Shown here: piece after piece, positions 1 to 64,000 of the stretch | Position numbering within the stretch: the first letter of the stretch is position 1 | How the letters are laid out: the number at the start of each line of letters is the position of its first letter | The notes under the pieces: generated by a model | Database searches by the model: none | What the model was told of the DNA's origin: nothing | What the model saw: only the letters and a program-made list of their open reading frames with translations | Assembly: GCA_016185545.1 (NCBI GenBank) | Contig: JACPNJ010000001.1 | Span: 22,565-86,564, forward strand | Source: Candidatus Yanofskybacteria bacterium | GTDB lineage: Bacteria > Patescibacteriota > Minisyncoccia > 2-02-FULL-40-12 > IGHO2-01-FULL-4-A | Direction of reading: 5' to 3' | DNA length: 64,000 bases | Position numbers and translations under genes: made by a program

Positions 1-1
1 G

Positions 2-361
2 ATTTTACCGTGCTATATTTTCAGCGGCTGTGACGAAGTTACGGCAAGCCGATACGCAACCGTGGCCGGTGTTCCCATATCTCTCGCCGGCGCCACTTTT
101 TATCTTTCAATTCTTATCGCGGCCATTTTTTATTTGGATACTAAAAACGCGAAAGCGCTGAAGATTTTGAAATTTTTGCCGGCCGTCGGATTTCTTGCGT
201 CCTTGTGGCTTCTTTTTCTCCAGTTTTTTATCATCAAGGCAATTTGTTTTTACTGTATTCTTTCCCTGGTTTCCTCAACAATGCTTTTTATTCTCGGATT
301 GTACCTCTTTGTCTTATTAAAAAAAGACCGCAAGCGTGAATGGGACGGTAAGATCGTGTAA
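2..361 (+). CDS. VKOR-family (vitamin K epoxide reductase-like) membrane protein, 5'-partial at window edge
   Basis: Frame is open to position 2. Hydrophobic TM segments with a CFYC (CXXC) motif in the last TM, as in the VKOR redox site; upstream 'CYIFSGC' could be the loop cysteines. Confidence 0.4.
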   Translation: MLPCYIFSGCDEVTASRYATVAGVPISLAGATFYLSILIAAIFYLDTKNAKALKILKFLPAVGFLASLWLLFLQFFIIKAICFYCILSLVSSTMLFILGLYLFVLLKKDRKREWDGKIV

Positions 362-381
362 TTTTAATATCGTTTCAGATT

Positions 382-1185
382 TTGACAAAACAGACCAGAT
401 GCTATATTATTGTATTATTAAAATCTAGCTCATTAAAAAAGGAGATCCAAATGTGGGGTTATGTTATCGTTGCCGTAATTATAGGTATTTTTTTGTTGAT
501 CATGTATGATTCGCATATGCATCCGATTTGTCCTATTGGCTTATTCCGTTTTAATAGCCGCCGGCTAAGTTTTTTTAACAACAAAGCAGTTTGTTTAGTG
601 CACGGTCCTTTTATTGTAAACAAACGTTCGAAATGTAAGGATCTAAAAACAGAAAAACAAAGAGAGCTGATAGTAGATTCAGAATCAATTATTTATATAA
701 AAAAAGTCTCAGAGAATCAGATTCGGTTTCATTATTTTATTTTGCCCCGTGATAAAACGACGAATTCAACTTTTCCTATTACAATAGGTGTTTTTGAATA
801 TGCGGAAATTTTTAATGTATTGAAAAACCTACCTTTTCCCAGACCGCTTACGCATGATTTCTTTAAAAATATGCTTACCGATCACCAGATAACGGTTTCT
901 AAAGTCGTTATCACTAAAATAGTTGATGGAATATACTATACTGATGTTTATAGCGAGCAGGGCGGGGATAAAGTAATAACCGATGCCAGACCCAGTAATG
1001 CGATTGCATTAGCGCTTCGCTTCGGCTCCCCAATTTTTATAGAAGACGCTTTGCTTACGGAAATTCTAGCCGACGAAAATGCTATGCAAATGATTGACTT
1101 TATTGAAAAAAACAAGCCGTCGATACTGGAATTGCAAAAACTTGGCGATTCTCAAAATGACCTTCAAGATGACCCCGGAGATTAA
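382..1185 (+). CDS. bifunctional nuclease (BFN/DUF151) domain protein with N-terminal TM segment; start uncertain (451 possible)
   Basis: 'ITDARPSNAIALALRFGSPIFIEDALL' matches the conserved DaRPSDAIaLAlr..PIyV core of PF02577; an acidic UVR-like tail follows. Confidence 0.55.
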   Translation: MTKQTRCYIIVLLKSSSLKKEIQMWGYVIVAVIIGIFLLIMYDSHMHPICPIGLFRFNSRRLSFFNNKAVCLVHGPFIVNKRSKCKDLKTEKQRELIVDSESIIYIKKVSENQIRFHYFILPRDKTTNSTFPITIGVFEYAEIFNVLKNLPFPRPLTHDFFKNMLTDHQITVSKVVITKIVDGIYYTDVYSEQGGDKVITDARPSNAIALALRFGSPIFIEDALLTEILADENAMQMIDFIEKNKPSILELQKLGDSQNDLQDDPGD

Positions 1186-1226
1186 GCGGCCAAAACGGCA
1201 AAATTAAAAACCTGCTTTCGCAGGTT

Positions 1227-3239
1227 TTATTGTTCCCTGAATTCCGGTTTTCGTTTTTCAAGAAATGCCCTTATGCCCTCTTCCGCGTCGCGAGTTTTAA
1301 ATACTTCCAGAATCGCATTTCTCTCGTCAGCCAGTCCCTCATCAAGATTTTTCCGATTGCCATTTATTATAGCCTGCCATGCGAATGCGAAAGATTTTGG
1401 AGTGGTGTAACCCGCCATTTTCCAATCAAGCTGTATTTTTTTCATTTCTTTACGGGCTTTCAATTTGTTACGAAGGCCTTCTTTTAGAGGCATTTTTTTT
1501 GCCTGCCTTCCGGATTCAAATTTATAACTGATGAACCTGTTTAATTGTTCAAAAATTGGCTTCAAAAATTCCGGTTCCATTTGATCTTCCGATAAAATTA
1601 AATCAGCCAGTGGTTTACATGCTTCTCGGGGATTTCCTGAGAGTATAAGATTGGCCGCCAAAGATTTGCCGGCTCGGCGGGGAAGCCGCTGTGTGCCGCC
1701 GGCGCCAGGCATAATTCCCAAAGTTACTTCCGGCAAGCCGACCATACTTCCTTTTTCGGCGACTATCCAGTCGCAGGCTAATGCCAACTCGTAGCCGCCG
1801 CCCAAAGCCCGTTTGCGTATCAAGGCAATCACCGGAGCCGGGAAATCTTCAATCGTTTTCAGCAAATCATTGAATTCGCCGACTGCTTTTTGCGCCTGTT
1901 CAATGCTTTGCAAGCACAGGGGGAATTCCTTGATATTGGCGCCGTTGACCGGCCCGTTAGCTCCGATAAATACCATCTTGATATTTTCTTGGCTTTCCAT
2001 TGATTCAAATGTCTCACGCAGTTTTCTTACAATTGATGACGACAAAAGATTGCCCTTGCCGTCGCCGAAAATAATTTGCCAGTAGCCGTCGCCGAGGTTG
2101 TTTAGTTTTACTTTGGGGCCGTGCTTGTAAAAACCTTCTCCTGTTTTCATCCCAAACTTCTTTTCGACAACCATTTTTTCAAGCAATAGCGGAATGAAGT
2201 GATGTTTTTCCGATTCTTGTTGTTGAAGCGATTTTAAGGCGTCCAAACTTACGTCATTGCCTACCAAATCGCAAAACATAACCGGTCCCATCCTGAATTT
2301 TAGCCGGTCTTTTTGTTCGTCCAATTTTTCTGCCGGTAAAGACAAAAGCCAATCAAGTTCTGATGCTTTTATTGGCCAATTCAAGCCGAATTTAAAGGCC
2401 TTATCAATCGTTTCCAGAGAGCAATCAGTTTCTTTCATAAGATTGGAAATGGATTTAGCCATAGCTTTCATAATCACCAAGGCGGGCGGGTATTTGTACC
2501 ATTCACCTCCCAAAAAAGACCCGTCTATTTTTTCTTTGATTGCGCCATTGTCCAGAACCTCAAAAGTGGCGGCGACCATTGGTAGAGCTACGCGATTGAC
2601 GATGAAACCGGGAATGTCAGGTGCTATCACGTAGGTTTTACCAAGTGCGGCGGCTAAATAAGTCGCCCAGGCCACGGTTTCACTGTTTGTACGTTTGGAA
2701 AAGATCAGCTCAACCAATTGCATTCGCGGCACCGGATTGAAAAAATGCATCCCCAGAAATTTTCCGGGATTTTTAACAGCCTGCGCCAGACTTTCAATCC
2801 TGATTGTTGAGGTGTTGGAGGCAATGGGAATGTCCGGGCCGACTTTTTCGGTAATCGTCCGATAAAGTTCCTTTTTCGCTTCGGGATTTTCAAAAATCGC
2901 TTCAATGACAAAATCGGCAAAGGCCAAAGATTCAAGATTGCTTGAATCCAAAAATTGAACGCGGTTTAAAATATTGTCAACCGCTTCCCTGGATTGGTAA
3001 ATTCGTTTACCGTCTAATCCTTTTGCCAAAAAGAGCGCAAGCCACAATTTAGTTTTATAATCCTCAACTATCTCACGATATATAAGTTCAAATGGTTGGC
3101 TATTAAATCTTTTTTTTCTGGCCATTTCACTGAAAACGTCATAAAGCTGGACCTCAAAGCCACTTTGCAGTGCAGTTTGCGCGATACCCAAGCCCATTGT
3201 TCCGGCGCCGAAAATGGCGATTCTTTGAATTTTTTCCAT
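1227..3239 (-). CDS. fused 3-hydroxyacyl-CoA dehydrogenase (N-terminal) / enoyl-CoA hydratase (C-terminal)
   Basis: N-terminal Rossmann 'IAIFGAGTMGLGIA' and HAD core. C-terminal crotonase motif 'ALGGGYELALACDWIVA...GLPEVTLGIMPGAGGTQRL'. RBS GGGAGAG lies 6 nt upstream of the ATG at 3239. Confidence 0.8.
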   Translation of the reverse strand: MEKIQRIAIFGAGTMGLGIAQTALQSGFEVQLYDVFSEMARKKRFNSQPFELIYREIVEDYKTKLWLALFLAKGLDGKRIYQSREAVDNILNRVQFLDSSNLESLAFADFVIEAIFENPEAKKELYRTITEKVGPDIPIASNTSTIRIESLAQAVKNPGKFLGMHFFNPVPRMQLVELIFSKRTNSETVAWATYLAAALGKTYVIAPDIPGFIVNRVALPMVAATFEVLDNGAIKEKIDGSFLGGEWYKYPPALVIMKAMAKSISNLMKETDCSLETIDKAFKFGLNWPIKASELDWLLSLPAEKLDEQKDRLKFRMGPVMFCDLVGNDVSLDALKSLQQQESEKHHFIPLLLEKMVVEKKFGMKTGEGFYKHGPKVKLNNLGDGYWQIIFGDGKGNLLSSSIVRKLRETFESMESQENIKMVFIGANGPVNGANIKEFPLCLQSIEQAQKAVGEFNDLLKTIEDFPAPVIALIRKRALGGGYELALACDWIVAEKGSMVGLPEVTLGIMPGAGGTQRLPRRAGKSLAANLILSGNPREACKPLADLILSEDQMEPEFLKPIFEQLNRFISYKFESGRQAKKMPLKEGLRNKLKARKEMKKIQLDWKMAGYTTPKSFAFAWQAIINGNRKNLDEGLADERNAILEVFKTRDAEEGIRAFLEKRKPEFREQ

Positions 3240-3364
3240 GGTTCTCTCCCGATTATTTTTTAAAGTTCTGTATTATTATATTATGTATTAATCCAAGGAT
3301 AAATTACTCCTAACCGCAAATTTTGTAAAGCACACCCGCTGCTTGTATTGTATGATATCGTGCT

Positions 3365-3410
3365 GTACGACATCGCAAGTCGTGCAATTGCACGACTTGC
3401 GATGTCGTAC
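3365..3410. promoter_or_regulatory. 46-bp perfect palindrome (GTACGACATCGCAAGTCGTGCAATTGCACGACTTGCGATGTCGTAC), putative operator upstream of the HAD-ECH gene
   Basis: Exact reverse-complement symmetry read directly from the sequence. Flanked by further GCTGTACGAC / GTCGTACAGC arms (3358-3425). No T-run follows, so it does not look like a simple terminator. Confidence 0.45.
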
Positions 3411-3510
3411 ATGTCGTACAGCGTGTCGTGCAGGTTGCAAACTTATGCTCAATAGATGTGGTGGTGAAGTTAGTTTTGTAATAAAAAATCAGGATAAAAT
3501 CCTGATTGAT

Positions 3511-4260
3511 TTAATGTGTTTTGCGTTCGAAAAAGAGAGCGGAAATACCCGTTTGCTTTTCGGTGTAGCCGAAAAATAGACCATGCAGTCGCGTGTAAAT
3601 CCTTACCAAAACCCAAGTACGGGGGTCTACCATGACCCAGATATAAACTGGGCCAAGTAATACCAAAGCAAGCAAATTCCAGAATCCCCAGAAATTTTGG
3701 TAGGTTGGGATAGTAGTATCAACAATGGGTTTCAGTCCCAGCACTTCCAATCCGGAATTCCACATAAAGTGATTTCCACCCCATGCCTCGGGATGGCCCA
3801 AGAATGGCGCTAGGAAAGAAAAATTTAAATAGTCGTAGTACAGCGAGTCAGAAATTGCAAAAAATATTCCGAAAGCCGTGGCATAAAGTGTAAAACGTAC
3901 TGTTTGCCATCTCCATGGCCTTCCCCCAAGCAAAGCTAAAGGTGCGAAAATGGTATAAAGCAAAATACCCACGAGTGAAAAAATTATATTTTCTGTCAGC
4001 CATCCCGTGAAAAAAAGCGCGGTGCCGGCAATTGTCGGAAACCATGCAGTAACCCTGTAGCTTTTTATGTACCCAGTAAGCGCTTCAACCAAAAGACCGA
4101 CAAGCGGCAAGAAAATAAGGAAATCTAGGATGAAACTCCGGCAAGTGCCAGGAGTATATGTTTGAGTTAATTTTTGCATTACGTTCCGGGTTACAGGATA
4201 TCGCTTGGCGGCGAGAACGATACTGATACTGCCAAGAATTAGCAAAAGTAATGTTGTCAT
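3511..4260 (-). CDS. polytopic integral membrane protein (hypothetical)
   Basis: Multiple hydrophobic helices. Start chosen at 4260, where the ATG overlaps the TGA stop of the upstream epimerase gene (ATGA). Confidence 0.45.
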   Translation of the reverse strand: MTTLLLLILGSISIVLAAKRYPVTRNVMQKLTQTYTPGTCRSFILDFLIFLPLVGLLVEALTGYIKSYRVTAWFPTIAGTALFFTGWLTENIIFSLVGILLYTIFAPLALLGGRPWRWQTVRFTLYATAFGIFFAISDSLYYDYLNFSFLAPFLGHPEAWGGNHFMWNSGLEVLGLKPIVDTTIPTYQNFWGFWNLLALVLLGPVYIWVMVDPRTWVLVRIYTRLHGLFFGYTEKQTGISALFFERKTH

Positions 4261-5300
4261 ATTAATTTCTCCTTTCTCATCCATTCAAGAGTTTCGCGCA
4301 GTCCGCCGTCTTTAATCGGGTCATCGTATATGAAATCAAATCTCAAATCGCGGATGGATTTGGAACTGACCAAGAAATCATACCCCTTTTCAAAATATCC
4401 AAGAAAATCTCGCTGAACCAGCGGCGGATGATTGTATTTGCGCGCGATTTGCTCCGACCGCCAAGCAAAAAATCTCATAAGCCAAAGCGGATAGCTGACA
4501 GGGAAAAGGTCAATCCTGACTCCGAGCCGTTCAAATTCTTTTTTAAGATATTTCATAAGTTCTTTTGTGGTGTAAGAAAAATTACCGCCAAGATTGTAAC
4601 TTTTACCGATTGTATCCGTTCGTTTGGCCAGAAAAAGCGCTGCCCGGCAAACATCTGTTACGTGTACCAAACTTATGCGGTTTTTGCCGTTGCCCGGAAA
4701 ACCGGGCAGCTGATTCTTTGCCATCATATCAATTACGACCATTGCCCCGTAATTACCACCCGGTCCGTAAATTGCCATTGGAAAAATTTCAGTTATAGGA
4801 AGGTCTTTATATTCTTGGCAAATAAGGTGCTGGAGGAATTTAGATTCTTCATAGGCGATTCTTGGAAGCATCGGAGCGTTTTCCGTGAGCGATGTCCCGG
4901 GTGTGACATTTTTGAAGCTATCGCCATAAACAGATGCCGAAATCCAAGCCACGATATGTCGCACATTCGGATTGTGATTTCGAGTTGCTTTCAAGCAGTT
5001 TTCCATAATAGTGGCGTTAATTTTGAGGATGGTCTGACGGGGAATATCATATCTGAAAATAGAAGCGACAAACATTCCAATGTCTGGTTTGTATTTATTC
5101 ATCATGTGTTTCGTGTCTAGTAAGTTTGCCAAGTCGCAAGGGTAACATTCTACACCATCTGGTAGTAGTTTTGGCTTGGCATTGGGGTGGTCAGTCGCGA
5201 TGACCTTAAAGCCGTTATCTACAAGAAGACGCACCATATGCGGTCCCACAAATCCATAAGCGCCGGTTACCAAAGCGGTGGGTTTTTTTGTTTCTGGCAT
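4257..5300 (-). CDS. NAD-dependent epimerase/dehydratase (extended SDR)
   Basis: N-terminal 'ALVTGAYGFVGPHMVRLL' GxxGxxG Rossmann motif and SDR-like length. RBS GAGGAAA upstream of the ATG. Confidence 0.75.
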   Translation of the reverse strand: MPETKKPTALVTGAYGFVGPHMVRLLVDNGFKVIATDHPNAKPKLLPDGVECYPCDLANLLDTKHMMNKYKPDIGMFVASIFRYDIPRQTILKINATIMENCLKATRNHNPNVRHIVAWISASVYGDSFKNVTPGTSLTENAPMLPRIAYEESKFLQHLICQEYKDLPITEIFPMAIYGPGGNYGAMVVIDMMAKNQLPGFPGNGKNRISLVHVTDVCRAALFLAKRTDTIGKSYNLGGNFSYTTKELMKYLKKEFERLGVRIDLFPVSYPLWLMRFFAWRSEQIARKYNHPPLVQRDFLGYFEKGYDFLVSSKSIRDLRFDFIYDDPIKDGGLRETLEWMRKEKLI

Positions 5301-5418
5301 ATCATTTCCTCGTTTTTAATGAACCAATGGTTACCCAGATTCTTTATTATTGTTGACATTTTGTCAAATTGAAATAGACTGCGATTAGAATTTATGATCT
5401 TTAAAAATGAGGAATATT

Positions 5419-6921
5419 ATGGTTGGGAATAAAATCATTGTCATTAATCCTGCAAATTCAGAGACGGTGGAAGAGTTGCCGGTTCATAATGCGTCGGACT
5501 TGGATGTTTTGGCGCAAGATGCCAGGACAGCCCAAAAAAAATGGAAAACCGTACCTTTTTCTGAACGGCTGGAACTTTTTAAAAATCTGAAACATTTTAT
5601 TCAGCATAACTATCAGGAATTTGTTACGACAATCCAACCGGAAACTGGCAAAACTTGTCCCGATACGATGGTGGATGTAATTTCCATGGTTGCCCAGATT
5701 CATAATATTGAAAAAAATGGCATCGGCCGTGTTTTGGAATTTCAAAAGCCAATCAAGTCCCATCCCTTTTTACGCAACAAAATAACGACTGTGCCACGCA
5801 GACCCAAAGGGGTAGTGGGTGTAATCTCGCCGTGGAATCTGCCGCTGGCAATTCCAGCGGCGGATATATTTCCGGCGATATTTCGCGGTAATGCGGTAAT
5901 ATGGAAACCTTCAGAGTTCACACCACTTTCGGCGCTAAAACTTAAGGATGCGATGAATAAGGTTGGATTCCCCGGCAATCTGCTGCAAGTCGCTATCGGT
6001 TACGGAGAGACCGGCGCGGCACTTTGCGAGACCGTTGACTGCGTTGCTTTTACCGGTTCGTGCGCGACTGGAGAAAAAGTAAAAGCAATCTGTGATAGGC
6101 GTCACATTTCGCATCATCTTGAAATGGGCGGGAAAGCTCCAGCCATTGTTCTTGCCGATGCCGACATTGACCGCGCTGTTTACGGTTTGCTCTATGGCGC
6201 GTTCAGCAATAACGGCCATTATTGCAAGGCGTTTGAAATCGCGCTGGTTCATTTAAGCATTTTTGATGAAGTGGTTGACCGGCTTTTGCATCTTGTCAAT
6301 AATTTGGTACCCGGCAAAGATTACGGACCCATCATTACCAAACCGCAACTTGAAATCATAAAAAATCAGGTAGAACAAGCCAGAAATCTCCATGCTTATG
6401 TTGCAACCGGCGGGCTAGAGATTGGCGAGGCACGTGGCTATTGGTATAAGCCGACAGTCCTTCTTTACACTACCGAAGATATGGATGTCGTACGAAAAGA
6501 AACTTTTGGTCCGGTGTTGCCGATTATTCCGTTTGATAAGGAAGAGGAGGCAATTCGTATCGCCACAATGTCGCACCTTGGGTTGAATGCCTCAATTTTC
6601 ACGAGAAACGAGAAAAAGTTTTATGAACTTGCCAATGGCATTCTTGCTGATCATATTGGCAATATTGTCGGTAATGACGTTATGATTAACTGGTTTATCA
6701 CCGAAGCGCCGCAGTGCGGCAGAAAATACAGTGTTGCTCCAGTTTGCGGGCTTGAACGCCATGGGCGTTCCGGTGATGAACGCTTTGATACCCCTAATAC
6801 CATTATCTGGCACAAACATTCGTTTTTCCATCTCCCGTTTTTCAAAAATAAGGAACCGTGGTGGCTGCCATATGGTGGTTTAACGAATTTAACGTTGAAA
6901 ACTTTTCTTTGGGGGTTTTGA
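5419..6921 (+). CDS. aldehyde dehydrogenase family protein
   Basis: ALDH-family hallmarks: 'ISPWNLP', 'EMGGKAP' (catalytic Glu region) and 'FSNNGHYCKA' (catalytic Cys region). GAGGAA RBS before the ATG at 5419. Confidence 0.8.
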   Translation: MVGNKIIVINPANSETVEELPVHNASDLDVLAQDARTAQKKWKTVPFSERLELFKNLKHFIQHNYQEFVTTIQPETGKTCPDTMVDVISMVAQIHNIEKNGIGRVLEFQKPIKSHPFLRNKITTVPRRPKGVVGVISPWNLPLAIPAADIFPAIFRGNAVIWKPSEFTPLSALKLKDAMNKVGFPGNLLQVAIGYGETGAALCETVDCVAFTGSCATGEKVKAICDRRHISHHLEMGGKAPAIVLADADIDRAVYGLLYGAFSNNGHYCKAFEIALVHLSIFDEVVDRLLHLVNNLVPGKDYGPIITKPQLEIIKNQVEQARNLHAYVATGGLEIGEARGYWYKPTVLLYTTEDMDVVRKETFGPVLPIIPFDKEEEAIRIATMSHLGLNASIFTRNEKKFYELANGILADHIGNIVGNDVMINWFITEAPQCGRKYSVAPVCGLERHGRSGDERFDTPNTIIWHKHSFFHLPFFKNKEPWWLPYGGLTNLTLKTFLWGF

Positions 6922-6964
6922 CCTGCTAGCAATAAAATAAAAGACCTCAATAATTTGAGGCTTT

Positions 6965-8056
6965 TTAAATTTCTTGAAGAATTTGGCGGATACGCTTAAT
7001 TGACGGCACCGGGTCGTGGTAATAATCTTCAACGACAACCAGCAGATCTTCACGGCAATTATTTTTTAGGAGTTTGAGGATTTCTTTGAAGTTCAAGATG
7101 CCGGAGCCGATGGGTTTATGGTCTTGAAGTACGGTATCTTGCCGTTTTGAACCATAACTGATAGATGCCACGGGAATGACATCATGGATGTGAACCTCGA
7201 TCATTCTCGGTCCGTATCTTTCAATAAATTTATGAAAACACCTCTTATCATTCAGCCAGCTTCGTATAGCCAGATGGCCGGTATCCAATACAATACTAAC
7301 CTCGGTTTCTTTGAGCAATGGTCTGACGATTTGCTCAAATTTATCAAGATCTTGGTGTTCCAAGTTCTCTATGCCTATTTTAGAAAGTGGCACGAAAGAT
7401 CCAATTTCTTTGAGTGATTTTAACACATTTTCAACAGCAATGCCTTCGGTAATTATATCTCTTATAAAATCTACACTGAGCCGCACAATTTGTCGTCCGG
7501 CCATCCTTATTAATTTTCCAGTAAAGTTACGACTGAAGTGAGATGATAGCTCTTTGTCCAACATTGGATCCAAAGTGTGAAAATCCAAATAATTAAAAAA
7601 ACTGCCGCTTAACAGGTGGAGAGGATACGAAACCGGATTAAGGCATTGAAAAGCTTCAACCATTTCTCTGATAGATTCTACGCTAGCTTGGCGAATTATT
7701 TCTACCGGCGAATCGGGATGCGTGCCCAAGAATTGCATAACGTGCAGCGAATAAGTAAAACCGGACTTTTTGAATTGATCCAAAGTTTTTAACTGATTTA
7801 TCCACCATGTAAAAACCTCGGGGCTTAATTCCATTAAATCCGGCGAGAGCTCTATATGTTCCGCTCCGGCCATTCTTAATTTATTCAACTGGTCAGCAAG
7901 TCTTGTATTTTTACGCCATTTTTCCGCGAAAGAAAGAACCCCAAGAATAAACTTGTCTTTTCGGTTTAACTTTGAAAAAAGCTGGCTTTTTGAAGGAATA
8001 TCAGCCAGGATTGCCGGGACAAGCTCCAACATATTCAAAATTGACCCTATACGCAT
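6965..8056 (-). CDS. sugar-phosphate isomerase/epimerase-like (xylose-isomerase-like TIM barrel) protein
   Basis: Weak family-level resemblance (His/Asp/Glu-rich barrel strands, 'IEVHIHD'). Start at 8056 is supported by a GAGGAAA RBS. Confidence 0.4.
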   Translation of the reverse strand: MRIGSILNMLELVPAILADIPSKSQLFSKLNRKDKFILGVLSFAEKWRKNTRLADQLNKLRMAGAEHIELSPDLMELSPEVFTWWINQLKTLDQFKKSGFTYSLHVMQFLGTHPDSPVEIIRQASVESIREMVEAFQCLNPVSYPLHLLSGSFFNYLDFHTLDPMLDKELSSHFSRNFTGKLIRMAGRQIVRLSVDFIRDIITEGIAVENVLKSLKEIGSFVPLSKIGIENLEHQDLDKFEQIVRPLLKETEVSIVLDTGHLAIRSWLNDKRCFHKFIERYGPRMIEVHIHDVIPVASISYGSKRQDTVLQDHKPIGSGILNFKEILKLLKNNCREDLLVVVEDYYHDPVPSIKRIRQILQEI

Positions 8057-8220
8057 TGGTTTCCTCGGTATTTTTGTAAAAGTTCTTTGCAAAAATCATA
8101 TACCCAAGAGATTTATTTATCAACACAATACAAGATGATTTTGAAACCATTTTGCTGGACTTTTATTTTTGGATTGTTATAATTTCATTACATTTAGTTT
8201 TTTTACAAATTGGAGGCAAA

Positions 8221-10923
8221 ATGAGCGAACAAAATAAAGGCCTTTCGTGGCCTCGTTTATTTGGCGAAGGCGATCCGTACGATTCTATTAAATGGGAAAA
8301 ACGAACAGCGGAAATTACCAATGAAAAAGGCAAAGTCTTTTTTAAGCAAAATGGCGTTGAAGTACCGGAATTTTGGAGCCAGAACGCAACCAATATCGTG
8401 GCATCTAAATATTTTCGCGGCAAATTAGAAACGTCTGAAAGAGAAAATAGCATCCGACAAATGGTTGATCGCGTTGTAAATTCAATCACCGCCTGGGGCC
8501 TAAAGGATGGCTATTTTGCAATCGAACAAGATGCTGAAAATTTCAGGCAGGACCTTAAATTATTGATGATAAATCAATGTGCGGCTTTTAACAGTCCGGT
8601 TTGGTTCAATGTCGGAGTTTTTGACAAACCTCAATGTAGTGCTTGCTTCATTCTTAATGTAGAAGATGATTTGGGGTCTATTCTTGGGTGGTATAGCAAT
8701 GAGGGCTGGATTTTTAAGGGTGGTTCTGGCAGTGGGGCGAATCTATCGCATCTAAGATCATCTTATGAGTTTCTTTCCGGGGGGGGGCAGTCATCCGGTC
8801 CGGTATCATTTATGAAAGGCGCCGATGGCGTGGCTAATATTATTCGTTCCGGCGGGAGAACGCGCCGGGCAGCGAAAATGGTGGTATTGAATGTTGATCA
8901 CCCTGACATTATTGATTTTATTGATTGCAAAATGGTGGCAGAAAATATGGTTAGAGCTTTGGAAGCGGCCGGATTCGAAAATTCTTTGGAAGGCGGCAAT
9001 CTAGACCCATATACCATGATTTTTTATCAAAACGCCAACAATTCCGTGCGCGTAACCGATGAATTTATGCGGCGAGTTGAGGCTGATAAGGAATGGGAAT
9101 TAAAAGCAGTAACAACCGGTACAACTATTAAGACAGTTAGGGCTAATGAACTTATGGATAGAATTGCTAATGCTGCTTGGCATTCTGCCGATCCCGGAAT
9201 GCAGTTTGATACTACCATCAACCACTGGCACACTCTTCCAAATTCCGGCAGGATTAATGCCTCTAACCCGTGCAGTGAATATATGTCTATTGATGACAGC
9301 GCTTGCAATCTGGCTTCGCTGAATCTGATGAAATTTTTGAATGACAATGGCACTTTTGATGTTACCAAATTTAAAAACGCTGTTGATACCATAATTCTTG
9401 CCCAAGAAATAATCGTAGATAATTCTTCCTATCCAACGCCTAAAATTACCATGAACGCGCGAGCTTATCGCCAACTTGGTTTGGGCTATACAAATCTTGG
9501 AAGCTTGTTGATGAACCTGGGATTAGCTTACGATTCCGACGATGGCCGTACTGTAGCCGCCGCCATTACATCTATTATGCACGGCGAGGCTAATTGTATG
9601 TCTGCCAGAATGGCTGAGGTGATGGGACCATTTTCAGGTTATACAATGAATCGTGAAGAAATGTTAAGAGTCATGTCTAATCATGGTTCAAAAGCAGGAA
9701 ATCTGGCTGACAGTTCTGAATTATTAACTAGATTTTTTGGAGACAATTACAGAGAACTATGGGGTATTTGGGAAGATGTGCTATCTCTCGGACAGCAATT
9801 TGGCTACCGCAACTCACAAGTGACGGTTTTGGCTCCTACTGGCACCATCTCTTTTCTGATGGATTGCGACACAACTGGTATTGAGCCGGAACTGGCATTG
9901 GTAAAGCAAAAGAAATTGGTTGGCGGCGGGACGATGAAATTGGTAAACCATCAAGTCGCGGGGGCATTAAAGAATCTAAAATATCCAGAGCAAGACATAA
10001 AGAAGATTATTGACTACGTTGATAAAAGGGGAACGATTGAGGGGGCTCCGCATTTAAAGCCAGAACACTTGCCCATCTTTGACTGCTCATTCAAGGCGCA
10101 GAACGGCGTTAGAAGCATCAGCTATTTGGGTCATATCAAAATGATGGGCGCTGTCCAACCGTTTATATCCGGCGCGATTTCTAAGACCGTAAATTTACCC
10201 AGTGATGCTACGGTTGAGGATATTCGTGACGCTTTTATACAATCATGGAAGCACGGCTTGAAAGCGATAGCGGTTTACCGCGATGGCTGTAAAAGCGTAC
10301 AGCCGCTCAATGTTTCAAACGAAGAAAAATCAAAAAAGACAACGAATTCACAAGTTGTTGACGGCAATCTTATCCAGACAGTCGGCAATTACACCAGAAG
10401 AAAATTGCCAGTTACAAGAAACGCGATAACCCATAAGTTTTCTCTCGGCGGCCATGAAGGATATTTGACCGTCGGTCTTTATACTGATGGAACTCCCGGC
10501 GAAACATTTATTGTCATGGCAAAGGAAGGGAGCACGGTATCCGGATTGGTTGACACAATCGCTACCCTTATTTCAGTAGCCCTGCAATCGGGTGTGCCAC
10601 TAAAGGTTCTGGTTAATAAGTTTAAAGATATGAGATTTGAGCCAGCAGGTATAACTGAAAATCAGGATATCCGTTTTGCGAGTTCAATTGTTGATTATAT
10701 ATTTAAATGGCTTGGGAAGAGGTTTCTTTCAAAGGAAGACCAGGAAGAAATTTTTGGTCTGCCGCATGATCCAACACCCACTGACAGCACTGAAAAAATA
10801 GTTCTCGGTGGTAATGTCAATACGGACGCGCCGACATGTGGTCTGTGTGGTACTATTATGAATAGAGCTGGTTCGTGTTATACGTGTCCGAACTGTGCCA
10901 ATACAACCGGTTCGTGCGACTGA
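8221..10923 (+). CDS. nrdJ: class II (adenosylcobalamin-dependent) ribonucleoside-diphosphate/triphosphate reductase
   Basis: Long RNR fold with class II motifs, active-site 'NPCSEY' and a C-terminal Zn-ribbon 'CGLCGTIMNRAGSCYTCPNC'. GGAGG RBS 8 nt upstream of the ATG at 8221. Confidence 0.85.
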   Translation: MSEQNKGLSWPRLFGEGDPYDSIKWEKRTAEITNEKGKVFFKQNGVEVPEFWSQNATNIVASKYFRGKLETSERENSIRQMVDRVVNSITAWGLKDGYFAIEQDAENFRQDLKLLMINQCAAFNSPVWFNVGVFDKPQCSACFILNVEDDLGSILGWYSNEGWIFKGGSGSGANLSHLRSSYEFLSGGGQSSGPVSFMKGADGVANIIRSGGRTRRAAKMVVLNVDHPDIIDFIDCKMVAENMVRALEAAGFENSLEGGNLDPYTMIFYQNANNSVRVTDEFMRRVEADKEWELKAVTTGTTIKTVRANELMDRIANAAWHSADPGMQFDTTINHWHTLPNSGRINASNPCSEYMSIDDSACNLASLNLMKFLNDNGTFDVTKFKNAVDTIILAQEIIVDNSSYPTPKITMNARAYRQLGLGYTNLGSLLMNLGLAYDSDDGRTVAAAITSIMHGEANCMSARMAEVMGPFSGYTMNREEMLRVMSNHGSKAGNLADSSELLTRFFGDNYRELWGIWEDVLSLGQQFGYRNSQVTVLAPTGTISFLMDCDTTGIEPELALVKQKKLVGGGTMKLVNHQVAGALKNLKYPEQDIKKIIDYVDKRGTIEGAPHLKPEHLPIFDCSFKAQNGVRSISYLGHIKMMGAVQPFISGAISKTVNLPSDATVEDIRDAFIQSWKHGLKAIAVYRDGCKSVQPLNVSNEEKSKKTTNSQVVDGNLIQTVGNYTRRKLPVTRNAITHKFSLGGHEGYLTVGLYTDGTPGETFIVMAKEGSTVSGLVDTIATLISVALQSGVPLKVLVNKFKDMRFEPAGITENQDIRFASSIVDYIFKWLGKRFLSKEDQEEIFGLPHDPTPTDSTEKIVLGGNVNTDAPTCGLCGTIMNRAGSCYTCPNCANTTGSCD

Positions 10924-10932
10924 TATTTTAAT

Positions 10933-10958
10933 GCCCGCTTATCAGCGGGTTTTGTTTT
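10933..10958 (+). terminator. rho-independent terminator after nrdJ
   Basis: GCCCGC-TTATCA-GCGGG hairpin followed by TTTTGTTTT. Confidence 0.5.
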
Positions 10959-11142
10959 ACAATTTTTTTTACTATTGATGCATGTTTAAACCTCCAATCC
11001 AGCCAAGCGGTGGCAGAGTATTAAGTGGCGGAGTATTAATTTGATAAATTTTACTATAGTGATATCCTAAATTTAGATTTTTTGACAATCAAATTCAAAT
11101 ATTTGCCAACCGTGTATTCTTGTGTAAGAATTGAGGGAAATT

Positions 11143-12975
11143 ATGCCATTGGAAAAACTACTGCTACTGCCTGAGACGAAAATTGAACACAAAAATAAGC
11201 CATCGTTTTTTGAGCGAATCGGCAGGCCGGAACTAAAAGAAAAATTAACACCCGAAACCCCGTGGGCGTATTTCACGATGGAAATGTACGGGCACGGCAT
11301 CAGGGGGGGCGGCGGTTTGGGAATTCTGGCGGATGATACGTTGGAAACTATGAGTAAGCTCGGGATACCTTCAATTTTTGTAACGCCGCTTTATACCCAG
11401 GAAAGACATCAAGTGTTTAAGGGACTCAAACAGCAGATAAAATTTGTATCTGTTCGTTCTGAAGAACTGGAAAAGCGCGGATTCAAACGAACAGGTTCAT
11501 CGGTATCTGTAAAAGAAATTATAGATGGAAAACCGGACTCCACTGAGTTAAAAGAATATCTACAGCAAGTCGGCAACGTTCCATTATTGACTATAACCGA
11601 GCGAAATTTTGGCGCGGTTCATCAGGACGAAAATAACAGCGAACACCGTCTTTATCAGGAAATTGCGCTGGGTTTCGGTGGTTGGCAAGCGCTAAGAAAA
11701 AAGGGGATAAGGCCGCCAGTGGTGCAGCTGAACGAGGCGACCACGGTTTTTGCAGCGCTTGCGGCTCTTGATGAAAAAACACAGGAAACCGGCGATTTTG
11801 AACAGGCGTTGCGCGCGGTAAAAGATATTGTCATCTATACTAACCACACCTTGGTGCAAGCCGCTGAAGCGGATTTCTCCATTGAAAAATTTGAAAAGTT
11901 TGTAATACCCAATATCCAAAATGAAACAGTAAAGATTTGGCTTAGGGGGCTGTTTAGGGACGGCAGGCTTAAATTGAGCACTATAGCTATAGAACTTGCG
12001 GGCAAGAAAAACGGGGTCAGTTTAATTCACGCGCGCGAGGCCAGCAAGACTTATAAGGATATTCACGGCAACAATGTGGAATTTGAAGGTATAACCAATG
12101 GCATTGTCCTTGATAGGTGGGGAAGCCAGGAGCTCCTCGCGTATTATCGCGAACGGGGCATTCTTGATGAATTTGACTTGCCAGCGCCGGATTTTGAGAA
12201 AAAAATCCAATCTTTGGATCAGGAAAAACTTGAAGAAATAAAAAAACGCGACCGCGCGTCCACCCGCGATGTTTTGAAAAAACACAGAAACCAATATGGC
12301 AAACCGGTAAATATACCATTGGAAGCAAAAATATACGATTGGAAACGGAGAATTGCCGAATATAAACGGCCGGGCATGATTTTTGAACGTCCTGATGAAC
12401 TGGCTGGCATCCTTGAGGAGCACGACGCTTATTTAGTAATGGCCGGCGAAGCGCATTCGGCCGATAAGCCGATGCAGATCGAGCTTGCTAGAATACTCCA
12501 AGTTATTAATGATAACCCGATTCTCAAAAAACGCGTACATTTTGTTAAAAATTATAACGAGGTATTGGCAAAATCTTTGGCGCAGGGAGCAGATGCTTCA
12601 CTTAATACGCCACGCGTCAGGAATGAAAGGGGAGAACGTATCAGTACAGAGGCCTGTGGCACCTCATGGGAAAAAGATATACTTGGCAATACTATTTTAA
12701 TTTCTACGCCTGATGGGGGAGCGGCTGACCTGGAAGTGCGTGCCGGGCAGGGCGCGGCAAAAGAAACGCCGCCATTTTTGGAAATAAATGGGCAGAATTT
12801 TAATGAAGAAGTTACTTCACTTTATGAACAAATGCGCCAGGCCGCCGAATTACTGGATGATAAAGACAAAAAAACCAAACATCTCAAATTGCAATTAGCG
12901 GCTTATTTGCCCATAATTTCCAGTACGCGCATGGAGGCAGATTATCTTAATCTGGGTTTCTCGCCGCAAAATTAA
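11143..12975 (+). CDS. alpha-glucan (glycogen/maltodextrin) phosphorylase, GT35 family
   Basis: 'YFTMEMYGHGIRGGGGLGILADD' matches the GT35 N-terminal glycine-rich motif. 'TNHTLVQAAEA' matches TNHTvlpEAlE. GAGGGA RBS before the ATG at 11143. Confidence 0.7.
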   Translation: MPLEKLLLLPETKIEHKNKPSFFERIGRPELKEKLTPETPWAYFTMEMYGHGIRGGGGLGILADDTLETMSKLGIPSIFVTPLYTQERHQVFKGLKQQIKFVSVRSEELEKRGFKRTGSSVSVKEIIDGKPDSTELKEYLQQVGNVPLLTITERNFGAVHQDENNSEHRLYQEIALGFGGWQALRKKGIRPPVVQLNEATTVFAALAALDEKTQETGDFEQALRAVKDIVIYTNHTLVQAAEADFSIEKFEKFVIPNIQNETVKIWLRGLFRDGRLKLSTIAIELAGKKNGVSLIHAREASKTYKDIHGNNVEFEGITNGIVLDRWGSQELLAYYRERGILDEFDLPAPDFEKKIQSLDQEKLEEIKKRDRASTRDVLKKHRNQYGKPVNIPLEAKIYDWKRRIAEYKRPGMIFERPDELAGILEEHDAYLVMAGEAHSADKPMQIELARILQVINDNPILKKRVHFVKNYNEVLAKSLAQGADASLNTPRVRNERGERISTEACGTSWEKDILGNTILISTPDGGAADLEVRAGQGAAKETPPFLEINGQNFNEEVTSLYEQMRQAAELLDDKDKKTKHLKLQLAAYLPIISSTRMEADYLNLGFSPQN

Positions 12976-13012
12976 AACGCAAACTCTTTCCTGTTAATAT
13001 TCAATCTGACCA

Positions 13013-13033
13013 ATATACCCCCCGGGGGTATAT
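13013..13033. promoter_or_regulatory. GC-tract palindrome ATATACCCCCCGGGGGTATAT upstream of copA (CsoR-type operator-like)
   Basis: Perfect dyad with a C6/G5 core flanked by TATA arms, resembling TACC-N-GGGGGTA CsoR boxes. It lies about 150 bp upstream of the copA start. Confidence 0.3.
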
Positions 13034-13184
13034 TTAATTTAATGACTAATCCAGGTTCTAAAAAGCGGCTTTATTTAATTTTGGGCGTACCATTGGAAGA
13101 ACTTTTGTTCGCATTCAGCTTTGGATTTCTCTAGTCAAGTATTTACGAATATTTTACTTAGCGTAAAATTAAAATAAGTTAAAT

Positions 13185-15377
13185 ATGGAACACAATCAAC
13201 ATAATCAAAAAGATCACAAAGAAAAAGGCGTTATCTATACCTGTCCGATGCATCCGGAAGTGCGGAGAGCCGAGTCTGGCAAATGCCCGGGGTGCGGCAT
13301 GGACCTTATTCCCAAAGAAGTTGACGGGGGCATAACGGAATATGATGTTTCGGAGTTGAGCCATAAGGAGCACGAAGCGGCAATGGCAAACTCGCAAATG
13401 GCCAAGAAAATGGAGCAAGATATGCGCCGTCGGTTTTGGATTTCGTTTTTGCTTTCAATACCGATTTTTCTTTATTCGCCGGTCGGCATTAATTTTTTTA
13501 AGCTTAATCTTCCGACTCCCATTTCCATCAATTGGCTGCTTTTGATCCTTACCACCCCGATTGTTTTCTGGACCGGCTCAATTTTTATTACGGGGACTTA
13601 TTATTCGCTCAAGGCGCGCAAGCTTAATATGTCGGTTCTTATTGCCACCGGTGTTTTGACGGCGTATCTTTTCAGTTTTTTGCTGACTATAGCGCAGCCC
13701 GGGTCGGAAACTTTCTATGAAGCGGCGGCTTTGCTGGTTACCTTCGTACTTTTCGGCCATTGGATGGAAATGAAATCTCGGCGCGGTACTTCCGACGCTT
13801 TGCGCGCGCTTTTTGACCTTGTTCCCCCACGGGCAAGAATTATCCGCAACGGAAAAGAAATTACAATTCCAAGCGCCGAAATCGTACACGGCGATATCGT
13901 GGTTTTGCGTCCAGGCGACAAAGTTCCGGTTGACGGTGACGTAACGGAAGGGCAGAGCGCAATTGACGAATCGCTGGTTACGGGCGAATCAATTCCTGTT
14001 GCTAAAAAAATAAGTGATAAAGTTATAGGCGGTTCGGTAAATCAAACGGGTACGATTAAATTTAAGGCAACGCAAGTTGGCTCGGAAACTGTGCTGGCTA
14101 ACATAATCAAGCTTGTTGAAACAGCGCAAAATTCTAAAGCGCCGGGTCAGCGCATTGCCGACAAAGCGGCCGGTTGGCTGGTGATAGTCGCAATTAGTTC
14201 GGGATTGGCGGCGTTTTTTGGGTGGTATTTCGGCGCCGGGAACGGGCTTATCGTGTCGCTTACTTTTGCTGTTTCAACAGTGGTAATTGCCTGTCCGGAC
14301 GCGCTTGGGCTTGCAACTCCCACCGCTGTTGCGGTCGGTACTGGCATTGGAGCCAAATACAACATTCTTATAAAAGATGCGGCAACGCTTGAAAACACTT
14401 CGCGTATAAATGCTGTTATTTTGGATAAAACCGGAACGCTAACCGAGGGAAAACCGAAAGTTACCGACGTTGTGGCATTCAACAACTTCAGCGAGCAGGA
14501 ATTGCTCAAATATGAAGCCAGTCTTGAGGCCGGTTCCAATCACCCGCTTGCTAAAGCTATTTTTGAAGAAACTAAAAGGCGCAATGCCTTACCGCTCAAG
14601 CCAGTGGAAAATTTTGAATCCGTCGCCGGTCGCGGGCTTAAGGCAAAAATTGGCGGCAAGATTGTTTTAGCCGGTAATGAAAAATTGCTCCGAGACGACG
14701 GCATTGCCACTGAGCCGGCAAAAGATATTCTTGACCGGCTTGCCGGCGAGGGGAAGACGTTGAGCTTATTGGCAATTGACGGAGTCTTTGCCGGGGTTAT
14801 TGCCGCTGCCGACCCGTCCAGAAATAATTCCAAAAAAACCGTTGCCGCTCTCAGGAAAATGAATATGGAAGTGGCGATGATTACCGGCGATCATACGAAA
14901 GTGGCGAAAGGCATCGGAAGAGAGTTGGGCATTGACCGCGTGTTTGCCGAGGTACTTCCCGAAGATAAAGCGAAATATGTTAAAAAATTGCAAAATGAAG
15001 GTAAATTCGTGGCAATGGTGGGGGACGGCATTAATGACGCGCCGGCACTGGCGCAAGCAGACATCGGCATCGCTATTGGCGCCGGTACCGATGTTGCTAT
15101 TGAAACCGGCAATATCGTGCTTATGAAATCTGACCCATACGATATTGTCGCGGCCATCAGGCTAAGCAAGGCCACGGTTACCAAAATGAAACAAAATCTT
15201 TTCTGGGCGGCAATATACAACCTGCTGGCTATTCCGGTTGCCGCCGGCGTTTTTTATAATTCTCTCGGTTGGTCTCTGCGGCCGGAAATTTCCGCGCTTC
15301 TGATGTCGGCCTCATCAATTATCGTTGCTACTAATGCCGTTTTATTAAAAAGAGTAGAGCCGAAATTAAAAGTGTAG
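13185..15377 (+). CDS. copA: copper-translocating P1B-type ATPase
   Basis: N-terminal 'CPMHPEV...CPGCGM' heavy-metal-binding domain, TM metal site 'CPD', 'DKTGTLTEG' phosphorylation site and 'GDGINDAPAL' hinge. Confidence 0.85.
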   Translation: MEHNQHNQKDHKEKGVIYTCPMHPEVRRAESGKCPGCGMDLIPKEVDGGITEYDVSELSHKEHEAAMANSQMAKKMEQDMRRRFWISFLLSIPIFLYSPVGINFFKLNLPTPISINWLLLILTTPIVFWTGSIFITGTYYSLKARKLNMSVLIATGVLTAYLFSFLLTIAQPGSETFYEAAALLVTFVLFGHWMEMKSRRGTSDALRALFDLVPPRARIIRNGKEITIPSAEIVHGDIVVLRPGDKVPVDGDVTEGQSAIDESLVTGESIPVAKKISDKVIGGSVNQTGTIKFKATQVGSETVLANIIKLVETAQNSKAPGQRIADKAAGWLVIVAISSGLAAFFGWYFGAGNGLIVSLTFAVSTVVIACPDALGLATPTAVAVGTGIGAKYNILIKDAATLENTSRINAVILDKTGTLTEGKPKVTDVVAFNNFSEQELLKYEASLEAGSNHPLAKAIFEETKRRNALPLKPVENFESVAGRGLKAKIGGKIVLAGNEKLLRDDGIATEPAKDILDRLAGEGKTLSLLAIDGVFAGVIAAADPSRNNSKKTVAALRKMNMEVAMITGDHTKVAKGIGRELGIDRVFAEVLPEDKAKYVKKLQNEGKFVAMVGDGINDAPALAQADIGIAIGAGTDVAIETGNIVLMKSDPYDIVAAIRLSKATVTKMKQNLFWAAIYNLLAIPVAAGVFYNSLGWSLRPEISALLMSASSIIVATNAVLLKRVEPKLKV

Positions 15378-15410
15378 AATATATAAGTGACCGTGGTATA
15401 ATAAAATCAA

Positions 15411-15890
15411 ATGGGCATTTTCTCATTTCTAACTTACAAACCGGTGTTAATTGGAATACACTTGGGCTTTGCTATTGTCGGTATAGACGCGTTTTTGTGG
15501 TATCTGGGGGAGTTAGCCGGCAAGTCGCAAAATCACACTAGGATTAAATGGGTTTCCATAATCGGCGTAATCGGTTTTGCTTTAAGCTGGCTGTTTGGCG
15601 GATATTATTATGTCGTTAATTACGGCAAGCTTGTGAAACCGGTAATTCTTAAAGGCACCGCGCCGTGGGCACATGCTATTGCGATGGAGGCTAAGGAGCA
15701 TGTGTTTTTATTTATTATACCGCTGGCGTTGACCGCGGTTTTTTTGGCATTTTTGAACCAAGAGGAGTTTAAGAAAAATAATTTGCACCGAGTCGTAATG
15801 GCTTTGACCGGACTGATTGCGGGTTTGGGATTGGCAATAGGTGCAATGGGCTACATAATCTCATCTGCGGCAAGGTGGGGAATAATATGA
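15411..15890 (+). CDS. small integral membrane protein (hypothetical)
   Basis: Four predicted TM helices; directly downstream of copA. Confidence 0.4.
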   Translation: MGIFSFLTYKPVLIGIHLGFAIVGIDAFLWYLGELAGKSQNHTRIKWVSIIGVIGFALSWLFGGYYYVVNYGKLVKPVILKGTAPWAHAIAMEAKEHVFLFIIPLALTAVFLAFLNQEEFKKNNLHRVVMALTGLIAGLGLAIGAMGYIISSAARWGII

Positions 15891-16207
15891 AAAATATAAA
15901 ACTCGTTTATTCATCTTCAATAGCCGCGACACTCACCATAATTACAATTACCATAGTTACAATTTTGGGCGAGCTTTTGCCTGCATTTAAAGATTTTCTC
16001 AAAAGTTTTACCGGTCATCACTGGCTGACCAAAAGCGTGCTGTCGCTTTTGGTTTATTTCGGGGGGGTAACCCTGTTTTATTTGATACCAAAAAACATCG
16101 GTTCTAATACATTGCGCCGAGCGTTGATATTTTTGATTTTGACCGTAATGGCTGGCTTTTTAGTAATACTTCTCTTTTTTATTTGGCACTTTATTTATAT
16201 GGTATAA
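15887..16207 (+). CDS. small integral membrane protein (hypothetical)
   Basis: ATGA start/stop overlap with the preceding ORF; three hydrophobic helices. Confidence 0.35.
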   Translation: MKNIKLVYSSSIAATLTIITITIVTILGELLPAFKDFLKSFTGHHWLTKSVLSLLVYFGGVTLFYLIPKNIGSNTLRRALIFLILTVMAGFLVILLFFIWHFIYMV

Positions 16208-16273
16208 AAACATACCAGTTTCATATGTTCGCAGTTTTGCTTTTGGCGTTGAAGATAGTTTAGGACGGATTTT

Positions 16274-17050
16274 ATGGATATAATTCAATTATTTATTTTG
16301 AGTGTTCTAGAGGGTTTCACGGAGTTTTTGCCGATCTCATCAACGGCCCATCTTATTTTAGCGTCCCAATTATTTCAATTGGGCGAGTCAGATTTTTTAA
16401 AAAGTTTTATGATTGCCATTCAGTTCGGCGCGATATTGGCAGTCGTTTTTCTTTATGCGCGACGACTGTTAAAAGATTGGGAGATGGGCAAAAAAATACT
16501 GGTGGCCTTTTTGCCGACGGCAGTGATAGGTTTTTTGCTGTATAAAATAATCAGAGGAGTTTTATTTGAAAGTCCGCTTGTAATTATCATCGCTTTGTTC
16601 GTGGGCGGTATTATTCTGATAATTTTTGAACTATTGTTTAAAGAAAAAGAAACCCACATTGCTGATATGAAAGATATTACTTATGCCCAGGCGTTTGCAG
16701 TCGGTTGCGCTCAATCATTGGCGATTATACCCGGCGTATCGCGTGCGGCGGCAACTATCATGGGTGGGATGTTTGTCGGAATAAAACGGGTAGCGATAGT
16801 TGAGTTTTCTTTTGTTTTAGCCGTTCCTACAATGGCCGCGGCGGCTGGCTACGACTTTTTTAAAAACGCTGGCGGATTTACAGCCAGCCAATTCCATTTA
16901 TTGGCGGCGGGATTTATTATTTCTTTTTTTGCCGCTTTACTAGGTGTAAAATTCCTGCTTAATTTGATACAGCGTTACTCATTTGTTGGATTCGGAGTTT
17001 ACCGGATAGTTGTAGCTGTTATATTTTTCATCTTTCTTATCTATAAATAA
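16274..17050 (+). CDS. uppP: undecaprenyl-diphosphatase
   Basis: 'LEGFTEFLPISSTAHLIL' BacA/UppP signature; 8-TM protein. Confidence 0.85.
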   Translation: MDIIQLFILSVLEGFTEFLPISSTAHLILASQLFQLGESDFLKSFMIAIQFGAILAVVFLYARRLLKDWEMGKKILVAFLPTAVIGFLLYKIIRGVLFESPLVIIIALFVGGIILIIFELLFKEKETHIADMKDITYAQAFAVGCAQSLAIIPGVSRAAATIMGGMFVGIKRVAIVEFSFVLAVPTMAAAAGYDFFKNAGGFTASQFHLLAAGFIISFFAALLGVKFLLNLIQRYSFVGFGVYRIVVAVIFFIFLIYK

Positions 17051-17167
17051 CACATCCTTTATTTTGATTCCCAGGTCCAGTTAAGGTCGGTACTGGTACA
17101 AAAATTGTAATTCGCGATATAATATTGGATATTACATGGGTTTTAATTATTCGGTGCATTTAGTTTT

Positions 17168-17644
17168 ATGACCAAATTTCAAAAAATTTCTTTATTTATT
17201 TTACGTGTTTCTGCGGGCTGGATGTTTTTTTGGGCAGGAATCACTAAGGTTCTTGATCCGACATGGTCTGCGGCCGGATATTTGCAGGGAGCCAAAACGT
17301 TTAGCGATTTCTACCGTTGGCTTACAATGCCCGGCTTGTTGCCGTTTACTAATTTTATAAATGAATGGGGGCTTACACTGTTGGGATTAGCTCTTATTCT
17401 TGGAGTATTTGTCAGGTTGAGCTCGGTTTTAGGGGCGGTGCTTATGCTCTTATACTATTTTCCGATTCTGCAGTTTCCGTACCCTAATACCCATTCATTC
17501 ATAGTAGACGAACACGTTATTTATATTTCAGTTTTGTTATTTTTCGCCGCGACTCATGCCGGTCGGGTTTGGGGGCTAGAGCGATGGTGTTCAAATTTGC
17601 CTATCTGCTCCAAATTTCCGCGGCTGCGCACCTGGTTTGGCTAA
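17168..17644 (+). CDS. DoxX-family membrane protein
   Basis: 'LRVSAGWMFFWAGITKVLDP' DoxX-like N-terminus; 4 TM helices. Confidence 0.6.
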   Translation: MTKFQKISLFILRVSAGWMFFWAGITKVLDPTWSAAGYLQGAKTFSDFYRWLTMPGLLPFTNFINEWGLTLLGLALILGVFVRLSSVLGAVLMLLYYFPILQFPYPNTHSFIVDEHVIYISVLLFFAATHAGRVWGLERWCSNLPICSKFPRLRTWFG

Positions 17645-17688
17645 TTGTTATATATAAAATTAAAAAGCGCATTCGCGCTTTTTAGTAA

Positions 17689-18417
17689 CTATTTCCCGAA
17701 CTTTCTTTCGCGTTGGCCGTATTCTTCAATTATTTTTTTAAACTCTTGTTCAGAAAAATCCGGCCAAAGGGTGGGGGAAATATGCACTTCCGAATTGGTG
17801 GTATGCAACATCATGAAACCCGAGCTGTTATGGAGCCATCGCTCCATTGTTTCACCGGTTCTGATTTCTAGATCAACCCGGGGCAAATCTTTTGTCCAAA
17901 AAGCTGCTTTTCTTACTCTTTCAAAATCCGAGCTAGCCAGCGGATGCCAATAATGCCAGTCTTCTATATTTGATCGTATCGTTTCGACTACTTCATGCTC
18001 ACCGCCATATCCCAGCGCAACAGTAAGATTGTGTTTATTAAACGACCGGGTCTGCCATTGGAGTTCATCAATCAGCGATGCCAGATGTTTTGTGGCGGCA
18101 AGTTCTCTCCAATTACCCAAAACCCTGAATCGTATTTGGTTTTCAAATAACTCTTTTACCCAATTGCTTTCAAGCGCCTCTTTTAATAAGGATACCAATG
18201 AACTTATCTCGGCGATACTTCTTTTGGCATGGTTGTCTTCCGACATGGCCCAGAATGTAAAGTAAGAAATCCCGAGGTTGAATGCTATTTTGCTGATTTT
18301 GTGAAAGGTAGCCCTTCCTTCGCGATGGCCGTCTTCATCGGGCAGGCCCCGTAATCTTGCCCATCGACGATTTCCATCCGGTATAATGGCAACATGTTGC
18401 GGTAAATTTTGCTGCAT
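17689..18417 (-). CDS. uppS: isoprenyl transferase (undecaprenyl-diphosphate synthase)
   Basis: 'HVAIIPDGNRRWA' and 'ENxxR'-type cis-IPPS motifs. AGGGAG RBS upstream. Confidence 0.85.
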   Translation of the reverse strand: MQQNLPQHVAIIPDGNRRWARLRGLPDEDGHREGRATFHKISKIAFNLGISYFTFWAMSEDNHAKRSIAEISSLVSLLKEALESNWVKELFENQIRFRVLGNWRELAATKHLASLIDELQWQTRSFNKHNLTVALGYGGEHEVVETIRSNIEDWHYWHPLASSDFERVRKAAFWTKDLPRVDLEIRTGETMERWLHNSSGFMMLHTTNSEVHISPTLWPDFSEQEFKKIIEEYGQRERKFGK

Positions 18418-18520
18418 AATACTCCCTAGTTTTCAAAGAACGCAAGACTCAAACTTTTATAACAAACAACCGAATGTGAGTCAATTTTAGTCAGCAGGGT
18501 TAAACATTTATAATTTTTAT

Positions 18521-19141
18521 ATGAGATATAACCACTTCAAGTTAAATAAATGCGAACTAAACTTATTCCGCAGGCTGAATACACCAAAAAAAATACAAGA
18601 TTTTCTGGAGGGCGTGCCAATTAATTTTGACCATAATAAAGACACCTGCGTGTCGCCGCGGGTTTTGCTTGAGAGAAACAAAGCGCACTGTATTGAGGCG
18701 GCATTTTTTGCGGCGGCGGTACTATGGTTTCATGGCCATCAACCGCTGCTTTTAGATTTGCAGGCCACAGCTGATGATTATGACCACGTGGTGGCGTTAT
18801 TTCGTCGCAATGGCTATTGGGGTGCGATAAGCAAGACAAATCATGCCGTTTTGCGCTATCGGGAGCCGGTTTATAGAAATATCCGTGAATTGGCAATGTC
18901 TTATTTTCACGAATATTTTGATGATAATGGCAAGAAGAACCTGCGCGCTTACTCCCGACCGTTTAATCTTGCCCGCCTTGGCAAGAGCTGGATTACTTCC
19001 GAAAAAGACCTGTGGCATATTGCTGAAGCGCTGGATGACTCGCCGCACCATAAGATACTTATACGCAGTATGATTGCCGGTCTTCGTCAGGCCGACTCGA
19101 CAGAAATCAAAACCGGTAAAATTGTACAGTACAAGAAATAA
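18521..19141 (+). CDS. transglutaminase-like cysteine peptidase-fold protein (hypothetical)
   Basis: Cys-His-Asp pattern ('KAHCIEAAFFAAAVL', 'DHVVALF', 'WGAISKTNH') typical of the transglutaminase-like superfamily; no closer assignment. Confidence 0.35.
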   Translation: MRYNHFKLNKCELNLFRRLNTPKKIQDFLEGVPINFDHNKDTCVSPRVLLERNKAHCIEAAFFAAAVLWFHGHQPLLLDLQATADDYDHVVALFRRNGYWGAISKTNHAVLRYREPVYRNIRELAMSYFHEYFDDNGKKNLRAYSRPFNLARLGKSWITSEKDLWHIAEALDDSPHHKILIRSMIAGLRQADSTEIKTGKIVQYKK

Positions 19142-19162
19142 AACAGTTGGCGTGTTTTTGTT

Positions 19163-19612
19163 TTATTTCTTAACTGCTAATAGCCACCTGACGGCTTCTT
19201 CGTCCCACCAGTTTTTGACAAAGTATTTAAGTGCATAACTGTGATTGGTGCCAAACCAAGTATCGTGGAAGTAGATTCTTTTGGAAGTAATTTTTTTGAT
19301 GATAGAGTAGTGGCTTTCCTTGTGGGTCGGTATCCAATAGGCGACAACGACCCAATGATTTTTCAGATACTTCTTAAGATCTTTGGCGGCGGCATGTTCT
19401 TTAACACGAAATTTGATGCCGTTTTTTCCCAAGAGCCGCAAAAGATTAACGTTGCCGGTACCTCTTCGGGGAGTAGCCCGTAATTCCTTGACGATTTTTC
19501 TAATGTCCATTTTAGTATCATAATAGTGCAGTAAAATCCTTGCCACGGCAGGCCCGCAAGTCCAGTCATTTTTTTGTTTGTAGTCGTATCGGAGAAGAGT
19601 CAACATTCGCAC
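19163..19612 (-). CDS. papain-like (C39-type) cysteine peptidase domain protein
   Basis: 'KNDWTCGPAVARILL' resembles the catalytic Cys region of peptidase C39-like domains; a His lies downstream. Confidence 0.35.
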   Translation of the reverse strand: MRMLTLLRYDYKQKNDWTCGPAVARILLHYYDTKMDIRKIVKELRATPRRGTGNVNLLRLLGKNGIKFRVKEHAAAKDLKKYLKNHWVVVAYWIPTHKESHYSIIKKITSKRIYFHDTWFGTNHSYALKYFVKNWWDEEAVRWLLAVKK

Positions 19613-19920
19613 TATTTAATCAGTATCAAGAAAAGGGTGCAAGAATTGACCAATTCAAGGTTGTGTGGTATCAAAAAGTGAAAACTGTGCCGCCATTCTA
19701 ACTAAGTTTTCCACATTTGTAATTTCGCATCGTTTTGCTATACTTAAAATTTAGGATAATTTAGAAAATTAATTAGCTTCGCTGGGTCGTAGCGGAGCGG
19801 TAAAATAAAGTTAAACGCATTTAGTTTTAAAAATAATTGTGATGGTTTAAACCCATCTCACACAATAACGGGCAGTTTTTCTCGGCTGAATAGCAGGGGT
19901 AAACTGTTCAAAAAACATAT

Positions 19921-20646
19921 ATGAATTTTAGAAAAAATACGGTAATTTATTCTACAATTTTAGCCCTTGCGGTTTTTGGACTTCTTGGGTGGTCCTTGGC
20001 AATAAACAGGGGCGGAGATGTAAGAGCTGACGATGATAACGATACGAAGGTTGATGAAGAAACATTGGAAGACCTCTATGAGTCCGTTTTCCATCGGCCG
20101 GCTGACGCCGGCGGCAAGGCATTTCACCGCGGCCGTAAGTTGAAAGATGTCCTAAGGGATTTTAAGAATTCCCAAGAAATGAGATATTACGGAGCTTTGT
20201 TCAAGGCGGTAAAATCATACGAAGAGGCCCAGCGCGCACCGGGTGCGTTAACCGAAGCAGAAAAACAGAGCCACCTGGACCTTATTGACTCTGCTTTGTC
20301 TAGCTTGCTTGCTTGGGTCGCGACTTTGCCTGACCAGGATGCATGTAAAGCAACAGTCGGCGCCATTGAGGCCAGAGATGCCATTCAAGCTGCTTATGAC
20401 GGTATGAGTCCGGTTGCAAGAGCTGCCGCGGAAAAGGGAATTTTTAAGGCCCTCAAGGAATTGGGCAAACCAAAAAATCTCACTGTACATTCGAAGTGCT
20501 TGAGAACGCCAACCCCATTAAAATCTGTGTCGCCGTCCGCATCGCCGACGGCCAGCCCAACTGCAACACCGACACCAACCGTTACTCCAACAGCTACGCC
20601 AACTCCTACAGCCACACCGACAGCAACTCCGACCCCCACTACTTAA
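19921..20646 (+). CDS. secreted/membrane-anchored protein with DUF4214-like region and C-terminal Pro/Thr/Ala-rich low-complexity tail
   Basis: N-terminal TM/signal segment. 'LYESVFHRPADAGGKAFH' resembles DUF4214. The tail 'SPSASPTASPTATPTPTVTPTATPTPTATPTATPTPTT' is encoded by 20500-20640. Confidence 0.45.
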   Translation: MNFRKNTVIYSTILALAVFGLLGWSLAINRGGDVRADDDNDTKVDEETLEDLYESVFHRPADAGGKAFHRGRKLKDVLRDFKNSQEMRYYGALFKAVKSYEEAQRAPGALTEAEKQSHLDLIDSALSSLLAWVATLPDQDACKATVGAIEARDAIQAAYDGMSPVARAAAEKGIFKALKELGKPKNLTVHSKCLRTPTPLKSVSPSASPTASPTATPTPTVTPTATPTPTATPTATPTPTT

Positions 20647-20743
20647 TTGGACTGTTGCACTAATTAAAACAAAACTCCATGCCATACGGCATGGAGTTTT
20701 GTTTTTGCTGAGTTAATATTTATATTAAACTAATCTTCTCCAT

Positions 20744-21937
<1,194 letters not shown>

Positions 21938-21971
21938 TTATACTGCTTATTATGTTAAATTACTGCTACTT

Positions 21972-22664
21972 ATGCAAAAGGTAACTCTACAAGCGGAGAC
22001 GAGAAGTATAATCGGCAGACAGGTGAAGTCGCTAAGACGGCAGGGTTTTGTGCCAGCGGTGGTCTATGGGCACGAATTTAAGCCATTATCTATTCAAGTG
22101 CCGTTGAAGGATTTTGAGCGTGTTTACGCTGAAGCGGGGGAGTCAACGGTGGTTTACCTGAATGTTAACGGGCAAGACCATCCTACCATTATCCATGATA
22201 TTGTTCGCGATGCGCTAAGCGATAAGTTCTTGCACGCCGATTTTTACAAAGTACGATTGGACGAGAAAATAAGCGCCAAAATTCAACTTAATTTTATAGG
22301 CGAATCGCCGGCGGTTAAGGGTCTGGGCGGCATCTTAGTTAAAAACATATCAGAAATTGAAGTTGAAGGTTTTCCGCAGGATTTACCGCACCAGATTGAT
22401 GTTGATATTTCCGGCATGGCCGAGCTCAGAAGCCACATTCAAATCAAGGACCTGCCAATCTCAACCAAGCTTGAGGTTAAGGCCGAACCGGAAGCAATCA
22501 TAGCCCTTATTCAGGAGCCGATATCCGAAGAAGAATTAAAAGCCCAGCTTGAAACTCCAGCCGCGGCCGCGCCGGAAGATGTTGAGGTTATCAAGAAAGA
22601 GAAGCCTGAGGAGGAAGTCGCCGAAGAAACACCTGCCACTCCAGCCGAAAAACCAGAAAAATAG
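21972..22664 (+). CDS. rplY: 50S ribosomal protein L25 / general stress protein Ctc
   Basis: 'LQAETRSIIGRQVKSLRRQGFVPAVVYG' bL25 N-terminus, with an acidic C-terminal extension. Confidence 0.8.
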   Translation: MQKVTLQAETRSIIGRQVKSLRRQGFVPAVVYGHEFKPLSIQVPLKDFERVYAEAGESTVVYLNVNGQDHPTIIHDIVRDALSDKFLHADFYKVRLDEKISAKIQLNFIGESPAVKGLGGILVKNISEIEVEGFPQDLPHQIDVDISGMAELRSHIQIKDLPISTKLEVKAEPEAIIALIQEPISEEELKAQLETPAAAAPEDVEVIKKEKPEEEVAEETPATPAEKPEK

Positions 22665-22962
22665 CGCTCATCCCCTGCCAATTTTTATCAGGTGTCCTCG
22701 CAGTACAAATAATATGTTGATTTTCTCGTTTTTCTGTCAGGCGAAGTTTCTTGTGGGCGGTGCTTTAGCCCGCCCATAGAATCTCCTCTGATAAAAAAAT
22801 CGTACCCCTTACGCTCACCCAGCCCCACTTTTATTCTAAAAGTGGGGCTGGGTTCGCTCCGTCCCAATTTTCTTTATCAGCGAAAAACTTCAAAAATCAA
22901 CATTTATTTGTTACTACTCAAGCCAATTGATAAAAATTGACAGGGGCTCGCTCTAGTCTAAA
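22665..22962. mobile_element. MITE-like repeat family A, copy 1 (about 295 bp, TIR CCCCTGCCAATTTTTATCA, internal hairpin CCCAGCCCCACTTTT...AAAAGTGGGGCTGGG)
   Basis: Near-identical to 55015-55262 except for a 53-bp internal insertion and a different but still self-complementary central hairpin. The two ends are inverted repeats of each other. Confidence 0.5.
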
Positions 22963-23116
22963 ATTCAGCTTTTTCAAGTTTTTTATGCAAGATGTCTTGT
23001 CAGAATACCACACGCTATTGACACGCTATAGGTCTATATGCTAACCTATTTTTGATGCTAGGGAGTCTAAAAAGCTCCGGCAGGTTGATCTTTTACAATT
23101 GACTACGGAGGGGATA

Positions 23117-23794
23117 ATGAAAATAAAACATAATAGCGGAAGATATGAGTTAGTTGATAGAAATTCAAAAAAGTTTTGGGAAGCAACTTGGAAAGATAAA
23201 AAGGTAACCGTTCGCTTCGGGAGAATAGGAACGGTTGGACAAACTTTACGAAAAACTTTTTTTAATGACGTGTCTGCTAATAGTTATTTTCACGACAAAA
23301 TTGAGGAAAAATGTCGAAAAGGATATAAGCTTGTAGGCACTGCGACTTATCCTCAAAGTGATTCCAATTCCCTGGTAATCTGCCATTCATATGTTGGGGA
23401 GCATACTGAGGAGGTAGCCAAGGGATTATGTCGGTGGCTTACGAAATGTTTAAAGAAAAAAATGCCCGTCATAGAGTTCGAGAAGATTTGGATGGAATTC
23501 AGGGAAAACGATGAAGGAGCAAAAGCAGTTCCCGGCTTTACGATTGTATATGGAGAAAAAGAATACTGGTCAGATAATCTTGATTTTTCAGAAGACCTTG
23601 TTCTCGACAGTATATACAAAAAAGCCGTAGAGAAGGGGGCGGACAGGTTCATCACCTTCAACAGCAATGGTTTTACCGATATTGTGGCAATACGCGGAAA
23701 ACCGACGCCACGGGAAATTGCCACCTTGGTTCTGGGTTCAGAAGAAAATGCTAGATATCAGATCGAAGAAGACGTGACTGGTGTATTAAGTTAA
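23117..23794 (+). CDS. WGR-domain protein (hypothetical)
   Basis: N-terminal 'KFWEATWKDKKVTVRFGRIGTVGQTLRKTF' is a WGR signature (W-G-R with conserved spacing). GGAGGGG RBS before the ATG at 23117. C-terminal 150 aa are unassigned. Confidence 0.5.
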   Translation: MKIKHNSGRYELVDRNSKKFWEATWKDKKVTVRFGRIGTVGQTLRKTFFNDVSANSYFHDKIEEKCRKGYKLVGTATYPQSDSNSLVICHSYVGEHTEEVAKGLCRWLTKCLKKKMPVIEFEKIWMEFRENDEGAKAVPGFTIVYGEKEYWSDNLDFSEDLVLDSIYKKAVEKGADRFITFNSNGFTDIVAIRGKPTPREIATLVLGSEENARYQIEEDVTGVLS

Positions 23795-23819
23795 AATATT
23801 TCTAACAATTAGGTCGAGC

Positions 23820-23843
23820 AGAGCGAAGAATCGCTCTTTTTTA
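23820..23843 (+). terminator. rho-independent terminator after the WGR gene
   Basis: AGAGCGA-AGAA-TCGCTCT hairpin plus T6. A second hairpin (CCCAGCCGTAGTTTT...AAACTACGGCTGGG) lies at 23901-23935. Confidence 0.45.
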
Positions 23844-23964
23844 TTTGTTTGTCCGCACACAGCGAATCGAGTCCTATCAAAAATTACAAACCCTAATCCC
23901 AGCCGTAGTTTTAGCAAAAACTACGGCTGGGTGATTTTTATCACTTCGATAATGAATTACTGCT

Positions 23965-24135
23965 AAAAATTAGAGCGAGGCCATTATGCCTCATAGCACC
24001 GTCAAAAGAGTGGATTGCACGGTTTGCGAGCAGTACAATAGTAAAGCACTGCGAGCAAAATCCACGCTTTTGACGGAATGCAGAATTCTCGCTGGGAATT
24101 CAAATGGTGATAGGAGGCATAATGGCGAGCGGATA
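23965..24135. mobile_element. MITE-like repeat family B, copy 1 (about 170 bp, TIR GCGAGGCCATTATGCC / GGCATAATGGCGAGC, long internal hairpin)
   Basis: Second copy at 53378-53548 with the same termini and the internal CCGTCAAAAGAGTGGATT / AATCCACGCTTTTGACGG inverted pair. Confidence 0.5.
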
Positions 24136-24152
24136 ATTTTTGATGGGGCGAA

Positions 24153-24692
24153 CTAAAATTTGACGCTTTTTGCGTAGTCCTCCCATTTTTGGAGCTGGGA
24201 TGGAGTTAGTAATCTGGATTGTTCTATGAGTGTTTTGATATTTTCAAAATTAAAATCTATTTGAGCACCGGGTTTTAATTCATCAACTATTGTTTGGCTT
24301 AAAACGGTTTCTATGAAAACTTTCTGGCCGTTGGTCAAAGTTGTATTTGTGAATTTACCCAGATAACCGGCAAGGGCACGGCGGGTTAATTTTATTTTAC
24401 TGTCGCCAATTTGCGCCGTTTCGGTGATTTTAATTTCACTTATCAGTGCCTGCTGTTTTTGGCCATCAAGAAATGACCTGATTTGCGGTCCGCCGAATAG
24501 TAGGACGACAATTCCGAAAAACAGAGCATAGCGTGTTGTCCGGCAAAGCGTGCAATCGCCGCCGAAAATATATTTCTTAGACCACTTTTTTACCTTTACC
24601 CCCCAGCCGGGACCGAACTCAAAAACCGGACCGCTAAAAAATATTGGCTGTTGATGGTCGTGCCCAATCGACTTGTAATCGTGTTCTATCAT
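24153..24692 (-). CDS. hypothetical membrane protein
   Basis: One TM helix ('[12 protein letters not shown]'). 4-nt overlap with the prfA start suggests co-transcription. Confidence 0.35.
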
Positions 24693-25600
24693 TTGAGATT
24701 TTGAGCTAGTTCTTCAAATAGTGGATTCAGATGTCCATCAAGAATTTTTTGAATGTTACCCCAGCTTTTTTTAATGCGGTGATCGGTGATGCGATCTTGG
24801 GGAAAATTATAGGTACGGATTTTCTCGGCGCGTTCAGCAGAGCCGATCTGCTTGCGGCGTTCCTCGGTAATCACGCCGACTTCTTCCTGTTTTTTTATAT
24901 CCAATAGCTTGGAGCGCAAAATATCAAGGGCCAGTTCTTTATTTCGTGCTTGAGAACGTTCACGCTGGGAACTTACAACAATGCCTGTTGGTTTGTGGGT
25001 AAGGCGCACGGCAGTCGAAACTTTATTGACATTTTGGCCCCCGGGGCCGCCGGCGCGATACATGGTCATTTCTATGTCTTCCGGCTTGATTTCAATGTCT
25101 GTTTCCCGTGCTTTAGGTAAGACGGCAACGGTGGCGGTTGAGGTATGAACACGGCCGCTTTTTTCTGTTTCGGGTATTCTTTGAACACGATGCACACCCG
25201 ATTCATATTGCATTTTTTCGTAGACATCTCTGCCGGATAATTCAAAAATTATATTCTTGTAACCACCCAATGATGTTTGGCTATAATCCATTACATTAAA
25301 TTGCCAGCTCTGAAGCACGGCGTATTTTTTGTACATTTCAAAAAGTTTAGTAGCGAAAAGCGCCGCCTCTTCGCCGCCGGTGCCGGCACGTATTTCAACA
25401 ATGACTTCTGATCGGCCTTGCCCTAAACCTGCCAGACCTGAGCCAGCCGAGTGGGTCGGATGACTATCCGCCAATAGCCGTTCAATTTCCGCATATCTTT
25501 TAGACGCTTCAGCCACCCGCTTGTAATCTAAAACAAACTCGGGATCAACGAGTTGTTTTTGGATTTCATCAAGTTCTTTTTTGAGGTTTTCTGGGATCAT
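24689..25600 (-). CDS. prfA: peptide chain release factor 1 (short form)
   Basis: GGQ motif '[23 protein letters not shown]' and the RF1-type tripeptide region 'RVQRIPETE...GRVHTS' (PxT, not SPF). Confidence 0.75.
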
Positions 25601-25628
25601 GGGATTATTCGAGAATTAGGATCGGCTA

Positions 25629-25877
25629 TTATTTTTTAATACGAGGTTTTTTAACGGCTTTGGTTTTGATCGCTTCTTCTGACTTAGTCATCCTCTTTTT
25701 GAATTTCTCAACTCGGCCGCGAGTATCAAGCATCTTCTCCTTCCCAGTATAAAAGGGATGGCAATTACTGCAAATTTCCACGCTAATCTCCGGCATCGTT
25801 GAGCCGGTAGTCCACTTATTCCCGCACGCGCAATGTACTTTAGCCTCGTAGTATTTTGGATGAATATCGTTTTTCAT
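25629..25877 (-). CDS. rpmE: 50S ribosomal protein L31
   Basis: '[27 protein letters not shown]' with the CxxC...CxxH zinc ribbon. Confidence 0.85.
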
Positions 25878-25944
25878 TATTGTAATATTAACATATTTTA
25901 TTGGTTTTCCACAAGTGGTGGATGGGACTAGTTTTATTTGGTAC

Positions 25945-26170
25945 TAAAAATCAAAAAGTCCTGCTATTTTGCCAGGACTTTTTGATTGTGGACCCGACGG
26001 GGCTTGCACCCGCTTCGTTACGTGTCAATGGTAACATGTTACTCCATACACCACGGGCCCGGATCCACATTCGCGAGCTTAAAACAAAAAGAGCCCTTTT
26101 GCAAAGGCCCTATTTGTTGACACGTAACTTTTGCCCGTGTATTGCACAGAGCAAGTTACCATTGAGCCCA
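25945..26170 (-). ncRNA. candidate structured RNA (unclassified) ending in a terminator hairpin
   Basis: Nested long-range pairings: CGTTACGTGTCAA / TTGACACGTAAC and CAATGGTAAC / GTTACCATTG. On the minus strand it ends with AAAAAGTCCTG-GCAAAATAG-CAGGACTTTTT plus a U-run (25953-25985). No protein signal. Confidence 0.2.
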
Positions 26171-26356
26171 TTATAGCAAACCCAAATATTATGTCAATTG
26201 TTTGTGGATAACCAAAATACTGAGAATAACTCGGTTTTTTTACTCCCAGGGGGTGGGGAATTAAAAGACAAAGTGTTAGATATTTTTGGAAATTTCTGGA
26301 GTTTCTATAAATAAGCTCTAGAAATGAGCCATAGCAATAACTGATGCCTTTCTTTA

Positions 26357-27160
26357 CTTAGAGGCTCAGCCTCTAAGTAACCAACAACTTACAATTTTTG
26401 CCGAGACACCTCGGCTTTTATTTTACTTTCGCCGCACAGGTTACTTAGAGGTTGAGCCTCTAAGTAACCTGTGCTATAAGTTTAATCTATGAGAAAACTT
26501 CAATTTGAAAATGGAGAGTTTTATCACATATACAACCGGGGCAACAATAAAAGGCCTATTTTTATGAAATCTTTTGATTTGCAGAGATTTTTGCAAAGTA
26601 TGATTGAATTCAATGTAGATGGACCAATCGGAAGTATTTATGCCGTTTCTTTCAACAAAGAATCACTTAGAGGCTCAGCCTCTAAGTCGAGACGACCAGT
26701 TGATATTGTTTGTTATTGCCTAAATCCTAACCATTTTCATCTTTTAGTTAGACAGTTGGAAAACGATGGAATTAAGAATTTTATGCATAAATTAGGAACT
26801 GGATATACAATGTATTTTAATAATAAACACGAATTGAACGGTGGACTTTTTCAGGGGAGATATAAAGCAATTCACATAGATACAAATGATTATCTGTTGT
26901 ATTTAAGCGCTTATATCAATTTAAATCCTGAAGCCCATCAACTTAGAGGCTCAGCCTCTAAGTTGTGCCAATCAAGTTGGAATGAATATATCGGTGATAA
27001 ATCTAGCAAGGGTAAATTGTGCAATACCAGGATTGTATTGTCGCAGTTTGAAACCGTGGAGGGTTATAAAAAATTTGCCGAAAAGGCGCTCGGGGTGATT
27101 ATAGAGAAAAAAGAGATGGAAGAATCCCTGAAGCTTTTACTTAGAGGCTGAGCCTCTAAG
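26357..27160. repeat. REP-like 21-bp palindrome CTTAGAGGCT(C/G)AGCCTCTAAG, five copies (26357-26377, 26444-26464, 26666-26686, 26942-26962, 27140-27160)
   Basis: Exact or 1-mismatch copies read from the sequence. Copies 3 and 4 lie in frame inside the RAYT ORF (LRGSASK). Copy 5 contains the ORF's TGA stop. Confidence 0.7.
26489..27151 (+). CDS. REP-associated tyrosine transposase (RAYT) / IS200-like HuH Y1 transposase
   Basis: 'GEFYHIYNRGNNKRPIF' N-terminal RAYT motif, HuH motif 'NHFHLLV' and catalytic tyrosine context 'GGLFQGRYKA'. Confidence 0.75.
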   Translation: MRKLQFENGEFYHIYNRGNNKRPIFMKSFDLQRFLQSMIEFNVDGPIGSIYAVSFNKESLRGSASKSRRPVDIVCYCLNPNHFHLLVRQLENDGIKNFMHKLGTGYTMYFNNKHELNGGLFQGRYKAIHIDTNDYLLYLSAYINLNPEAHQLRGSASKLCQSSWNEYIGDKSSKGKLCNTRIVLSQFETVEGYKKFAEKALGVIIEKKEMEESLKLLLRG

Positions 27161-27294
27161 TGGCTATGGGCGCTTGCTTGGCGCTTTAAATTTTGTTATT
27201 ATTCTCAGCATGTCAGAAGTTAGTAGTACAACCCCGTTAGATATTTACGTTGTTAAGCAAACTAACGAGGTTAAATCGGGCATATTGTTAATTT

Positions 27295-28047
27295 ATGGAA
27301 ACCGCGACAAAACAATCTATATCTAACGGGGCAGGCCAATTTTTGCCGGCTTATGAAGATATGGTTAAATCCGGAATGCATTTTGGGCGGAAAAAGACGA
27401 TTTTTCATCCCAATATGAAGCCCTACGTCTATACACTCAAGGACAATATCTATATTTTGGATTTGATTAAAACGACCGATTCGCTTATTAAAGCTATAGA
27501 TTTTCTGAAAAAAGCAATTGTCGAAGGCAAAATGATTTTATTTGTCGGTTTGACCAAGCAGTCAGCTGAAACGACTAGAACAGCCGCCGAAGCATTAAGT
27601 ATGCCTTACGTTATAAATCGCTGGTTAGGCGGGACGCTGACCAACTTCAAAACCATTATTGGTCGGGTAAAGTATCTGGAAGATCTTGAAAAAAAGCAGA
27701 CAGATGATGGTTTTGAAGGATTTACTAAAAAAGAGAAGATATTAAAAGAAAGAGAAATCGCCGCCTTGCGGCTTAAATTTGACGGTATTCGCAAGCTGAC
27801 TCGCGTACCCGATATCATATTTATTACTTCGCTCAAAGAGAGCCAGTTACCCGTGCGTGAAGCCAAAAGAGCGGGGGTTAAGGTGGTAGGCATAGTGAAT
27901 ACGGACAGTGATCCCAAACAGATAGATTATCCGATTGTGGCGAATGACAATTCCAAGAAATCGGTGGAGTTGATATTGGAAGCAGTCAGGAAAGGAACTT
28001 CTGGCTACGAAGGTACGAATAAATACGAAAATACGAATGATTTGTAA
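27295..28047 (+). CDS. rpsB: 30S ribosomal protein S2
   Basis: 'MVKSGMHFGRKKTIFHPNMKPYVY', 'LFVGTKKQ'-like 'LFVGLTKQS' and 'VVGIVNTDSDP'; conserved S2 blocks. Confidence 0.85.
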   Translation: METATKQSISNGAGQFLPAYEDMVKSGMHFGRKKTIFHPNMKPYVYTLKDNIYILDLIKTTDSLIKAIDFLKKAIVEGKMILFVGLTKQSAETTRTAAEALSMPYVINRWLGGTLTNFKTIIGRVKYLEDLEKKQTDDGFEGFTKKEKILKEREIAALRLKFDGIRKLTRVPDIIFITSLKESQLPVREAKRAGVKVVGIVNTDSDPKQIDYPIVANDNSKKSVELILEAVRKGTSGYEGTNKYENTNDL

Positions 28048-28062
28048 TTTCGCAATAATACG

Positions 28063-28512
28063 ATGTCCGATATAGAACTGATCAAACAATTACGCGACTC
28101 TACCGGTCTTTCTTTTAATGAGATTAAACGTGCCTTGGACGAAGCCGATGGAGACAAATCGCGAGCACTGGAAGTGCTAAAAGCTCACGGTGTTAAAGTA
28201 GCCGAAAAGAAAGCATTGCGCGCAACCGGTCAGGGCAGGGTGGAGGCATACATCCATTCAAATAAAAAAGTCGGGGTTTTGGTGGAACTGTTGTGTGAGA
28301 CCGACTTTGTAGCGCACAATCCATTGTTTGGTGAATTGGCTCATGAAATAGCAATGCATGTCGCGGCAATGGATCCGAAAGACAATCGTGAATTATTGGG
28401 CCAGCCGTACATAAGGGATCAGGACATAACCATCGAACAGCTTATTACCCAACACATTGCTAAATTGGGCGAGAATATTAAAGTGGGGAAGTTTTGTAGG
28501 TTGCAGTTATAG
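28063..28512 (+). CDS. tsf: elongation factor Ts (short form)
   Basis: N-terminal UBA-like 'LIKQLRDSTGLSFNEIKRALDEADGDKSRALEVLK' and 'GVLVELLCETDFVA'. Directly follows rpsB as in the conserved rpsB-tsf operon. Confidence 0.8.
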   Translation: MSDIELIKQLRDSTGLSFNEIKRALDEADGDKSRALEVLKAHGVKVAEKKALRATGQGRVEAYIHSNKKVGVLVELLCETDFVAHNPLFGELAHEIAMHVAAMDPKDNRELLGQPYIRDQDITIEQLITQHIAKLGENIKVGKFCRLQL

Positions 28513-28591
28513 GTTATAGCTTATAGGTGTTAGGTCATAGCTTTGATTCGGAAAGCTATCGACCATCAGCTATCAGTTATTATCAGCTGAT

Positions 28592-29209
28592 TTGTTTTTT
28601 ATCGTTCCGTTTGGAATTTTTGTTATTTCGGTAGCCATTATCTGCTGGATTATCGGCTGTAAGTTTGTTTATCTTAAAAAATTGGCGCCTGAAGTGGTTG
28701 AAAATTCAGTTTCCAATGAAGAGAGTTTTTTTGCTGAATTTTTTCCCGGATTAGCTACGCACTTTAACAGTTCAAGGGTGCGCCAGTTCCGGGTTAATCT
28801 CCTGGCTGAGTTTGAGAAATTTTTGCGCAAATTGCGTCTCTTATCCCTTAAATTAGATGCAGTGACGAACCATCTTATACACCGGGTGCGTAAATCAGTA
28901 GTACATCATGAGGGTATGTTGAATGGCGAGGCGGCGGCGCAAGCGGAGCAGGAGATGGCGATAAATATTAAAAACGGAAACGGCGATGCGGACCCCAAGG
29001 AAGAAGAACAACGGCTGATAATTGAAATTGCCAGAAACCCAAAGAATGTCCAATTATATAAAAAACTTGGTAATATATATATGAAGATAGGGGAGTGGCA
29101 TGATGCGGCGGAATCTTTTAAAAAAGTTTTGGAGCTAGAGCCGGAAGATGAAACAACGCGAAACAAATTAACACGACTCTTAAAAAAATTGGAAAAATTG
29201 CCGACCTAG
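28592..29209 (+). CDS. membrane-anchored TPR-repeat protein (hypothetical)
   Basis: N-terminal TM helix. The C-terminus has a TPR-like motif 'LGNIYMKIGEWHDAAESFKKVLELEP'. Its stop overlaps the first tRNA. Confidence 0.4.
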   Translation: MFFIVPFGIFVISVAIICWIIGCKFVYLKKLAPEVVENSVSNEESFFAEFFPGLATHFNSSRVRQFRVNLLAEFEKFLRKLRLLSLKLDAVTNHLIHRVRKSVVHHEGMLNGEAAAQAEQEMAINIKNGNGDADPKEEEQRLIIEIARNPKNVQLYKKLGNIYMKIGEWHDAAESFKKVLELEPEDETTRNKLTRLLKKLEKLPT

Positions 29210-29272
29210 CTCAATGGCAGAGCAACACTTTTGTAAAGTGAAGGTTCCGAGTTCGAATCTCGGGGTCGGCTC
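29200..29272 (+). tRNA. tRNA-Thr (anticodon TGT)
   Basis: Manual cloverleaf: acceptor GCCGACC/GGTCGGC, D-arm GCTC-AATGGCA-GAGC, anticodon loop TTTGTAA, T-arm CCGAG-TTCGAAT-CTCGG. Confidence 0.7.
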
Positions 29273-29290
29273 ATCAGTCGGCTAAAATAG

Positions 29291-29374
29291 GGGGTGTACT
29301 CAAGCAGTCAACGAGGGCAGACTGTAAATCTGCTGGCCTTGTGCCTACGTAGGTGCAAATCCTACCGCCCCCAC
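29291..29374 (+). tRNA. tRNA-Tyr (anticodon GTA), long variable arm
   Basis: Acceptor GGGGGTG/CGCCCCC, anticodon stem-loop GCAGA-CTGTAAA-TCTGC and a long variable arm. The T-loop TGCAAAT is atypical (G at position 55). Confidence 0.7.
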
Positions 29375-29526
29375 AATTAGAGCAAGCCAATTGATTGGCT
29401 TGCGGGTAGGATTTGCAGGGCGCAGCTATGTTTCGCGAGTATTTGGCGAGCGAAACAGCGAGCAGCGGCCTGCGACCGCGAGGCCGGAAGGCCGAGCGAG
29501 TCGTAGGACAATCCTACCGCCCCCAC
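29375..29526. repeat. GC-rich ~130-bp insert after tRNA-Tyr ending in a direct repeat of the tRNA-Tyr T-arm/acceptor 3' end
   Basis: 29494-29526 'GTAGGACAATCCTACCGCCCCCA' repeats tRNA 3' end 'GTAGGTGCAAATCCTACCGCCCCCA'. The insert starts with a perfect hairpin GCAAGCCAAT-TG-ATTGGCTTGC and an inverted copy GGGTAGGATTTGCA. Local GC is far above the genome background. Confidence 0.4.
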
Positions 29527-29562
29527 CGAATAAAAATTAAAAAATAATTTTTAACTAAATAG

Positions 29563-29637
29563 GCCGAAGTAGCTCAGGGGCAGAGCAATTCCATGGTAAG
29601 GAATAGGCCGTGGGTTCGATTCCCACCTTCGGCTCCA
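29563..29637 (+). tRNA. tRNA-Thr (anticodon GGT)
   Basis: Acceptor GCCGAAG/CTTCGGC, D-arm GCTC-AGGGGCA-GAGC, anticodon stem-loop ATTCC-ATGGTAA-GGAAT, T-arm GTGGG-TTCGATT-CCCAC, CCA encoded. Confidence 0.8.
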
Positions 29638-29655
29638 AAACTAAATAAACGCAAT

Positions 29656-29814
29656 ATGTCACAAGATAATCTAATAAAATTGAAGTGTGGGCAGTGCAAG
29701 CGCGTCAATTATTTTTCTACCAAGAATAAGAAATTAGTCACTCGCGCGATCGAGTTGAAAAAGTTTTGTAAGTGGTGCAGGAAACACACGCCACACAAAG
29801 AAGCCAAAAAATAG
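29656..29814 (+). CDS. rpmG: 50S ribosomal protein L33
   Basis: 'KLKCGQCKRVNYFSTKNKK...LELKKFCKWCRKHTPHKE' is the L33 zinc-ribbon consensus. The ORF-track N-terminal extension overlaps tRNA-Thr and was trimmed to the ATG at 29656. Confidence 0.85.
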   Translation: MSQDNLIKLKCGQCKRVNYFSTKNKKLVTRAIELKKFCKWCRKHTPHKEAKK

Positions 29815-29974
29815 CCACTCGCCATAGTACCCCTTGGGAACTTCAAAAATCCCAGCGAGATTTTTTCATCTTTTGTGATTGCCGCCATTTGTCAAGACAC
29901 TCACTTCGTTCGGTCATTGACAAAACCATGCTGGCGGCAACCCCAGAAGTCCCAAAAGGCACTATGGCTCGCTC
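29815..29974. mobile_element. MITE-like repeat family C (about 160 bp, TIR CCATAGTGCCTTTTGGGACTTC / GAAGTTCCCAAAAGGTACTATGG), inverted copy
   Basis: The reverse complement is about 90% identical to 55418-55579. Located between rpmG and tRNA-Trp. Confidence 0.5.
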
Positions 29975-29997
29975 TTGTTACCAGTAGTAATTAGACT

Positions 29998-30071
29998 GGG
30001 AGTGTCGGTTAATGGCAAACCAACGGTCTCCAAAACCGTGACTGCAGGTTCGACTCCTGCCACTCCCGCCA
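29998..30071 (+). tRNA. tRNA-Trp (anticodon CCA)
   Basis: Acceptor GGGAGTG/CACTCCC, anticodon stem-loop ACGGT-CTCCAAA-ACCGT, T-arm GCAGG-TTCGACT-CCTGC, CCA encoded. Follows rpmG in the conserved rpmG-tRNA-Trp order. Confidence 0.8.
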
Positions 30072-30080
30072 AAACTAAAA

Positions 30081-30104
30081 CTCGGCTTGCGCCGAGTTTT
30101 TGAT
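30081..30104 (+). terminator. rho-independent terminator after tRNA-Trp
   Basis: CTCGGC-TTGC-GCCGAG followed by TTTTT. Confidence 0.45.
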
Positions 30105-30107
30105 TTT

Positions 30108-30146
30108 AGTTGGCTCTTGCCAAAAGTTTTTTTAGTTGCTAGCATG
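30108..30146 (+). promoter_or_regulatory. putative sigma70-type promoter module TTGCCA-N17-TAGCAT, copy 1
   Basis: 31-nt block TTGCCAAAAGTTTTTTTAGTTGCTAGCATGA is nearly identical to 31470-31500, including the spacer. It lies upstream of the 30189 ORF. Confidence 0.35.
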
Positions 30147-30188
30147 AGTGCGGATGTATTTTTACAAATAAGAGAAGAGGAATCGGGT

Positions 30189-30413
30189 ATGACAGAAAAG
30201 TGGGACAGACGTTTTTTGGCGCTTGCTGAATTTGTCGCCCAATGGAGCAAAGATCCATCAACCAAAACCGGGGCCGTTATCGTTGATTCTAATAATAGAC
30301 TAGTATCCGTCGGATATAACGGTTTTCCGCGGGGCGTAAATGATTCGCCGGAGCGGTTAGAAAATCGCGAAATCAAAAACTGTTTTTCAACCTTGCGGGA
30401 GCAGGGTTTTTAA
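30189..30413 (+). pseudogene. dCMP/cytidine deaminase N-terminal fragment (truncated before the HAE / PCxxC zinc motifs)
   Basis: 'WDRRFLALAEFVAQWSKDPSTKTGAVIVDSNNRLVSVGYNGFPRGVND' matches the comEB/dCMP deaminase N-terminus. The ORF stops about 75 aa in, before the catalytic residues. Confidence 0.5.
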
Positions 30414-30460
30414 TTTAGTATGGGGTTGGTAATGTTATTTAAAAATTTAAGGATAAATCC

Positions 30461-31444
30461 ATGCCCGAAGTTAATCTGGAACAAATAAAAAAAATTGCCG
30501 AATTCTTAAAAAACCTACCAGAGAATGGCGGTGGCCTAAACTTTTACAGTTTTCAAAAGGATGGCAAACAAATTGTTGCTTCCGATATGTACCCGCCGCT
30601 TAATCATCCGCAAGCGATTAACTTTTTCTTTTTTACTTGTATGCATCAATACGGGTTTTGGTATGGTGATAAATATGGTTATATTGAACCGCTTTTCGGA
30701 ACGATAAACGGCAAAAAGACCAAAGGCTCAGATTTGTTGTGGAAAGCGGCAATGCGAGCGTTTAATCAAGATGCCGAATGTTTTGAACCGAAAAAACTGG
30801 CTGTTGTTAGCCCGCATGATTTAGCCCGCACAATTTTAACTGATGACAACGGCACTATTCCGTTTCCTGATTTTGAAACTAGATTTCAACTGACGCGGGC
30901 TTACGGACTATGGTTTCAAGAAGCAAGTTCTAGAAATTCCCAAGAGTTAGTTCGGTTCAGCAATTGCAGTAAAAACTCATTACGCAAGTTTCTTGAAATA
31001 ATACGAGAAGTGCCGGGTTATAATAAAGATAAGCTTCAAAAGAAAAACCTGCTTCTTGCCATGGTTTTGGCCAATCGGCCGGAAAAGTTTTTGGAAGTGA
31101 AAGATCCATGGAACTGGCAGCCGATTGTTGATTACCACCTCATGAGATTGGCTTTGCGGCAAGGCCTGGTTGGCCTTGATGATCAGGAAAAGAAACAAAA
31201 CGAAGCAAGAAAATGGACGGATGCGGTGATCGAATCTTCAATTCGTGAAGCGGTTTTTGAGGCTATGGGGATTATTATAAAAGAATCGGGTAAATCCATG
31301 TCTTTTGTGGACGAGAAATTCTGGAATGGCCGACGCTATTGTCCGGAAACGGAAATACCCGATTGCCAAAGATGCTTGTTTAATTCTGTTTGCAAGAAGC
31401 GGATTGAACTTTTCCAGCCGATCTTTAGAACTACGGCGTATTGA
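30461..31444 (+). CDS. Qng1/DUF2419-like protein (candidate queuosine-salvage hydrolase) - tentative
   Basis: About 330 aa. The block 'AINFFFFTCMHQYGFWYG...GSDLLWKAAMRAF' recalls the 'VNWVFLVDLLNFSFWS...GYWALCAAVNRAL' region of Qng1/C9orf64 as I remember it; this is not an alignment. Cys-rich C-terminus. Confidence 0.3.
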   Translation: MPEVNLEQIKKIAEFLKNLPENGGGLNFYSFQKDGKQIVASDMYPPLNHPQAINFFFFTCMHQYGFWYGDKYGYIEPLFGTINGKKTKGSDLLWKAAMRAFNQDAECFEPKKLAVVSPHDLARTILTDDNGTIPFPDFETRFQLTRAYGLWFQEASSRNSQELVRFSNCSKNSLRKFLEIIREVPGYNKDKLQKKNLLLAMVLANRPEKFLEVKDPWNWQPIVDYHLMRLALRQGLVGLDDQEKKQNEARKWTDAVIESSIREAVFEAMGIIIKESGKSMSFVDEKFWNGRRYCPETEIPDCQRCLFNSVCKKRIELFQPIFRTTAY

Positions 31445-31469
31445 TCCCCGACATTGGAGGTTGCGGTGT

Positions 31470-31500
31470 GTTGCCAAAATTTTTTAACTTGCTAGCATGA
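31470..31500 (+). promoter_or_regulatory. putative sigma70-type promoter module TTGCCA-N17-TAGCAT, copy 2
   Basis: TTGCCAAAATTTTTTAACTTGCTAGCATGA, followed by the AAAGGAG RBS and ATG of the 31539 gene. Confidence 0.35.
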
Positions 31501-31538
31501 ATTAAGGTGGTACATTAATAATAGAAAAGGAGCAGCTA

Positions 31539-33032
31539 ATGGCAAAATATGGCGAATGGCCAGATAATTTGGAAACGAGATTAAAAAAACACTGGAAGGA
31601 CGCGAAGAATAATCGTGATGAATTTAAAAAATTAGTCTTGGAAGATAAGGTTTTAATGAAGCAAAAAAGCTGGAATGCTTGCCGGCTGAAAGCAGGATTT
31701 CTCAGTTTTTTTAAAAATGCCAAACCATCACAAAAGAAATACCCATTTTCTCAACTTGAAGAAACCAAAAAACAAGAACTTCTTAAACTTCTTGCCGATG
31801 GCAATGTGGGATGGACAGAAGTTTTTCAGAAATTTCCCGGATTTTCTGAATTACAATTCAAGAATTTTGCCAAAAACCAAAGCACAGGCGTAAATAAAAA
31901 GAAAAAAGAAATTTCTCCGGAAGAATTCAAAAAAAATGTTGGCAAGTATACTGATCGGGCGCTTAAGTTTTTGCGTGAATTCGGACCGGCAAATGCCGAT
32001 AAAATTTCTGACGAAATAGAGATAAGCGCGCAAATGGTTTTTCGCGTAGTTGAGGAACTGGCCCGCCGCGGTTATCAGGTAGTCAAAGATCCCGACGGCA
32101 GATTTCGTCTTTCTACTTCTGAAGCCAAAACGGTCGCGACAGAGCACCACTGGCGTCCGACCACTAGAATTTTAATTTGGAGTGGCGCGGAACTGGGCGG
32201 TATCGGACAACAAGCCGATCTTCTTAAGACTGTCTATCATACTATTGTCCCGGAAGAAAAACCGGATTTTGTAATAGCGCTCGGCAATGTTATAGTTGGC
32301 AATTTGTCAGCGGTCAAGCGAAACGAAACATTTTTAGAATTAGAACAAGAGTACGAAGAAGACTATAAGAAAAAGAAAAAAATTTCCGAGTTGCTTTATC
32401 AAGCTCAAATTGATTATATCTTAAATGTTATCGGTGATGAGGCTATGACTTGTTTGCCCAGCCACAGATGCAATACCTATTTCATCAGCGGTCTAAAAGA
32501 ACAATCGTTTATTAAGCAAGGGTTTGAAGACCCGCTTGAAAATATTTGCGATCAGAGACGAGAATTAAAAGGCGCCAAACATCAAGACTGGTTTTATTTT
32601 GGCAGAAATATGCACATGTTCAGGATTATTAATACCGGTAAGCCAGTCGGGGTGCTCGCACTTACCTCAAAGAAAAATCCTTTTCGCGGTGCTTATACCC
32701 GCGGTTACAGACCACGCAAAACATCAACTTCTATTGCTGGTTGGCTTATTAATACCTTGCGTACCAAGGGAGTCAATGACTACCCGCGGGTAATTATTTG
32801 GACAGACGGTGTTGGCGTTTATACCGCGCTAGGTGATAGCGAAGCGTCTACATTTATAAGCTTACCCAAACTTGCTGTTACCGATCCGACTGAACTTGAA
32901 CTGGATACGCCGCCTAATTTGGGTTGTGTAATCGTTGACCTCACGTTTAATGAACATGGTGAACTCAAGCAGAATGGGATAGAGTGGAAATTCAGAAATT
33001 TAGCGCCCTACATAAACGAGCGAGGGTATTAA
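31539..33032 (+). CDS. hypothetical protein with wHTH-like segment and degenerate metallophosphoesterase-like motifs
   Basis: AAAGGAG RBS. 'ISDEIEISAQMVFRVVEELARRGYQVV' is winged-helix-like. 'ILIWSGAELGG...(25 aa)...DFVIALGNVIVGN' has the spacing of MPE motifs I and II, but the catalytic residues are substituted. Confidence 0.35.
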   Translation: MAKYGEWPDNLETRLKKHWKDAKNNRDEFKKLVLEDKVLMKQKSWNACRLKAGFLSFFKNAKPSQKKYPFSQLEETKKQELLKLLADGNVGWTEVFQKFPGFSELQFKNFAKNQSTGVNKKKKEISPEEFKKNVGKYTDRALKFLREFGPANADKISDEIEISAQMVFRVVEELARRGYQVVKDPDGRFRLSTSEAKTVATEHHWRPTTRILIWSGAELGGIGQQADLLKTVYHTIVPEEKPDFVIALGNVIVGNLSAVKRNETFLELEQEYEEDYKKKKKISELLYQAQIDYILNVIGDEAMTCLPSHRCNTYFISGLKEQSFIKQGFEDPLENICDQRRELKGAKHQDWFYFGRNMHMFRIINTGKPVGVLALTSKKNPFRGAYTRGYRPRKTSTSIAGWLINTLRTKGVNDYPRVIIWTDGVGVYTALGDSEASTFISLPKLAVTDPTELELDTPPNLGCVIVDLTFNEHGELKQNGIEWKFRNLAPYINERGY

Positions 33033-33033
33033 C

Positions 33034-34149
33034 GTGAAAAAAATAAATGGTAATCATGAGCTTGCTTCAAAAATACTGGATACGCTAAATAAGAGATCGG
33101 CAAAGCTTGGTGAACTGGAAAGAGCATTTAATCAAAGTAAAAACGCCATAGTATTAGCTATTGATTTTCTTAAACAAAAGGGCCACAAAATTGTATTTAA
33201 ACCGGTAAGCGGTATGTATTTTTTGGAACATGCCACAAGGACCAAGTTTGAAGCGATTCCAAAAGAAATATTATATTCCGGACCAACCATTAGAAAATTA
33301 GGGATGAGCGAAACCCATTTCGGTGGCCGGCATTCTCAGCCGCATTTTATTGTTGCGCTTTGGGTCGCGATCAAAAGCGGCGAATTCGGTAAAATAGACC
33401 TCATTACGCACTATGGTGATGTTTTTAACGGTTTAAAGCATGCCGACTATAGCCGTGGCGGCAATATTTTGAATGGTGTAGACACACAGATGCGCCTTGG
33501 AATTATTGCAATGTCTTGTTTTGAAGGAATGCCGGTTTATATAAGGCCGGGCGATCATGATATGTGGCAGCATACAACCGCCGGTGTTAATATGGTTGCC
33601 AATCTGGTGGAAAAACTTAACTTGATGAGAAAAGCAGAAAACAAAGAACAGAACTTCAATTATGTAAGTTCAGACAATAACGACCAAATAGAATTCAACA
33701 ATTTCATATTTGAGTTTAAACACATTATGTCGGCGCAGTCCCGAGGGTTAACAACCAAAGCCCAATATATGTTTGAAGATAGAATGGGAGATTTTGTTAA
33801 GTCATTAAGAGGCAATGGCGTGTCAAAAAACACGGCTCAGCCGCATCACATAGGATTTGGTAATTGGCACAGAGAGATTAGTTTTTTTCATGGCGGGACA
33901 GCCATGGATCTTTATCCTGGTTTTCAGGAATCAACTGATTGGGAAAAAAACATGGGCATTGTTCACAAATTTGGCGCCAAAGTAGTAACCCTTGGTAAAG
34001 ATAAAAATGGAAATATTTTCCGATACGATGTTCGCTATATTGACTTTACCGATATAATTGAAAAAATTACCGGCCACGATTTGGATGACGCGCTGCTGAA
34101 TCTTGCCCTCCGAGCATTTAATAAATGGAAGAAAAAGTTGGGGGTATAA
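33034..34149 (+). CDS. hypothetical wHTH + calcineurin-like metallophosphoesterase-like protein
   Basis: 1-nt spacing from the upstream ORF. The N-terminus is wHTH-like. Candidate MPE motifs: 'ETHFGG' (I), 'HYGDVFNG' (II), 'PGDHDMW' (III), 'GNWHRE', 'FHGG'. Confidence 0.35.
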   Translation: MKKINGNHELASKILDTLNKRSAKLGELERAFNQSKNAIVLAIDFLKQKGHKIVFKPVSGMYFLEHATRTKFEAIPKEILYSGPTIRKLGMSETHFGGRHSQPHFIVALWVAIKSGEFGKIDLITHYGDVFNGLKHADYSRGGNILNGVDTQMRLGIIAMSCFEGMPVYIRPGDHDMWQHTTAGVNMVANLVEKLNLMRKAENKEQNFNYVSSDNNDQIEFNNFIFEFKHIMSAQSRGLTTKAQYMFEDRMGDFVKSLRGNGVSKNTAQPHHIGFGNWHREISFFHGGTAMDLYPGFQESTDWEKNMGIVHKFGAKVVTLGKDKNGNIFRYDVRYIDFTDIIEKITGHDLDDALLNLALRAFNKWKKKLGV

Positions 34150-34219
34150 ATAATTATTTTAAAAACAAAAGCCGAGATTAACTCGGTTTTTTATATTATT
34201 TCAAAAAAATAGAATAAAA

Positions 34220-34471
34220 TTATAATACTTCGATTTTAAGTTTGCGAGGTTCGTTTGGCGGGATTTTTTTAACGGTAGAACGAAGATCAGCCCGGTTAGT
34301 TTCAATTCCTTTCATTAGAAATTCAACATCTTCAATTTTGTAAACGCGGTAGTTATTCACGGGGTTGCGGTGGGCAACAAGAGCGCCTTTTTTGTCCCAG
34401 TTACGGACCGTCAAAGGCGTTACGCCGAATATTTTAGCAACCTCATTTACGGTTAGATATTTTTTAGGCAC
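34220..34471 (-). CDS. excisionase/MerR-type helix-turn-helix DNA-binding protein
   Basis: 'LTVNEVAKIFGVTPLTVRNWDKKG' is a classic HTH_17 / Xis-family motif. Confidence 0.6.
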   Translation of the reverse strand: MPKKYLTVNEVAKIFGVTPLTVRNWDKKGALVAHRNPVNNYRVYKIEDVEFLMKGIETNRADLRSTVKKIPPNEPRKLKIEVL

Positions 34472-34865
34472 GATTTAGTTGTCAGTTATCAGCAAAAATT
34501 TAGCTGCAAACTGCAAACTTAGATTTCTTTATTAACCTCCCTCACCATATTAAAGCTTATTGAACTTTAATATTAACACCATATCTTTTACTAAAAAATC
34601 AATCAATGTGGATAACTTGCTTGTGTAATCGGCAGTCGCAAGCCGCCAATCGTTAATAACGCGGAGCCCCGACCTTGTCGGGGCTCCGCAGAACGTGCCC
34701 GCATTCCAAAAATTCGGAAAGCGGACTCTCATATCATATTGCACCCAGAACTAAAACCAAAAATAATGCGAATACTATAAAATATGTCAACTTGACTATA
34801 AAATTGTATTTACTAAAATTTTATCTAGCTTTGATAGCTTTGTGGGGTTGACCGTTGGGTAAATT

Positions 34866-37388
34866 GTGCAATCTATCAAACCGACGAAGTCTATGGAAAT
34901 AAATTTAGCGAACAGCGAGGAGCGGGGATATCAAAATTTTACTGAAGAAAATTTTGATAATCACGAAACTTTGGTTGAAGAAGAATTGCCAGTGCGTCAA
35001 TATGCCGAGGATGTATCAACCCTGCCCGCGCAGGCAGGCGAAACTAACCCTATTTTTAGGAAAATGATACGGTGGCTGGTTTATGCCGCGGCGTTTTTGA
35101 CGCCATTATGGTTTTTGCCGTGGACGGCGGATATCACGGCATTCAACAAGCAGACGCTTTTGATTGCAGCGGCCGGGATCGGCTTAGTGATATGGCTGGT
35201 TGATGTTATCAAAAGCGGAGCCGTAAGATATAAACCAAGCAATTTATATTTGCCTGTATTTGGATTAGTTGCGGCCGGAATAATTTCGGTGATTTTTTCT
35301 GTCAGCCGGACCGCCAGTCTTTTCGGTGCCGCCGGCGACAGAAGCTGGTCTTTAATAAGCTTGATGGCGTTGGCGGTATTATTCATGCTTGCCGTCAATG
35401 TCATAGAGGACCAAGGTCGGTTCTTAAGGAAAATAATTATTGTCTCGTTAGCACTGGCATTTCTTTACGGGGCGCTTCAGATATTTGGCTTATATTTGTT
35501 CAAGGGTGAGCTATTTGCGAGCCGATCATTCAATAGCGTCGGCTCTCTTAATTCTCTTGGTATTTTAGCGGCGTTAGCGCTGGCATTTTTTACCGTGTCT
35601 GGTTCTGTGAGAACCGTGAACCAAGAATCACAGCTTGGCAGCCTGACTGCCAAATGGCAAGATTGGGTCATGGATGGAGCCAGATATGTCGGTTTGGCTT
35701 TAGCATTATTTTTTGTAATCCTTGTTAATTGGTGGCCGATTTGGACCGTGGCTTTCATTTCACTTCTAGCTTTTGTTGCTTTTGCCTCTGCTAGCAATAC
35801 CGCGCTCTTAAAAAGGGGCAGGATGAAATTATTTGCCATACCGATGGCGGTAATAGTATTAGGAATATTTTTGATGCTTATCAACTTCAACTGGGTTTCC
35901 ATAAAATCAAAATTGCCAGTAGAAATAGCGCCGGCTCAAAAAATTTCTTGGGCTATAGCTGTGGATTCATTGAAGATGCGGCCCATGGGACACGGCATGG
36001 AAAATTTTGGCATTGCCTACGACAAATTCAAGCCAGCCAGTATCGCCAATACTGTTTTTTACCAAATTAGATTTATGAATGCTGCATCCGAAATTGTAAA
36101 TATGGCCGTTGAGGGCGGCATATTAATGATTTTGGCGTTTTTGGCTCTTTTATGGTTTTACGGAAAGTCACTGGTTGCTTCGGTGAAAAACAATTTTAAT
36201 GGCATTGCCGGTTCAAGCGCTAACTGGGCAGTAAGTTTTGGATTACTGGCGGTTTTCTTTTTGTATCCTCTTAATCTCCCGCTTCTTACATTGTTTTTTA
36301 TGTTTTTGGTTTTGACGTCACTGTCCAGTTTAGAATCTGCCGAAGAAAAAATAATAAATCTGGAAAGCGATGCCAAGTATTCATTTGTCGGTTCGGTGGT
36401 ATTCATAGTGGGGTTGGTGGCGGTTTCAGTCGCCGGTTATTTTACCGTGAATAATTACTTGGCCAACGTTTATCTGGCGAAAGCCGCGCGATCGTCGGAT
36501 CGGAACAAAGCCATAGAATATTATGTTGCCAGCGCTAACACAAACGGCAAGGATGCCAGAGTTTATAGATTGCTGTCCCAAACAGTTCTGGCGGAATTAT
36601 CGGAAAACCTCAAAATCGGACCAAAGAAAGATGAAACTCGGGAAAACTACAATGCTAGAATACAAAATCAAATCGCTTCGGCGGTCAGTATTACTATTCG
36701 AGCTACCGATGCCGATCCTGCCGATTCGCAGAATTGGGCCAATCGTGGTTTGATTTATCATAATTTGATTACTTTGGTCAGCGGAGCTGATCAGGCGGCA
36801 ATAAATACTTACAACGAATCACTGGCCCGCAATCCGAACGACCCGGCGACATATTTAAGAATAGGCAATATTTACTTTACTTTAGCCGATAATCTGCAGA
36901 AATCATCTGGAACAAGGAACCAAATTGAAGATAATCTGAATAAAGCCGAAGATAATTTTAAGAAAGCTATTGCGCTTTATAGTAATTACGGCCAGGCGCT
37001 GTATAATTTGGCTGCCGTTTATGATCGGCAGGGAAAAGTACCCAACGCGATTAAACAATTTGAAAAATTGCAAGCCAACAATTTACGCAATCCGAGCTTT
37101 GCCTTTCAGTTAGGTTTGCTTTATTATCGCAATAACCAGAAAGATAATGCTCTTCGCGCTTGGCAACAGGCAGTATTGCTTTTCCCGAATTACTCCAACG
37201 CGCGCTGGTACTTGTCTTTAATTTACGAGGAAAGGGGCGAATTAGAACAAGCGCTTGGACAAGTAAGAGAAATAGAGAAATTTAATCACGATAACAAGTT
37301 GGTCCAGCAGCGGCTTACACAGTTGGAAGCAGGCAAAAGGACAATTCCGCCTGAAAAACTGCTTGATAAAGAACCGTTGAATCAATAG
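34866..37388 (+). CDS. O-antigen ligase-like (Wzy_C) polytopic membrane protein with C-terminal TPR repeats; start uncertain (GTG at 34866 or ATG at 34893)
   Basis: More than 10 TM helices with a large periplasmic loop. The C-terminal third has TPR motifs ('ALYNLAAVYDRQGKVPNAIKQFEKL', 'RWYLSLIYEERGELEQA'). Confidence 0.55.
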   Translation: MQSIKPTKSMEINLANSEERGYQNFTEENFDNHETLVEEELPVRQYAEDVSTLPAQAGETNPIFRKMIRWLVYAAAFLTPLWFLPWTADITAFNKQTLLIAAAGIGLVIWLVDVIKSGAVRYKPSNLYLPVFGLVAAGIISVIFSVSRTASLFGAAGDRSWSLISLMALAVLFMLAVNVIEDQGRFLRKIIIVSLALAFLYGALQIFGLYLFKGELFASRSFNSVGSLNSLGILAALALAFFTVSGSVRTVNQESQLGSLTAKWQDWVMDGARYVGLALALFFVILVNWWPIWTVAFISLLAFVAFASASNTALLKRGRMKLFAIPMAVIVLGIFLMLINFNWVSIKSKLPVEIAPAQKISWAIAVDSLKMRPMGHGMENFGIAYDKFKPASIANTVFYQIRFMNAASEIVNMAVEGGILMILAFLALLWFYGKSLVASVKNNFNGIAGSSANWAVSFGLLAVFFLYPLNLPLLTLFFMFLVLTSLSSLESAEEKIINLESDAKYSFVGSVVFIVGLVAVSVAGYFTVNNYLANVYLAKAARSSDRNKAIEYYVASANTNGKDARVYRLLSQTVLAELSENLKIGPKKDETRENYNARIQNQIASAVSITIRATDADPADSQNWANRGLIYHNLITLVSGADQAAINTYNESLARNPNDPATYLRIGNIYFTLADNLQKSSGTRNQIEDNLNKAEDNFKKAIALYSNYGQALYNLAAVYDRQGKVPNAIKQFEKLQANNLRNPSFAFQLGLLYYRNNQKDNALRAWQQAVLLFPNYSNARWYLSLIYEERGELEQALGQVREIEKFNHDNKLVQQRLTQLEAGKRTIPPEKLLDKEPLNQ

Positions 37389-37508
37389 TTTGGCTTAACC
37401 TCTGTCAAAAATATCAAATTCATTTCTATTTATCCGGCACAAAATCACTGGAAAATTGTTTCAATTATAATTTCGGCTTCTTTTATAGCGGGGTCTGTTT
37501 TAGTTTTC

Positions 37509-38435
37509 ATGCCGCGAAAATTTGAGGTGGATGCAGAAGGCACGGAATTCATTATAGAAAAAGGGCAATCGGTAAGTGCAACTGCCAGATTATTAGCCGG
37601 GCGTGACCTCATAATCAGCCGTTATCTTTTTGTGGCTTATACGATACTAACCGGCCACGAAAGAGATTTTAAGGCAGGCAGATATAAAATTGCTCAACCG
37701 ATCAGCATAGCTGGGTTAGTCAGCATGTTCTCGCGAGGACTTTCTGAACCCGAAGATATTATTGTAACGATTCCCGAGGGTTCAAATGTTGCCGATGTTG
37801 ACCGGATACTGGATCAAGCCGGACTAATCAATGAAGGTGATTTTTTGAATAGTGGCGCTGTTGAATTGGAGGGGTATTTATTTCCAGATACATACCACTT
37901 ACGTAATCGCCAATCACCAACCGCCAATCGCCAACTTGAGGTAGATGAAATAATTAAAAAAATGCGGGAGACTTTTGAAATAAAAACAGCCGATTTATTA
38001 AAAAGTCTCGGCAAATCAGAAAGAAACGAAGCGATTATTGTTGCTTCAATGTTGGAAAAAGAAGTCAAAACCGAACAGGATATGCGACTGGTAGCGGGAA
38101 TAATAAAAAAAAGATTGAAACAGGGAATGCCATTGGAAATTGATGCCACGGTAGCTTATGGTGTTTGCCGCCGAAGATTTTTACTTGGTGAATATTGCGA
38201 TGTTTCACTGGCTAACATTGTTGATAACATTCCGATTGATTCAGCATATAATACTTATAAAAGGAAAGGATTACCCATTGGTCCAATTTCTAACCCCGGA
38301 CTTGTGGCAATAAATGCTGCCCTAAATCCACAGTTGAGCGATTACTTTTACTATTTGAGTTCCAAAGATGGAACAACAATTTTTTCTAAAACAGCGGCGG
38401 AACACATAAAGGCGAGACAGAAATATTTGAAATAG
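37509..38435 (+). CDS. mltG: endolytic murein transglycosylase MltG (YceG-like)
   Basis: 'EGYLFPDTYHL' YceG signature. Contains the in-frame CGCCAAT heptamer array at 37909-37937. Confidence 0.75.
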   Translation: MPRKFEVDAEGTEFIIEKGQSVSATARLLAGRDLIISRYLFVAYTILTGHERDFKAGRYKIAQPISIAGLVSMFSRGLSEPEDIIVTIPEGSNVADVDRILDQAGLINEGDFLNSGAVELEGYLFPDTYHLRNRQSPTANRQLEVDEIIKKMRETFEIKTADLLKSLGKSERNEAIIVASMLEKEVKTEQDMRLVAGIIKKRLKQGMPLEIDATVAYGVCRRRFLLGEYCDVSLANIVDNIPIDSAYNTYKRKGLPIGPISNPGLVAINAALNPQLSDYFYYLSSKDGTTIFSKTAAEHIKARQKYLK

Positions 38436-38505
38436 CTGATAGGTGATAGCTGATAGGTGATAGTAAGTTTTCTATAACCTATAACCTATAACCTATAACC
38501 TAATT

Positions 38506-38832
38506 TTGTTAAATCTTTTAATTAATACTGCCCACGCAGTTGAATTGCCGACATTTGATCAACCCGATTTACCGGCTTTTATCAATTCGGTTTACAGTTT
38601 TGCTCTTATGGTTGTCGGTATTGTTGTTTTTGTCCGGTTATTATACGCTGGTTTCCGATTGCTGACTGCCGCCGGTAACGCGAGTAAAATATCAGACGCC
38701 AAAGAGAAAATTAAAAACGCAATTATCGGTACGATTTTACTTTTTGCCGCTTATTTGATACTGTACGTAATTAATCCCGACTTGGTTAAAAATACGCTTG
38801 ATTTCAGTTTATTCCGCAACTTGACGCAGTAA
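38506..38832 (+). CDS. small two-TM membrane protein (pilin/VirB2-like?)
   Basis: Leader-like N-terminus and two hydrophobic helices separated by 'AGNASKISDAKEK'. Only a shape resemblance to TrbC/VirB2-type pilins. Confidence 0.3.
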   Translation: MLNLLINTAHAVELPTFDQPDLPAFINSVYSFALMVVGIVVFVRLLYAGFRLLTAAGNASKISDAKEKIKNAIIGTILLFAAYLILYVINPDLVKNTLDFSLFRNLTQ

Positions 38833-39068
38833 TTCGGTTTTGTTACACTTGAATTGCCGTAGAAAGTGGTGCAGCCGAAGAGGCATAAGACGCCATTGAG
38901 GCATATCCAAGATACTTTGTATTTGGGTTTGTTTCTGCGGCGAAAGCCGTTTTTATTTGGATATGAATCCCGAACGAGGCCGCCTTTACTAGCAACCATG
39001 AAAGGTTACGGTGGCTATCTAAGCGGGATTGATAATGTAACTTATTAATAGGCACGGAAATGATTTGA

Positions 39069-39623
39069 ATGAGTAAATCATTTCCTGTCTCGTACGGGAT
39101 GAAAATTTTTGCGCAAAAAAAAGAAGAACTTGTTAAACTTAAGGACAAACTGGCAAAGGCCAAGATTGTTGTTTTTTCATCTTTTGCTAGAGAGGGCGAG
39201 AAGGGATTAAATGTAGGTGAAATGAGAGAGCTCAAAAGGGGGCTTAAGGCCTTTGATTCCGAATATCTGGTGGAGAAAAAAACCTTGCTTGATAAAGCGC
39301 TTACGCAATCGCCAATCGCCAATCGCCAATCGCCAATTAATGTTTTTGAATATACCGGGTCAGTGGGGGTTGCATTCGGTTATGGCGACGAACAGTCAAC
39401 TGCTAAATCAATTTATAATTTTGCAAAAAAACACCCGGCGCTCAAATATTTTGGCGCCATTCAAACCGGCAAGTTTATGGATTTAAATCAATTTACCGAG
39501 TTTGCAAAATTGCCAACTAAAGAGGTTATGATTGCAAGATTGCTAGGGATGATGAAATATCCGATTAGTGCGTTAGCAATGGTTTTGGATCAAATAGCAA
39601 AAAATAAAAATAATATAAAATAA
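39069..39623 (+). CDS. rplJ: 50S ribosomal protein L10
   Basis: '[43 protein letters not shown]' matches the L10 N-terminus. Contains the in-frame (CGCCAAT)x4 array at 39304-39334 encoding [12 protein letters not shown]. Confidence 0.8.
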
Positions 39624-39715
39624 TTTGTAGCTCTCCTACGCTAAAGCTTCGGAGGAGCACTTCTTCGCTAAATGGAGAAATGCTTGCACTTAGAAGCTCC
39701 GCTAGGAGCGAAGAA

Positions 39716-40090
39716 GTGAATAAAGACGATTTTATAAAACAAGTCGAATCTATGACAGTAGTTGAGCTTAATGATCTAGTGAAAGCGCTGGAGGAAAAGT
39801 TTGGAGTATCGGCTGCGGCTATGGCCGCGCCGGCAGCCGGAGCAGCTAGCGGGGAAGAGGCCGGTCCGTCAGAAGAAAAAGATTCTTTTAATGTAATTCT
39901 TCAAAGCGCCGGTGAACAGAAAATACAGGTTATCAAAGTGATCCGTGAGATAACCGGTAAGGGTCTCAAAGAATCCAAAGATTTGGTTGATGGTGCTCCG
40001 CAAACGGTAAAAGAAGGTGTGAAGAAAGAGGAAGCTGATGAACTTAAAAAGAAATTGGAGGATGCGGGCGCGACAGTAGAACTCAAGTAA
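39716..40090 (+). CDS. rplL: 50S ribosomal protein L7/L12
   Basis: '[31 protein letters not shown]', Ala-rich hinge and C-terminal '[22 protein letters not shown]'. GTG start at 39716 with an AGGAG RBS 7 nt upstream. Confidence 0.85.
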
Positions 40091-40120
40091 TCAAAAACCG
40101 GCCATGCGGCCGGTTTTTGA

Positions 40121-42163
40121 TTACTTGAGTGTCCAGATTTTGTTGTCCGTGGATAGAATCCAAACCGTGCCGTCGGAGGAGACGGATATATCTTGAGGTG
40201 TGCCGACAGCTTCTAGTTTATAAGTTGTTTTAAGTTCGCCTGTTGTTTTATCAAAAATATAAACTCTTTTGTTTGTCTTATCGGCCAGAAAGAGGAAAGC
40301 CGAGTCCTTGAAAGTGAAAATGCGGCTGTCTGACGCAGGAATAAGCCGCAAATCCAATTCGCCGGTTTTTTTGCCCTTAAAGTATAATATCAGTTTGCCA
40401 TTGTCCGCAAGCGCGTAAATATTGCCGTCAGCGGTTATGGATGTCAGATTACCGCTTGCATTGTCGCTGGTCCAGATTGTACGCTTCGTTCCGCCAGTTA
40501 CTGCGTCGGCATATTTATATATTGTTTTATCGGAAAGAATATAAAGATTATTTTCGTATAAGATAGCGTCTATAGCGGATACCGGTTCTTTAAGAGTGTA
40601 CTGCTCAATTTTTTTGGATTTCAAATCATAGATGCCGAAGGCGTCAGAACCGTTGAAGACGGAGGCAAATGATGATGAAGTATATAGAAATTGTGGTGTA
40701 ATCTTGAATTGGCCTAACTGTGAAACTTCATTTTGATTGACATTGAAAATTAGGCCAATAATATCGATTATGCTGATAAGACCGTCATAAGCTGACACGA
40801 AACTAACCTTGAGATTGCTGTTTTGAGCCGATATGTCCGCGAAAAGCGTTGGTTGTTTATCGCTAACGCGATCAAGGTCATCCAAAGTTTGATTTATTTG
40901 TAATTTAATATTTTCGGCTTTTTTGTCTGAAAAACTGGCTAAACTTGCCAAGGATGCCTGAAGCAGTGTCCGAGCGTCTTTAAAATTGCTTTGGTTAAGC
41001 CATGATTGCGCCAGTTTAACATTTTCGCCTGCTTGTTTTATGGTGTTCCTGTTTTCATTTGAAATTCCTCCGGTTTTCCATAAAACAAAAATTAAAACGG
41101 GAAAAATAATGATCGCGGAAACTAGAATAAAACCACGCCGGCGCGCGCGTTCTCCCAATTTGCCAGTAGAAATCAGTTTACGGAGACCTTTTATAACCGG
41201 AGTTAAAATCGTTTCTCTTTTACTTACTAAAAATTCAGCGGGTATAATACGTGATTGTTCCATTTCTGGACTTTCCGGGCCGGTTCCTTGGTCCGCGACC
41301 GTAATTTCGGGTATTTGATCAGGGACATCTTGGGGTTTGCCGCTATTCAGTCTGATTTGAGACGGTTGTTTTGTATTCTGAGACTCTAGCGGAGCTTCCG
41401 GCTCCGTTTCCTTTTCCTTGTTGTCGTTTGGTGTCCTAGTTTTAAAAGTTGATTTGGTATAAGTTGCTGATGATACGGGTATTTCTTTAACCTCATGCAT
41501 ATCTATATGAACACCGCAGCAGGAAAAATTAGTTGTATTGGTAGCCAAATGTGCTATTTTTTGGCCAAATTCTTCCTGGTTTTCCTTGATGAAAATTCCA
41601 TTAAGTTGTTTTTCCCTTGATGTCAGCGACCTTGATGGAAAGTAAGCGAATATTTTGTCTTTTGACTGAACTTTACCGGAAATAATATTTGAAAACTGCT
41701 TTTCGCCCTCGGCATCCTTACTGAATAATTCAACATTATTGAGTATGTCTATATATTTACCGTTGCGAGCCAAGGCAATTTTGAATTTACCCAAACGCGA
41801 AATGTAAATATTTTCGCCTGAAATTGCGGCCAAGCCGATATTCAGTTTAAAATTATTGTTTTGGAAAAAATCATCCAAAACCTCATTAAGCTTTTTTAGA
41901 GTGCGCTCGAAAGCGCTTTTAGCATTTTGTTCCCGTAACGATATGTCTGAATAATATTCTCTTTTTGCCAAAGACGAAATTAAACTTATCGTGTAAGAAA
42001 GATCCTCTTGAGAATATTTGATGTGGCCCAAAACAAAGAGCGAGCCAAGCATTTTTTCCTGATTCCCGGCGCCTTGATATGCTAAAACATCAAAATGAAC
42101 ATTATCCTCGCCGCTTTTGTAGATAAGCTCTTTGATAGCAGGTTTTAAAGTAATTTTTTCCAT
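40121..42163 (-). CDS. membrane-anchored hypothetical protein with C-terminal beta-propeller-like repeats
   Basis: Cytoplasmic about 330-aa N-terminal domain, one TM helix ('FILVSAIIIFPVLIFVLW') and a C-terminal region of repeated 'DG.IY.L.D.K.I' strands (PQQ/WD-like). Confidence 0.4.
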   Translation of the reverse strand: MEKITLKPAIKELIYKSGEDNVHFDVLAYQGAGNQEKMLGSLFVLGHIKYSQEDLSYTISLISSLAKREYYSDISLREQNAKSAFERTLKKLNEVLDDFFQNNNFKLNIGLAAISGENIYISRLGKFKIALARNGKYIDILNNVELFSKDAEGEKQFSNIISGKVQSKDKIFAYFPSRSLTSREKQLNGIFIKENQEEFGQKIAHLATNTTNFSCCGVHIDMHEVKEIPVSSATYTKSTFKTRTPNDNKEKETEPEAPLESQNTKQPSQIRLNSGKPQDVPDQIPEITVADQGTGPESPEMEQSRIIPAEFLVSKRETILTPVIKGLRKLISTGKLGERARRRGFILVSAIIIFPVLIFVLWKTGGISNENRNTIKQAGENVKLAQSWLNQSNFKDARTLLQASLASLASFSDKKAENIKLQINQTLDDLDRVSDKQPTLFADISAQNSNLKVSFVSAYDGLISIIDIIGLIFNVNQNEVSQLGQFKITPQFLYTSSSFASVFNGSDAFGIYDLKSKKIEQYTLKEPVSAIDAILYENNLYILSDKTIYKYADAVTGGTKRTIWTSDNASGNLTSITADGNIYALADNGKLILYFKGKKTGELDLRLIPASDSRIFTFKDSAFLFLADKTNKRVYIFDKTTGELKTTYKLEAVGTPQDISVSSDGTVWILSTDNKIWTLK

Positions 42164-42360
42164 CCCGTACGAAGTAGCTGCTACGCAGTTGTAAGTATAA
42201 GTTATATGCGCAGAAATACTATTATTATTTTCTTATCGTCCCGCTCGTTTAACCCTTTAGGGCTACTTCGTTCGGGATCCGTTCATTGACATTGCCAATC
42301 CGATTTACTAGTCTAGTAGATGTTAATATCTACTTATCATTTTAGTTTTTAATTATAAAC

Positions 42361-42558
42361 ATGTCAAAACCAAGGAGTTTTTTTGAATTATTATTCGGTT
42401 CAAAGGCGAGGGTTAAAATACTCAAGTTTTTATTTCGCAATCCAGAATCGGCATTCTGCGTTAAAGAATTAGCCGTTCGGGTACAAGAGCGTTCGGCAGT
42501 TGTAAATCAAGAGATAAAGAAGCTTTTGGAAATAGGATTACTTAAGATTAGAAAATAA
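42361..42558 (+). CDS. small winged-helix DNA-binding protein (ArsR-like)
   Basis: 'VKILKFLFRNPESAFCVKELAVRVQERSAVVNQEIKKLLEIGLL' has a wHTH pattern. Its TAA stop is followed 3 nt later by the next ATG. Confidence 0.35.
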   Translation: MSKPRSFFELLFGSKARVKILKFLFRNPESAFCVKELAVRVQERSAVVNQEIKKLLEIGLLKIRK

Positions 42559-42561
42559 AAA

Positions 42562-43152
42562 ATGGGAAAAAACAAGAAAAAAAAGAAAAAAGCCACGCCC
42601 CAAAAGGCCAAGAAGAAGAAGACAAGAAGGGCGGGGAATAGAGCAAAATCCAGACCACAAAAACGAGGCCGAACTAAGGTAACTAAAAAATCACACAATA
42701 TTAAAATACGCAAAAGTAAAAAAAATATTCGCGCCCGAATCGTTAAAATAGCAAAGAAGAGTTTTATTCCTACCTATGTTTTAAATTCCGATTTCGGTTC
42801 TTTTTTTGAGTTACGCGATCTCATATTGAAATCTTTACCGGCAGAAAAAGATACTATGATCGAAAAAATAAACAAGCTTGGTAAAGTGAAACTGGCCGTA
42901 ATATCGGGAGTTTTTATGAATAAAGAAAATCCGGACCCATATATTCCTGATCTTCTGATAGTTGGTGACGATCTTGATAAAAGAAAACTGCGCTCATTTC
43001 TGAAGGCCATTGAAGCGGAAGTCGGCAAGGAGATCAAATTCGTTATTTTAGATAAGGAGGAATTTCAATACCGTCTTGCTATGTTTGACCGCTTTATACG
43101 CGTGCTCTTGGAGGGACCTCATGAAAAATTGATAAATAAGCTGGGGATTTAG
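42562..43152 (+). CDS. hypothetical protein with extremely Lys/Arg-rich N-terminal 70 aa
   Basis: Poly-K encoded by A-runs (42562-42740). Globular C-terminal domain unassigned. Confidence 0.35.
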   Translation: MGKNKKKKKKATPQKAKKKKTRRAGNRAKSRPQKRGRTKVTKKSHNIKIRKSKKNIRARIVKIAKKSFIPTYVLNSDFGSFFELRDLILKSLPAEKDTMIEKINKLGKVKLAVISGVFMNKENPDPYIPDLLIVGDDLDKRKLRSFLKAIEAEVGKEIKFVILDKEEFQYRLAMFDRFIRVLLEGPHEKLINKLGI

Positions 43153-43153
43153 A

Positions 43154-43228
43154 GGGCTCGTAGTTCAGGGGCAGAACGTCCGATTCACATTCGGAAGGTC
43201 AGAGGTTCAAATCCTCTCGAGCCCACCA
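43154..43228 (+). tRNA. tRNA-Val (anticodon CAC)
   Basis: Acceptor GGGCTCG/CGAGCCC, anticodon stem-loop TCCGA-TTCACAT-TCGGA, T-arm AGAGG-TTCAAAT-CCTCT, CCA encoded. Confidence 0.8.
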
Positions 43229-43265
43229 AAACAAATACGCCACCTAGGTGGCGTATTTGTTTTGG
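43229..43265 (+). terminator. rho-independent terminator after tRNA-Val
   Basis: AAACAAATACGCCACC-TAGG-TGGCGTATTTGTTT followed by TGG. Confidence 0.5.
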
Positions 43266-43618
43266 TGGTGATGTTGATAACTTGTATACATTAATTTTGG
43301 CTTTGTAAATGTAATTTCGGAAAATATGTTAAAAATCGGCTAGAATAGGCGATTTTTTGTGATTGTGTCAAATATAGAATTGACGCTAAAGTTATGCACA
43401 TTGCATAGTATTGCGGTACTGGAATTGGGTGGTATATAATGAAGGTAAAGTGTAAGAAAGTGGATAATAGTGTTAATAACTAAGGCAAATCGTTGATAAA
43501 CTTTCAAAAAGAATCCGGTACTGATATATTGGTTTGGTTGAATTATCGAAATGTTTGATAAGCCCACAATATTTCCCGCCATTTACACATATTCATGTAG
43601 TGTCAAAATTTTAGCCAT

Positions 43619-44053
43619 ATGTTTATCGGAGAATACAAACATATAATTGATGCCAAAAAACGGCTTGCGATTCCGGTTAAATTCAGAAAAGAACTTGGCG
43701 ATAGGATAGTGTTAACCAGGGGATTGGACGGCTGTTTATTTATTTTCCCAATGAAAGAATGGGAGCAATTGGCTGAAAAACTCGGCAAGTTGCCGTTCGG
43801 CCAGCAAGATTCAAGAGGTTTTGCGAGATTACTGCTGGCGGGTGCTTCGGAAGTGGAATTTGATCAGCTCGGGAGAATATTAGTTCCGGATTTCTTAAAA
43901 GGTTATGCCGTATTAAAAAAGGAAGTGGTAATTGCCGGTCTTTTCAATAAATTGGAAATCTGGGATGAAACACGCTGGTCAAATTACAAAGCAAATCTTG
44001 AAAAGAACAGCGACAGGATAGCGGAGAAGTTGGGGGAGCTGGGAATAATATAA
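43619..44053 (+). CDS. mraZ: transcriptional regulator MraZ
   Basis: 'MFIGEYKHIIDAKKRLAIPVKFRKEL' with duplicated MraZ half-domains. Confidence 0.85.
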   Translation: MFIGEYKHIIDAKKRLAIPVKFRKELGDRIVLTRGLDGCLFIFPMKEWEQLAEKLGKLPFGQQDSRGFARLLLAGASEVEFDQLGRILVPDFLKGYAVLKKEVVIAGLFNKLEIWDETRWSNYKANLEKNSDRIAEKLGELGII

Positions 44054-45021
44054 TGCATAAACCGGTTCTTCTAAAAGAGATCGTAGAATGTTTAAATCCC
44101 AAACCGGGCCAGAAGTTTATTGACGCAACAATTAACGGGGGAGGGCACGCGATGGCGATATTGGAAATGATTTTGCCTGATGGAAAATTGTTGGGGATAG
44201 AATGGGATGGCGAGTTGCTAAAACAGTTAATAATTAAAAAGCAAGATTTAGGAATTAAGGACGAAAATTTAATTTTAATAAATGACAGTTATGTAAATTT
44301 AAAAAAGATTGCCGAAGAAAATGATTTTACAGATGCAAACGGAATTCTTTTTGATCTTGGAATGTCAAGTTGGCAGATCGAAGAAGCGGGGAGAGGATTT
44401 ACATTTATGAAAGACGAGCCGTTGGATATGCGCTTTGCATATCCAAACATTAACCATCAGCCATCGACTGCCAGCCCTACAACAGCAGAAGAAATTGTTA
44501 ATCGCTATTCGTATGATGAATTGGTAAAAATATTGAAGGAATACGGGGAGGAAAGATTTGCCAGATTAATCGTTGCCAATATTATCAATGCCAGAAAGCG
44601 AAAACCGATAAAAACCACCTTTGAGCTGGTAGAAATTATTAAAAAATCAGTGCCATTTTGGTATCGTTCCGACCGTCGACGATTACATTTTGCCACTAAA
44701 ACCTTTCAGGCCTTGAGGATCGCCGTAAATGACGAGCTGGAAAATTTAAAATCAGGACTCGAGCAAGGGATGGAAATTTTGAAAGTCGGCGGCAGAATCG
44801 CGGTTATATCATTTCATTCTTTGGAAGACCGCGCGGTCAAGAATTTTTTTAGAGCAAAAGCTAAAGAAAAAATCCTGAAAATAATTACCAAAAAACCAAT
44901 TAACGCCGAGCTTGCGGAAATAATCAAAAACCCGCGGGCTAGAAGCGCGAAATTAAGAATAGCCGAGAAAGAGTCCCGTACGAGACAGGTGATGCTCTCT
45001 GAGCATTACCGTATTAAATAA
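44053..45021 (+). CDS. rsmH: 16S rRNA (cytosine1402-N4)-methyltransferase
   Basis: 'HKPVLLKEIVECLNPKPGQKFIDATINGGGHA' and 'LFDLGMSS' motifs. Confidence 0.85.
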   Translation: MHKPVLLKEIVECLNPKPGQKFIDATINGGGHAMAILEMILPDGKLLGIEWDGELLKQLIIKKQDLGIKDENLILINDSYVNLKKIAEENDFTDANGILFDLGMSSWQIEEAGRGFTFMKDEPLDMRFAYPNINHQPSTASPTTAEEIVNRYSYDELVKILKEYGEERFARLIVANIINARKRKPIKTTFELVEIIKKSVPFWYRSDRRRLHFATKTFQALRIAVNDELENLKSGLEQGMEILKVGGRIAVISFHSLEDRAVKNFFRAKAKEKILKIITKKPINAELAEIIKNPRARSAKLRIAEKESRTRQVMLSEHYRIK

Positions 45022-45106
45022 ATTGTCCCGAAAAAGAAAGCTGGATTTACTTGCTTGATTCAGTTTTGAATCTAAGCTCTGGCTGTCTCGTTCGGGATTC
45101 AGATAA

Positions 45107-55417: not shown

Positions 55418-55579
55418 AGCAAAGCCATAGTGCCTTTTGGGACTTCTGGGGTTGCCGCCAGCATGGTTTTGTCAATGACCGAGTTAAGCGAGTGTCTTGA
55501 CAAATGGCGGCAATCACAAAAGATGAGCCGAGCTCGCTGGAGCGAGGCGAAGTTCCCAAAAGGTACTATGGCGAAGCGA
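55418..55579. mobile_element. MITE-like repeat family C, copy 2
   Basis: Matches the reverse complement of 29815-29974. Its right TIR overlaps the last codons of cysS. Confidence 0.5.
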
Positions 55580-56963
55580 GTTTTTTGACTAGCGGGCCGT
55601 AGTTGGTATCTTCAATCTCGTAGCCGAGGTTTTTTATTTGGTCGCGGAGTTGGTCGGAGTGGATGAAGTCCTTGGCTTGGCGAATGGTTTCGCGCTCGCT
55701 TATTAGTTTTTGTATCTCCGGCGGTATTTCTTGTGATTTTTTAGGAATGATACTGAGAATTTGATCAAATTCATTTAGCATTTCCAAAGATTTTTTTGCA
55801 TCTTCACTGCTGATTTTTCTTTCATCAATCAACGGATTTACTTCTCTTACAAAATCAAACAAAGACGCAATTGCTTTGGGAGTATTAAAATCATCATCCA
55901 TTTCTTTTTCAAAATTTTCCTTTATTTTTTCAATCAATTCCAACTTAGGAGTTGAACTCCTAAGTAGAGATTTTTCAATATTTTTTAGGCGATTAGTAAA
56001 TTCGGCTAAACGATTTACTGCTGCCTCGGTTTGTCTCAGGTTTTCTTCGCTGTAATCAATAGGAGAGCGATAATAAGCCATCAGTATCATCATGCGTAAA
56101 GCTTCGGCTGGATATTTTTTTAAGGCGTCGCGTATTGTTATGAAATTGCCTAGCGACTTGGACATTTTTTGGCCACTGACGGTTAAAAATCCAGGGTGTA
56201 TCCAGTATTTGACGAATGGTTTTTTGCCGGAAATTGATTCCATTTGGGCAATTTCGGCTTCATGGTGTGGAAATATCAGATCTTGTGCGCCGCCATGCAG
56301 GTCGTATTGGAAACCGAAATGTTTTTCAGTCATAGCGGTATCTTCAATGTGCCACCCTGGACGGCCATAGCCAAGCTCGCTATTCCAACCCGGTTCCTCC
56401 AGCTTAGAAAATTTCCACAAGGCAAAATCGCCGCGATTTCTTTTTTTTATGCTTTCATCAATGCGGCTGACTGCATCTTCCGCTGATTGTGTTGTCCGTC
56501 CCGACAGTTTGCCGTAATCAGGAAATTTGACCAGGTCAAAATAATAACCGTCATCTTCGATGAGATAGGCGATACCCTTTTCAATCAGTTGTTTTACTTG
56601 GCTAACAATTTCCGGAATATATTGAGTTGCCGGAGCGTATTCCGAAACCGCAGTGATGCCGAGGGATTTCATGTCCTCGTAATATGCTTCTTTATATTCC
56701 AGCGCTAAATCAGCCGGATTAATCATTTTTTGTTTGGCCCGCTCAATAATTTTATCGTCAATGTCGGTAATGTTTTGCAGATAAAAAACTTCGTAGCCGC
56801 GATGCCGCAGATATTTGGCGACAACGTCAAAAACAACATAGGTTCTGGCATGGCCTATGTGCGAATAATCATAAACCGTTGGTCCGCAGACGAACATCCT
56901 GACTTTTGAGCCGGGTGAGAGAAATTCTTCTTTTTGGCGAGCTAGAGTATTATAGATTTGCAT
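55566..56963 (-). CDS. cysS: cysteine--tRNA ligase
   Basis: 'CGPTVYDYSHIGHAR' HIGH motif, 'KMSKSLGN' and zinc-binding Cys. Confidence 0.9.
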   Translation of the reverse strand: MQIYNTLARQKEEFLSPGSKVRMFVCGPTVYDYSHIGHARTYVVFDVVAKYLRHRGYEVFYLQNITDIDDKIIERAKQKMINPADLALEYKEAYYEDMKSLGITAVSEYAPATQYIPEIVSQVKQLIEKGIAYLIEDDGYYFDLVKFPDYGKLSGRTTQSAEDAVSRIDESIKKRNRGDFALWKFSKLEEPGWNSELGYGRPGWHIEDTAMTEKHFGFQYDLHGGAQDLIFPHHEAEIAQMESISGKKPFVKYWIHPGFLTVSGQKMSKSLGNFITIRDALKKYPAEALRMMILMAYYRSPIDYSEENLRQTEAAVNRLAEFTNRLKNIEKSLLRSSTPKLELIEKIKENFEKEMDDDFNTPKAIASLFDFVREVNPLIDERKISSEDAKKSLEMLNEFDQILSIIPKKSQEIPPEIQKLISERETIRQAKDFIHSDQLRDQIKNLGYEIEDTNYGPLVKKLASP

Positions 56964-58219
56964 TATAGTATAAAGAATATTAACACTGCAAAAAATGCCA
57001 TAATCAAGAATGTAAGGTAGCCCAGAATATTCAATGCGCGGCTGTTTATGCGTTCTCCGACCACTTTTTTATTATTTGCCATATGTATCACCATTAATAT
57101 CAAAATCGGAGCAATAATGCCATATAAGATAGAAGTAAAAAACAGGGCTTTTACGGGATGAAATCCCAAGAGCGGAATTAACAGACCGATCACCGCTGAG
57201 ACAATAATTATACCGTAAAATTGTTTGGCTTTGGTAAAACTTTTGTCCAAGCCTTCCGACCAGCCGAAAATTTCCGCAACCACATAAGCGGCTGAACCGG
57301 CCAATACCGGTATCGCCAGAAATCCGGAACTAATTATTCCGATCGTGAATAGAAGATAAGAATATTCCCCGGCAAGCGGTTTTAACGCTTCGGCGGCATC
57401 CCGCAAGGTTTCAACATTGTTAAATCCGGCCCGAAAAAGCGTGGAAGCGGTCAAGGCGATTATGAAAAAAGTTATAATATTGGAAAAAATCATGCCAAAC
57501 CGAGTATCCATTTTTAAGGTTTTTAATTCGTCATCGGTTGCCGGGCGCAGGCGGCATATTTGGCCCGGCTTGCACTGCTCAATTATTTTTTCCTCAACTT
57601 CCTGATTTGCCTGCCAAAAATACAGGTAGGGTGACAATGTTGTGCCCATAAAAGCGGTCAGGACCACAAAAAATTCTTTATTAAAAACAAAATTAGGCAC
57701 CAAAGCATGATAAAAAACTTGCAGCCAGTTTTGGTGGATAGTAAATGTAGCGAATATGTATGCAAACAAACTCAAAGCCAGCCATTTGAATATCGTGAAA
57801 ATTTTCTGATAAGACAGGAAAATCGTAACGATTAAAATAATAATCGTCATGACAACGGCGGTCATTTTTTCGGGAAAAGGAGTAATCATGGCCAGAGCCT
57901 GCGACATGCCTGACATATCAGCGCCGACGTTGATCGTATTGACCCCCACAATCAAGGCGGCTATCAAAAACATAAGCCAGCGCGGGTAAAACTTTTTCAT
58001 GTTGCCCGCCAGACCGCGATTTGAAATTCTGCCGATGCGGGCGCTCATTTCCTGAATTGCTATCATGAGAGGAAGCGAGAACAAAGCTACCCACAAGAAA
58101 CGGTAACCAAACTTAGCTCCGGCGATGGAGTAAGTGGCAATAGCCGACGGTTCGTCATCAGAAGCCCCGGTAATCAACCCCGGTCCCAGCCGGTGCCAGA
58201 ATTTTTTTAGTTTGTGCAT
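56963..58219 (-). CDS. mntH: Nramp-family divalent metal (Mn2+/Fe2+) transporter
   Basis: 'LGPGLITGASDDEPSAIATYSIAGAKFGY' Nramp signature; 11 TM helices. Start trimmed to M40 at 58219. The upstream ORF extension is GC-rich palindrome, not coding. Confidence 0.7.
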   Translation of the reverse strand: MHKLKKFWHRLGPGLITGASDDEPSAIATYSIAGAKFGYRFLWVALFSLPLMIAIQEMSARIGRISNRGLAGNMKKFYPRWLMFLIAALIVGVNTINVGADMSGMSQALAMITPFPEKMTAVVMTIIILIVTIFLSYQKIFTIFKWLALSLFAYIFATFTIHQNWLQVFYHALVPNFVFNKEFFVVLTAFMGTTLSPYLYFWQANQEVEEKIIEQCKPGQICRLRPATDDELKTLKMDTRFGMIFSNIITFFIIALTASTLFRAGFNNVETLRDAAEALKPLAGEYSYLLFTIGIISSGFLAIPVLAGSAAYVVAEIFGWSEGLDKSFTKAKQFYGIIIVSAVIGLLIPLLGFHPVKALFFTSILYGIIAPILILMVIHMANNKKVVGERINSRALNILGYLTFLIMAFFAVLIFFIL

Positions 58220-58261
58220 TCTTGAATTATAGCAATTAGATTTGTTATTACCAATTAGCAC

Positions 58262-58335
58262 TCTTGACCCCAAACAAGGCAAAGACACGCTGCGGGCCCT
58301 CGCGGCCTTGTTCGGGGCAGGCCCGAGAGTGCCCA
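58262..58335. repeat. GC-rich palindrome family D fragment (inverted copy)
   Basis: 'CGCTGCGGGCCCTCGCGGCC' is the reverse complement of 51634-51653. It shares 'CGGGGCAGGC' with the rplU-downstream copy. Confidence 0.35.
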
Positions 58336-58345
58336 TCCTTACTTA

Positions 58346-58372
58346 TTAGCACTCTACCCTTGACAGTGCTAA
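58346..58372. promoter_or_regulatory. CIRCE operator (HrcA binding site)
   Basis: TTAGCACTC-N9-CAGTGCTAA against consensus TTAGCACTC-N9-GAGTGCTAA (17/18). Directly upstream of hrcA. Confidence 0.6.
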
Positions 58373-58373
58373 T

Positions 58374-59159
58374 TTGGCGATTATAATGAGAAGTATGATT
58401 ACTCAAAGGCAGGGGATATTACTCGCGTCAATAATTGAAAATTTTATCAGGACCGCGGAACCGGTAAGCTCAAAATTGCTTGAAAAATCAGGGTTTTTTG
58501 GTTTGAGTTCGGCCACAATCAGGGCCGAGATGAATGGCCTTGAAGATTTGGGTTTTCTTGCTCACATTTATACTTCCAGCGGACGTGTGCCGACAGACAG
58601 GGCATATAGGTATTATGTGGATAACATGGTAGTAAATCAAAAATCAAAAATCAAAAATCAAAAATATCAAAACGTGATCAAGAGTGCCGTCCATGATGCA
58701 GGGACAGATCCAAGAGAAATAAATAGAATTGTGGCGCAGACATTGTCAGAGTTGTCGGACAATCTTGTTATCACCGGAATTGAGGAAGAACAGGATTTTT
58801 TCAAAGTCGGACTTTCAAGCTTATTTGAAATGCCGGAATTTCGCGAGTTTGACAGGGCTTTCCGGCTGACAAGTTTTTTTGACGAGTTTGAGTCATTGTT
58901 TAATAAAATTGAAAAAGAATTTTTTGACTTGCCTGCCGAAGCTTTAGCGAAGGAGGGTGATATAAAAATTTTTATTGGTCGTGAAAATACGGTTCCCGAT
59001 ATACGTGACGAAACTGTTATGTTTGTCAAATATAATCTTCCGCATGACCTAACCGGTTCGCTTACCCTGATCGGCCCGACCAGAATGGATTATGCGAAAA
59101 ATATCGGCCTGATTAAATACGCAACCGGAGAATTGAATAAATTAAGTAAAGAAGTATAA
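58374..59159 (+). CDS. hrcA: heat-inducible transcription repressor HrcA; start uncertain (58374/58386/58395)
   Basis: 'RQGILLASIIENFIRTAEPVSSKLL' wHTH and HrcA C-terminal domain. Contains the (AATCAAA)x4 microsatellite at 58634-58662, translated NQKSKIKNQKYQ. Confidence 0.8.
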   Translation: MAIIMRSMITQRQGILLASIIENFIRTAEPVSSKLLEKSGFFGLSSATIRAEMNGLEDLGFLAHIYTSSGRVPTDRAYRYYVDNMVVNQKSKIKNQKYQNVIKSAVHDAGTDPREINRIVAQTLSELSDNLVITGIEEEQDFFKVGLSSLFEMPEFREFDRAFRLTSFFDEFESLFNKIEKEFFDLPAEALAKEGDIKIFIGRENTVPDIRDETVMFVKYNLPHDLTGSLTLIGPTRMDYAKNIGLIKYATGELNKLSKEV

Positions 59160-59171
59160 AAAATATCATGG

Positions 59172-59248
59172 ATCCCGTTAGAAGTCTCGCTCGCCAAGTC
59201 TGACTTGGCGAGTCCGTAGGACCTTGGCGGGGCTACTTCTAACGGGAT
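59172..59248. repeat. GC-rich palindrome family D copy filling the hrcA-grpE intergenic region
   Basis: ATCCCGTTAGAAGTCTCGCTCGCCAAGTCTGACTTGGCGAG...CTTCTAACGGGAT, which shares the GCCAAGTCTGACTTGGC core with 51707-51723. Confidence 0.45.
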
Positions 59249-59711
59249 GGAAGATAAAAATCAAAATAATATAAATTCGGATAGTTCTAAACCTGATTTA
59301 TCCGAGGAGTACCTGAATAACTGGAAGCGAGAGCGGGCGGATTTTATAAATTATAAAAAGGATGAAGCGCAAAGAATGGGGGAGTTCGTTAAATTTGCCA
59401 ATGAAAGTTTAATTTTGGAATTGTTGGATATCGTGGATGATTTGTATCTGGCCGCCAAGCAGGCAAAAAACGCCGGTTTAGACCAAGTTATTAAAAAGTT
59501 TGAGGATTTCTTAAAAAAATATGGAGTTGAGAAAATTAAGGTAAGCGATCCCGTAAAGTCGCCTGATGGCGACAACGGGGCAAGCAAATTTGACCCGATG
59601 ACACAAGAAATTGTTGAGGGAGCGGATGGGGAAAAAATAGAAGAAGTCAGGGCCGGCTATATGATGCATGGGAGAATCATTAGACCGACACGCGTTAAAA
59701 TAATAAAATAA
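59247..59711 (+). CDS. grpE: nucleotide exchange factor GrpE
   Basis: '[41 protein letters not shown]' GrpE long-helix region plus beta-domain. Carries the in-frame palindromic insert at 59547-59586. Confidence 0.8.
59547..59586 (+). repeat. in-frame GC-rich palindromic insert (family E) in grpE, encoding [15 protein letters not shown]
   Basis: CCCGTAAAGTCGCC-TGAT-GGCGACAACGGGG dyad. Two nearly identical copies in dnaK (60208-60249, 61573-61610). Confidence 0.6.
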
Positions 59712-59889
59712 TTTGATCGGGTCTAACCGAAGCATACCTCAGGCACGCTTCGCCGCTCCAGCGGCGGCTTCGCTATTTCGTCTCGCGGATTTAATTTTTG
59801 ATGAAAGATATATTTTATCAAAAATTAACCAAGCAATCCGTTCGTCGGAATGCCTGGAGCATGCCTCTGTTAGACCCCTAAATAATACT

Positions 59890-61887
59890 ATGCCTAAAGT
59901 TTTAGGGATTGATCTGGGAACTACAAATAGCGCGATGGCGATTGTGGAAATAGGTCAGCCGAGGGTATTGGAGAATAAAGAGGGGATGAGAACTACACCT
60001 TCGGTGGTTGCCGTTGGTAAAAACGGCGAGCGTTATGTGGGTGTGACCGCCAAGCGCCAAGCTGTGACCAATCCAGCCAATACTATTTTTTCCGTAAAGC
60101 GACTTATAGGGCGCCGGTTTTCAGATACCGAAGTTCAGCATGATAAACAACTTTTGTCTTACGAAATACGCGAGGGATCAAACAATGATGTTGAAATCAA
60201 GATGGGAGACCCCGTAAAATCGCCTGGTGGCGATAACGAGACAGGCAAGTGGCATAAGCCGGCGGAGATTTCAGCGATGATTTTGCAAAAACTTAAAGCT
60301 GATGCTGAAGATAAGCTGGGTGAAAAAATTACCGATGCCATTATCACGGTGCCGGCGTATTTTGACGATTCACAGCGTAAAGCCACGAAAGACGCAGGCG
60401 AAATTGCAGGACTCAACGTTAAGCGCGTCATCAACGAGCCGACGGCGGCCGCTCTTGCCTATGGTTTCAACAAGAAAAAAGACGAAAAAATTGTAGTTTA
60501 TGACTTTGGCGGCGGGACTTTTGACGTTTCAGTGCTTGAAGTTTCCGAAGATACAATAGAGGTTAAAGGTACGGGTGGTGATACCCATTTAGGCGGCGAT
60601 GATCTTGACCAGCGAATTATCCAGTATTTGATAGACGAATTTAAAAAAGAGCAGGGCGTTGATGTGAGCAAAGACCAATTGGCTGTACAGCGGCTCAAAG
60701 ATGCGGCCGAGAAAGCCAAGCACGAACTGTCCAGCACAATGCAAACCGAAGTAAATATTCCTTTCCTGACCGCGGACGCCAGCGGCCCGAAGCACTTTTC
60801 AATGACATTTACGCGGGCCAAGCTGGAAGATTTGGTTAAGGATTATATTGATAAATCAATTGAACTGACCGGGAAAACCGTAAAAGAAGCCGGGCTTAAG
60901 CTTTCTGATATCAATGAGGTAATCTTGGTAGGCGGACAAACCAGAATGCCGGCCATAATTGAAGCGGTTAAAAAATTATTCGGCAAAGAACCGCACAAAG
61001 ATATAAATCCTGATGAAGTTGTAGCGGTTGGTGCGGCTATTCAAGGAGGTATAATGCTGGGCGATATACGCGATGTATTACTGCTTGATGTCACCCCGCT
61101 TTCGCTTGGTATTGAAACGCTTGGCGGAGTAATGACTAAAATGATAGAAAAAAACACTACCGTGCCGACCGCCAAAACCCAAACATTCTCAACTGCCGCT
61201 GACAATCAACCGTCAGTTGAGATACATGTCTTGCAAGGCGAGCGAGCGATGTCAACGGACAACAAAACGCTTGGTAAGTTTATACTTGATGGTATACCCC
61301 CGGCTCCCCGAGGTGTGCCGCAAGTTGAGGTTACTTTTGATATTGATGCCAATGGTATACTGAATGTCAAAGCTAAAGACAAGGCTACAAACAAGGAACA
61401 GTCAATCAGAATCGAGGGGTCGTCTGGCTTAACTGACGATGAAAAGAAAAAAATGACCGCTGATGCGGAGAGATTTGCCGTTGAGGATGCGAAAAAGAAA
61501 GAATTGGTAGATGCCCGCAACATGGCGGAAACGCTTGTTTATTCAACGGAAAAAGCATTGAGAGATATTGGTGACCCCGTAAAATCGCCTGACGGCGATA
61601 ACGGGGCAAGTAAAATTAGCGCTGAGGAACGCAAAAATATTGAGGATAAAGTTGCAGCATTGAAGGATGCCCAGAAAAGCGAGGATGTTGGCACGATTAA
61701 AAAAGCCACGGAAGAATTGTCCGCGGCGGCACAAAAAATAGGGGAGGTGTTGTATAAACAAGCAACTCCGAAAAGTGGCGATGCCACCTCGGGGCAAGCA
61801 GGCGAGCAAAAAACGGCCGCCGAAGGCGAGCCGCGCCCTGCTGGGCGGGAAGAGAAAAAAGATGAGGGGGAACAGAAAGCGGAGTGA
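59890..61887 (+). CDS. dnaK: molecular chaperone DnaK (Hsp70)
   Basis: '[18 protein letters not shown]', '[17 protein letters not shown]', '[13 protein letters not shown]' and the substrate-binding domain. Start trimmed to the ATG at 59890. Two in-frame 14-15-aa inserts ([15 protein letters not shown]; [15 protein letters not shown]). Confidence 0.9.
60208..60249 (+). repeat. in-frame palindromic insert (family E) in dnaK nucleotide-binding domain
   Basis: GACCCCGTAAAATCGCCTGGTGGCGATAACGAGACAGGCAAG; falls where E. coli DnaK has the short loop 'GQKMAPPQ'. Confidence 0.6.
61573..61610 (+). repeat. in-frame palindromic insert (family E) in dnaK C-terminal lid
   Basis: GACCCCGTAAAATCGCCTGACGGCGATAACGGGGCAAG; the encoded peptide is identical to the grpE copy. 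Confidence 0.6.
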
Positions 61888-61920
61888 AAGACTGAAGATA
61901 AAAAATAATTAACCATTTTT

Positions 61921-63078
61921 ATGTCGAGTATTAACGACTTTTATACAACTCTTGGAGTATCGAAGAGCGCTTCGCAGGAGGAGATAAAAAGGGCCTATCG
62001 CAAGCTGGCTCACCAGCATCATCCTGATAAGCAAGGCGGAGATGAGAAAAAGTTCAAGGAGATAAATGAGGCCTACCAGGTGCTTTCCGACCCCAAGAAA
62101 CGTTCACAATATGACCAGTTCGGTTCCGTGCCGCCTGGCGGTTTTGGTTCCCAAGGATTCGGCGGTTTCGGCGGAAGAGGATTTGATGGTTTTGATTTTT
62201 CGCAGGGATTCGGCGGATTTAGGCAGGGTCAACAGTTTGATTTTGAAGATATTTTTGACATGTTCGGCGATGTTTTCGGTGGTCAGTTCGGTAGAGCGCG
62301 TGGACGAGCCCGACAGGCACAGGAGGAATCAAGTGGTAGTGATATTAGAATCAATCTGACATTGAGTTTGCATGATGTAGCACGCGGCGCGACAAAACAA
62401 ATTGAATTATCAAAGGATATTGTCTGTCCTGAATGTGGTGGTAGCGGCGCAGAAAAGGGAAGCGGTTTAACCGATTGTTCGGTTTGCGTCGGCAAGGGCG
62501 AGGTTAGAGAAACCACGACATCATTTTTTGGCAATATAACCAGAGTTTCTACTTGCAATATTTGTCGGGGTAGCGGCAAGGTGCCAAAAAATAACTGCCA
62601 TGCTTGCAAGGGCGAGGGCAAGAAGCGCGAAAAGAAAACCATTGAGTTTGATATTCCCGCCGGCATAAATGACGGCGAGGCGTTTATAATCAAGGGTGAG
62701 GGTCAGGCCGGTTTTCGTGGTAAAAGACCCGGTAATCTTTATATTCAGGTCAGCGTTGAGCCGGATAAAAGATTTAAGCGTGTCGGTAATGACATAATCT
62801 ATGAAATGCCGGTTAAAATGACTGATGCAATTCTCGGGGCGCGCTTGCCGGTATTGACGTTGGATGGAGAAAAAGAAATTGATATTCCGGCTGGCGTCCA
62901 AAATGGCGAGCAGTTGCGCCTCAAAGGTCTGGGCGTGCACACGTCCTCCGCCGGGGGCTTTGGAGTGCGCAGTGGGCAGCATAAAGGCGACCAGATAGTT
63001 AAAATTAAAATTGAAACCCCGCAGAAATTAAACAGTAAAGCCAAAAAACTTGTTGAGGAATTGGCGGGGGAGGTTTAG
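61921..63078 (+). CDS. dnaJ: molecular chaperone DnaJ
   Basis: J-domain '[32 protein letters not shown]', G/F region and four CxxCxGxG zinc repeats. Confidence 0.85.
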
Positions 63079-63160
63079 GGTAGCTACCATATAAAATCTA
63101 TGGTAGTCTTGGTCTATTGATTTTTAATAATTCAACCTAGGCTACAAAGGAGAAAATAAT

Positions 63161-63688
63161 ATGGGTTATTATATACATATACCGCTTCCGGAAAAGCTAA
63201 GGGATGAAATTTCAGAAATTGAACGTACCTTCCAGGGGGATAGCGGATCGGAGCCGCATATTACGCTTATACCGCCTAGAGAACTTATTGGCGGTAAATC
63301 CGAGCAAGAACTTATTGATGCGGTCCACCTAGCAACACAAAGATTAACTCCCTTTGCTCTTATACAAAAGGGTGTCGGGTTCTTTGGGAATAAAGAAACC
63401 ATCTATGTTCGCATAAGTAGGACCTATAAACTCGTATCTTTCCATCAAGCCCTTGCTGAAGCTATTTCCGGCATATTAGAACCGCTTGATGGCCCTTTTG
63501 ATAATCTTCCTACGCCGCATATTACTCTTTCTACTAGGTTATCACCGGAATACGGGCAAAAAGCTTGGGAGGTACTGAGAAATAGGAATTTCCTGGGGCA
63601 GTTTATGTGTAAGCGGCTTACTTTATTGCAAAAAGACCGGGGTGATAAACATTGGAAAGTTTTGTGGCATTTTGACCTAAACGGCTAA
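63161..63688 (+). CDS. 2H-phosphoesterase family protein (RNA 2',3'-cyclic phosphodiesterase / LigT-like)
   Basis: Two H-x-T-x motifs: 'PHITLIPP' and 'PHITLSTR'; about 175 aa. Confidence 0.6.
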   Translation: MGYYIHIPLPEKLRDEISEIERTFQGDSGSEPHITLIPPRELIGGKSEQELIDAVHLATQRLTPFALIQKGVGFFGNKETIYVRISRTYKLVSFHQALAEAISGILEPLDGPFDNLPTPHITLSTRLSPEYGQKAWEVLRNRNFLGQFMCKRLTLLQKDRGDKHWKVLWHFDLNG

Positions 63689-63767
63689 GCCGTTTTTATT
63701 TTGACTTTCAAATAAAGCATGTTATCTTTGTTTAGGTTCGTCTAACCTTAAAACATGGAGACTAAGC

Positions 63768-63959
63768 ATGAAAAACAAGACCTATGCCGTGATGAGCGTC
63801 TCAGTAACAGTCAATGAACGAAGAGTAGGAGGATTTGACGCAAAAAACGACAGTGAAGCCAAAAAGAAGTTTAAAAAATGGTGGCCGAGTGGAAAGGGTT
63901 TTTTAAGGTATAGACTCTATCGGTTAATTGATTCGGTGCAGGGTGCAGTAAGAAAATAA
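63768..63959 (+). CDS. small basic hypothetical protein
   Basis: 63-aa Lys/Arg-rich ORF with a plausible upstream GGAG; no recognisable family. Confidence 0.25.
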   Translation: MKNKTYAVMSVSVTVNERRVGGFDAKNDSEAKKKFKKWWPSGKGFLRYRLYRLIDSVQGAVRK

Positions 63960-64000
63960 AGAAATTGCAGTCATTATTTATCACCCCTCCTTTTTTGGAG

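What the first reader, a model, noticed from the sequence alone, without database searches (positions are those of the whole stretch)
29375..29526. Small GC-rich insert after tRNA-Tyr bounded by a direct repeat of the tRNA 3' end
After tRNA-Tyr (29291-29374) comes about 120 bp of GC-rich sequence. It starts with a perfect hairpin GCAAGCCAAT-TG-ATTGGCTTGC and an inverted copy of the T-arm (GGGTAGGATTTGCA). It then has GCGAGC-type repeats and ends with GTAGGACAATCCTACCGCCCCCA, which repeats the tRNA T-arm and acceptor 3' strand. Duplicated tRNA 3' ends mark integrase-mediated insertion at tRNA genes, but this element is far too small to encode anything. It is therefore either a deletion remnant or a miniature tRNA-targeting element.
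Basis: seen in the sequence. Interest (0 to 1): 0.6.

Follow-up and report, generated by a model that had tools for sequence, protein, structure and literature searches.

The report
tRNA-linked repeat RNA, CPR lineage
The GC-rich 152 bases after tRNA-Tyr are one copy of a conserved, folded RNA module that sits behind tRNA genes and ends in a copy of the tRNA's own tail; it has the layout of the 'tRNA-linked repeats' known in E. coli since 1978, whose function is still unknown, and here it turns up in very distant small-genome CPR bacteria.

Summary
tRNA-Tyr (29290-29373) is followed by a 152-nt GC-rich insert with four parts: a perfect hairpin, a 13-nt exact complement of the T-loop and T-stem 3' strand, a structured core, and an exact 17-nt copy of the tRNA 3' end. 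tRNA-Glu (50010-50084) carries a homologous 153-nt unit.

It is not an integrase scar. A covariance model built from 12 copies finds the same module behind seven tRNA species (Tyr, Glu, Thr, Arg x2, Leu, Trp) in Yanofsky-, Niyogi-, Kaiser- and Saccharibacteria contigs. Of 37 base pairs, 30 show compensatory changes. G·U pairs occur only on the tRNA-sense strand, so this is a selected RNA structure co-transcribed with the tRNA. Near-identical strains differ by its presence or absence.

The layout matches E. coli tRNA-linked repeats (TLRs; RtT RNA, Rfam RF00391). Those also have a hairpin, then GGAUGAGAA(C/G) complementary to the T-arm, a GC-rich core, and a copy of the tRNA's last 18-19 nt, in units of 150-178 nt. 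The core differs and RF00391 does not detect the CPR copies.

Verdict: a new, divergent lineage of a known but functionally unexplained kind. The segment complementary to the T-arm covaries with T-loop bases 54-56, which only the real tRNA has. This suggests the precursor can adopt an alternative fold.

The parts
29290..29373 (+). Host tRNA-Tyr(GTA). Its T-loop is unusual (UGCAAAU, G at position 55). CCA is not encoded.
   Evidence: ARAGORN; Rfam tRNA 50.9 bits.
29358..29374 (+). Proximal copy of the direct repeat: T-loop A58 to one base past the discriminator. This is the true tRNA 3' end.
   Evidence: the repeat finder. Empty-site relatives keep this end.
29375..29381 (+). 7-nt linker (AATTAGA) between the tRNA end and hairpin Pa.
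   Evidence: Sequence. L074 has a similar linker, AGATAGA.
29382..29403 (+). Hairpin Pa: 10 bp perfect with a 2-nt loop. In the family it is 9 bp with a YUGY loop.
   Evidence: All 9 modelled pairs show compensatory changes and 99% of cells are paired.
29405..29417 (+). Segment complementary to the T-arm (GGUAGGAUUUGCA). It matches tRNA bases 54-66 at 13 of 13 positions. It can instead pair with the distal copy: a 9-nt exact complement, or 10 of 13 aligned positions.
29418..29509 (+). Conserved structured core. It holds a 7-bp stem with a GA..GA-flanked loop (29429-29457), the junction GCGAGCAG, and a long arm capped by a GGAA tetraloop hairpin (GGCC-GGAA-GGCC, 29482-29493).
   Evidence: RNAalifold; CM R1 140 bits; pair counts.
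29510..29526 (+). Distal copy (R) of the tRNA 3' end, which ends the element. tRNA-Thr(GGT) starts 37 nt further on, at 29563.
50010..50084 (+). Host tRNA-Glu(CTC) of the second copy.
50096..50117 (+). Hairpin Pa of the Glu copy (GCAACUCGC-UUGU-GCGAAUUGC, one mismatch).
   Evidence: Sequence. The CM hit is 50096-50238 at 148 bits.
50118..50130 (+). Segment complementary to the T-arm, GUCGGGAUGAGAA. It makes 11 Watson-Crick pairs plus a tandem G·A with tRNA-Glu bases 54-66.
50131..50219 (+). Conserved core of the Glu copy.
   Evidence: Alignments.
50220..50239 (+). Distal 20-nt copy of the tRNA-Glu 3' end (C56 to A75). The proximal copy is 50067-50086.

Best explanation
The insert is a CPR-lineage member of the tRNA-linked repeat (TLR, or RtT-like) class.

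What it is. It is a roughly 135-nt structured RNA module encoded directly behind a tRNA gene on the same strand. Its order is: short linker, hairpin Pa, a 13-nt segment complementary to the cognate tRNA's T-loop and T-stem 3' strand, a conserved two-arm core, and a copy (R) of the tRNA's last 17-20 nt.

How it works, marked as shown or inferred.
1. Inferred from position and from the absence of a promoter or terminator inside: it is transcribed as the tRNA's 3' trailer.
2. Inferred by analogy with E. coli, where the annotated rttR RNA starts 8 nt after tyrV and ends exactly at the end of R: cleavage at the tRNA 3' end frees the module.
3. Shown as covarying structure: in the freed RNA the complementary segment pairs with R (helix P1), closing the core. 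The acceptor-strand copy is left as a tRNA-like 3' tail that sets the RNA's 3' end.
4. Inferred from covariation with bases 54-56, which R lacks, and from folding energies: before cleavage the same two segments allow a rival fold. In it the complementary segment takes over the real T-loop and T-stem 3' strand, and R substitutes in the T and acceptor stems.
5. Shown as strain polymorphism and a 1.4-unit copy: at the DNA level, R and the tRNA end form direct repeats about 150 nt apart, and units are gained, lost and tandemly multiplied. The mechanism is not shown.

The cellular role is unknown, as it is for E. coli TLRs.
For: Family and structure.
- The two window copies align without gaps.
- Pattern scans found copies in a Saccharibacteria and a Yanofskybacteria genome and in five groundwater metagenome contigs.
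- CM R1 scores 88-159 bits on training members. It also finds copies it was not trained on: Kaiserbacteria tRNA-Tyr (92 bits), L100 tRNA-Tyr (135 bits) and tRNA-Trp-linked copies (25-43 bits).
- Every hit with an identifiable upstream gene lies just 3' of a tRNA on the same strand.

Covariation.
- RNAalifold on a plain MAFFT alignment gives compensatory changes in 25 of 37 pairs.
- On 16 sequences, 94% of cells are paired against 71% in shuffles. 30 of 37 pairs change on both sides. Slid controls reach at most 44%. G·U pairs are present, so the fold is read on the tRNA-sense strand.

The segment complementary to the T-arm.
- It pairs at 8-13 of 13 positions with the cognate tRNA (mean 11), and always at 2-3 more positions than with R.
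- Cognate pairing beats non-cognate pairing in all 20000 permutations.
- It tracks UGC versus UUC at bases 54-56.

Co-transcription. The Tyr copy lies between two tRNAs with no promoter or terminator hit inside. The Glu copy is followed by a strong TTGACA-17-TATATT promoter.

Alternative fold. The full precursor's minimum-energy structure is the rival fold in both cases. It is about 6 kcal/mol below 'tRNA plus closed trailer'.

DNA dynamics.
- Strains with an identical L33 protein carry the element (L091, L095, L096) or lack it (L089, L090, L092-L094).
- L076 holds 1.4 tandem units with a 56-nt repeat.

Known kind.
- E. coli RtT units have the same order of parts, including GGGGAAGGAUGAGAAG and a final AAUCCUUCCCCCACCACCA.
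- rrnB has GGAUUUGAAC and an 18-nt repeat of the 5S rRNA end at about 150-bp spacing.
- The TLR definition and numbers come from PMC8144298.
Against: - RF00391 does not match the window copies at E <= 10.
- CM R1 aligns E. coli RtT only at its ends (6.7 bits, E = 0.11). Homology with E. coli TLRs is therefore not demonstrated, and the shared GGAUGAGAA could be convergence on the same T-loop target.
- In L017, L023 and L028 the distal copy differs from the upstream tRNA in the acceptor strand, so the rival fold cannot fully form there.
- In L020 and L077 the complementary segment matches the T-stem poorly.
- No expression or processing data exist for any CPR copy.
- The strain polymorphism suggests the element is dispensable.
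- Alignment A5 was fitted to the model, which inflates the pair counts.
Confidence: 0.6

Rival explanations
1. It is a miniature or decayed integrative element. A tyrosine integrase acting in trans recombined a small circle carrying a tRNA 3'-end copy (attP) with the T-loop of the tRNA gene, leaving attL and attR repeats.
For: - The repeat runs from the T-loop to just past the tRNA end, as in T-loop-type att sites (my knowledge of tRNA att sites).
- Units are present or absent among strains.
- The arrays have the form R-(body-R)n, as Campbell-type integration would give.
- The E. coli tyrT/rttR region is enriched in exonuclease-resistant DNA under stress (10.1101/2024.07.17.603846).
Against: - No integrase lies beside either window copy, and the gene tables of the related loci list no integrase family. 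Those neighbourhoods were not searched for one.
- There are no copies in viral contigs.
- The interior is under RNA-structure selection, with G·U pairs on one strand only.
- The downstream copy usually lacks a T-stem 5' arm, so no symmetric core site exists there.
- The 166-nt difference between filled L091 and empty L092 is not a clean att duplication. It carries an extra AGTTAGCTT after R.
- Where the two copies differ (L017, L023), the upstream tRNA is the intact one. That is the opposite of what T-loop crossover predicts.
Confidence: 0.12
2. It is selfish repeat DNA with no RNA function. Units spread and multiply by slippage or unequal recombination between the tRNA end and R, and the hairpins only promote misalignment.
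For: - Presence or absence among strains, and partial tandem units.
- No function has been found for E. coli TLRs in over 40 years (PMC8144298).
- In L074 a different core sits between the same kind of ends.
Against: - Six helices keep pairing through compensatory changes across several CPR groups.
- A GGAA tetraloop and tandem G·A motifs are conserved.
- G·U pairs are strand-specific.
- The complementary segment tracks cognate T-loop bases.
These are signs of selection on an RNA, although that selection could serve the element rather than the host.
Confidence: 0.15
3. It is an intron-like insertion in the T-loop. The distal copy would be the real 3' exon, and the roughly 150 nt from base 56 of the first copy onward would be removed by splicing.
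For: - The minimum-energy fold pairs the tRNA 5' strand with the distal copy and loops out the proximal one.
- Patescibacteria are rich in tRNA introns (PMC13011429).
- Group I introns do occur in the tmRNA T-loop (the same paper's methods).
Against: - The proximal copy already completes a normal tRNA, and empty-site relatives use it.
- There is no group I or group II hit, even at E <= 10.
- The core is about 90 nt, far below any known self-splicing intron.
- There is no terminal G at the 3' end of the element and no U·G pair at a 5' splice site (sequence reading).
- In L017 and L023 the distal acceptor strand cannot pair with the tRNA 5' end.
Confidence: 0.04
4. It encodes a small basic peptide, like tpr inside E. 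coli RtT.
For: 49-codon open frames span the insert on both strands. E. coli annotates tpr within rttR.
Against: - The longest open frame changes strand and frame from member to member.
- It is broken by the insertion in L028.
- GC-rich sequence gives open frames by chance.
- The substitution pattern follows helices, not codons.
Confidence: 0.02

Closest known systems
E. coli tRNA-linked repeats (TLRs). The type example is RtT RNA (rttR) in the tyrT-tyrV operon, Rfam RF00391 (Egan & Landy 1978 and Rudd 1999, as cited in PMC8144298).
   Same: - It lies directly behind a tRNA on the same strand.
- Units are 150-178 nt there and 138-191 nt here.
- The last 17-20 nt are identical to the tRNA's 3' end, starting in the T-loop.
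- A hairpin is followed by a segment complementary to the T-stem 3' strand and T-loop. The same non-Watson-Crick choice, AUGAGAA opposite UUCGAAU (a tandem G·A), is made in both.
- The core is GC-rich and structured, with tandem G·A motifs (also noted for RtT in 10.1101/2020.02.04.933952).
- Units can be tandem (3.14 in E. coli, 1.4 in L076).
- Function is unknown.
Sources.
   Different: - The core sequence and helix topology differ.
- RF00391 does not detect the CPR copies, and the CPR model does not detect the RtT core.
- CCA is part of the repeat in E. coli but is mostly not encoded here.
- The hosts are CPR (Patescibacteria) rather than Enterobacteria.
- In the CPR family the host tRNAs are at least seven species.
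rrA, rrB and rrF: TLRs between the two terminators of E. coli rrnA, rrnB and rrnD (PMC8144298).
   Same: An 18-nt copy of the upstream gene's 3' end lies at about 150-bp spacing. The motif GGAUUUGAAC is identical to that in the CPR copy L005 (L077 has AGAUUUGAAC). A GAA-looped hairpin follows, as in L076.
   Different: They are linked to 5S rRNA, sit after a terminator and are reached by read-through. They are reported to bind Hfq and CsrA in vitro. No such data or partners are known for CPR.
Duplicated tRNA 3' ends flanking integrase-mobilised islands and prophages, and non-autonomous derivatives of such elements (my knowledge).
   Same: A direct repeat of the tRNA 3' end starts in the T-loop, and insertions are present or absent among strains.
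   Different: The element is 150 nt with no genes, has a conserved RNA fold, carries a segment complementary to the cognate T-arm, and has no integrase nearby.
Group I introns of Patescibacteria tRNA genes (PMC13011429), and the tmRNA T-loop intron.
   Same: They are structured RNA insertions associated with tRNA genes in the same phylum. A real example was seen in passing: tRNA-Thr(GGT) in L100 is interrupted after the anticodon.
   Different: Those introns lie in the anticodon loop, are over 200 nt, match RF00028-type models and interrupt the tRNA. This element lies after a complete tRNA and matches no intron model.

Membership tests
tRNA-linked repeats (TLR class, as defined in PMC8144298 after Rudd 1999) | Located in a tRNA or rRNA operon, immediately downstream of the gene on the same strand. 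| tested here: met
   The Tyr copy starts 1 nt after tRNA-Tyr and lies between two tRNAs. The Glu copy follows tRNA-Glu. All CM hits with an identifiable upstream gene follow a tRNA.
tRNA-linked repeats (TLR class, as defined in PMC8144298 after Rudd 1999) | The 3'-terminal 18-19 bp are identical to the 3' end of the upstream tRNA or rRNA gene. | tested here: met
   17 nt (Tyr) and 20 nt (Glu) are exact. Relatives have 16-56 nt. Exceptions with diverged copies: L017, L023 and L028.
tRNA-linked repeats (TLR class, as defined in PMC8144298 after Rudd 1999) | Repeat spacing of about 150-180 bp, sometimes tandem. | tested here: met
   Spacing is 152 and 153 in the window and 138-191 in relatives. 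L076 has 1.4 units.
tRNA-linked repeats (TLR class, as defined in PMC8144298 after Rudd 1999) | Transcribed with the upstream gene and processed to a discrete RNA. | not testable with these tools
   Indirect only: there is no internal promoter or terminator. The E. coli rttR annotation ends at the end of R.
RtT RNA family (Rfam RF00391) | Match to the RF00391 covariance model (gathering score 45 bits). | tested here: not met
   No RtT hit at E <= 10 in 29280-29560 or 50000-50280. The same search gives 133-137 bits on E. coli units.
RtT RNA family (Rfam RF00391) | Closing helix between a segment complementary to the T-stem and the distal tRNA-end copy, with GGAUGAGAA next to it. | tested here: met
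   GGAU/AUCC helix. The motif is present in Glu_w, L017, L020 and L028, is UUGAGAAC in L023, and varies in step with the T-loop in others.
Integrase-mobilised element at a tRNA gene | A recombinase gene inside the element, or a demonstrable autonomous relative. | tested here: not met
   The unit is 152 nt with no conserved ORF. Neighbouring ORFs are a TPR protein, L33, proline dehydrogenase and an unknown 263-aa protein. There are no viral-contig copies. An autonomous relative elsewhere cannot be excluded.
Integrase-mobilised element at a tRNA gene | The insertion equals the element plus a clean duplication of the identity block. | tested here: inconclusive
   Filled L091 differs from empty L092 by 166 nt, including R plus an extra AGTTAGCTT. 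Allelic exchange between strains could blur the junction.
Group I intron | Match to intron models; interrupts the host RNA; U·G pair at the 5' splice site and a terminal G at the 3' end. | tested here: not met
   There are no Rfam intron hits. The host tRNA is complete upstream. The element ends in ...GCC or ...GAC, not G.
MITE or IS-type transposon | Terminal inverted repeats and a short fixed-length target-site duplication. | tested here: not met
   The element ends (AATTAGAGCAAG... and ...GTCGTAGGAC) are not inverted repeats. The repeat length varies from 16 to 56 nt and always equals the tRNA end.

The most novel reading that the evidence does not exclude
TLRs may be an ancient, phylum-spanning class of tRNA-attached RNA modules whose two tRNA-matched segments make the precursor bistable. 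Those segments are the one complementary to the T-arm and the copy of the 3' end. In one fold a normal tRNA is released. In the other, the module displaces the real T-loop and 3' strand and builds a pseudo-tRNA around itself. That switch could gate tRNA maturation. Alternatively, it could be the means by which an enzyme-less selfish element recognises and copies itself onto tRNA 3' ends.
Probability: 0.2. Interest if true: 0.75.

Novelty: new member of a known kind. Interest (0 to 1): 0.5.

Why it matters
- TLRs have been an unexplained curiosity of E. coli for more than four decades and are treated as enterobacterial.
- A structurally conserved, covarying counterpart behind seven tRNA species in reduced-genome CPR bacteria shows that the design is widespread and under selection at the RNA level: hairpin, segment complementary to the T-arm, core, tRNA-tail copy.
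- The finding supplies a diverse alignment in which the constraints can be read. One new, testable constraint emerges: the complementary segment tracks T-loop bases 54-56, which only the real tRNA has. This points to an interaction with the tRNA inside the precursor.
- It also explains why metagenome assemblies break at these tRNA clusters (the Logan contigs end just before the tRNAs).
- It warns annotators not to read such repeats as att sites.

Tried and rejected
- **Rfam.** Searches at gathering and at E <= 10 gave only tRNA plus noise: tmRNA_permuted at E = 6 and mascRNA (matching the tRNA itself) at E = 0.013.
- **Known ribozymes, by eye.** I looked for a hammerhead, a C/D box or an SRP-like motif (UUGAUGA, CGAAAC, the GGAA loop). 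The motifs vary between members and no model hit supports them, so I dropped these.
- **Group I intron in the T-loop.** Rejected on size, splice-site rules and the existence of empty sites.
- **IS200/IS605, TnpB guide RNA or IS110 bridge-RNA readings.** I considered these because a Y1 transposase ORF lies 2.2 kb upstream and because a structured scaffold ending in a 17-20-nt 'guide' looks like such an RNA. No nuclease or transposase is linked in any locus. The Y1 ORF has its own unrelated palindromes. The two 'guides' cover the same tRNA bases rather than adjacent halves. Not supported.
- **Viral contig scan.** It returned 45 hits, all chance matches or protein-coding.
- **E. coli tyrU-glyT spacer** (the cluster syntenic to the window's Thr-Tyr-Thr). 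It contains no TLR.
- **CM R1 on E. coli** rrnB, tufB-operon and tyrT loci. There was no significant core match.
- **Peptide coding.** There is no conserved frame.
- **Deriving the exact de novo insertion junction** from L091 versus L092. This was inconclusive, because a linked SNP in the tRNA suggests allelic replacement by recombination.

Full report
**1. The observation**

Reading the sequence with ARAGORN, Rfam and the repeat finder confirms the finding.

- tRNA-Tyr(GTA) is 29290-29373.
- A 7-nt linker follows, then a perfect 10-bp hairpin (29382-29403).
- GGTAGGATTTGCA (29405-29417) is a 13-nt exact complement of TGCAAATCCTACC (29354-29366). That target is the whole T-loop, the T-stem 3' strand and base 66.
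- About 90 nt of sequence with up to 64% GC comes next, in a window whose flanks are 34-45% GC.
- AATCCTACCGCCCCCAC (29510-29526) is an exact 17-nt copy of 29358-29374.
- tRNA-Glu(CTC) at 50010-50084 is followed by the same arrangement. Its 20-nt repeat has a spacing of 153, and the arms of its upstream inverted repeat are again 38 nt apart.
- The two inserts align end to end with almost no gaps.

**2. It is a family of structured RNAs**

*Collecting members.* A motif taken from the two copies found true matches in two genomes: a Saccharibacteria genome (L005, behind tRNA-Glu) and a Yanofskybacteria genome (L010, nearly identical to the window's Tyr copy). It also matched five groundwater metagenome contigs, behind tRNA-Arg(GCG), tRNA-Arg(TCG), tRNA-Leu(TAA) and tRNA-Glu. 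The window's L33 protein is 98% identical to a Yanofskybacteria protein. Loci fetched through L33 homologues added copies behind tRNA-Tyr in Niyogibacteria (L076), behind tRNA-Thr(TGT) in other Yanofskybacteria (L077, L078, L082), and behind tRNA-Tyr in L091, L095 and L096.

*Covariance model.* A model built from 12 sequences recovered all of these. It also found copies it had not been trained on:
- Kaiserbacteria tRNA-Tyr at 92 bits;
- L100 tRNA-Tyr at 135 bits;
- diverged copies behind tRNA-Trp at 25-43 bits.

The window holds exactly two copies.

*Structure.* RNAalifold on the plain MAFFT alignment predicts four elements: hairpin Pa; a closing helix P1 (GGAU/AUCC); a 7-bp stem with a loop flanked by GA..GA; and a long arm capped by a GGAA tetraloop. 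25 of 37 pairs are kept through changes on both sides.

On 16 model-aligned sequences:

| Measure | Observed | Control |
|---|---|---|
| Cells paired | 94% | 71% in shuffles (0 of 500 reach it) |
| Pairs changed on both sides | 30 of 37 | mean 18.7 in shuffles (0 of 500 reach 30) |
| Cells paired when partners are slid | - | at most 44% |

That alignment leans towards the model, but the result does not depend on it. Many pairs include G·U. On the other strand these would be A·C mismatches, so the fold is read on the tRNA-sense strand, as RNA. No reading frame is conserved.

**3. The two tRNA-matched segments**

For 13 instances I compared the 13-nt inverted segment with bases 54-66 of the upstream tRNA and with the equivalent bases of the distal copy.

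- It forms 8-13 standard pairs with the cognate tRNA (mean 11).
- That is always 2-3 more than with the distal copy.
- No permutation of tRNAs among elements reaches the observed total (0 of 20000).
- It follows T-loop differences that the distal copy does not contain. UGC at bases 54-56 in the Tyr tRNAs of the window and L091 is answered by GCA, while UUC elsewhere is answered by GAA. G59 in L076 and L100 is answered by C.
- Where the loop is UUCGAAU, the segment is often AUGAGAA, giving five Watson-Crick pairs around a tandem G·A.

The distal copy is exact in most loci. It differs by single C-to-U changes that keep G·U pairing in L020 and in the Trp-linked copy of L089. It is clearly foreign in its acceptor strand in L017, L023 and L028. 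My inference is that those three arose by recombination between the conserved cores of elements at different tRNAs.

**4. Context and dynamics**

- The Tyr copy lies inside a tRNA cluster, Thr-Tyr-[element]-Thr, followed by L33. No promoter-like or terminator-like site falls inside it.
- The Glu copy is followed at once by TTGACA-17-TATATT.
- Strains sharing an identical L33 protein either carry the element (L091, L095, L096) or do not (L089, L090, L092-L094). The empty site reads ...CCCCCAC|AAAGAATC. The filled site has 166 extra nt right after that C, including R, a 6-nt repeat of the element's start, and CTT.
- The proximal copy is therefore the tRNA's own end.
- A linked SNP in the tRNA suggests the allele arrived by recombination, so the de novo junction stays undefined.
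- L076 has 1.4 tandem units with a 56-nt repeat that runs on through Pa and the complementary segment.
- L074 has a different, AT-richer core between the same kind of ends at the same site.
- L075 is empty.

**5. Comparison with what is known**

Rfam 15 has no match for the element. The paper on Patescibacteria tRNA introns concerns the anticodon loop and does not describe this element.

The E. coli tyrT-tyrV locus shows the same layout. After each tRNA-Tyr, or after each previous unit, come a spacer with a hairpin, then GGGGAAGGAUGAGAAG, which is complementary to the T-stem 3' strand and T-loop. A GC-rich core follows, then AAUCCUUCCCCCACCACCA. Units are 178 nt. Rfam calls them RtT (133-137 bits). 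The annotated rttR RNA ends exactly at the end of the copy.

PMC8144298 names the class tRNA-linked repeats:
- 22 in E. coli K-12, at ten loci;
- 18-19 bp at their 3' end identical to the end of the upstream tRNA or rRNA gene;
- no known function; an early claim of one was retracted.

The rrnB member has GGAUUUGAAC, identical to that of CPR copy L005 (L077 has AGAUUUGAAC), and a repeat spacing of about 150 bp. A tandem G·A motif in RtT is noted in 10.1101/2020.02.04.933952.

The CPR model aligns to an E. coli unit only through its ends, at 6.7 bits and E = 0.11. The CPR elements therefore meet the definition of the TLR class and share its end architecture. They are not members of the RtT Rfam family. 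Common descent is plausible but not shown.

**6. How it most likely works**

*Shown:*
- a conserved RNA fold on the tRNA strand;
- tRNA-matched segments;
- direct repeats about 150 nt apart;
- gain, loss and partial tandem copies.

*Inferred:*
- The element is the tRNA's 3' trailer and is freed by cleavage at the tRNA end.
- In the freed RNA the complementary segment pairs with R, closing the core and leaving a tRNA-like 3' tail that defines its end, as in rttR.
- Before cleavage the precursor can take a rival fold. ViennaRNA's minimum-energy structure for both full precursors pairs the tRNA 5' strand with the distal copy and pairs the real T-loop and T-stem 3' strand with the complementary segment. 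It lies about 6 kcal/mol below 'tRNA plus closed trailer'. tRNA tertiary contacts are ignored in that figure.
- Only the rival fold uses both the acceptor-strand identity of R and the complementarity to bases 54-56. This is why I think it is selected.

What the rival fold achieves is unknown. It could control tRNA maturation, serve the element's own upkeep, or do nothing.

**7. Verdict**

The integrase-scar reading is not supported. The element is a new, divergent lineage of a known but unexplained kind. Interest is moderate: the class is old, but its presence, conservation and readable constraints in CPR bacteria are new and make the old question testable.

Noticed in passing
window 26356-27172: An ORF with a Pfam Y1_Tnp (IS200-like) domain (26489-27151) is flanked and also interrupted by five copies of the 23-nt perfect palindrome ACTTAGAGGCT(C/G)AGCCTCTAAGT. 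This looks like a REP/RAYT-type pair. It is absent from the syntenic loci L074 and L075.
   Followed up: partly
window 22672-22946 and 55023-55246: A MITE-like element of about 275 bp with 19-nt terminal inverted repeats (CCCCTGCCAATTTTTATCA) is present in two copies that are 80-97% identical.
   Followed up: partly
window 23964-24134 and 53377-53546: A long imperfect palindromic element of about 170 nt is present in two copies (75-84% identity). Nested arms of 21 and 18 nt suggest a long hairpin. There is no Rfam hit at gathering score.
   Followed up: partly
window 29290-29373: tRNA-Tyr has a non-canonical T-loop, UGCAAAU (G where the near-universal U55 would be), and a D-loop without the GG pair. 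The T-loop is the same in L010, L074 and L075. L091 has UGCGAAU.
   Followed up: no
window 50245-50273: A near-consensus sigma-70-type promoter, TTGACA-17-TATATT, starts 6 nt after the Glu-linked element and lies upstream of a 263-aa ORF with no Pfam match.
   Followed up: no
L074 9560-9905; L023 166-230: A small GIY-YIG ORF (87 aa) is bracketed by 19-nt inverted repeats, GGCCTCACACCTACTTAGC. It sits next to a 5' fragment of tRNA-Thr(GGT). An ORF-less version of about 65 nt with the same inverted repeats abuts the 5' end of tRNA-Arg in an unrelated contig. This looks like a second tRNA-associated mobile element family.
   Followed up: no
L074 9332-9522: At the same tRNA-Tyr site as in the window there is a different, AT-richer insert of about 180 nt. 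It has the same kind of ends: linker AGATAGA, a long hairpin, GATTTGCA complementary to the T-loop, and a 16-nt repeat of the tRNA end. The covariance model does not detect it. The ends seem conserved while the core is replaceable.
   Followed up: partly
L017 1426-1458; L020 2401-2423; L023 304-324: Between the tRNA end and hairpin Pa, three copies carry an extra small A/U hairpin (for example AAAACGAAGUUUU), followed by a second short (5-8 nt) copy of the tRNA's last bases. This is a further layer of 3'-end duplication.
   Followed up: no
L025 188-540: A 5'-truncated tRNA-Glu copy (from the anticodon stem onward) plus its element lies about 60 nt downstream of a different, complete tRNA-Glu(CTC). 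The contig has coverage 1 and may be chimeric.
   Followed up: no
L100 2132-2985: tRNA-Thr(GGT) is split after the anticodon by about 190 nt of structured sequence, probably a group I intron of the kind reported for Patescibacteria. A 197-aa ORF with no Pfam family on record ends at the tRNA's 5' end.
   Followed up: no
L001-L003 (Logan contigs of the window's own S2 gene): Short-read assemblies of this organism end within 25 nt of the stop codon of the TPR gene, that is, at the start of the tRNA cluster. This is consistent with the repeated tRNA ends breaking assemblies.
   Followed up: no

What the first reader, a model, noticed from the sequence alone, without database searches (positions are those of the whole stretch)
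30078..34500. Island replacing the conserved rpmG-tRNA-Trp-secE-nusG neighbourhood: deaminase remnant, Qng1-like gene, wHTH/phosphoesterase pair, excisionase-like HTH
After the conserved tRNA-Thr/Tyr/Thr-rpmG-tRNA-Trp block, the expected secE-nusG-rplK-rplA are missing from this window; rplJ-rplL appear only at 39.1 kb. In their place lie a truncated dCMP-deaminase N-terminal fragment (30189-30413), a DUF2419/Qng1-like ORF (tentative; it would complement tgt at 20744 for queuine salvage), two adjacent hypothetical proteins (31539-33032, 33034-34149) and a minus-strand Xis/MerR-type HTH gene (34220-34471). A very stable GC hairpin follows at 34663-34691 (GCGGAGCCCCGAC-CTTG-TCGGGGCTCCGC). No integrase is visible.
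Basis: partly seen in the sequence, partly recalled or inferred. Interest (0 to 1): 0.55.

Follow-up and report, generated by a model that had tools for sequence, protein, structure and literature searches.

The report
Conserved CPR gene block, not island
The stretch after tRNA-Trp is not a recently inserted island but the normal, inherited gene order of this group of tiny-genome (CPR/Parcubacteria) bacteria, and its core is an uncharacterised, tightly coupled pair of DNA-binding phosphoesterase-fold proteins, one apparently active and one degenerate.

Summary
The island reading fails. The region has no integrase, no repeat of the tRNA-Trp 3' end and no compositional deviation. The order rpmG-tRNA-Trp-[wHTH-phosphoesterase module]-...-MltG-rplJ-rplL recurs in Yanofskybacteria, Spechtbacteria, Terrybacteria and other Parcubacteria, down to 40% RpsB identity. 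None of these relatives has secE-nusG-rplK-rplA after tRNA-Trp.

ORF3 and ORF4 are 1 nt apart and are fused into one protein in other genomes. Each has a winged helix followed by a metallophosphoesterase fold, closest to PolD DP1, Mre11/SbcD and the polymerase B subunits. ORF4 keeps the metal-binding motifs; ORF3 has lost them. I infer a DNA-binding nuclease or phosphodiesterase heterodimer.

- **Qng1-like gene:** it belongs to a widespread CPR subfamily of DUF2419 that carries an extra invariant four-cysteine motif.
- **Deaminase piece:** it is a true remnant that lacks both zinc motifs.
- **HTH gene:** it is a resident BldC-like small MerR protein, not an excisionase.

The slot between tRNA-Trp and the HTH gene does vary among close relatives. 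The variation includes split, fused or giant versions of the module, different deaminases and a HAD hydrolase. Interest is modest.

The parts
29998..30071 (+). tRNA-Trp (CCA), the conserved upstream anchor of the block
   Evidence: ARAGORN and Rfam tRNA at 62.7 bits. The same rpmG-tRNA-Trp anchor precedes the module in L064, L067, L068, L071 and L072.
30077..30100 (+). Terminator-like hairpin plus T-run directly after tRNA-Trp
   Evidence: Consensus scan found 10 pairs followed by a T-run; inverted repeat I23. It is a consensus match only.
30117..30147 (+). Promoter-like element (TTGCCA-17-TGcTAGCAT), copy 1 of a 25-nt direct repeat
   Evidence: Repeat D7, 22 of 25 positions identical to 31476-31500. 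Both copies were called promoter-like with an extended -10.
30189..30413 (+). Remnant of a dCMP-deaminase gene: the N-terminal third only, with no HAE or PCxxC zinc motifs
   Evidence: PF00383 covers model positions 2-50 of 102; phrog_174 5e-23. The ORF ends in a terminator-like hairpin at 30389-30408, and only 47 nt separate it from the next gene. It shows no similarity to the deaminases at the same locus in L071/L072.
30461..31444 (+). Qng1/DUF2419-family gene (CPR subfamily) with an invariant C-X7-C-X2-C-X5-C motif and a C-terminal Tyr
   Evidence: PF10343 23.5 bits. There are 221 homologues; every organism name the sources give is a CPR/Patescibacteria lineage or a generic 'bacterium', most carry no name, about half are flagged PF10343, and some are named 'queuosine salvage family protein'. 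K194, C294, C302, C305, C311 and Y327 are invariant and D224 is at least 90% conserved. The only PDB match to the family profile is human QNG1, 7ugk, E 1.2e-3. The orthologue sits at the same position in L067 (59%), L071 (77%) and L072 (80%).
31471..31500 (+). Promoter-like element, copy 2 of the repeat, upstream of ORF3
31539..33032 (+). ORF3: helical N-terminal domain (1-123), winged helix (about 135-190), then a degenerate metallophosphoesterase fold without metal ligands
33034..34149 (+). ORF4: winged helix (1-65) plus a metallophosphoesterase domain with the metal-binding motifs retained; start codon 1 nt after the ORF3 stop
34167..34191 (.). Terminator-like hairpin between the convergent ORF4 and HTH genes
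   Evidence: Consensus scan found it on both strands.
34220..34471 (-). 83-aa HTH-only MerR-superfamily protein (BldC-like or excisionase-like fold), a resident gene
   Evidence: MerR 40.1, MerR_1 37.1 and HTH_17 30.3 bits. BldC 31 bits and the excisionase domain 21.2 bits are both below cut-off; PADLOC mad1 1.8e-14. It is conserved at the same position in L005 (77%), L010 (62%), L061/L062 (53%), L064 (62%) and L071 (86%).
34603..34618 (.). Conserved 16-nt motif TCAATGTGGATAACTT containing a perfect DnaA-box sequence
   Evidence: It is identical in the window, L071 and L005 in the same intergenic region. DnaA boxes are not enriched in the window overall, 20 found against 15 expected.
34661..34689 (.). 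13-bp GC-rich hairpin (loop CTT), followed by a conserved GAACGTGYCC linker and a second hairpin
   Evidence: (local fold z -5.1). L071 has the homologous hairpin at 14528-14556, with 3 of 13 pairs changed on both sides and all still paired. There is no U-run and no Rfam match.

Best explanation
Positions 30078-34500 are a vertically inherited part of the chromosome of a Candidatus Yanofskybacteria-type Parcubacterium, not an inserted island.

**Gene order.** In this clade the tRNA-Thr/Tyr/Thr-rpmG-tRNA-Trp block is followed by a lineage-typical module of two winged-helix/metallophosphoesterase (wHTH-MPE) units instead of secE-nusG-rplK-rplA. Further downstream come (AAA_2)/PCMT or HTH+TPR, then MltG, rplJ and rplL.

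**The module here.** It is split into two translationally coupled genes. ORF4 retains the dinuclear-metal motifs and is the catalytic subunit. ORF3 is a paralogue that has lost them and carries an extra helical N-terminal domain. I infer that the two proteins form a heterodimer that binds DNA through its two winged helices. The fused forms elsewhere would then be pseudo-heterodimers. I further infer that it cleaves phosphodiester bonds in nucleic acid, working like an Mre11/SbcD/DP1-type nuclease with an inactivated partner.

**The other genes.**
- The upstream gene is the CPR version of the Qng1/DUF2419 nucleotide N-glycosylase.
- The deaminase piece is a decayed gene.
- The minus-strand gene is a resident small MerR-type DNA-binding protein.

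**Variability.** The slot between tRNA-Trp and that HTH gene is evolutionarily plastic. Close relatives carry a very divergent fused version or a giant version of the module and different nucleotide-metabolism genes.

**Shown versus inferred.** Shown: the synteny, folds, motifs, fusion and coupling. Inferred: heterodimer formation, DNA as the substrate, and the cellular role.
For: **Synteny.**
- L064 has the same order as the window, from prfA to the hypothetical gene after rplL, minus the deaminase piece and the Qng1-like gene.
- L067 (RpsB 40%) has tRNA-Trp-Qng1-like (59%)-ORF3 (47%, full length)-ORF4 (46%)-x-PCMT-MltG-rplJ-rplL-tRNA-Val-...-mraZ-rsmH.
- L061/L062 have ORF3-ORF4-HTH-PaaX_M-TPR-MltG-rplJ-rplL.
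- L066 has ORF3-ORF4-PCMT-MltG.
- Terrybacteria L068/L069 have rpmG-tRNA-Trp-739-aa fused module-x-AAA_2-PCMT-MltG.
- L073 has the fused module-AAA_2-PCMT-x-MltG-rplJ-rplL.
- Spechtbacteria L014 has rpmG-tRNA-Trp-x-IMPDH-677-aa fused module-x-MltG.

**No island signatures.**
- No tRNA-Trp 3' repeat.
- GC 0.402 against 0.421 for the window (z -1.2) and a tetranucleotide distance z of -0.21.
- No integrase.
- The same arrangement appears in three independent read-set assemblies.

**The module.**
- The ORF3 stop and ORF4 start are 0-2 nt apart in all five genomes.
- P0035 is a natural fusion, and there are many fused representatives.
- Remote members pass PF00149 with a preceding wHTH.
- Remote single-unit relatives lie beside DNA polymerase A/UDG and RecA in a phage-like contig.

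**Background.** A large Parcubacteria group (OD1-L1) is reported to lack rpL1 altogether (PMC5220378).
Against: - I could not show where secE, nusG and rplK are in this genome, because only 64 kb of a 132-kb contig is visible.
- Neither ORF3 nor ORF4 reaches a Pfam Metallophos hit itself; their assignment rests on predicted folds (pLDDT about 75), motif alignment and transitive profile hits.
- No Rad50/SbcC or DP2 partner is nearby.
- The closest relatives (L005, L071, L072) do not carry the ORF3/ORF4 pair at this site. They carry very divergent alternatives, which shows real turnover in the slot.
Confidence: 0.8

Rival explanations
1. A mobile genomic island integrated at tRNA-Trp displaced secE-nusG-rplK-rplA, and the minus-strand HTH is its excisionase.
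For: - It sits next to a tRNA gene.
- The small HTH hits HTH_17 and phage excisionase PHROGs at about 1e-6.
- A gene remnant lies at the tRNA-proximal edge.
- Gene content between tRNA-Trp and the HTH gene differs among close relatives.
Against: - There is no integrase or recombinase in the region or at the same locus in any relative.
- There is no att-like repeat.
- Composition is native.
- ORF3-ORF4 keeps the same neighbours down to 40% RpsB identity and in other candidate phyla.
- The HTH gene scores below the excisionase cut-off (21.2 against 28.8) and is itself part of the conserved downstream flank.
- No relative has secE-nusG at this site.
Confidence: 0.04
2. The slot between tRNA-Trp and the HTH gene is a conflict or defence hotspot. 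ORF3/ORF4 and the alternative large proteins in relatives would be interchangeable anti-phage or anti-plasmid nucleases kept variable by diversifying selection and in-situ replacement.
For: - Closely related genomes (RpsB 82-88%) carry very different occupants. These are a 680-aa fused form in L071/L072, and a 1049-aa protein plus a 445-aa membrane protein in L005. Their flanks are 77-98% identical.
- The ORF3 N-terminal domain is shared with the otherwise unrelated-looking 1049-aa protein.
- Different deaminases occur at the locus.
- The HTH gene hits PADLOC mad1 (1.8e-14), and the deaminase piece hits the deaminase domain of anti-phage dCTP deaminase models.
- Remote relatives occur in phage-like contigs.
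Against: - No occupant matches any PADLOC model beyond generic wHTH or deaminase domains.
- The two-MPE module is present at this chromosomal position across several candidate phyla, which resembles a core gene more than a patchy defence gene.
- ORF3/ORF4 identities (46-60%) track those of the housekeeping neighbours.
- The deaminase hits score far below the family cut-offs (22.8 against 400 bits).
Confidence: 0.1
3. ORF3/ORF4 are primarily transcription factors. They would be BirA/NiaR/NrtR-style bifunctional regulators whose MPE domains sense or hydrolyse a small nucleotide ligand, and they would control neighbouring genes such as those for nucleotide salvage or MltG and cell-wall functions.
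For: - Each unit begins with an HTH_11/TrmB/MarR-type winged helix.
- IMG names relatives 'biotin operon repressor/predicted phosphodiesterase'.
- Nucleotide-metabolism genes sit at the locus in relatives. These are the Qng1-like gene, cytidine and dCMP deaminases, a HAD hydrolase, PRT, OMP decarboxylase and IMPDH.
Against: - The MPE fold is closest to nuclease-type and polymerase-subunit MPEs rather than to small-molecule phosphodiesterases such as Icc/CpdA or ApaH, though the margins are small.
- Phage-borne relatives sit in replication and recombination modules.
- No operator-like repeats were identified.
Confidence: 0.2
4. The unusual order is an artefact: a chimeric MAG contig joins unrelated segments.
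For: The source is a metagenome-assembled genome.
Against: - Contigs assembled independently from three sequencing runs carry the stretch from ORF3 into the minus-strand HTH gene. One of them also covers the deaminase piece and the Qng1-like gene, and two run on through the TPR gene and MltG.
- The same junctions occur in independent genomes from other studies.
Confidence: 0.01

Closest known systems
Mre11/SbcD nucleases and the PolD small subunit DP1 (nuclease-type calcineurin-like metallophosphoesterases)
   Different: - It has an N-terminal winged helix instead of a capping domain or OB fold.
- Motif I is E-x-H and motif III is G-D-H-D in this subfamily.
- No Rad50/SbcC or DP2 partner is nearby.
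- Its partner is a degenerate paralogue.
- No activity has been tested.
B subunits of eukaryotic DNA polymerases alpha, delta and epsilon (inactivated MPE domains)
   Different: There is no OB fold and no polymerase catalytic subunit in the neighbourhood. The resemblance may only reflect shared loss of the active site on a common fold. Sequence identity is 10-12%.
Qng1 / DUF2419 (queuosine-5'-monophosphate N-glycosylase; PMC9881137)
   Same: - A borderline PF10343 hit, and human QNG1 is the only PDB match.
- Similar length.
- An invariant Lys and a near-invariant Asp about 30 residues apart, and a C-terminal Tyr. These are compatible with K199, D231 and Y323 of S. thermophilus Qng1.
- tgt is present in the window.
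   Different: It has an invariant C-X7-C-X2-C-X5-C motif that resembles the Fe-S cluster loop of EndoIII/MutY (from my own knowledge). The Qng1 paper does not mention iron-sulfur at all. Sequence similarity is confined to the N-terminal half. The substrate is untested.
BldC, excisionase (Xis) and MerR N-terminal HTH proteins
   Same: It is an 83-aa protein consisting only of a MerR-type HTH (MerR 40 bits, HTH_17 30 bits).
   Different: It scores below the cut-offs for the BldC and excisionase models. It has no integrase partner and no effector domain. It is conserved as a chromosomal neighbour of the TPR-MltG genes.
tRNA-linked genomic islands and integrative elements
   Same: It is adjacent to a tRNA gene, has variable content among relatives, and has a gene remnant at the edge.
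   Different: There is no integrase, no att repeat and no foreign composition, and the core genes are conserved across candidate phyla.

Membership tests
tRNA-integrated genomic island / integrative element | Integrase or other recombinase within or at the edge of the segment | tested here: not met
   Pfam, NCBIfam and PHROG scans of all five ORFs found none. The same locus in L005, L010, L061, L064, L067, L071 and L072 has none either.
tRNA-integrated genomic island / integrative element | Direct repeat of the tRNA 3' end (attL/attR) bounding the segment | tested here: not met
   The 28-nt and 17-nt tRNA-Trp 3' patterns, with up to 3 mismatches, match only the tRNA itself plus one unrelated site at 22631. 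The repeat search found none.
tRNA-integrated genomic island / integrative element | Composition distinct from the host genome | tested here: not met
   GC z is -1.2 and the tetranucleotide distance z is -0.21 relative to 4.4-kb windows of the same sequence.
tRNA-integrated genomic island / integrative element | Absent from related genomes, which show the uninterrupted ancestral site | tested here: not met
   No relative has secE-nusG after tRNA-Trp. The wHTH-MPE module follows tRNA-Trp in Yanofskybacteria, Terrybacteria and Spechtbacteria loci.
Calcineurin-like metallophosphoesterase superfamily (PF00149) - ORF4 | Ordered motifs D-x-H, G-D, G-N-H-[DE], H and G-x-x-H that bind two metals | tested here: met
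   SE93TH95, GD129, GD174H175D, H230 and GNWH279 are invariant or nearly so in 19 sequences. They align column for column with SDTH, GD, GNHD, H and GNWH of members that pass PF00149. D-to-E and N-to-D substitutions are noted.
Calcineurin-like metallophosphoesterase superfamily (PF00149) - ORF4 | Pfam model hit at or above the gathering score | tested here: not met
   ORF4 itself has no Metallophos hit. Relatives found with the ORF4 profile at E 1e-24 to 1e-34 do pass; P0051 scores 57.8 bits and P0055 44.4 bits.
Calcineurin-like metallophosphoesterase superfamily (PF00149) - ORF4 | Four-layer alpha/beta/beta/alpha MPE fold | tested here: met
Calcineurin-like metallophosphoesterase superfamily - ORF3 | Metal-binding motifs | tested here: not met
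Mre11-Rad50 / SbcCD | Adjacent or co-occurring Rad50/SbcC ABC ATPase partner | tested here: not met
   No such gene flanks the pair in the window or in L061-L068. The rest of the genome was not examined.
Archaeal PolD (DP1/DP2) | OB fold in the small subunit and a DP2 catalytic subunit | tested here: not met
   The ORF4 model is wHTH plus MPE only. None of the window ORFs scanned against Pfam looks like DP2; several large ORFs were not scanned. A genome-wide absence of DP2 was not tested.
Qng1 / DUF2419 | PF10343 hit at or above the gathering score | tested here: not met
   23.5 bits against a cut-off of 25, matching model positions 7-140 of 285 only. About half of the 120 listed homologues carry a precomputed PF10343 hit, and some are named 'queuosine salvage family protein'.
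Qng1 / DUF2419 | Catalytic Lys and Asp of the HhH motif and the C-terminal Tyr carboxylate (K199, D231, Y323 in StQng1; PMC9881137) | tested here: inconclusive
   K194 and the C-terminal Y327 are invariant, and D224 is at least 90% conserved. The spacing is compatible, but no alignment to StQng1 across this region could be obtained.
Qng1 / DUF2419 | Hydrolysis of queuosine-5'-monophosphate to queuine | not testable with these tools
   This needs a biochemical assay.
Excisionase (TIGR01764 / Xis) | Model score at or above the cut-off and a partner integrase | tested here: not met
   21.2 bits against a cut-off of 28.8. There is no integrase in any of the six loci that carry the orthologue.
MerR-family regulators | N-terminal MerR HTH | tested here: met
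   PF00376 scores 40.1 bits against a cut-off of 28.2, and PF13411 scores 37.1 against 21.6.
MerR-family regulators | C-terminal coiled-coil and effector-binding domain | tested here: not met
   The protein is 83 aa. The HTH occupies residues 5-52 and the rest is a short basic tail.
dCMP / cytidine deaminase (PF00383) | Zinc-binding H[AC]E and PCxxC motifs | tested here: not met
   The ORF stops after model position 50 of 102, before both motifs. I therefore treat it as a remnant.

The most novel reading that the evidence does not exclude
The two-unit wHTH-metallophosphoesterase module would be a Parcubacteria-wide core DNA-metabolism enzyme. In this reading it is a DP1/Mre11-like nuclease with a built-in inactivated partner, analogous to the polymerase B subunits. 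It would supply an end-processing, proofreading or DNA-scavenging activity that these reduced genomes otherwise lack. It has held the chromosomal position after rpmG-tRNA-Trp since the ancestor of the clade, while being repeatedly replaced in situ by distant homologues.
Probability: 0.15. Interest if true: 0.6.

Novelty: new variant of a known kind. Interest (0 to 1): 0.3.

Why it matters
For the scan, this is mostly a corrective. A departure from the textbook rpmG-secE-nusG-rplKAJL order in a CPR genome is lineage-typical, and tRNA adjacency plus a small HTH gene does not make an island.

What remains of interest is an uncharacterised but widely conserved CPR protein family. It consists of winged-helix plus phosphoesterase units in tandem, one of which is degenerate in this lineage. 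Its fold affinities are to DNA nucleases and polymerase accessory subunits, in organisms whose DNA repair and nucleotide-supply routes are poorly understood.

The same locus also shows in-situ replacement by very divergent versions of the module. It carries a Qng1-like family with a possible Fe-S cluster motif.

Tried and rejected
- **att search:** I searched for repeats of the tRNA-Trp 3' end with up to 3 mismatches and ran a general repeat search. Nothing bounds the segment.
- **25-nt direct repeat:** the copies at 30123-30147 and 31476-31500 flank the deaminase piece plus the Qng1-like gene. Both copies are promoter-like, and the Qng1-like gene is at the same site in L067, L071 and L072. 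I read this as a duplicated promoter, not an insertion scar.
- **Rfam:** gathering thresholds on the whole window and E-value thresholds on 29300-35000 gave only tRNAs, and nothing for the hairpin.
- **More copies of the hairpin:** two pattern scans of metagenome contigs. The strict one found nothing. The loose one found 120 loci, none with the long stem or a CPR-like context.
- **PADLOC and PHROGs:** scans of the ORFs and of the alternative occupants in relatives gave only generic wHTH, deaminase or HTH hits.
- **L005/L010 giant proteins:** profile-profile comparison with the ORF3/ORF4 family gave no significant match beyond the shared N-terminal domain. The MPE-like motifs I see in them by eye are unconfirmed.
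- **oriC idea:** a perfect, conserved DnaA box lies at 34607-34615. However, boxes are not enriched (20 against 15 expected) and GC skew does not switch, so I rejected it.
- **afdb50 fold search:** the library was unavailable.
- **PDB sequence search with the ORF4 profile:** only weak wHTH hits.
- **Literature:** searches for a described CPR wHTH-metallophosphoesterase family or an Fe-S Qng1 found nothing.

Full report
**1. What is in the sequence**

The window comes from a metagenome-assembled Candidatus Yanofskybacteria genome, a member of the CPR/Parcubacteria. The ORF3 and Qng1-like proteins are identical to NCBI entries HYX20_00300 and HYX20_00295 on a 132-kb contig, and the nearest RpsB relatives are Yanofskybacteria MAGs.

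- The tRNA-Thr/Tyr/Thr-rpmG-tRNA-Trp block lies at 29200-30071.
- The deaminase fragment at 30189-30413 covers only positions 2-50 of the 102-position PF00383 model, so both zinc motifs are missing.
- The DUF2419-like ORF at 30461-31444 scores 23.5 bits on PF10343, against a cut-off of 25.
- Two ORFs at 31539-33032 and 33034-34149 are separated by one nucleotide.
- The 83-aa MerR/HTH_17 gene is on the minus strand at 34220-34471.
- The GC hairpin has the quoted sequence but lies at 34661-34689.
- tgt, rplJ and rplL are confirmed.

NusG, RplK and RplA were not found in the window. tblastn gave nothing, while an RplL positive control worked at E 6e-31. Pfam scans of the finding's ORFs, their flanks and 20 further window ORFs gave no such hit.

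**2. Is it an island?**

No. I fetched related loci in two ways: through RpsB and through exact look-ups of homologues of ORF3, ORF4 and the Qng1-like protein.
- L064 (RpsB 58%) has the window's order from prfA to the gene after rplL. It lacks only the deaminase piece and the Qng1-like gene, and tRNA-Trp is followed directly by the ORF3 homologue.
- L067 (RpsB only 40%) has tRNA-Thr/Tyr/Thr-rpmG-tRNA-Trp-Qng1-like (59% identical)-ORF3 (47%, full length)-ORF4 (46%)-x-PCMT-MltG-rplJ-rplL-tRNA-Val, with mraZ-rsmH beyond.
- L061/L062 and L066 keep ORF3-ORF4 upstream of MltG, with rplJ-rplL beyond it in L061/L062.
- In Candidatus Terrybacteria, a 739-aa fused homologue follows rpmG-tRNA-Trp and precedes AAA_2-PCMT-MltG.
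- Another Parcubacterium (L073) has the fused form followed by AAA_2-PCMT-x-MltG-rplJ-rplL.
- A Spechtbacteria locus has rpmG-tRNA-Trp-x-IMPDH-677-aa fused form-x-MltG.

None of these loci has secE-nusG-rplK-rplA after tRNA-Trp. The other island signatures are also absent.
- There is no repeat of the tRNA-Trp 3' end.
- There is no integrase.
- GC content and tetranucleotide usage are typical for the window (z -1.2 and -0.2).
- Independent assemblies from three sequencing runs carry the ORF3-ORF4-HTH stretch, with varying amounts of the flanks.

A published observation fits this background. A large Parcubacteria group (OD1-L1) lacks rpL1 altogether (PMC5220378). Whether this genome belongs to that group is my inference.

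**3. The ORF3/ORF4 pair**

The pair is conserved with a 0-2-nt gap between stop and start in five genomes. It occurs as a single fused protein in others, such as P0035 at 784 aa. A profile of ORF4 homologues finds 284 cluster representatives, many of them 650-880 aa with the ORF4-like part in the C-terminal half. Remote members pass Pfam Metallophos, up to 57.8 bits, and each MPE is preceded by a winged helix.

AlphaFold models were good enough for fold searches, at pLDDT 75 and 74.

ORF4 keeps the family's metal-binding motifs (SETH95, GD129, GDH175D, H230, GNWH279). These align with the canonical SDTH, GD, GNHD, H and GNWH motifs of relatives. ORF3 has none of them. In some remote fused members the first unit is still canonical; in P0049, for example, Metallophos matches residues 182-266. 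The degenerate state therefore looks derived.

Single-unit relatives occur in phage-like contigs. One lies next to DNA polymerase A/UDG and RecA, and another carries a LAGLIDADG insertion. Viral fold matches are phage MPEs annotated as SbcD or 'DNA polymerase II small subunit'.

From this I infer a DNA-binding heterodimer with one active and one scaffold subunit that acts as a nuclease or phosphodiesterase on nucleic acid. The folds, motifs, fusion and gene coupling are shown. Complex formation, substrate and role are inferred. A regulator with an enzymatic sensor domain, in the style of BirA or NiaR, remains a serious alternative.

**4. The other genes**

*Qng1-like protein.* It has 221 homologues. 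Every organism name that the sources give is a CPR/Patescibacteria lineage or a generic 'bacterium', and most entries carry no name. About half are flagged PF10343, and some are named queuosine salvage proteins. The family profile matches only human QNG1 in the PDB, at E 1.2e-3.

The Qng1 paper names K199, D231 and the C-terminal Y323 as the catalytic hallmarks (PMC9881137). The CPR family has an invariant K194, a near-invariant D224 and an invariant C-terminal Y327. This is compatible but not proven. The family also has an invariant C-X7-C-X2-C-X5-C motif. It resembles the Fe-S cluster loop of EndoIII/MutY (my own knowledge), and the Qng1 paper does not mention iron-sulfur at all. With tgt in the window, a role in queuine salvage is plausible but untested.

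*Deaminase piece.* It is a remnant that ends in a terminator-like hairpin. It is unrelated to the deaminases that occupy the locus in L071 and L072.

*HTH gene.* It is conserved at this position in L005, L010, L061/L062, L064 and L071 at 53-86% identity. It never has an integrase beside it and scores below the excisionase and BldC cut-offs. It is best described as a resident HTH-only MerR-type protein.

**5. The slot is variable**

The closest relatives do not carry the split pair between tRNA-Trp and the HTH gene.
- L072 (RpsB 88% via the same MAG's L004; RpmG 98%) has a 272-aa YunG+deaminase protein, the Qng1-like gene (80%), a 680-aa fused MPE-wHTH-MPE protein and a cytidine-deaminase-like gene.
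- L071 (RpsB 82%) has a HAD hydrolase, the Qng1-like gene (77%), a 684-aa fused protein, a cytidine deaminase and the HTH gene at 86%.
- L005 (86%) and L010 (59%) have a 1049- or 1148-aa protein plus a membrane protein of about 445 aa.

The 680-aa type is orthologous to the Spechtbacteria protein (E 3e-118). It is only distantly related to ORF3/ORF4. In the giant proteins, L005's shares only the ORF3 N-terminal domain with the pair.

The position is therefore ancestral while its occupant turns over, which looks like in-situ displacement by distant homologues. No occupant matches a known defence system.

**6. Intergenic features**

The hairpin at 34661-34689 is unique in the window, has no U-run and matches no Rfam family. 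L071 has a homologous hairpin in the same intergenic region. Three of its 13 pairs are changed on both sides and all still pair. It is followed by a conserved GAACGTGYCC linker and a second hairpin. With only two sequences this is suggestive, not proof; 64 of 500 shuffles score as high. Pattern scans of metagenome contigs found no further copies.

A 16-nt motif containing a perfect DnaA box (34603-34618) is identical in three genomes. It is not part of a box cluster or a GC-skew switch.

**7. Verdict**

The gene-level annotations are largely right, and the island interpretation is not supported. What is there is the lineage-typical neighbourhood of a Parcubacterium. It contains an uncharacterised, conserved two-unit wHTH-metallophosphoesterase module, which is a new variant within a known superfamily. 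Interest is modest.

Noticed in passing
window 29358-29374 and 29510-29526: The last 17 nt of tRNA-Tyr are duplicated exactly 152 nt downstream, inside the tRNA-Tyr/tRNA-Thr spacer (D19). Relatives carry insertions in this same spacer. L071 has an 87-aa GIY-YIG gene, L064 has a 385-nt spacer with a 58-aa ORF, and L005 has a 257-aa ORF with tRNA-Tyr and tRNA-Thr(ggt) not detected. This looks like the scar of a small mobile insertion.
   Followed up: partly
window 26354-26380, 26434-26474, 26939-26965: Three copies of a palindrome built on ACTTAGAGG(C/T)T(C/G)AGCCTCTAAGT lie around and inside the IS200-like Y1_Tnp gene at 26489-27151. This could be a REP/RAYT-like arrangement. Homologues of the gene occur in L004, L005 and L064.
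   Followed up: no
window 34603-34618: The 16-nt motif TCAATGTGGATAACTT contains a perfect DnaA box and is identical in the HTH-TPR intergenic region of the window, L071 and L005. It is not part of a box cluster or a skew switch.
   Followed up: partly
window 30461-31444 (protein residues 294-311): The CPR Qng1-like family has an invariant C-X7-C-X2-C-X5-C motif. It resembles the Fe-S cluster loop of EndoIII/MutY-type glycosylases, and the Qng1 structure paper does not mention iron-sulfur at all.
   Followed up: partly
L005 11090-15707; L010 4781-9735: An alternative cassette occupies the same slot. It consists of a 1049- or 1148-aa protein with no Pfam hit plus a membrane protein of about 445 aa. 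The L005 protein shares the ORF3 N-terminal domain (E 1e-49). By eye it shows MPE-like motifs such as DPH, GNH and GDKH, but profile comparison does not confirm them.
   Followed up: partly
L075 768-7796; L074 7001-14290: Remote single-unit wHTH-MPE relatives sit in phage-like contigs. One is flanked by a UDG+DNA_pol_A gene and RecA. Another carries a LAGLIDADG insertion and lies near a phage integrase and YopX.
   Followed up: no
window 38506-38832: A 108-aa T4SS-pilin-like gene (PF18895, 1.2e-10; Mbov_0395-family pilin-like conjugal transfer protein, 29 bits, below cut-off) lies between MltG and rplJ. It gave no tblastn hit in any related locus compared.
   Followed up: no
window 29815-29997: The rpmG/tRNA-Trp spacer contains nested inverted repeats (I7 at 29821-29839/29950-29968 and I11 at 29870-29887/29932-29949). 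It also has an 86%-identical 57-nt match in inverted orientation upstream of rpsB in L006.
   Followed up: no
L061 17521-18171; L067 12339-13109: In relatives, an AbiEii toxin gene or a DpnI restriction gene follows rplL. In the window, a 680-aa hypothetical gene on the minus strand follows it.
   Followed up: no

What the first reader, a model, noticed from the sequence alone, without database searches (positions are those of the whole stretch)
31539..34149. Adjacent wHTH-containing hypothetical proteins, one with calcineurin-like phosphoesterase motifs and one with the same spacing but substituted catalytic residues
ORF 33034-34149 carries candidate metallophosphoesterase motifs in canonical order: ETHFGG ... 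HYGDVFNG ... PGDHDMW ... GNWHRE ... FHGG. The upstream ORF (1-nt gap) has 'ILIWSGAELGG' followed 25 aa later by 'DFVIALGNVIVGN'. That is the Mre11/SbcD spacing of motifs I and II, but with D/H replaced, which suggests a pseudo-enzyme partner. Both have an N-proximal winged-helix-like segment. The pair is driven by a promoter module duplicated upstream of the deaminase/Qng1 genes. This could be an uncharacterised nuclease/phosphoesterase two-component module, possibly defence-related.
Basis: inference. Interest (0 to 1): 0.6.

Follow-up and report, generated by a model that had tools for sequence, protein, structure and literature searches.

The report
Live/dead DP1-like phosphoesterase gene pair
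Two back-to-back genes in a tiny-genome (CPR/Patescibacteria) bacterium encode sister proteins, each a DNA-binding winged helix joined to a metallophosphoesterase domain, one with an intact active site and one dead; their closest solved relative is the archaeal DNA-polymerase proofreading subunit DP1, which suggests an undescribed DNA-nuclease heterodimer rather than a defence system.

Summary

The pair is adjacent in every orthologous locus examined. It is fused into one chain in a close homolog. It is the split form of a wider Patescibacteria family of tandem proteins: 51 of the 147 listed hits not already in hand, each with a degenerate N-module and, where the alignment reaches, a canonical C-module. 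The family profile matches archaeal PolD DP1 far better (E 3e-15) than MJ0936, Mre11 or SbcD (6e-5 to 2e-3). Single-module relatives sit in phage-like replication modules.

Neighbours are housekeeping genes. There is no SbcC/Rad50 partner and no defence-system match.

Best reading: an A·B heterodimer with one active site acting as a DNA phosphodiesterase or nuclease. Function is inferred, not shown. It is a new architectural variant of a known enzyme kind, of moderate interest.

The parts
31471..31498 (+). Promoter of the A-B operon: -35 TTGCCA, 16-nt A/T-rich spacer, extended -10 TGcTAGCAT
   Evidence: Consensus scan. The orthologous locus L014 has TTGCTA-N-TGCTAGTAT at the same place. A second copy lies at 30117-30145.
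31527..31533 (+). Ribosome-binding site (AAGGAG) about 6 nt before the ATG of A
   Evidence: Read directly from the sequence.
31539..33032 (+). ORF A, 497 aa: catalytically dead wHTH-MPE paralog (pseudoenzyme subunit)
31539..31913 (+). A residues 1-125: helical N-terminal extension, variable or absent in most orthologs
   Evidence: Alignment A2 shows it only in a subset of homologs. The AF2 model is helical with high pLDDT. No family match.
31917..32114 (+). A residues ~127-192: winged helix-turn-helix
32151..33029 (+). A residues ~205-497: MPE-fold domain with all eight metal/catalytic positions replaced (G216, E218, N250, L319, K320, A374, V427, T429). Contains an invariant basic loop S377-K-K-N-P-F-R-G-A-Y-T-R-G-Y-R-P-R-K-T395.
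33034..34149 (+). ORF B, 371 aa, GTG start 1 nt after A's stop: wHTH-MPE with an intact di-metal site
33043..33231 (+). B residues ~4-66: winged helix-turn-helix (HTH_11/ArsR-like)
33283..34053 (+). B residues ~84-340: MPE catalytic domain. Motif I S92-E93-T-H95; II G128-D129; III G173-D174-H175-D176; IV H230; V G276-N277-W-H279. Also a DP1-like Q298-E-S-T301-D-W-E-K segment and a conserved loop S234-A-Q-S-R-G-L-T-T-K.
   Evidence: Invariant in 19/19 homologs. Aligned to DP1 motifs by profile search.
34167..34191 (+). Intrinsic-terminator-like hairpin plus T-run ending the operon. It reads on both strands and is shared with the convergent MerR/HTH_17 gene at 34220-34471 (-).
   Evidence: Terminator scan. 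Sequence.
30117..30145 (+). Second copy of the same promoter, upstream of the truncated deaminase-like ORF and the Qng1-like gene. It is related by sequence but is not part of the A-B unit.

Best explanation
A and B are the two halves of one enzyme: a heterodimer of paralogous wHTH-metallophosphoesterase subunits.

B carries the only functional di-metal centre. Its ligand set is E93/H95, D129, D174/H175, H230 and N277/H279. A keeps the fold, the winged helix and a conserved basic loop, but has lost every metal ligand. It would serve as the structural and nucleic-acid-binding partner.

The two genes are made together from one sigma-70-type promoter by translational coupling. The complex most likely hydrolyses phosphodiester bonds in DNA, as an exo- or endonuclease in replication, repair or recombination, in the manner of PolD DP1 and Mre11/SbcD. 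The two winged helices would hold the DNA.

It is the split form of a vertically inherited Patescibacteria protein that is usually a single chain, with a dead N-module followed by a live C-module.

Shown: gene structure, paralogy, folds, the live/dead residue pattern, fusion and adjacency, DP1 as the closest solved relative, and housekeeping context.

Inferred: physical heterodimerisation, DNA as substrate, and nuclease activity.
For: Paralogy over wHTH plus the whole MPE domain: hhalign 95.6%, E 1.1e-8, 313 columns.

Live/dead pattern: B's eight catalytic positions are invariant in 19/19 homologs. A's equivalents are G, E, N, L, K/R, A, V and T.

Obligate partnership:
- Adjacent with a 0-1 nt gap in L001-L004, L012 and L014.
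- P0035 is a natural A+B fusion inside the same clade.
- 51 of the 147 listed hits that were not already in hand are tandem proteins. Their N-modules lack the canonical motif set, and their C-modules are canonical wherever the alignment covers the sites.

Nuclease clade:
- The family profile hits PolD DP1 at E 2.8e-15, against MJ0936 6e-5, Mre11 7e-4 and SbcD 2e-3.
- The DP1 signal is graded with profile breadth: 0.27, then 3e-4, then 3e-9.
- Relatives hit phrog_7339 'DNA repair exonuclease'.
- BFVD structural hits include phage 'DNA polymerase II small subunit' and SbcD.
- Single-module relatives lie beside PolA+UDG, RecA, DnaB and an intein-bearing helicase.
- One phage homolog carries an intein.

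Experimental precedent for DP1/Mre11-like phage MPEs acting on DNA: PMC11795197 and PMC12287305.

Established knowledge: Mre11 and SbcD work as dimers.
Against: - No biochemical data exist for any member.
- The window's own B clade matches DP1 only marginally by sequence (E 0.27). The link is transitive, through the superfamily.
- B's site is non-canonical: D to E in motif I, N to D in motif III, H to N in motif V. Altered metal or substrate specificity, or even loss of activity, cannot be excluded, although strict conservation argues for function.
- No nuclease partner (SbcC/Rad50, DP2) and no replication or repair gene is consistently adjacent. Neighbours are translation, tRNA and cell-wall genes.
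- wHTH-plus-enzyme-like architectures are also typical of metabolite-sensing transcription factors.
Confidence: 0.45

Rival explanations
1. A·B is a heterodimeric one-component transcription factor. The two winged helices bind an operator. The MPE domains act as a ligand sensor or ligand-degrading module, for example for a nucleotide second messenger, as BirA, NiaR, NadR and PurR couple an HTH to an enzyme-like domain.
For: - The wHTHs are of the HTH_11, MarR, TrmB and ArsR types that dominate transcription regulators.
- IMG names relatives 'biotin operon repressor/predicted phosphodiesterase'.
- A live/dead pair with two HTHs would suit a pseudo-palindromic operator.
Against: - The only candidate operator, TGCTAGCA over the -10, is not conserved in the ortholog L014 (TGCTAGTA). 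It is absent upstream of A in L001, L004 and L012.
- The closest relatives of the MPE domain are nucleases and DP1, not cNMP phosphodiesterases.
- Single-module relatives sit inside phage-like replication modules, and one carries an intein.
Confidence: 0.15
2. The complex is an RNA-directed phosphoesterase, for example tRNA/rRNA end healing (2',3'-cyclic phosphodiesterase or 3'-phosphatase, like the MPE domain of bacterial Pnkp) or an RNA-processing nuclease.
For: Recurrent neighbours are RNA and translation genes:
- tRNA genes, L33 and a Qng1-like queuosine-salvage gene lie directly upstream in the window, L004 and L012.
- Two lineages have CCA-adding enzyme, fusion, RluD-like pseudouridine synthase, kinase, L19, with TrmD and KhpA nearby.

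Some MPEs (Pnkp phosphatase domain, Dbr1, YmdB) act on RNA. This last point is from my own knowledge and was not tested here.
Against: - Patescibacteria genomes are small and dense in translation genes, so such neighbours are expected by default.
- Synteny differs between lineages: PCMT-MltG in three, DnaK/DnaJ in one.
- No sequence or fold match favours RNA-acting MPEs over DP1, Mre11 or SbcD.
Confidence: 0.15
3. The pair is an anti-phage defence or other mobile-element module.
For: Relatives occur on phage-like contigs. Nuclease plus HTH is a common defence theme.
Against: - PADLOC hits involve only the wHTH, at weak E-values.
- The B clade was not found in IMG/VR.
- The locus is syntenic with core genes across Yanofskybacteria, Terrybacteria and other Patescibacteria.
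- No integrase, toxin or other defence gene is adjacent. GC content is unremarkable.
Confidence: 0.03
4. B is also inactive, and the pair is a purely structural or DNA-binding complex, as eukaryotic polymerase B-subunits are.
For: Three ligand positions deviate from the canon: E for D, D for N, and N for H. Pfam Metallophos does not reach threshold on B itself.
Against: - The substitutions are to residues that can still ligate metals.
- All eight positions are invariant across the clade (19/19).
- The nearest outgroups keep D, N or H at these sites. That is the signature of a maintained active site.
Confidence: 0.1

Closest known systems
Archaeal PolD small subunit DP1 (3'-5' proofreading exonuclease; PDB 5ihe, 6knb, 6t8h, 8ppt)
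   Same: - Shared motif context: SD-x-H-x-GS, GDvvDG, GNHD, GH-x-H, and the downstream Q-x-Q-T-x-F-Q-K / Q-E-S-T-D-W-E-K segment.
   Different: - No OB-fold domain; a winged helix sits in its place.
- No DP2 partner: this is a bacterial genome, and no ORF over 923 aa exists in the window.
- The family works as a live/dead paralog pair or tandem.
- PF04042 is not matched.
- The window's B clade alone matches DP1 only at E 0.27.
Eukaryotic DNA polymerase B-subunits (Pol alpha B, Pol delta p50, Pol epsilon p59): inactivated MPE domains
   Different: No detectable sequence relationship to A was shown. B-subunits have an OB fold and bind the polymerase C-terminal zinc-finger domain. A's partner appears to be its own active paralog.
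Mre11 / SbcD nucleases
   Different: No Rad50/SbcC ATPase gene is adjacent in any locus. The wHTH is N-terminal rather than a C-terminal capping or Rad50-binding domain. The pair is a heterodimer with one dead subunit.
Phage DP1/Mre11-like metallophosphoesterases (Bxb1 gp47 RDF; mycobacteriophage A10ZJ24 gp48)
   Same: These are small MPEs in phage replication modules. They are needed for phage DNA replication and have nuclease activity on DNA (PMC11795197, PMC12287305). Single-module relatives of B have the same genomic setting.
   Different: Bxb1 gp47 scores only 2.3 bits against the superfamily profile, so it is a different MPE family. It has no wHTH and no dead partner.
MJ0936 / YfcE-type small phosphodiesterases (Metallophos_2)
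   Different: Those are single-domain homo-oligomeric enzymes of unknown physiological substrate. They have no wHTH and no live/dead pairing. The sequence match is much weaker than to DP1 (E 6e-5).

Membership tests
Calcineurin-like metallophosphoesterase superfamily (PF00149 clan) | Four-layer beta-alpha-beta-alpha-beta sandwich MPE fold | tested here: met
   [not shown]
Calcineurin-like metallophosphoesterase superfamily (PF00149 clan) | Five ordered motifs: D-x-H / GD / GNH[DE] / H / GH-x-H | tested here: met
   B has E93-x-H95, G128-D129, G173-D174-H175-D176, H230 and G276-N277-x-H279. All are invariant, with three conservative ligand substitutions. A has all eight positions replaced, so A is a member by fold and descent only.
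Calcineurin-like metallophosphoesterase superfamily (PF00149 clan) | Pfam Metallophos / Metallophos_2 score above the gathering threshold | tested here: not met
   Neither window protein matches, even at E<=10. At E<=0.1, 20 of 24 aligned family members match Metallophos, and several relatives pass the cut-off. Membership therefore rests on homology through relatives plus fold.
Calcineurin-like metallophosphoesterase superfamily (PF00149 clan) | Metal-dependent phosphoester hydrolysis | not testable with these tools
   Requires biochemistry.
PolD DP1 / polymerase B-subunit family (PF04042) | MPE domain specifically closest to DP1 by sequence | tested here: inconclusive
   Superfamily profile against the PDB: DP1 E 2.8e-15, next-best MPE 6e-5. 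The B clade alone gives E 0.27; clade plus outgroups gives 3e-4. No phylogeny was done.
PolD DP1 / polymerase B-subunit family (PF04042) | OB-fold domain preceding the phosphoesterase domain | tested here: not met
   [not shown]
PolD DP1 / polymerase B-subunit family (PF04042) | Partner catalytic subunit (DP2, or PolB with a C-terminal Zn-finger domain) encoded in the genome | tested here: not met
   No such gene is in the 64-kb window. The largest ORFs are class II RNR, a P-type ATPase, DnaK and others. None is in related loci. The whole genome was not available.
PolD DP1 / polymerase B-subunit family (PF04042) | Match to the Pfam family model PF04042 | tested here: not met
   PF04042 is absent from all Pfam outputs.
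Mre11 / SbcD | Adjacent or co-operonic Rad50/SbcC ABC-ATPase | tested here: not met
   None in the window or in loci L001-L006, L015, L016, L018 and L019.
Mre11 / SbcD | Nuclease-type MPE domain followed by a capping domain | tested here: inconclusive
   [not shown]
Known anti-phage defence systems (PADLOC-DB 2.0) | Match to a defence-system protein model and location among defence genes | tested here: not met
   Only wHTH segments hit Csa3, CasR or CARF-HTH models, weakly. Neighbours are housekeeping genes.
wHTH one-component transcription regulators (HTH_11/MarR/TrmB) | Winged-helix DNA-binding domain | tested here: met
wHTH one-component transcription regulators (HTH_11/MarR/TrmB) | Conserved operator (inverted repeat) in its own or target promoters | tested here: not met
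   The TGCTAGCA palindrome over the -10 is not conserved in L014. It is absent upstream of A in L001, L004 and L012.

The most novel reading that the evidence does not exclude
Patescibacteria encode a bacterial branch of the DP1 / polymerase B-subunit lineage, which has been considered archaeal and eukaryotic. The A·B pair or tandem would be a polymerase-associated proofreading or processing exonuclease. It would have independently repeated the active-to-inactive subunit transition seen between archaeal DP1 and eukaryotic B-subunits. If so, it bears on where the DP1 phosphoesterase came from, and on how reduced-genome bacteria edit or repair DNA.
Probability: 0.1. Interest if true: 0.8.

Novelty: new variant of a known kind. 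Interest (0 to 1): 0.5.

Why it matters
The calcineurin-like phosphoesterase fold and its nuclease members (DP1, Mre11/SbcD) are well known. A wHTH-fused version that always comes as a dead module followed by a live one has not been described in the literature I could search. It occurs fused or split, it is vertically inherited in Patescibacteria, and it lies closest to the archaeal PolD proofreading subunit.

If the inference is right, three things follow:
- It would give a function to a conserved 'hypothetical' locus in an uncultivated, reduced-genome radiation.
- It would add a bacterial example of pseudoenzyme/enzyme heterodimerisation in the MPE superfamily.
- It would provide an outgroup for the evolution of DP1 and eukaryotic polymerase B-subunits.

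If B turns out to act on small molecules or RNA, the pair is still a clean case for studying how a dead paralog is retained as an obligate partner.

Tried and rejected
1. Operator hypothesis. The perfect palindrome TGCTAGCA in both promoter copies occurs 4 times in the window against 0.63 expected. It is TGCTAGTA in the ortholog L014 and absent in L001, L004 and L012. I rejected it as an operator; it is part of an extended -10.

2. Defence system. PADLOC and context are both negative (and the context calls).

3. SbcC/Rad50 partner. Large ORFs across the window and all sizeable ORFs near the pair were annotated, and none qualifies. The 680-aa ORF at 40121-42163 (-) has no Pfam match, so it is not formally excluded.

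4. Membership in the Bxb1 gp47 phage MPE family. The score is 2.3 bits, so rejected.

5. Direct family assignment of A and B by Pfam, NCBIfam, PHROGs and single-sequence PDB search gave nothing significant. The clade-only profile against the PDB found only wHTH hits.

6. The first hhalign of A1 against A2 was dominated by the fused homolog P0035. I redid it with the fusion trimmed.

With A5 it found only 2 GTDB species representatives and no IMG/VR contig. The single protein P0087 found nothing in IMG/VR.

9. The third word-indexed homolog search with A4 added no new taxa.

10. Rfam found nothing around the operon except tRNAs.

Full report
**1. What is in the sequence**

The window comes from a Candidatus Yanofskybacteria (Parcubacteria/CPR) genome. 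ORF A is 100% identical to the NCBI entry 'MAG: hypothetical protein HYX20_00300 [Candidatus Yanofskybacteria bacterium]'.

ORF A runs from 31539 to 33032 (ATG, 497 aa). ORF B runs from 33034 to 34149 (GTG, 371 aa). They lie on the + strand with a single base between A's TAA and B's GTG, and a GAGG-type ribosome-binding site sits inside the end of A. That is the layout of translational coupling.

Upstream is a sigma-70-type promoter at 31471-31498: TTGCCA, a 16-nt A/T-rich spacer, and an extended -10 TGcTAGCAT. An AAGGAG ribosome-binding site follows. Downstream is a hairpin plus T-run at 34167-34191. It is shared with a convergent small MerR/HTH_17 gene at 34220-34471.

**2.

All quoted peptide strings are present at the stated places.

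In an alignment of 19 B homologs down to 45% identity, the candidate metal and catalytic residues are invariant: E93 (D in one sequence), H95, D129, D174, H175, D176, H230, N277 and H279.

- 'FHGG' is clade-specific and is not an MPE motif.

A's 'ILIWSGAELGG' and 'DFVIALGNVIVGN' align with B's motifs I and II in a profile-profile comparison.

The promoter duplication is real. 30117-30147 and 31471-31500 share the -35, the spacer character and TTGCTAGCATGA. That 12-mer, allowing one mismatch, occurs three times in the window (two exact) against 0.25 expected.

**3. Both proteins are wHTH + metallophosphoesterase, and they are paralogs**

Curated libraries give nothing significant for either protein. 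Pfam, NCBIfam, PHROGs and single-sequence PDB searches return only weak wHTH signals.

AF2 models built on the family alignments reach pLDDT 75 for both proteins.

After I removed a fused homolog that had confounded the first attempt, hhalign of the two family alignments gave 95.6% probability, E 1.1e-8, over 313 columns. That span covers the wHTH and the entire MPE domain.

In that register, supported by the strand positions of the models and by the N-modules of fused relatives, A's equivalents of B's eight catalytic positions are G216, E218, N250, L319, K/R320, A374, V427 and T429. These are conserved as such in the A family.

Both families keep a conserved, low-confidence loop after motif IV. 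In B it is S-A-Q-S-R-G-L-T-T-K. In A it is S-K-K-N-P-F-R-G-A-Y-T-R-G-Y-R-P-R-K-T. It is basic in A and is a candidate nucleic-acid contact; that is inference.

**4. The two genes are an obligate pair**

A and B orthologs are adjacent, with a 0-1 nt gap, in every locus fetched: L001-L004, L012 and L014.

One homolog from the same clade, P0035 (784 aa), is a natural A+B fusion joined by a short linker.

**5. It is the split form of a wider family**

An exhaustive HMMER search with the B profile found 284 cluster representatives at E<=1e-3 and 94 at E<=1e-10.

I classified the 147 listed hits that were not already in hand with A and B profiles. 51 are 650-880-aa tandem proteins (A-like module followed by B-like module). 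The rest are mostly single-module proteins of about 400 aa, together with fragments and shorter generic MPEs.

A residue census gave a consistent pattern wherever the alignment reached:
- N-modules are degenerate: typically S-D-x-G, then G-N. The motif I His, the motif II Asp and the motif III Asn-His are mostly lost.
- C-modules and single-module proteins are canonical: S-D-H, GD, [NS]H[DE], H, [HN]H.

Many of these relatives pass Pfam Metallophos thresholds. At E<=0.1, 20 of 24 aligned members match Metallophos and 12 of 24 match HTH_11.

Named sources are Ca. Terrybacteria, Ca. Magasanikbacteria, 'Patescibacteria group bacterium' and one MAG labelled Omnitrophota.

The split Yanofskybacteria-type B clade is very narrow. 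It was found in 2 of about 185,000 GTDB species representatives by pattern plus tblastn, and in no IMG/VR contig.

**6. Closest characterised relative**

A profile of 24 diverse B-type modules (A4) was searched against all PDB sequences:

| Target | E-value |
|---|---|
| PolD DP1, six distinct entries | 2.8e-15 to 1.3e-12 |
| MJ0936 | 6e-5 |
| Mre11 | 7e-4 |
| SbcD | 2e-3 |

The DP1 match comes in two stretches. One covers motifs I-III. The other covers motif V plus the following Q-x-Q-T-x-F-Q-K segment, which in B reads Q298-E-S-T301-D-W-E-K.

The signal scales with profile breadth: E 0.27 for the B clade alone, 3e-4 with nearest outgroups, and 3e-9 for the superfamily on the motif I-III fragment alone. 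The DP1 link for the window protein is therefore transitive but coherent.

PF04042 is not matched, there is no OB fold, and no DP2 is encoded. The family is thus not a DP1 ortholog.

The characterised phage MPE Bxb1 gp47 is not a member, scoring 2.3 bits.

**7. Genomic context**

The window around the pair reads as follows: RF, TGT, a WGR protein, an IS200-like gene, S2, EF-Ts, tRNAs, L33, tRNA-Trp, a truncated deaminase-like ORF, a Qng1-like gene, A, B, MerR (-), a TPR membrane protein, MltG, L10, then RsmH, PBP2 and Mur ligase.

Other lineages:
- Pair or fusion, then (Lon/AAA), PCMT, MltG in L004, L005/6 and L015.
- CCA-adding enzyme, fusion, RluD-like, kinase, L19 in L016 and L019.
- HrcA, GrpE, DnaK, DnaJ, fusion, RNase H (-) in L018.

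Nothing resembles a defence island. PADLOC matches only the HTH. No SbcC/Rad50 gene is nearby.

Single-module canonical relatives have a different setting. They lie in phage-like replication or DNA-metabolism modules:
- L010: UDG-PolA, RecA, methyltransferases, SMC_N.
- L011: intein-bearing helicase, DnaB, QueC, GCHY-1.

One relative, P0113, sits on a contig with an integrase and YopX. It carries an intein inside the MPE domain: its residues ~335-678 match intein-bearing terminases and methyltransferases in phages.

Relatives hit phrog_7339 'DNA repair exonuclease'. BFVD structural neighbours include phage 'DNA polymerase II small subunit', SbcD and metallophosphatases.

**8. Mechanism proposed**

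My best reading (confidence 0.45) is that A and B are made stoichiometrically by translational coupling and form a pseudo-symmetric heterodimer, like the Mre11/SbcD dimer, with one live di-metal site in B.

In B the metal-2 ligand set {Asp, Asn, His, His} has become {Asp129, Asp174, His230, Asn277}, and the motif I Asp is Glu. These changes keep ligating chemistry and are strictly conserved. A dead A subunit, two winged helices and the basic loops would hold nucleic acid.

DNA is the most likely substrate, for these reasons:
- the DP1, Mre11 and SbcD affinities of the domain;
- the replication-module setting of the phage-like relatives;
- the intein in one homolog;
- published evidence that phage DP1/Mre11-like MPEs act on DNA and are needed for replication (PMC11795197, PMC12287305).

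Heterodimerisation, substrate and activity are all inferences.

Rivals are a heterodimeric transcription factor with an enzyme-like sensor (0.15), an RNA-end or RNA-processing phosphoesterase suggested by tRNA and RNA-modification neighbours (0.15), a purely structural complex (0.10), and a defence module (0.03).

**9. Novelty and score**

The fold and chemistry are known. The architecture is not described in the literature I could search: wHTH-MPE in an obligatory dead/live pair or tandem, vertically inherited in Patescibacteria, and closest to archaeal DP1. PolD is described there as exclusively archaeal (PMC10721889 abstract).

I rate it a new variant of a known kind, with interest 0.5.

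The most novel reading not excluded is a bacterial branch of the DP1/B-subunit lineage acting with a polymerase. I give it a probability of about 0.1, and it would be of high interest if true.

Noticed in passing
window 30087-30413 (+); likely ATG at 30189: A short ORF resembling the N-terminal part of a dCMP/CMP deaminase ('GAVIVDSNNRLVSVGYNGFPRG...'). It ends before the zinc-binding HAE/PCxxC motifs, so it is probably a gene fragment or pseudogene. It is driven by the duplicated promoter copy at 30117-30145. It is absent from L012, where A-B directly follows tRNA-Trp.
   Followed up: partly
window 30461-31444 (+) and 20744-21931 (-): A Qng1-like gene (Pfam Q_salvage E 4.7e-5, below threshold) lies immediately upstream of A, and also in L004 and L014. 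A tRNA-guanine transglycosylase (TGT) gene lies 10 kb away. Together they suggest a queuosine-salvage capability in this reduced genome.
   Followed up: no
window 29358-29374 and 29510-29526: An exact 17-nt direct repeat (AATCCTACCGCCCCCAC) duplicates the 3' end of tRNA-Tyr. It flanks a ~150-nt G+C-rich insert that is absent from L012. It looks like the scar of an element integrated at the tRNA 3' end.
   Followed up: partly
L012 4050-4234: In the related genome, tRNA-Tyr is interrupted by a group I intron (Rfam RF00028, 53.7 bits). The window's tRNA-Tyr (29290-29374) has no intron.
   Followed up: partly
L007 8001-10163 (protein P0113): A phage-borne wHTH-MPE homolog carries an intein with a LAGLIDADG domain (residues ~335-678) inserted in its MPE domain. 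The intein part matches inteins in phage terminases, methyltransferases and nucleotidyltransferases.
   Followed up: partly
window 26489-27151 (+): An IS200-like Y1 transposase ORF (Pfam Y1_Tnp, E 8e-8) lies just upstream of rpsB.
   Followed up: no
window 40121-42163 (-): A 680-aa ORF with no Pfam match at E<=0.01, located between the L10 region and the dcw (RsmH, PBP2, Mur ligase) cluster.
   Followed up: no
window 28063-28512 (+): EF-Ts is only 149 aa, against 192 aa in L004, so the elongation factor is truncated or minimal.
   Followed up: no
L001 6090-6830: A 740-nt gene-free stretch lies upstream of the A ortholog, with no Rfam hit. Just before the gene, a 14-nt perfect inverted repeat (TTTAATAAACTTGC ... 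GCAAGTTTATTAAA) brackets a TATACT -10-like box.
   Followed up: no
window 31539-31913 (A residues 1-125): A confidently modelled all-helical N-terminal extension with regularly spaced tryptophans. It is present in only some A orthologs and in some tandem fusions (for example the P0075 and P0060 N-termini). It matches no family, and its nature (possibly an extra HTH-type domain) was not resolved.
   Followed up: no
window 23099-23794 (+): A WGR-domain protein (Pfam E 1.3e-13), of unknown role in this genome.
   Followed up: no

Follow-up and report, generated by a model that had tools for sequence, protein, structure and literature searches.

Tandem repeats of a 7-nt unit have been described as the STRR sequences of heterocystous cyanobacteria, as GGGAATC repeats in Xanthomonas and as GGGGA(T/C)T repeats in Nostoc, with polymerase slippage in preferred 7-nt steps proposed as the cause of STRR-type heptamers (Rehm et al., 2015; PMC4692102). 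The over-representation of heptameric simple sequence repeats (SSRs) in many bacterial genomes is cited in the same article (PMC4692102) as an observation from 2007. The arrays that we describe here resemble STRR-type repeats in that 7-nt units form many dispersed short tandem arrays per genome, mostly intergenic, in that some inverted pairs can form stem-loops, and in that length and sequence vary even among close relatives. However, each STRR-type genome is characterised by a single unit or a few, which are often rich in G and form quadruplexes, whereas the units here are locus-specific and mostly AT-rich, and the arrays also lie in frame within conserved housekeeping genes of a Patescibacteria host.

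A second related system comprises the TAACTGA direct repeats of marine Beggiatoaceae, some Cyanobacteria and Bacteroidetes, for which mobility was raised as a possibility without a mechanism (MacGregor, 2015; PMC4679880). As in our case, heptamer arrays of 2–6 copies are abundant, mostly intergenic and at times overlap stop codons, while a minority lie in open reading frames, where the reverse orientation encodes the 7-aa periodic LSVISYQ at the protein periphery. The TAACTGA system has one conserved unit, proposed to act immediately ahead of start codons as a regulator binding site, whereas we found many units, no association with start codons, an explicit pair of empty and expanded alleles, and an apparent donor-copy pair. 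Heptanucleotide repeats also occur among phase-variable SSR contingency loci, for example at hmw1A of Haemophilus influenzae (PMC8262952). In these loci, too, the unit length is indivisible by three and copy number changes through slipped-strand mispairing, but their tracts are long and nearly perfect, lie in genes for surface or restriction-modification functions or in the promoters of such genes, and switch on and off within populations, whereas the arrays here are short, lie in housekeeping genes and were seen only in frame-preserving (3n) states. Template switching and short-patch ectopic conversion give rise to templated insertions copied from a nearby donor. Our case resembles this class in that a short same-strand stretch from nearby appears to have replaced a shorter recipient, carrying donor flank bases with it, and differs in having no quasi-palindrome, in having as donor a repeat array, which may favour mispairing, and in being read from one genome. 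Our literature searches found no report of heptamer or tandem-repeat arrays in Patescibacteria (CPR).

We analysed a window of 64,000 nt from a Candidatus Yanofskybacteria contig, in which TRF reported eight period-7 arrays, five of them intergenic, and no arrays of period 4–6 or 8–9 under the same filter. Self-matches of 14 nt occurred in the window at lags 7 and 14 only (three and four hits, respectively), compared to zero in Markov shuffles. With tandem 7-nt units in at least about three copies (4.3 and 4.6 in the two genes discussed below), an over-representation of period 7 and a mostly intergenic location, the arrays fit the general class of heptamer SSRs. They represent no named unit family, given that units differ between loci and between genomes; while named families such as STRR1-3, TAACTGA and GGGAATC amount to one or a few characteristic units per genome, the eight arrays in these 64 kb comprised seven different units.

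TRF reported 119 non-overlapping arrays across the window and 49 Patescibacteria loci; of these, 61 had period 7, compared to 22 with period 8, 14 with period 9 and three with period 6, and two Firmicutes outgroup loci contained zero period-7 arrays. In self-matches of the pool, lag 8 (13 hits) was on par with lag 7 (12 hits), due to two loci (L019 and L021). The pooled arrays lay mostly outside long open frames, and many formed paired heptad-periodic hairpins; in-frame arrays were present in other genomes in MurD, RsmH and a second MltG loop. The arrays in rplJ and mltG are part of this clade-wide excess of heptamer arrays of diverse units, which is not special to these two genes. The third in-frame heptamer array of the window, the perfect (AAATCAA)x4.6 in hrcA (58634–58665, + strand; TRF), is translated as NQKSKIKNQK, within the linker that follows the N-terminal DNA-binding domain. 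Placed on a solved structure, it falls in the inter-domain linker, approximately 3 aa longer than in the distant Thermotoga homologue, and in a relative (L063) the MltG loop contains about eight copies of the same unit. We rejected the idea that CGCCAAT is a specially favoured unit across phyla: the viral_contigs count was 9 for this unit and 2, 17 and 5 for composition-matched permuted heptamers. A metagenome scan for CGCCAAT arrays returned at least 120 contigs, mostly with a GC content of 0.6–0.7, and 413 kb of these matching contigs contained 205 period-7 arrays, indicating only that heptamer arrays of any unit are common. A quantal array length of 31–32 nt, reflecting bursts of three added units even in noncoding DNA, was also set aside because the TRF length mode at 31–32 nt (23 of 61 arrays) is partly a score-threshold effect and perfect arrays elsewhere are anywhere between 20 and 60 nt long.

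The preliminary description of this DNA had reported arrays of the same heptamer in frame in two genes, mltG and rplJ, and TRF, translation and orthologue comparison bear this out, with coordinates that shift by a few bases. The gene mltG (37509–38435, + strand) encodes a YceG-family endolytic transglycosylase of 308 aa (YceG/MltG, PF02618, E 2e-66) and hosts a degenerate array, AATCGCC x4.3, at 37905–37934 on the + strand (82% matches in TRF), within the string CGTAATCGCCAATCACCAACCGCCAATCGCCAAC (37902–37935). The gene rplJ (39099–39623, + strand) encodes ribosomal protein uL10 (174 aa per NCBI annotation; Ribosomal_L10, PF00466), which is 100% identical to the NCBI L10 of a Candidatus Yanofskybacteria MAG, and hosts a perfect array, (CAATCGC)x4.6, at 39306–39337 on the + strand (100% matches in TRF), encoding L10 residues Q70–I80; the rplJ string quoted originally spans 39304–39337. 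Exact runs at lag 7 were 31–32 nt long. With up to two mismatches, CGCCAATCGCCAAT had nine matches compared to 0.74 expected, and 0 of 100 shuffles reached nine. The translations given originally, NRQSPTANRQL for mltG and a 13-residue peptide for rplJ, are correct.

Perfect arrays of 31–32 nt are near a common k-mer size, and the arrays are break points of Logan k=31 contigs, which could point to a collapsed or chimeric repeat from assembly. However, the mltG array is not collapsible because it is degenerate, and four other samples of the strain, assembled independently, yielded the same array base for base. A fifth contig (L184), found by an rplL look-up, is a k=31 contig that begins inside the rplJ array and does not span its full length; it matches the right-hand 30 nt of that array. 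A look-up by the pilin ORF returned nothing. Moreover, no reading frame is broken, degenerate repeats encode an L10 segment just as long in relatives, and many independent MAGs contain degenerate arrays of this size. It is extremely unlikely that the arrays are assembly artefacts.

Codon comparison of the rplJ array with five relatives (L185, L056, L057, L058 and L059) revealed both shorter and equally long alleles. At this site L185, whose gene is 72% identical overall and whose array flanks are the same, reads 'acg caatcgc caatt aat gtt ttt ga', and the window has the same sequence plus (CAATCGC)x3, a difference of exactly three units, 21 nt or 7 aa. The layout of L056 (CAATTGC CAATC) is unexpanded as in L185, and L057, L058 and L059 have the expanded length with degenerate sequence. 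The contig of the nearest relative, L061, stops ∼20 nt short of the rplJ site. Alleles of 1.7 and 4.7 units with the same flanks at this site in relatives agree with the earlier proposal that the repeat is slippage-prone; its copy number differs between lineages in three-unit steps, as had been anticipated from the reading frame. The unexpanded alleles keep 1.7 units and the flank CT(T/G)ACG, and CTT-ACG encodes the native L68-T69 of L10, conserved in rplJ of relatives. Given that L185 has the same flanks and exactly three units fewer, the alignment demonstrates, as far as present-day alleles can tell, a length change of the rplJ array in place, by three units between alleles, which would have started from a native 1.7-unit proto-repeat (acg CAATCGC CAATT aat). 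The insertion into rplJ proposed in the preliminary description is thus not upheld, the proto-repeat being native to the gene, and the extra segment of about 11 aa expected in both proteins amounts to 7 aa in L10 and 8 aa in MltG. The preliminary description had also named, as a point that would count against it, orthologues of distant relatives with the same peptide encoded by non-repetitive codons. This is borne out in part: an L10 segment of the expanded length does occur in relatives, at ∼73% nucleotide identity, with codons that are degenerate repeats. Because relatives encode this same-length segment, the expanded state is not unique to the window genome.

With a 7-nt unit, the reading frame is kept only by changes of three units. 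Given that intermediates with one or two additional units would frameshift rplJ, growth to the perfect 4.6 units probably took place by one event spanning several units, by conversion within the array or by recombinational import. A neighbour-joining tree of L10 scatters expanded, unexpanded and unrelated loop types, many L10 relatives having an unrelated K-type loop at the site. Given this scatter, the change at rplJ could have been an expansion or a contraction, in one or several events, and recombination between lineages is possible.

The mltG array, on the other hand, looks like a one-off ectopic templated copy of the rplJ array together with its 6-nt flank. A 37-nt segment of rplJ consisting of CTTACG, C and 4.3 units (39300–39336, + strand; repeat family D6), with a flank conserved in relatives, is the putative donor, and shares 34 of 37 nt, including CTTACG upstream of the array, with the mltG segment at 37898–37934 (+ strand), which consists of CTTACG, T and AATCGCC AATCACC AACCGCC AATCGCC AA; the shuffle maximum was 24 of 37. 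The mltG segment encodes (H)LRNRQSPTANRQ. Its CTTACG overlies the Y-R-F motif of MltG, conserved in at least 90% of homologues, F included, where the window reads Y-H-L. In comparison with the nearest MltG orthologue (L061), which has no proto-repeat at this site, the segment replaces ∼13 nt for a net gain of 24 nt, equal to the observed 8 additional residues. Given that the shared CTTACG flank is native to rplJ and overwrites an MltG motif, the mltG array does not seem to be independent of rplJ. We propose that an ectopic template switch or short-patch conversion would have carried a copy of the rplJ stretch, the native CTTACG plus 4.3 units, from its site 1.4 kb downstream on the same strand into the MltG loop, replacing the ∼13 nt, and that the differences from the present rplJ array (3 of 37 positions) would have been acquired since. 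If so, mltG arrays are expected only where rplJ carries CTTACGCAATCGC.

A probable third copy, CTTGTGTAATCGGCAGTCGCAAGCCGCCAATCGTTAA, lies at 34620–34656 (+ strand), between called genes and upstream of a gene for a TPR protein. It is 76% identical to the mltG copy and matches the rplJ copy at 27 of 37 positions, compared to a maximum of 21–24 in 20 shuffles, and may represent a further, decayed product of the same kind of copying. The order of copying is uncertain from the sequences at hand, given that the mltG and 34620 copies share a T at position 7 that the rplJ copy does not have. In addition, the loop of a MltG protein that is 65% identical (L062) begins with H-N-F-Q-S-P (CAATTTTCAATCTCC), weakly like the window insert, and from this likeness the mltG insert could be older than a recent local copy.

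This weakly similar loop start would also fit two independent slippage expansions in place, with the same unit by coincidence and no DNA transfer between rplJ and mltG. In-place slippage is demonstrated at rplJ, heptamer arrays emerge at many loci of the clade, and the MltG loop of other relatives independently gained other heptamer arrays. However, the shared CTTACG flank disfavours independent origins, because the identity reaches 6–7 nt upstream into sequence that is native only to rplJ and that breaks the MltG motif, and the site in the nearest MltG orthologue offers no repeat to expand. Assuming uniform unit usage, the probability that two of three coding arrays share one of 1608 stop-free unit classes is ∼0.2%, and CGCCAAT is not a favoured unit. 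We consider independent expansion improbable.

The three copies are in direct orientation within 4.7 kb, intergenic heptad hairpins of the window act as a dispersed family (28497–28590 and 38432–38502), and the K-type loop of many L10 relatives means that the T-type loop could be secondary. These observations would be compatible with a small non-autonomous mobile element (MITE- or REP-like, ∼37 nt, containing heptamer repeats) inserted in rplJ, in mltG and at 34620. Yet the coding copies have no terminal inverted repeats or target-site duplications, and the three copies have no defined ends: their left flanks share only CTTACG and their right flanks nothing. At rplJ, the 'empty' site keeps 1.7 units and the same flanks, unlike the empty site of a MITE, which has no element sequence, and CTTACG is conserved in-frame coding sequence of rplJ. 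No further copies of the 37-nt segment were found within the 64-kb window. An inserted element seems quite improbable, and the term mobile, used in the preliminary description, applies in the limited sense of a single 37-nt copy in mltG: no transposon features were found around the arrays, and the CTTACG flank accompanied 0 of 89 other (CGCCAAT)n arrays.

In AF2 models that are otherwise confident, both peptides fall within the internal segments of lowest confidence. L10 residues 71–80 have the lowest internal confidence (pLDDT 55), and the MltG insert is modelled as a coil between strand 128–132 and helix 141–164 (block pLDDT 72). Among homologues, the length of both loops is hypervariable, and the loops hold other 7-aa-periodic inserts derived from other units; in the L10 loop, residue identity was 0.21 at lag 7 and 0.05–0.12 at other lags. 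These models suggest that disordered surface loops tolerate the additional residues encoded by the arrays, and the encoded peptides would persist through this tolerance, without a specific function. A selected motif, QSPIANR, adding function to both proteins would offer another reason for their persistence, given that a QSPIANR-type peptide is present in L10, in MltG and in MurD of another contig, and that QSPIxNx variants are retained in several L10 lineages. Any heptamer array, however, encodes the same cyclic 7-aa peptide in every frame, so the identical peptide in L10 and MltG is automatic given the same unit on the same strand. The low pLDDT of the segments, the many unrelated inserts in these hypervariable loops, the free decay of the same-length segment in relatives (ITNN, IIDQ) and the origin of noncoding arrays by the same process all speak against selection for this motif, which we regard as very unlikely.

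Equally slim is the prospect that the arrays are phase-variable contingency repeats or RNA-level regulatory sites whose copy number tunes rplJ and mltG expression. A 7-nt unit does shift the frame, a regulatory role has been proposed for heptamer repeats in Beggiatoaceae and Nostoc (PMC4679880; bioRxiv 10.1101/2022.06.06.494920), and in one sample the rplJ array was a branch point of the k=31 graph, at which an alternative allele was not seen. Nevertheless, contingency loci are found in, or at the promoters of, dispensable genes with surface, antigen or restriction-modification roles, whereas the hosts here are uL10, MltG and HrcA, housekeeping proteins for which off-states would be lethal or costly, rplJ being essential. 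The degenerate mltG array was identical in four samples, with no within-strain length variation across their assemblies, and no frameshifted alleles were found among L10 and MltG homologues. Furthermore, the coding arrays have no complementary partner arm and are wholly missing from close relatives.

Considering these alternatives, we find it probable, if not certain, that a single joint explanation holds: repeat instability favouring 7-nt units across the Patescibacteria lineage would have generated the arrays, with a length change in place at rplJ, a copy of the rplJ segment in mltG, and loops that tolerate both. This is an instance of known repeat instability, neither a new genetic element nor a new system, and it implies no function for the peptides. 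It nonetheless offers a base-resolved case in which SSR instability adds residues to conserved proteins, essential ones included. For a ribosomal protein gene, two alleles exactly three heptamer units apart give the states 'before and after', and a likely donor-copy pair shows how an array would have been copied with its donor flank into a neighbouring gene. Beyond Cyanobacteria, Xanthomonas and Beggiatoaceae, it adds Patescibacteria to the groups with a poorly understood excess of heptanucleotide repeats; there, the heptamer process seems to underlie a noticeable part of the variation in loop length of housekeeping proteins, as well as a class of heptad-periodic intergenic hairpins. In practical terms, such arrays interrupt assembly at k=31 and make proteins of CPR genomes appear more divergent than they are.

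More speculatively, and with low confidence, Patescibacteria and other heptamer-rich bacteria might share a repeat-generating process with an intrinsic 7-nt step, multi-unit bursts and coupled short-patch ectopic copying. Intergenic heptad hairpins, and 7-aa insertions in surface loops of the essential proteins uL10, MltG, MurD, RsmH and HrcA, would arise continuously from it. It would drive the evolution of protein loops and 3'-UTRs in these reduced genomes in a lineage-specific way, and the in-frame arrays of essential genes would provide a natural read-out of its step size.

The intergenic arrays of the window include two arrays, (ATAGCTG/ATAGGTG)x4.6 and (CTATAAC)x4.4, paired at 38432–38502 (+ strand; TRF and folding), where a heptad-periodic bulged hairpin begins at the mltG stop codon and is followed by TAATTTTGTT (MFE −21.6 kcal/mol, z −3.2). 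A reverse-complement homologue of this hairpin, sharing both arm units, occupies another intergenic region at 28497–28590 (+ strand; 77% mean column identity). A long hairpin, also intergenic, spans 47323–47455 (+ strand; TRF and folding) and combines arrays of CGAAGCA, CGAAATA and AAATCCT/TTTCGGA (MFE −38.1 kcal/mol, z −3.3). A role of the intergenic array pairs as Rho-independent terminators was considered and rejected, as they are AT-rich rather than G+C-rich, have periodic mismatches and were unreported by a consensus scan. An Rfam scan of the whole window at gathering thresholds returned six tRNAs only, with nothing at the arrays. Overall, heptad hairpins had folding z scores of −3 to −6.6, and two of them are followed by T-rich tails. 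In two other loci (L005 and L007), a hairpin is located inside the rplJ-rplL operon.

In the window (42% G+C), which derives from a Candidatus Yanofskybacteria (Patescibacteria/CPR) MAG, rotations of one heptamer unit are arrayed in frame in mltG, the ORF of a YceG/MltG protein (37509-38435), and in rplJ, the ORF of ribosomal protein uL10 (39099-39623), with a T4SS-pilin-like ORF between them. TRF placed AATCGCC x4.3 at 37905-37934 in mltG (82% matches) and CAATCGC x4.6 at 39306-39337 in rplJ (100% matches). Both arrays thus exist as the preliminary description claimed, with correct sequence strings and translations, although its coordinates were 3-7 nt off. The array pattern was far above chance in the window (9 matches versus 0.74 expected), and the window matched itself at lags 7 and 14 only, while shuffles gave no such matches.

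The arrays had been attributed to insertion of a mobile or slippage-prone repeat. At rplJ, insertion of foreign DNA is contradicted by the unexpanded allele of a relative (L185), which already has a proto-repeat and the same flanks: in L185 the site runs acg CAATCGC CAATT aat gtt ttt ga, and in the window acg (CAATCGC)x4 CAATT aat gtt ttt ga. Between the two genes, which share just 72% identity as a whole, the flanks are identical and the window allele is longer by precisely three units (21 nt, 7 aa). Given these native flanks and the exact three-unit difference, the rplJ array is made of gene-native sequence that changes length in three-unit steps, which is slipped-strand behavior filtered by reading frame. 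The suggestion of a slippage-prone repeat varying in multiples of three therefore holds between lineages, with alleles of 1.7 and 4.7 units. Another relative (L056) has an unexpanded layout like L185 (CAATTGC CAATC), and three others (L057, L058, L059) have the expanded length with decayed units, e.g., CAATCAC CAATCAC TAATAAC CAATCGC CAATC. Given that the window array is perfect while those of equally distant relatives are decayed, recent regrowth or homogenization is implied. Since one-unit intermediates would frameshift rplJ, the perfect array would have required a single multi-slip event, intra-array conversion, or allele import by recombination. L10 loop states were scattered over the neighbor-joining tree.

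In mltG, a repeat search revealed that similarity to rplJ reaches upstream of the array. The 37-nt segments of mltG (37898-37934, CTTACGTAATCGCCAATCACCAACCGCCAATCGCCAA) and rplJ (39300-39336, CTTACGCAATCGCCAATCGCCAATCGCCAATCGCCAA) match at 34/37 positions, compared to 24/37 for the best of 20 shuffled windows. In rplJ, CTT-ACG specifies residues L68-T69 of the protein, and relatives conserve it in their rplJ; in mltG, CTTACG overlies the Y-R-F motif, in which F shows at least 90% conservation and which reads Y-H-L in the window. The nearest orthologous mltG locus (L061) has the same synteny and no proto-repeat, and relative to it a 37-nt patch in place of 13 nt gives exactly the +24 nt observed. 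The CTTACG flank was absent beside 89 other (CGCCAAT)n arrays. Given the shared flank, the fit of this patch, a unit that is not a favored one, and a probability of about 0.2% for a chance match of the unit class alone, we infer that mltG acquired its array by ectopic templated copying of the rplJ array together with the upstream flank. Donor and copy lie 1.4 kb apart on one strand, and the mltG copy would since have diverged at three positions. An intergenic segment at 34620-34656 (27-28/37) is probably a third, decayed copy. Two caveats apply: the order in which the three copies arose is uncertain, and the MltG loop of L062, a further homologous locus, weakly resembles the window's insert. 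The original interpretation is partly supported and can be refined to in-place three-unit slippage at rplJ with a templated local copy in mltG.

Both inserts sit in tolerant surface loops, given the coil or low pLDDT at these positions in AlphaFold models built from the L10 and MltG homologue alignments. MltG N133-Q142 is modeled as coil between a strand (128-132) and a helix (141-164), with a mean pLDDT of 72 in the insert block versus 92-98 in flanking blocks. L10 Q70-I80 falls mostly within residues 71-80, the lowest-confidence internal block (pLDDT 55), where DSSP assigned a short helix (72-76) with coil on each side. Yanofskybacteria L10 proteins mostly have 165-167 aa and a 7-aa KEVKSEV-type loop after KAL, from which the window's loop differs. 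Among 46 L10 homologues, loop length ranged from 6 to 34 residues and nine loops were 7-aa-periodic, built on four or more distinct units (QSPIANR, GQRLEFS, EGTRDKA, SQQPATS); residue identity was 0.21 at lag 7 versus 0.05-0.12 at other lags. The MltG loop after FPDTY(R)(F) spans 9 to 48 residues; the insert is absent in the closest relatives (70-72% identity), and other periodic inserts occur, such as about eight units of AAAAATC in L063, the unit of the window's hrcA array. Other short in-frame inserts turn up repeatedly in unrelated proteins and lineages: the L10 loop can also hold PSFVKTSEG, while PS(T/A)SSGQ(A/V) occupies another L10 site and is found in RsmH of L018 (relatives' L10 proteins with either insert: P0011, P0018, P0067; P0017, P0026, P0035, P0040). 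At 39636-39657 the window's rplJ-rplL spacer contains CTACGCTAAAGCTTCGGAGGAG, whose translation would resemble such a peptide. Together these suggest a second family of small dispersed sequences able to land in frame.

Four independently assembled contigs from other samples represent the same strain (1 SNP per 4-8 kb), and the mltG array is identical in all four. Same-strain Logan contigs (k=31) from other samples end or start inside heptamer arrays: L001-L004, from four samples, all end at base 38485, and L184 starts at 39308, the first 31-mer including the right flank of the rplJ array. Given this start, the pure-array 31-mer has a second continuation in that sample, supplied perhaps by an rplJ allele of greater length or by a different (CGCCAAT)n locus. 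The breaks at 38485 and 39308 imply a branching graph, through population heterogeneity or shared array k-mers.

The window has eight period-7 arrays with seven different units, in frame in mltG, rplJ and hrcA and otherwise intergenic. The hrcA array, a perfect (AAATCAA)x4.6 at 58634-58665, is translated as NQKSKIKNQK within the linker that follows the DNA-binding domain. For comparison we took 51 rplJ neighborhoods from GTDB species representatives (49 Patescibacteria and 2 Firmicutes). Period 7 accounted for 61 of 119 non-overlapping TRF arrays in the window and the Patescibacteria loci, and for none in the two Firmicutes loci. Two Yanofskybacteria loci favored period 8 instead (L019, five arrays and no period-7; L021, ten versus three), so the preferred repeat step may differ from lineage to lineage. 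In-frame arrays also occurred in MurD of L136, with the CGCCAAT unit of mltG and rplJ, at one common RsmH loop in L014, L018 and L028, and in a second MltG loop of L018. Arrays recur at corresponding intergenic positions in L185 and the window with unrelated units: (CTGAAGC)x4 lies upstream of the pilin gene in L185 (1-30), where the window has CTATAAC, and beyond the rplJ stop there is a paired array (L185 1000-1053).

Many intergenic arrays are adjacent, partly complementary pairs, often directly after a stop codon, that fold as long hairpins in which every seventh position is mismatched (z -3 to -6.6). Such pairs were found in the window (38432-38502, 28497-28590, 47323-47455) and in relatives (L005 3717-3786, L007 10494-10561, L013 6166-6237, L048 3930-4064), some of the latter inside the rplJ-rplL operon. 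The pairs at 28497-28590 and 38432-38502 are mutual reverse-complement homologues (77% mean column identity). A simple scan for canonical terminators did not flag these hairpins, and Rfam returned no match to them.

Rare in-ORF copies of TAACTGA repeats encode a 7-aa periodic peptide, and polymerase slippage has been proposed to explain heptamer repeats (PMC4692102, PMC4679880), for which a regulatory role was suggested in Nostoc (bioRxiv 10.1101/2022.06.06.494920). With this class, the arrays described here share 7-nt tandem units in many dispersed, mostly intergenic arrays but, unlike the named families, do not have one characteristic unit; they add to a known kind of repeat rather than forming a new one. 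Tests for a MITE were negative as to defined ends and an empty site free of element sequence, and the arrays do not look like contingency loci. Our literature search of a limited collection did not turn up heptamer arrays reported from Patescibacteria. The case is moderately interesting for its unusually clean rplJ allele pair and rplJ/mltG donor-copy pair, and because, throughout a large and little-studied clade, protein loops and intergenic hairpins appear to be shaped by this process. On a low-GC metagenome contig (L133 1778-1920), (TTGGGGA)x20 adjoins (CGCCAAT)n within a long ORF, together encoding PNPQSPI/QSPIANR repeats at the protein N-terminus; this contig may be cyanobacterial, as its unit is of the GGGGATT repeat type known from Nostoc.

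The window also contains five copies of a 23-nt palindrome, ACTTAGAGGCTCAGCCTCTAAGT (26356-27172; repeat family D1), irregularly spaced by 87-276 nt and overlapping ORFs. Apparently noncoding duplicated segments of 50-120 nt each, about 30 kb apart with 75-97% identity (22672-22949 and 55023-55246; 23964-24134 and 53377-53546; 29852-29969 and 55423-55540, inverted), may flank a duplicated or mobile region. Finally, the ATG at 39680 from which the long rplL ORF was called is spurious; homology places the start at GTG 39716, whose 124-aa product is exactly that of the gene called on L184.
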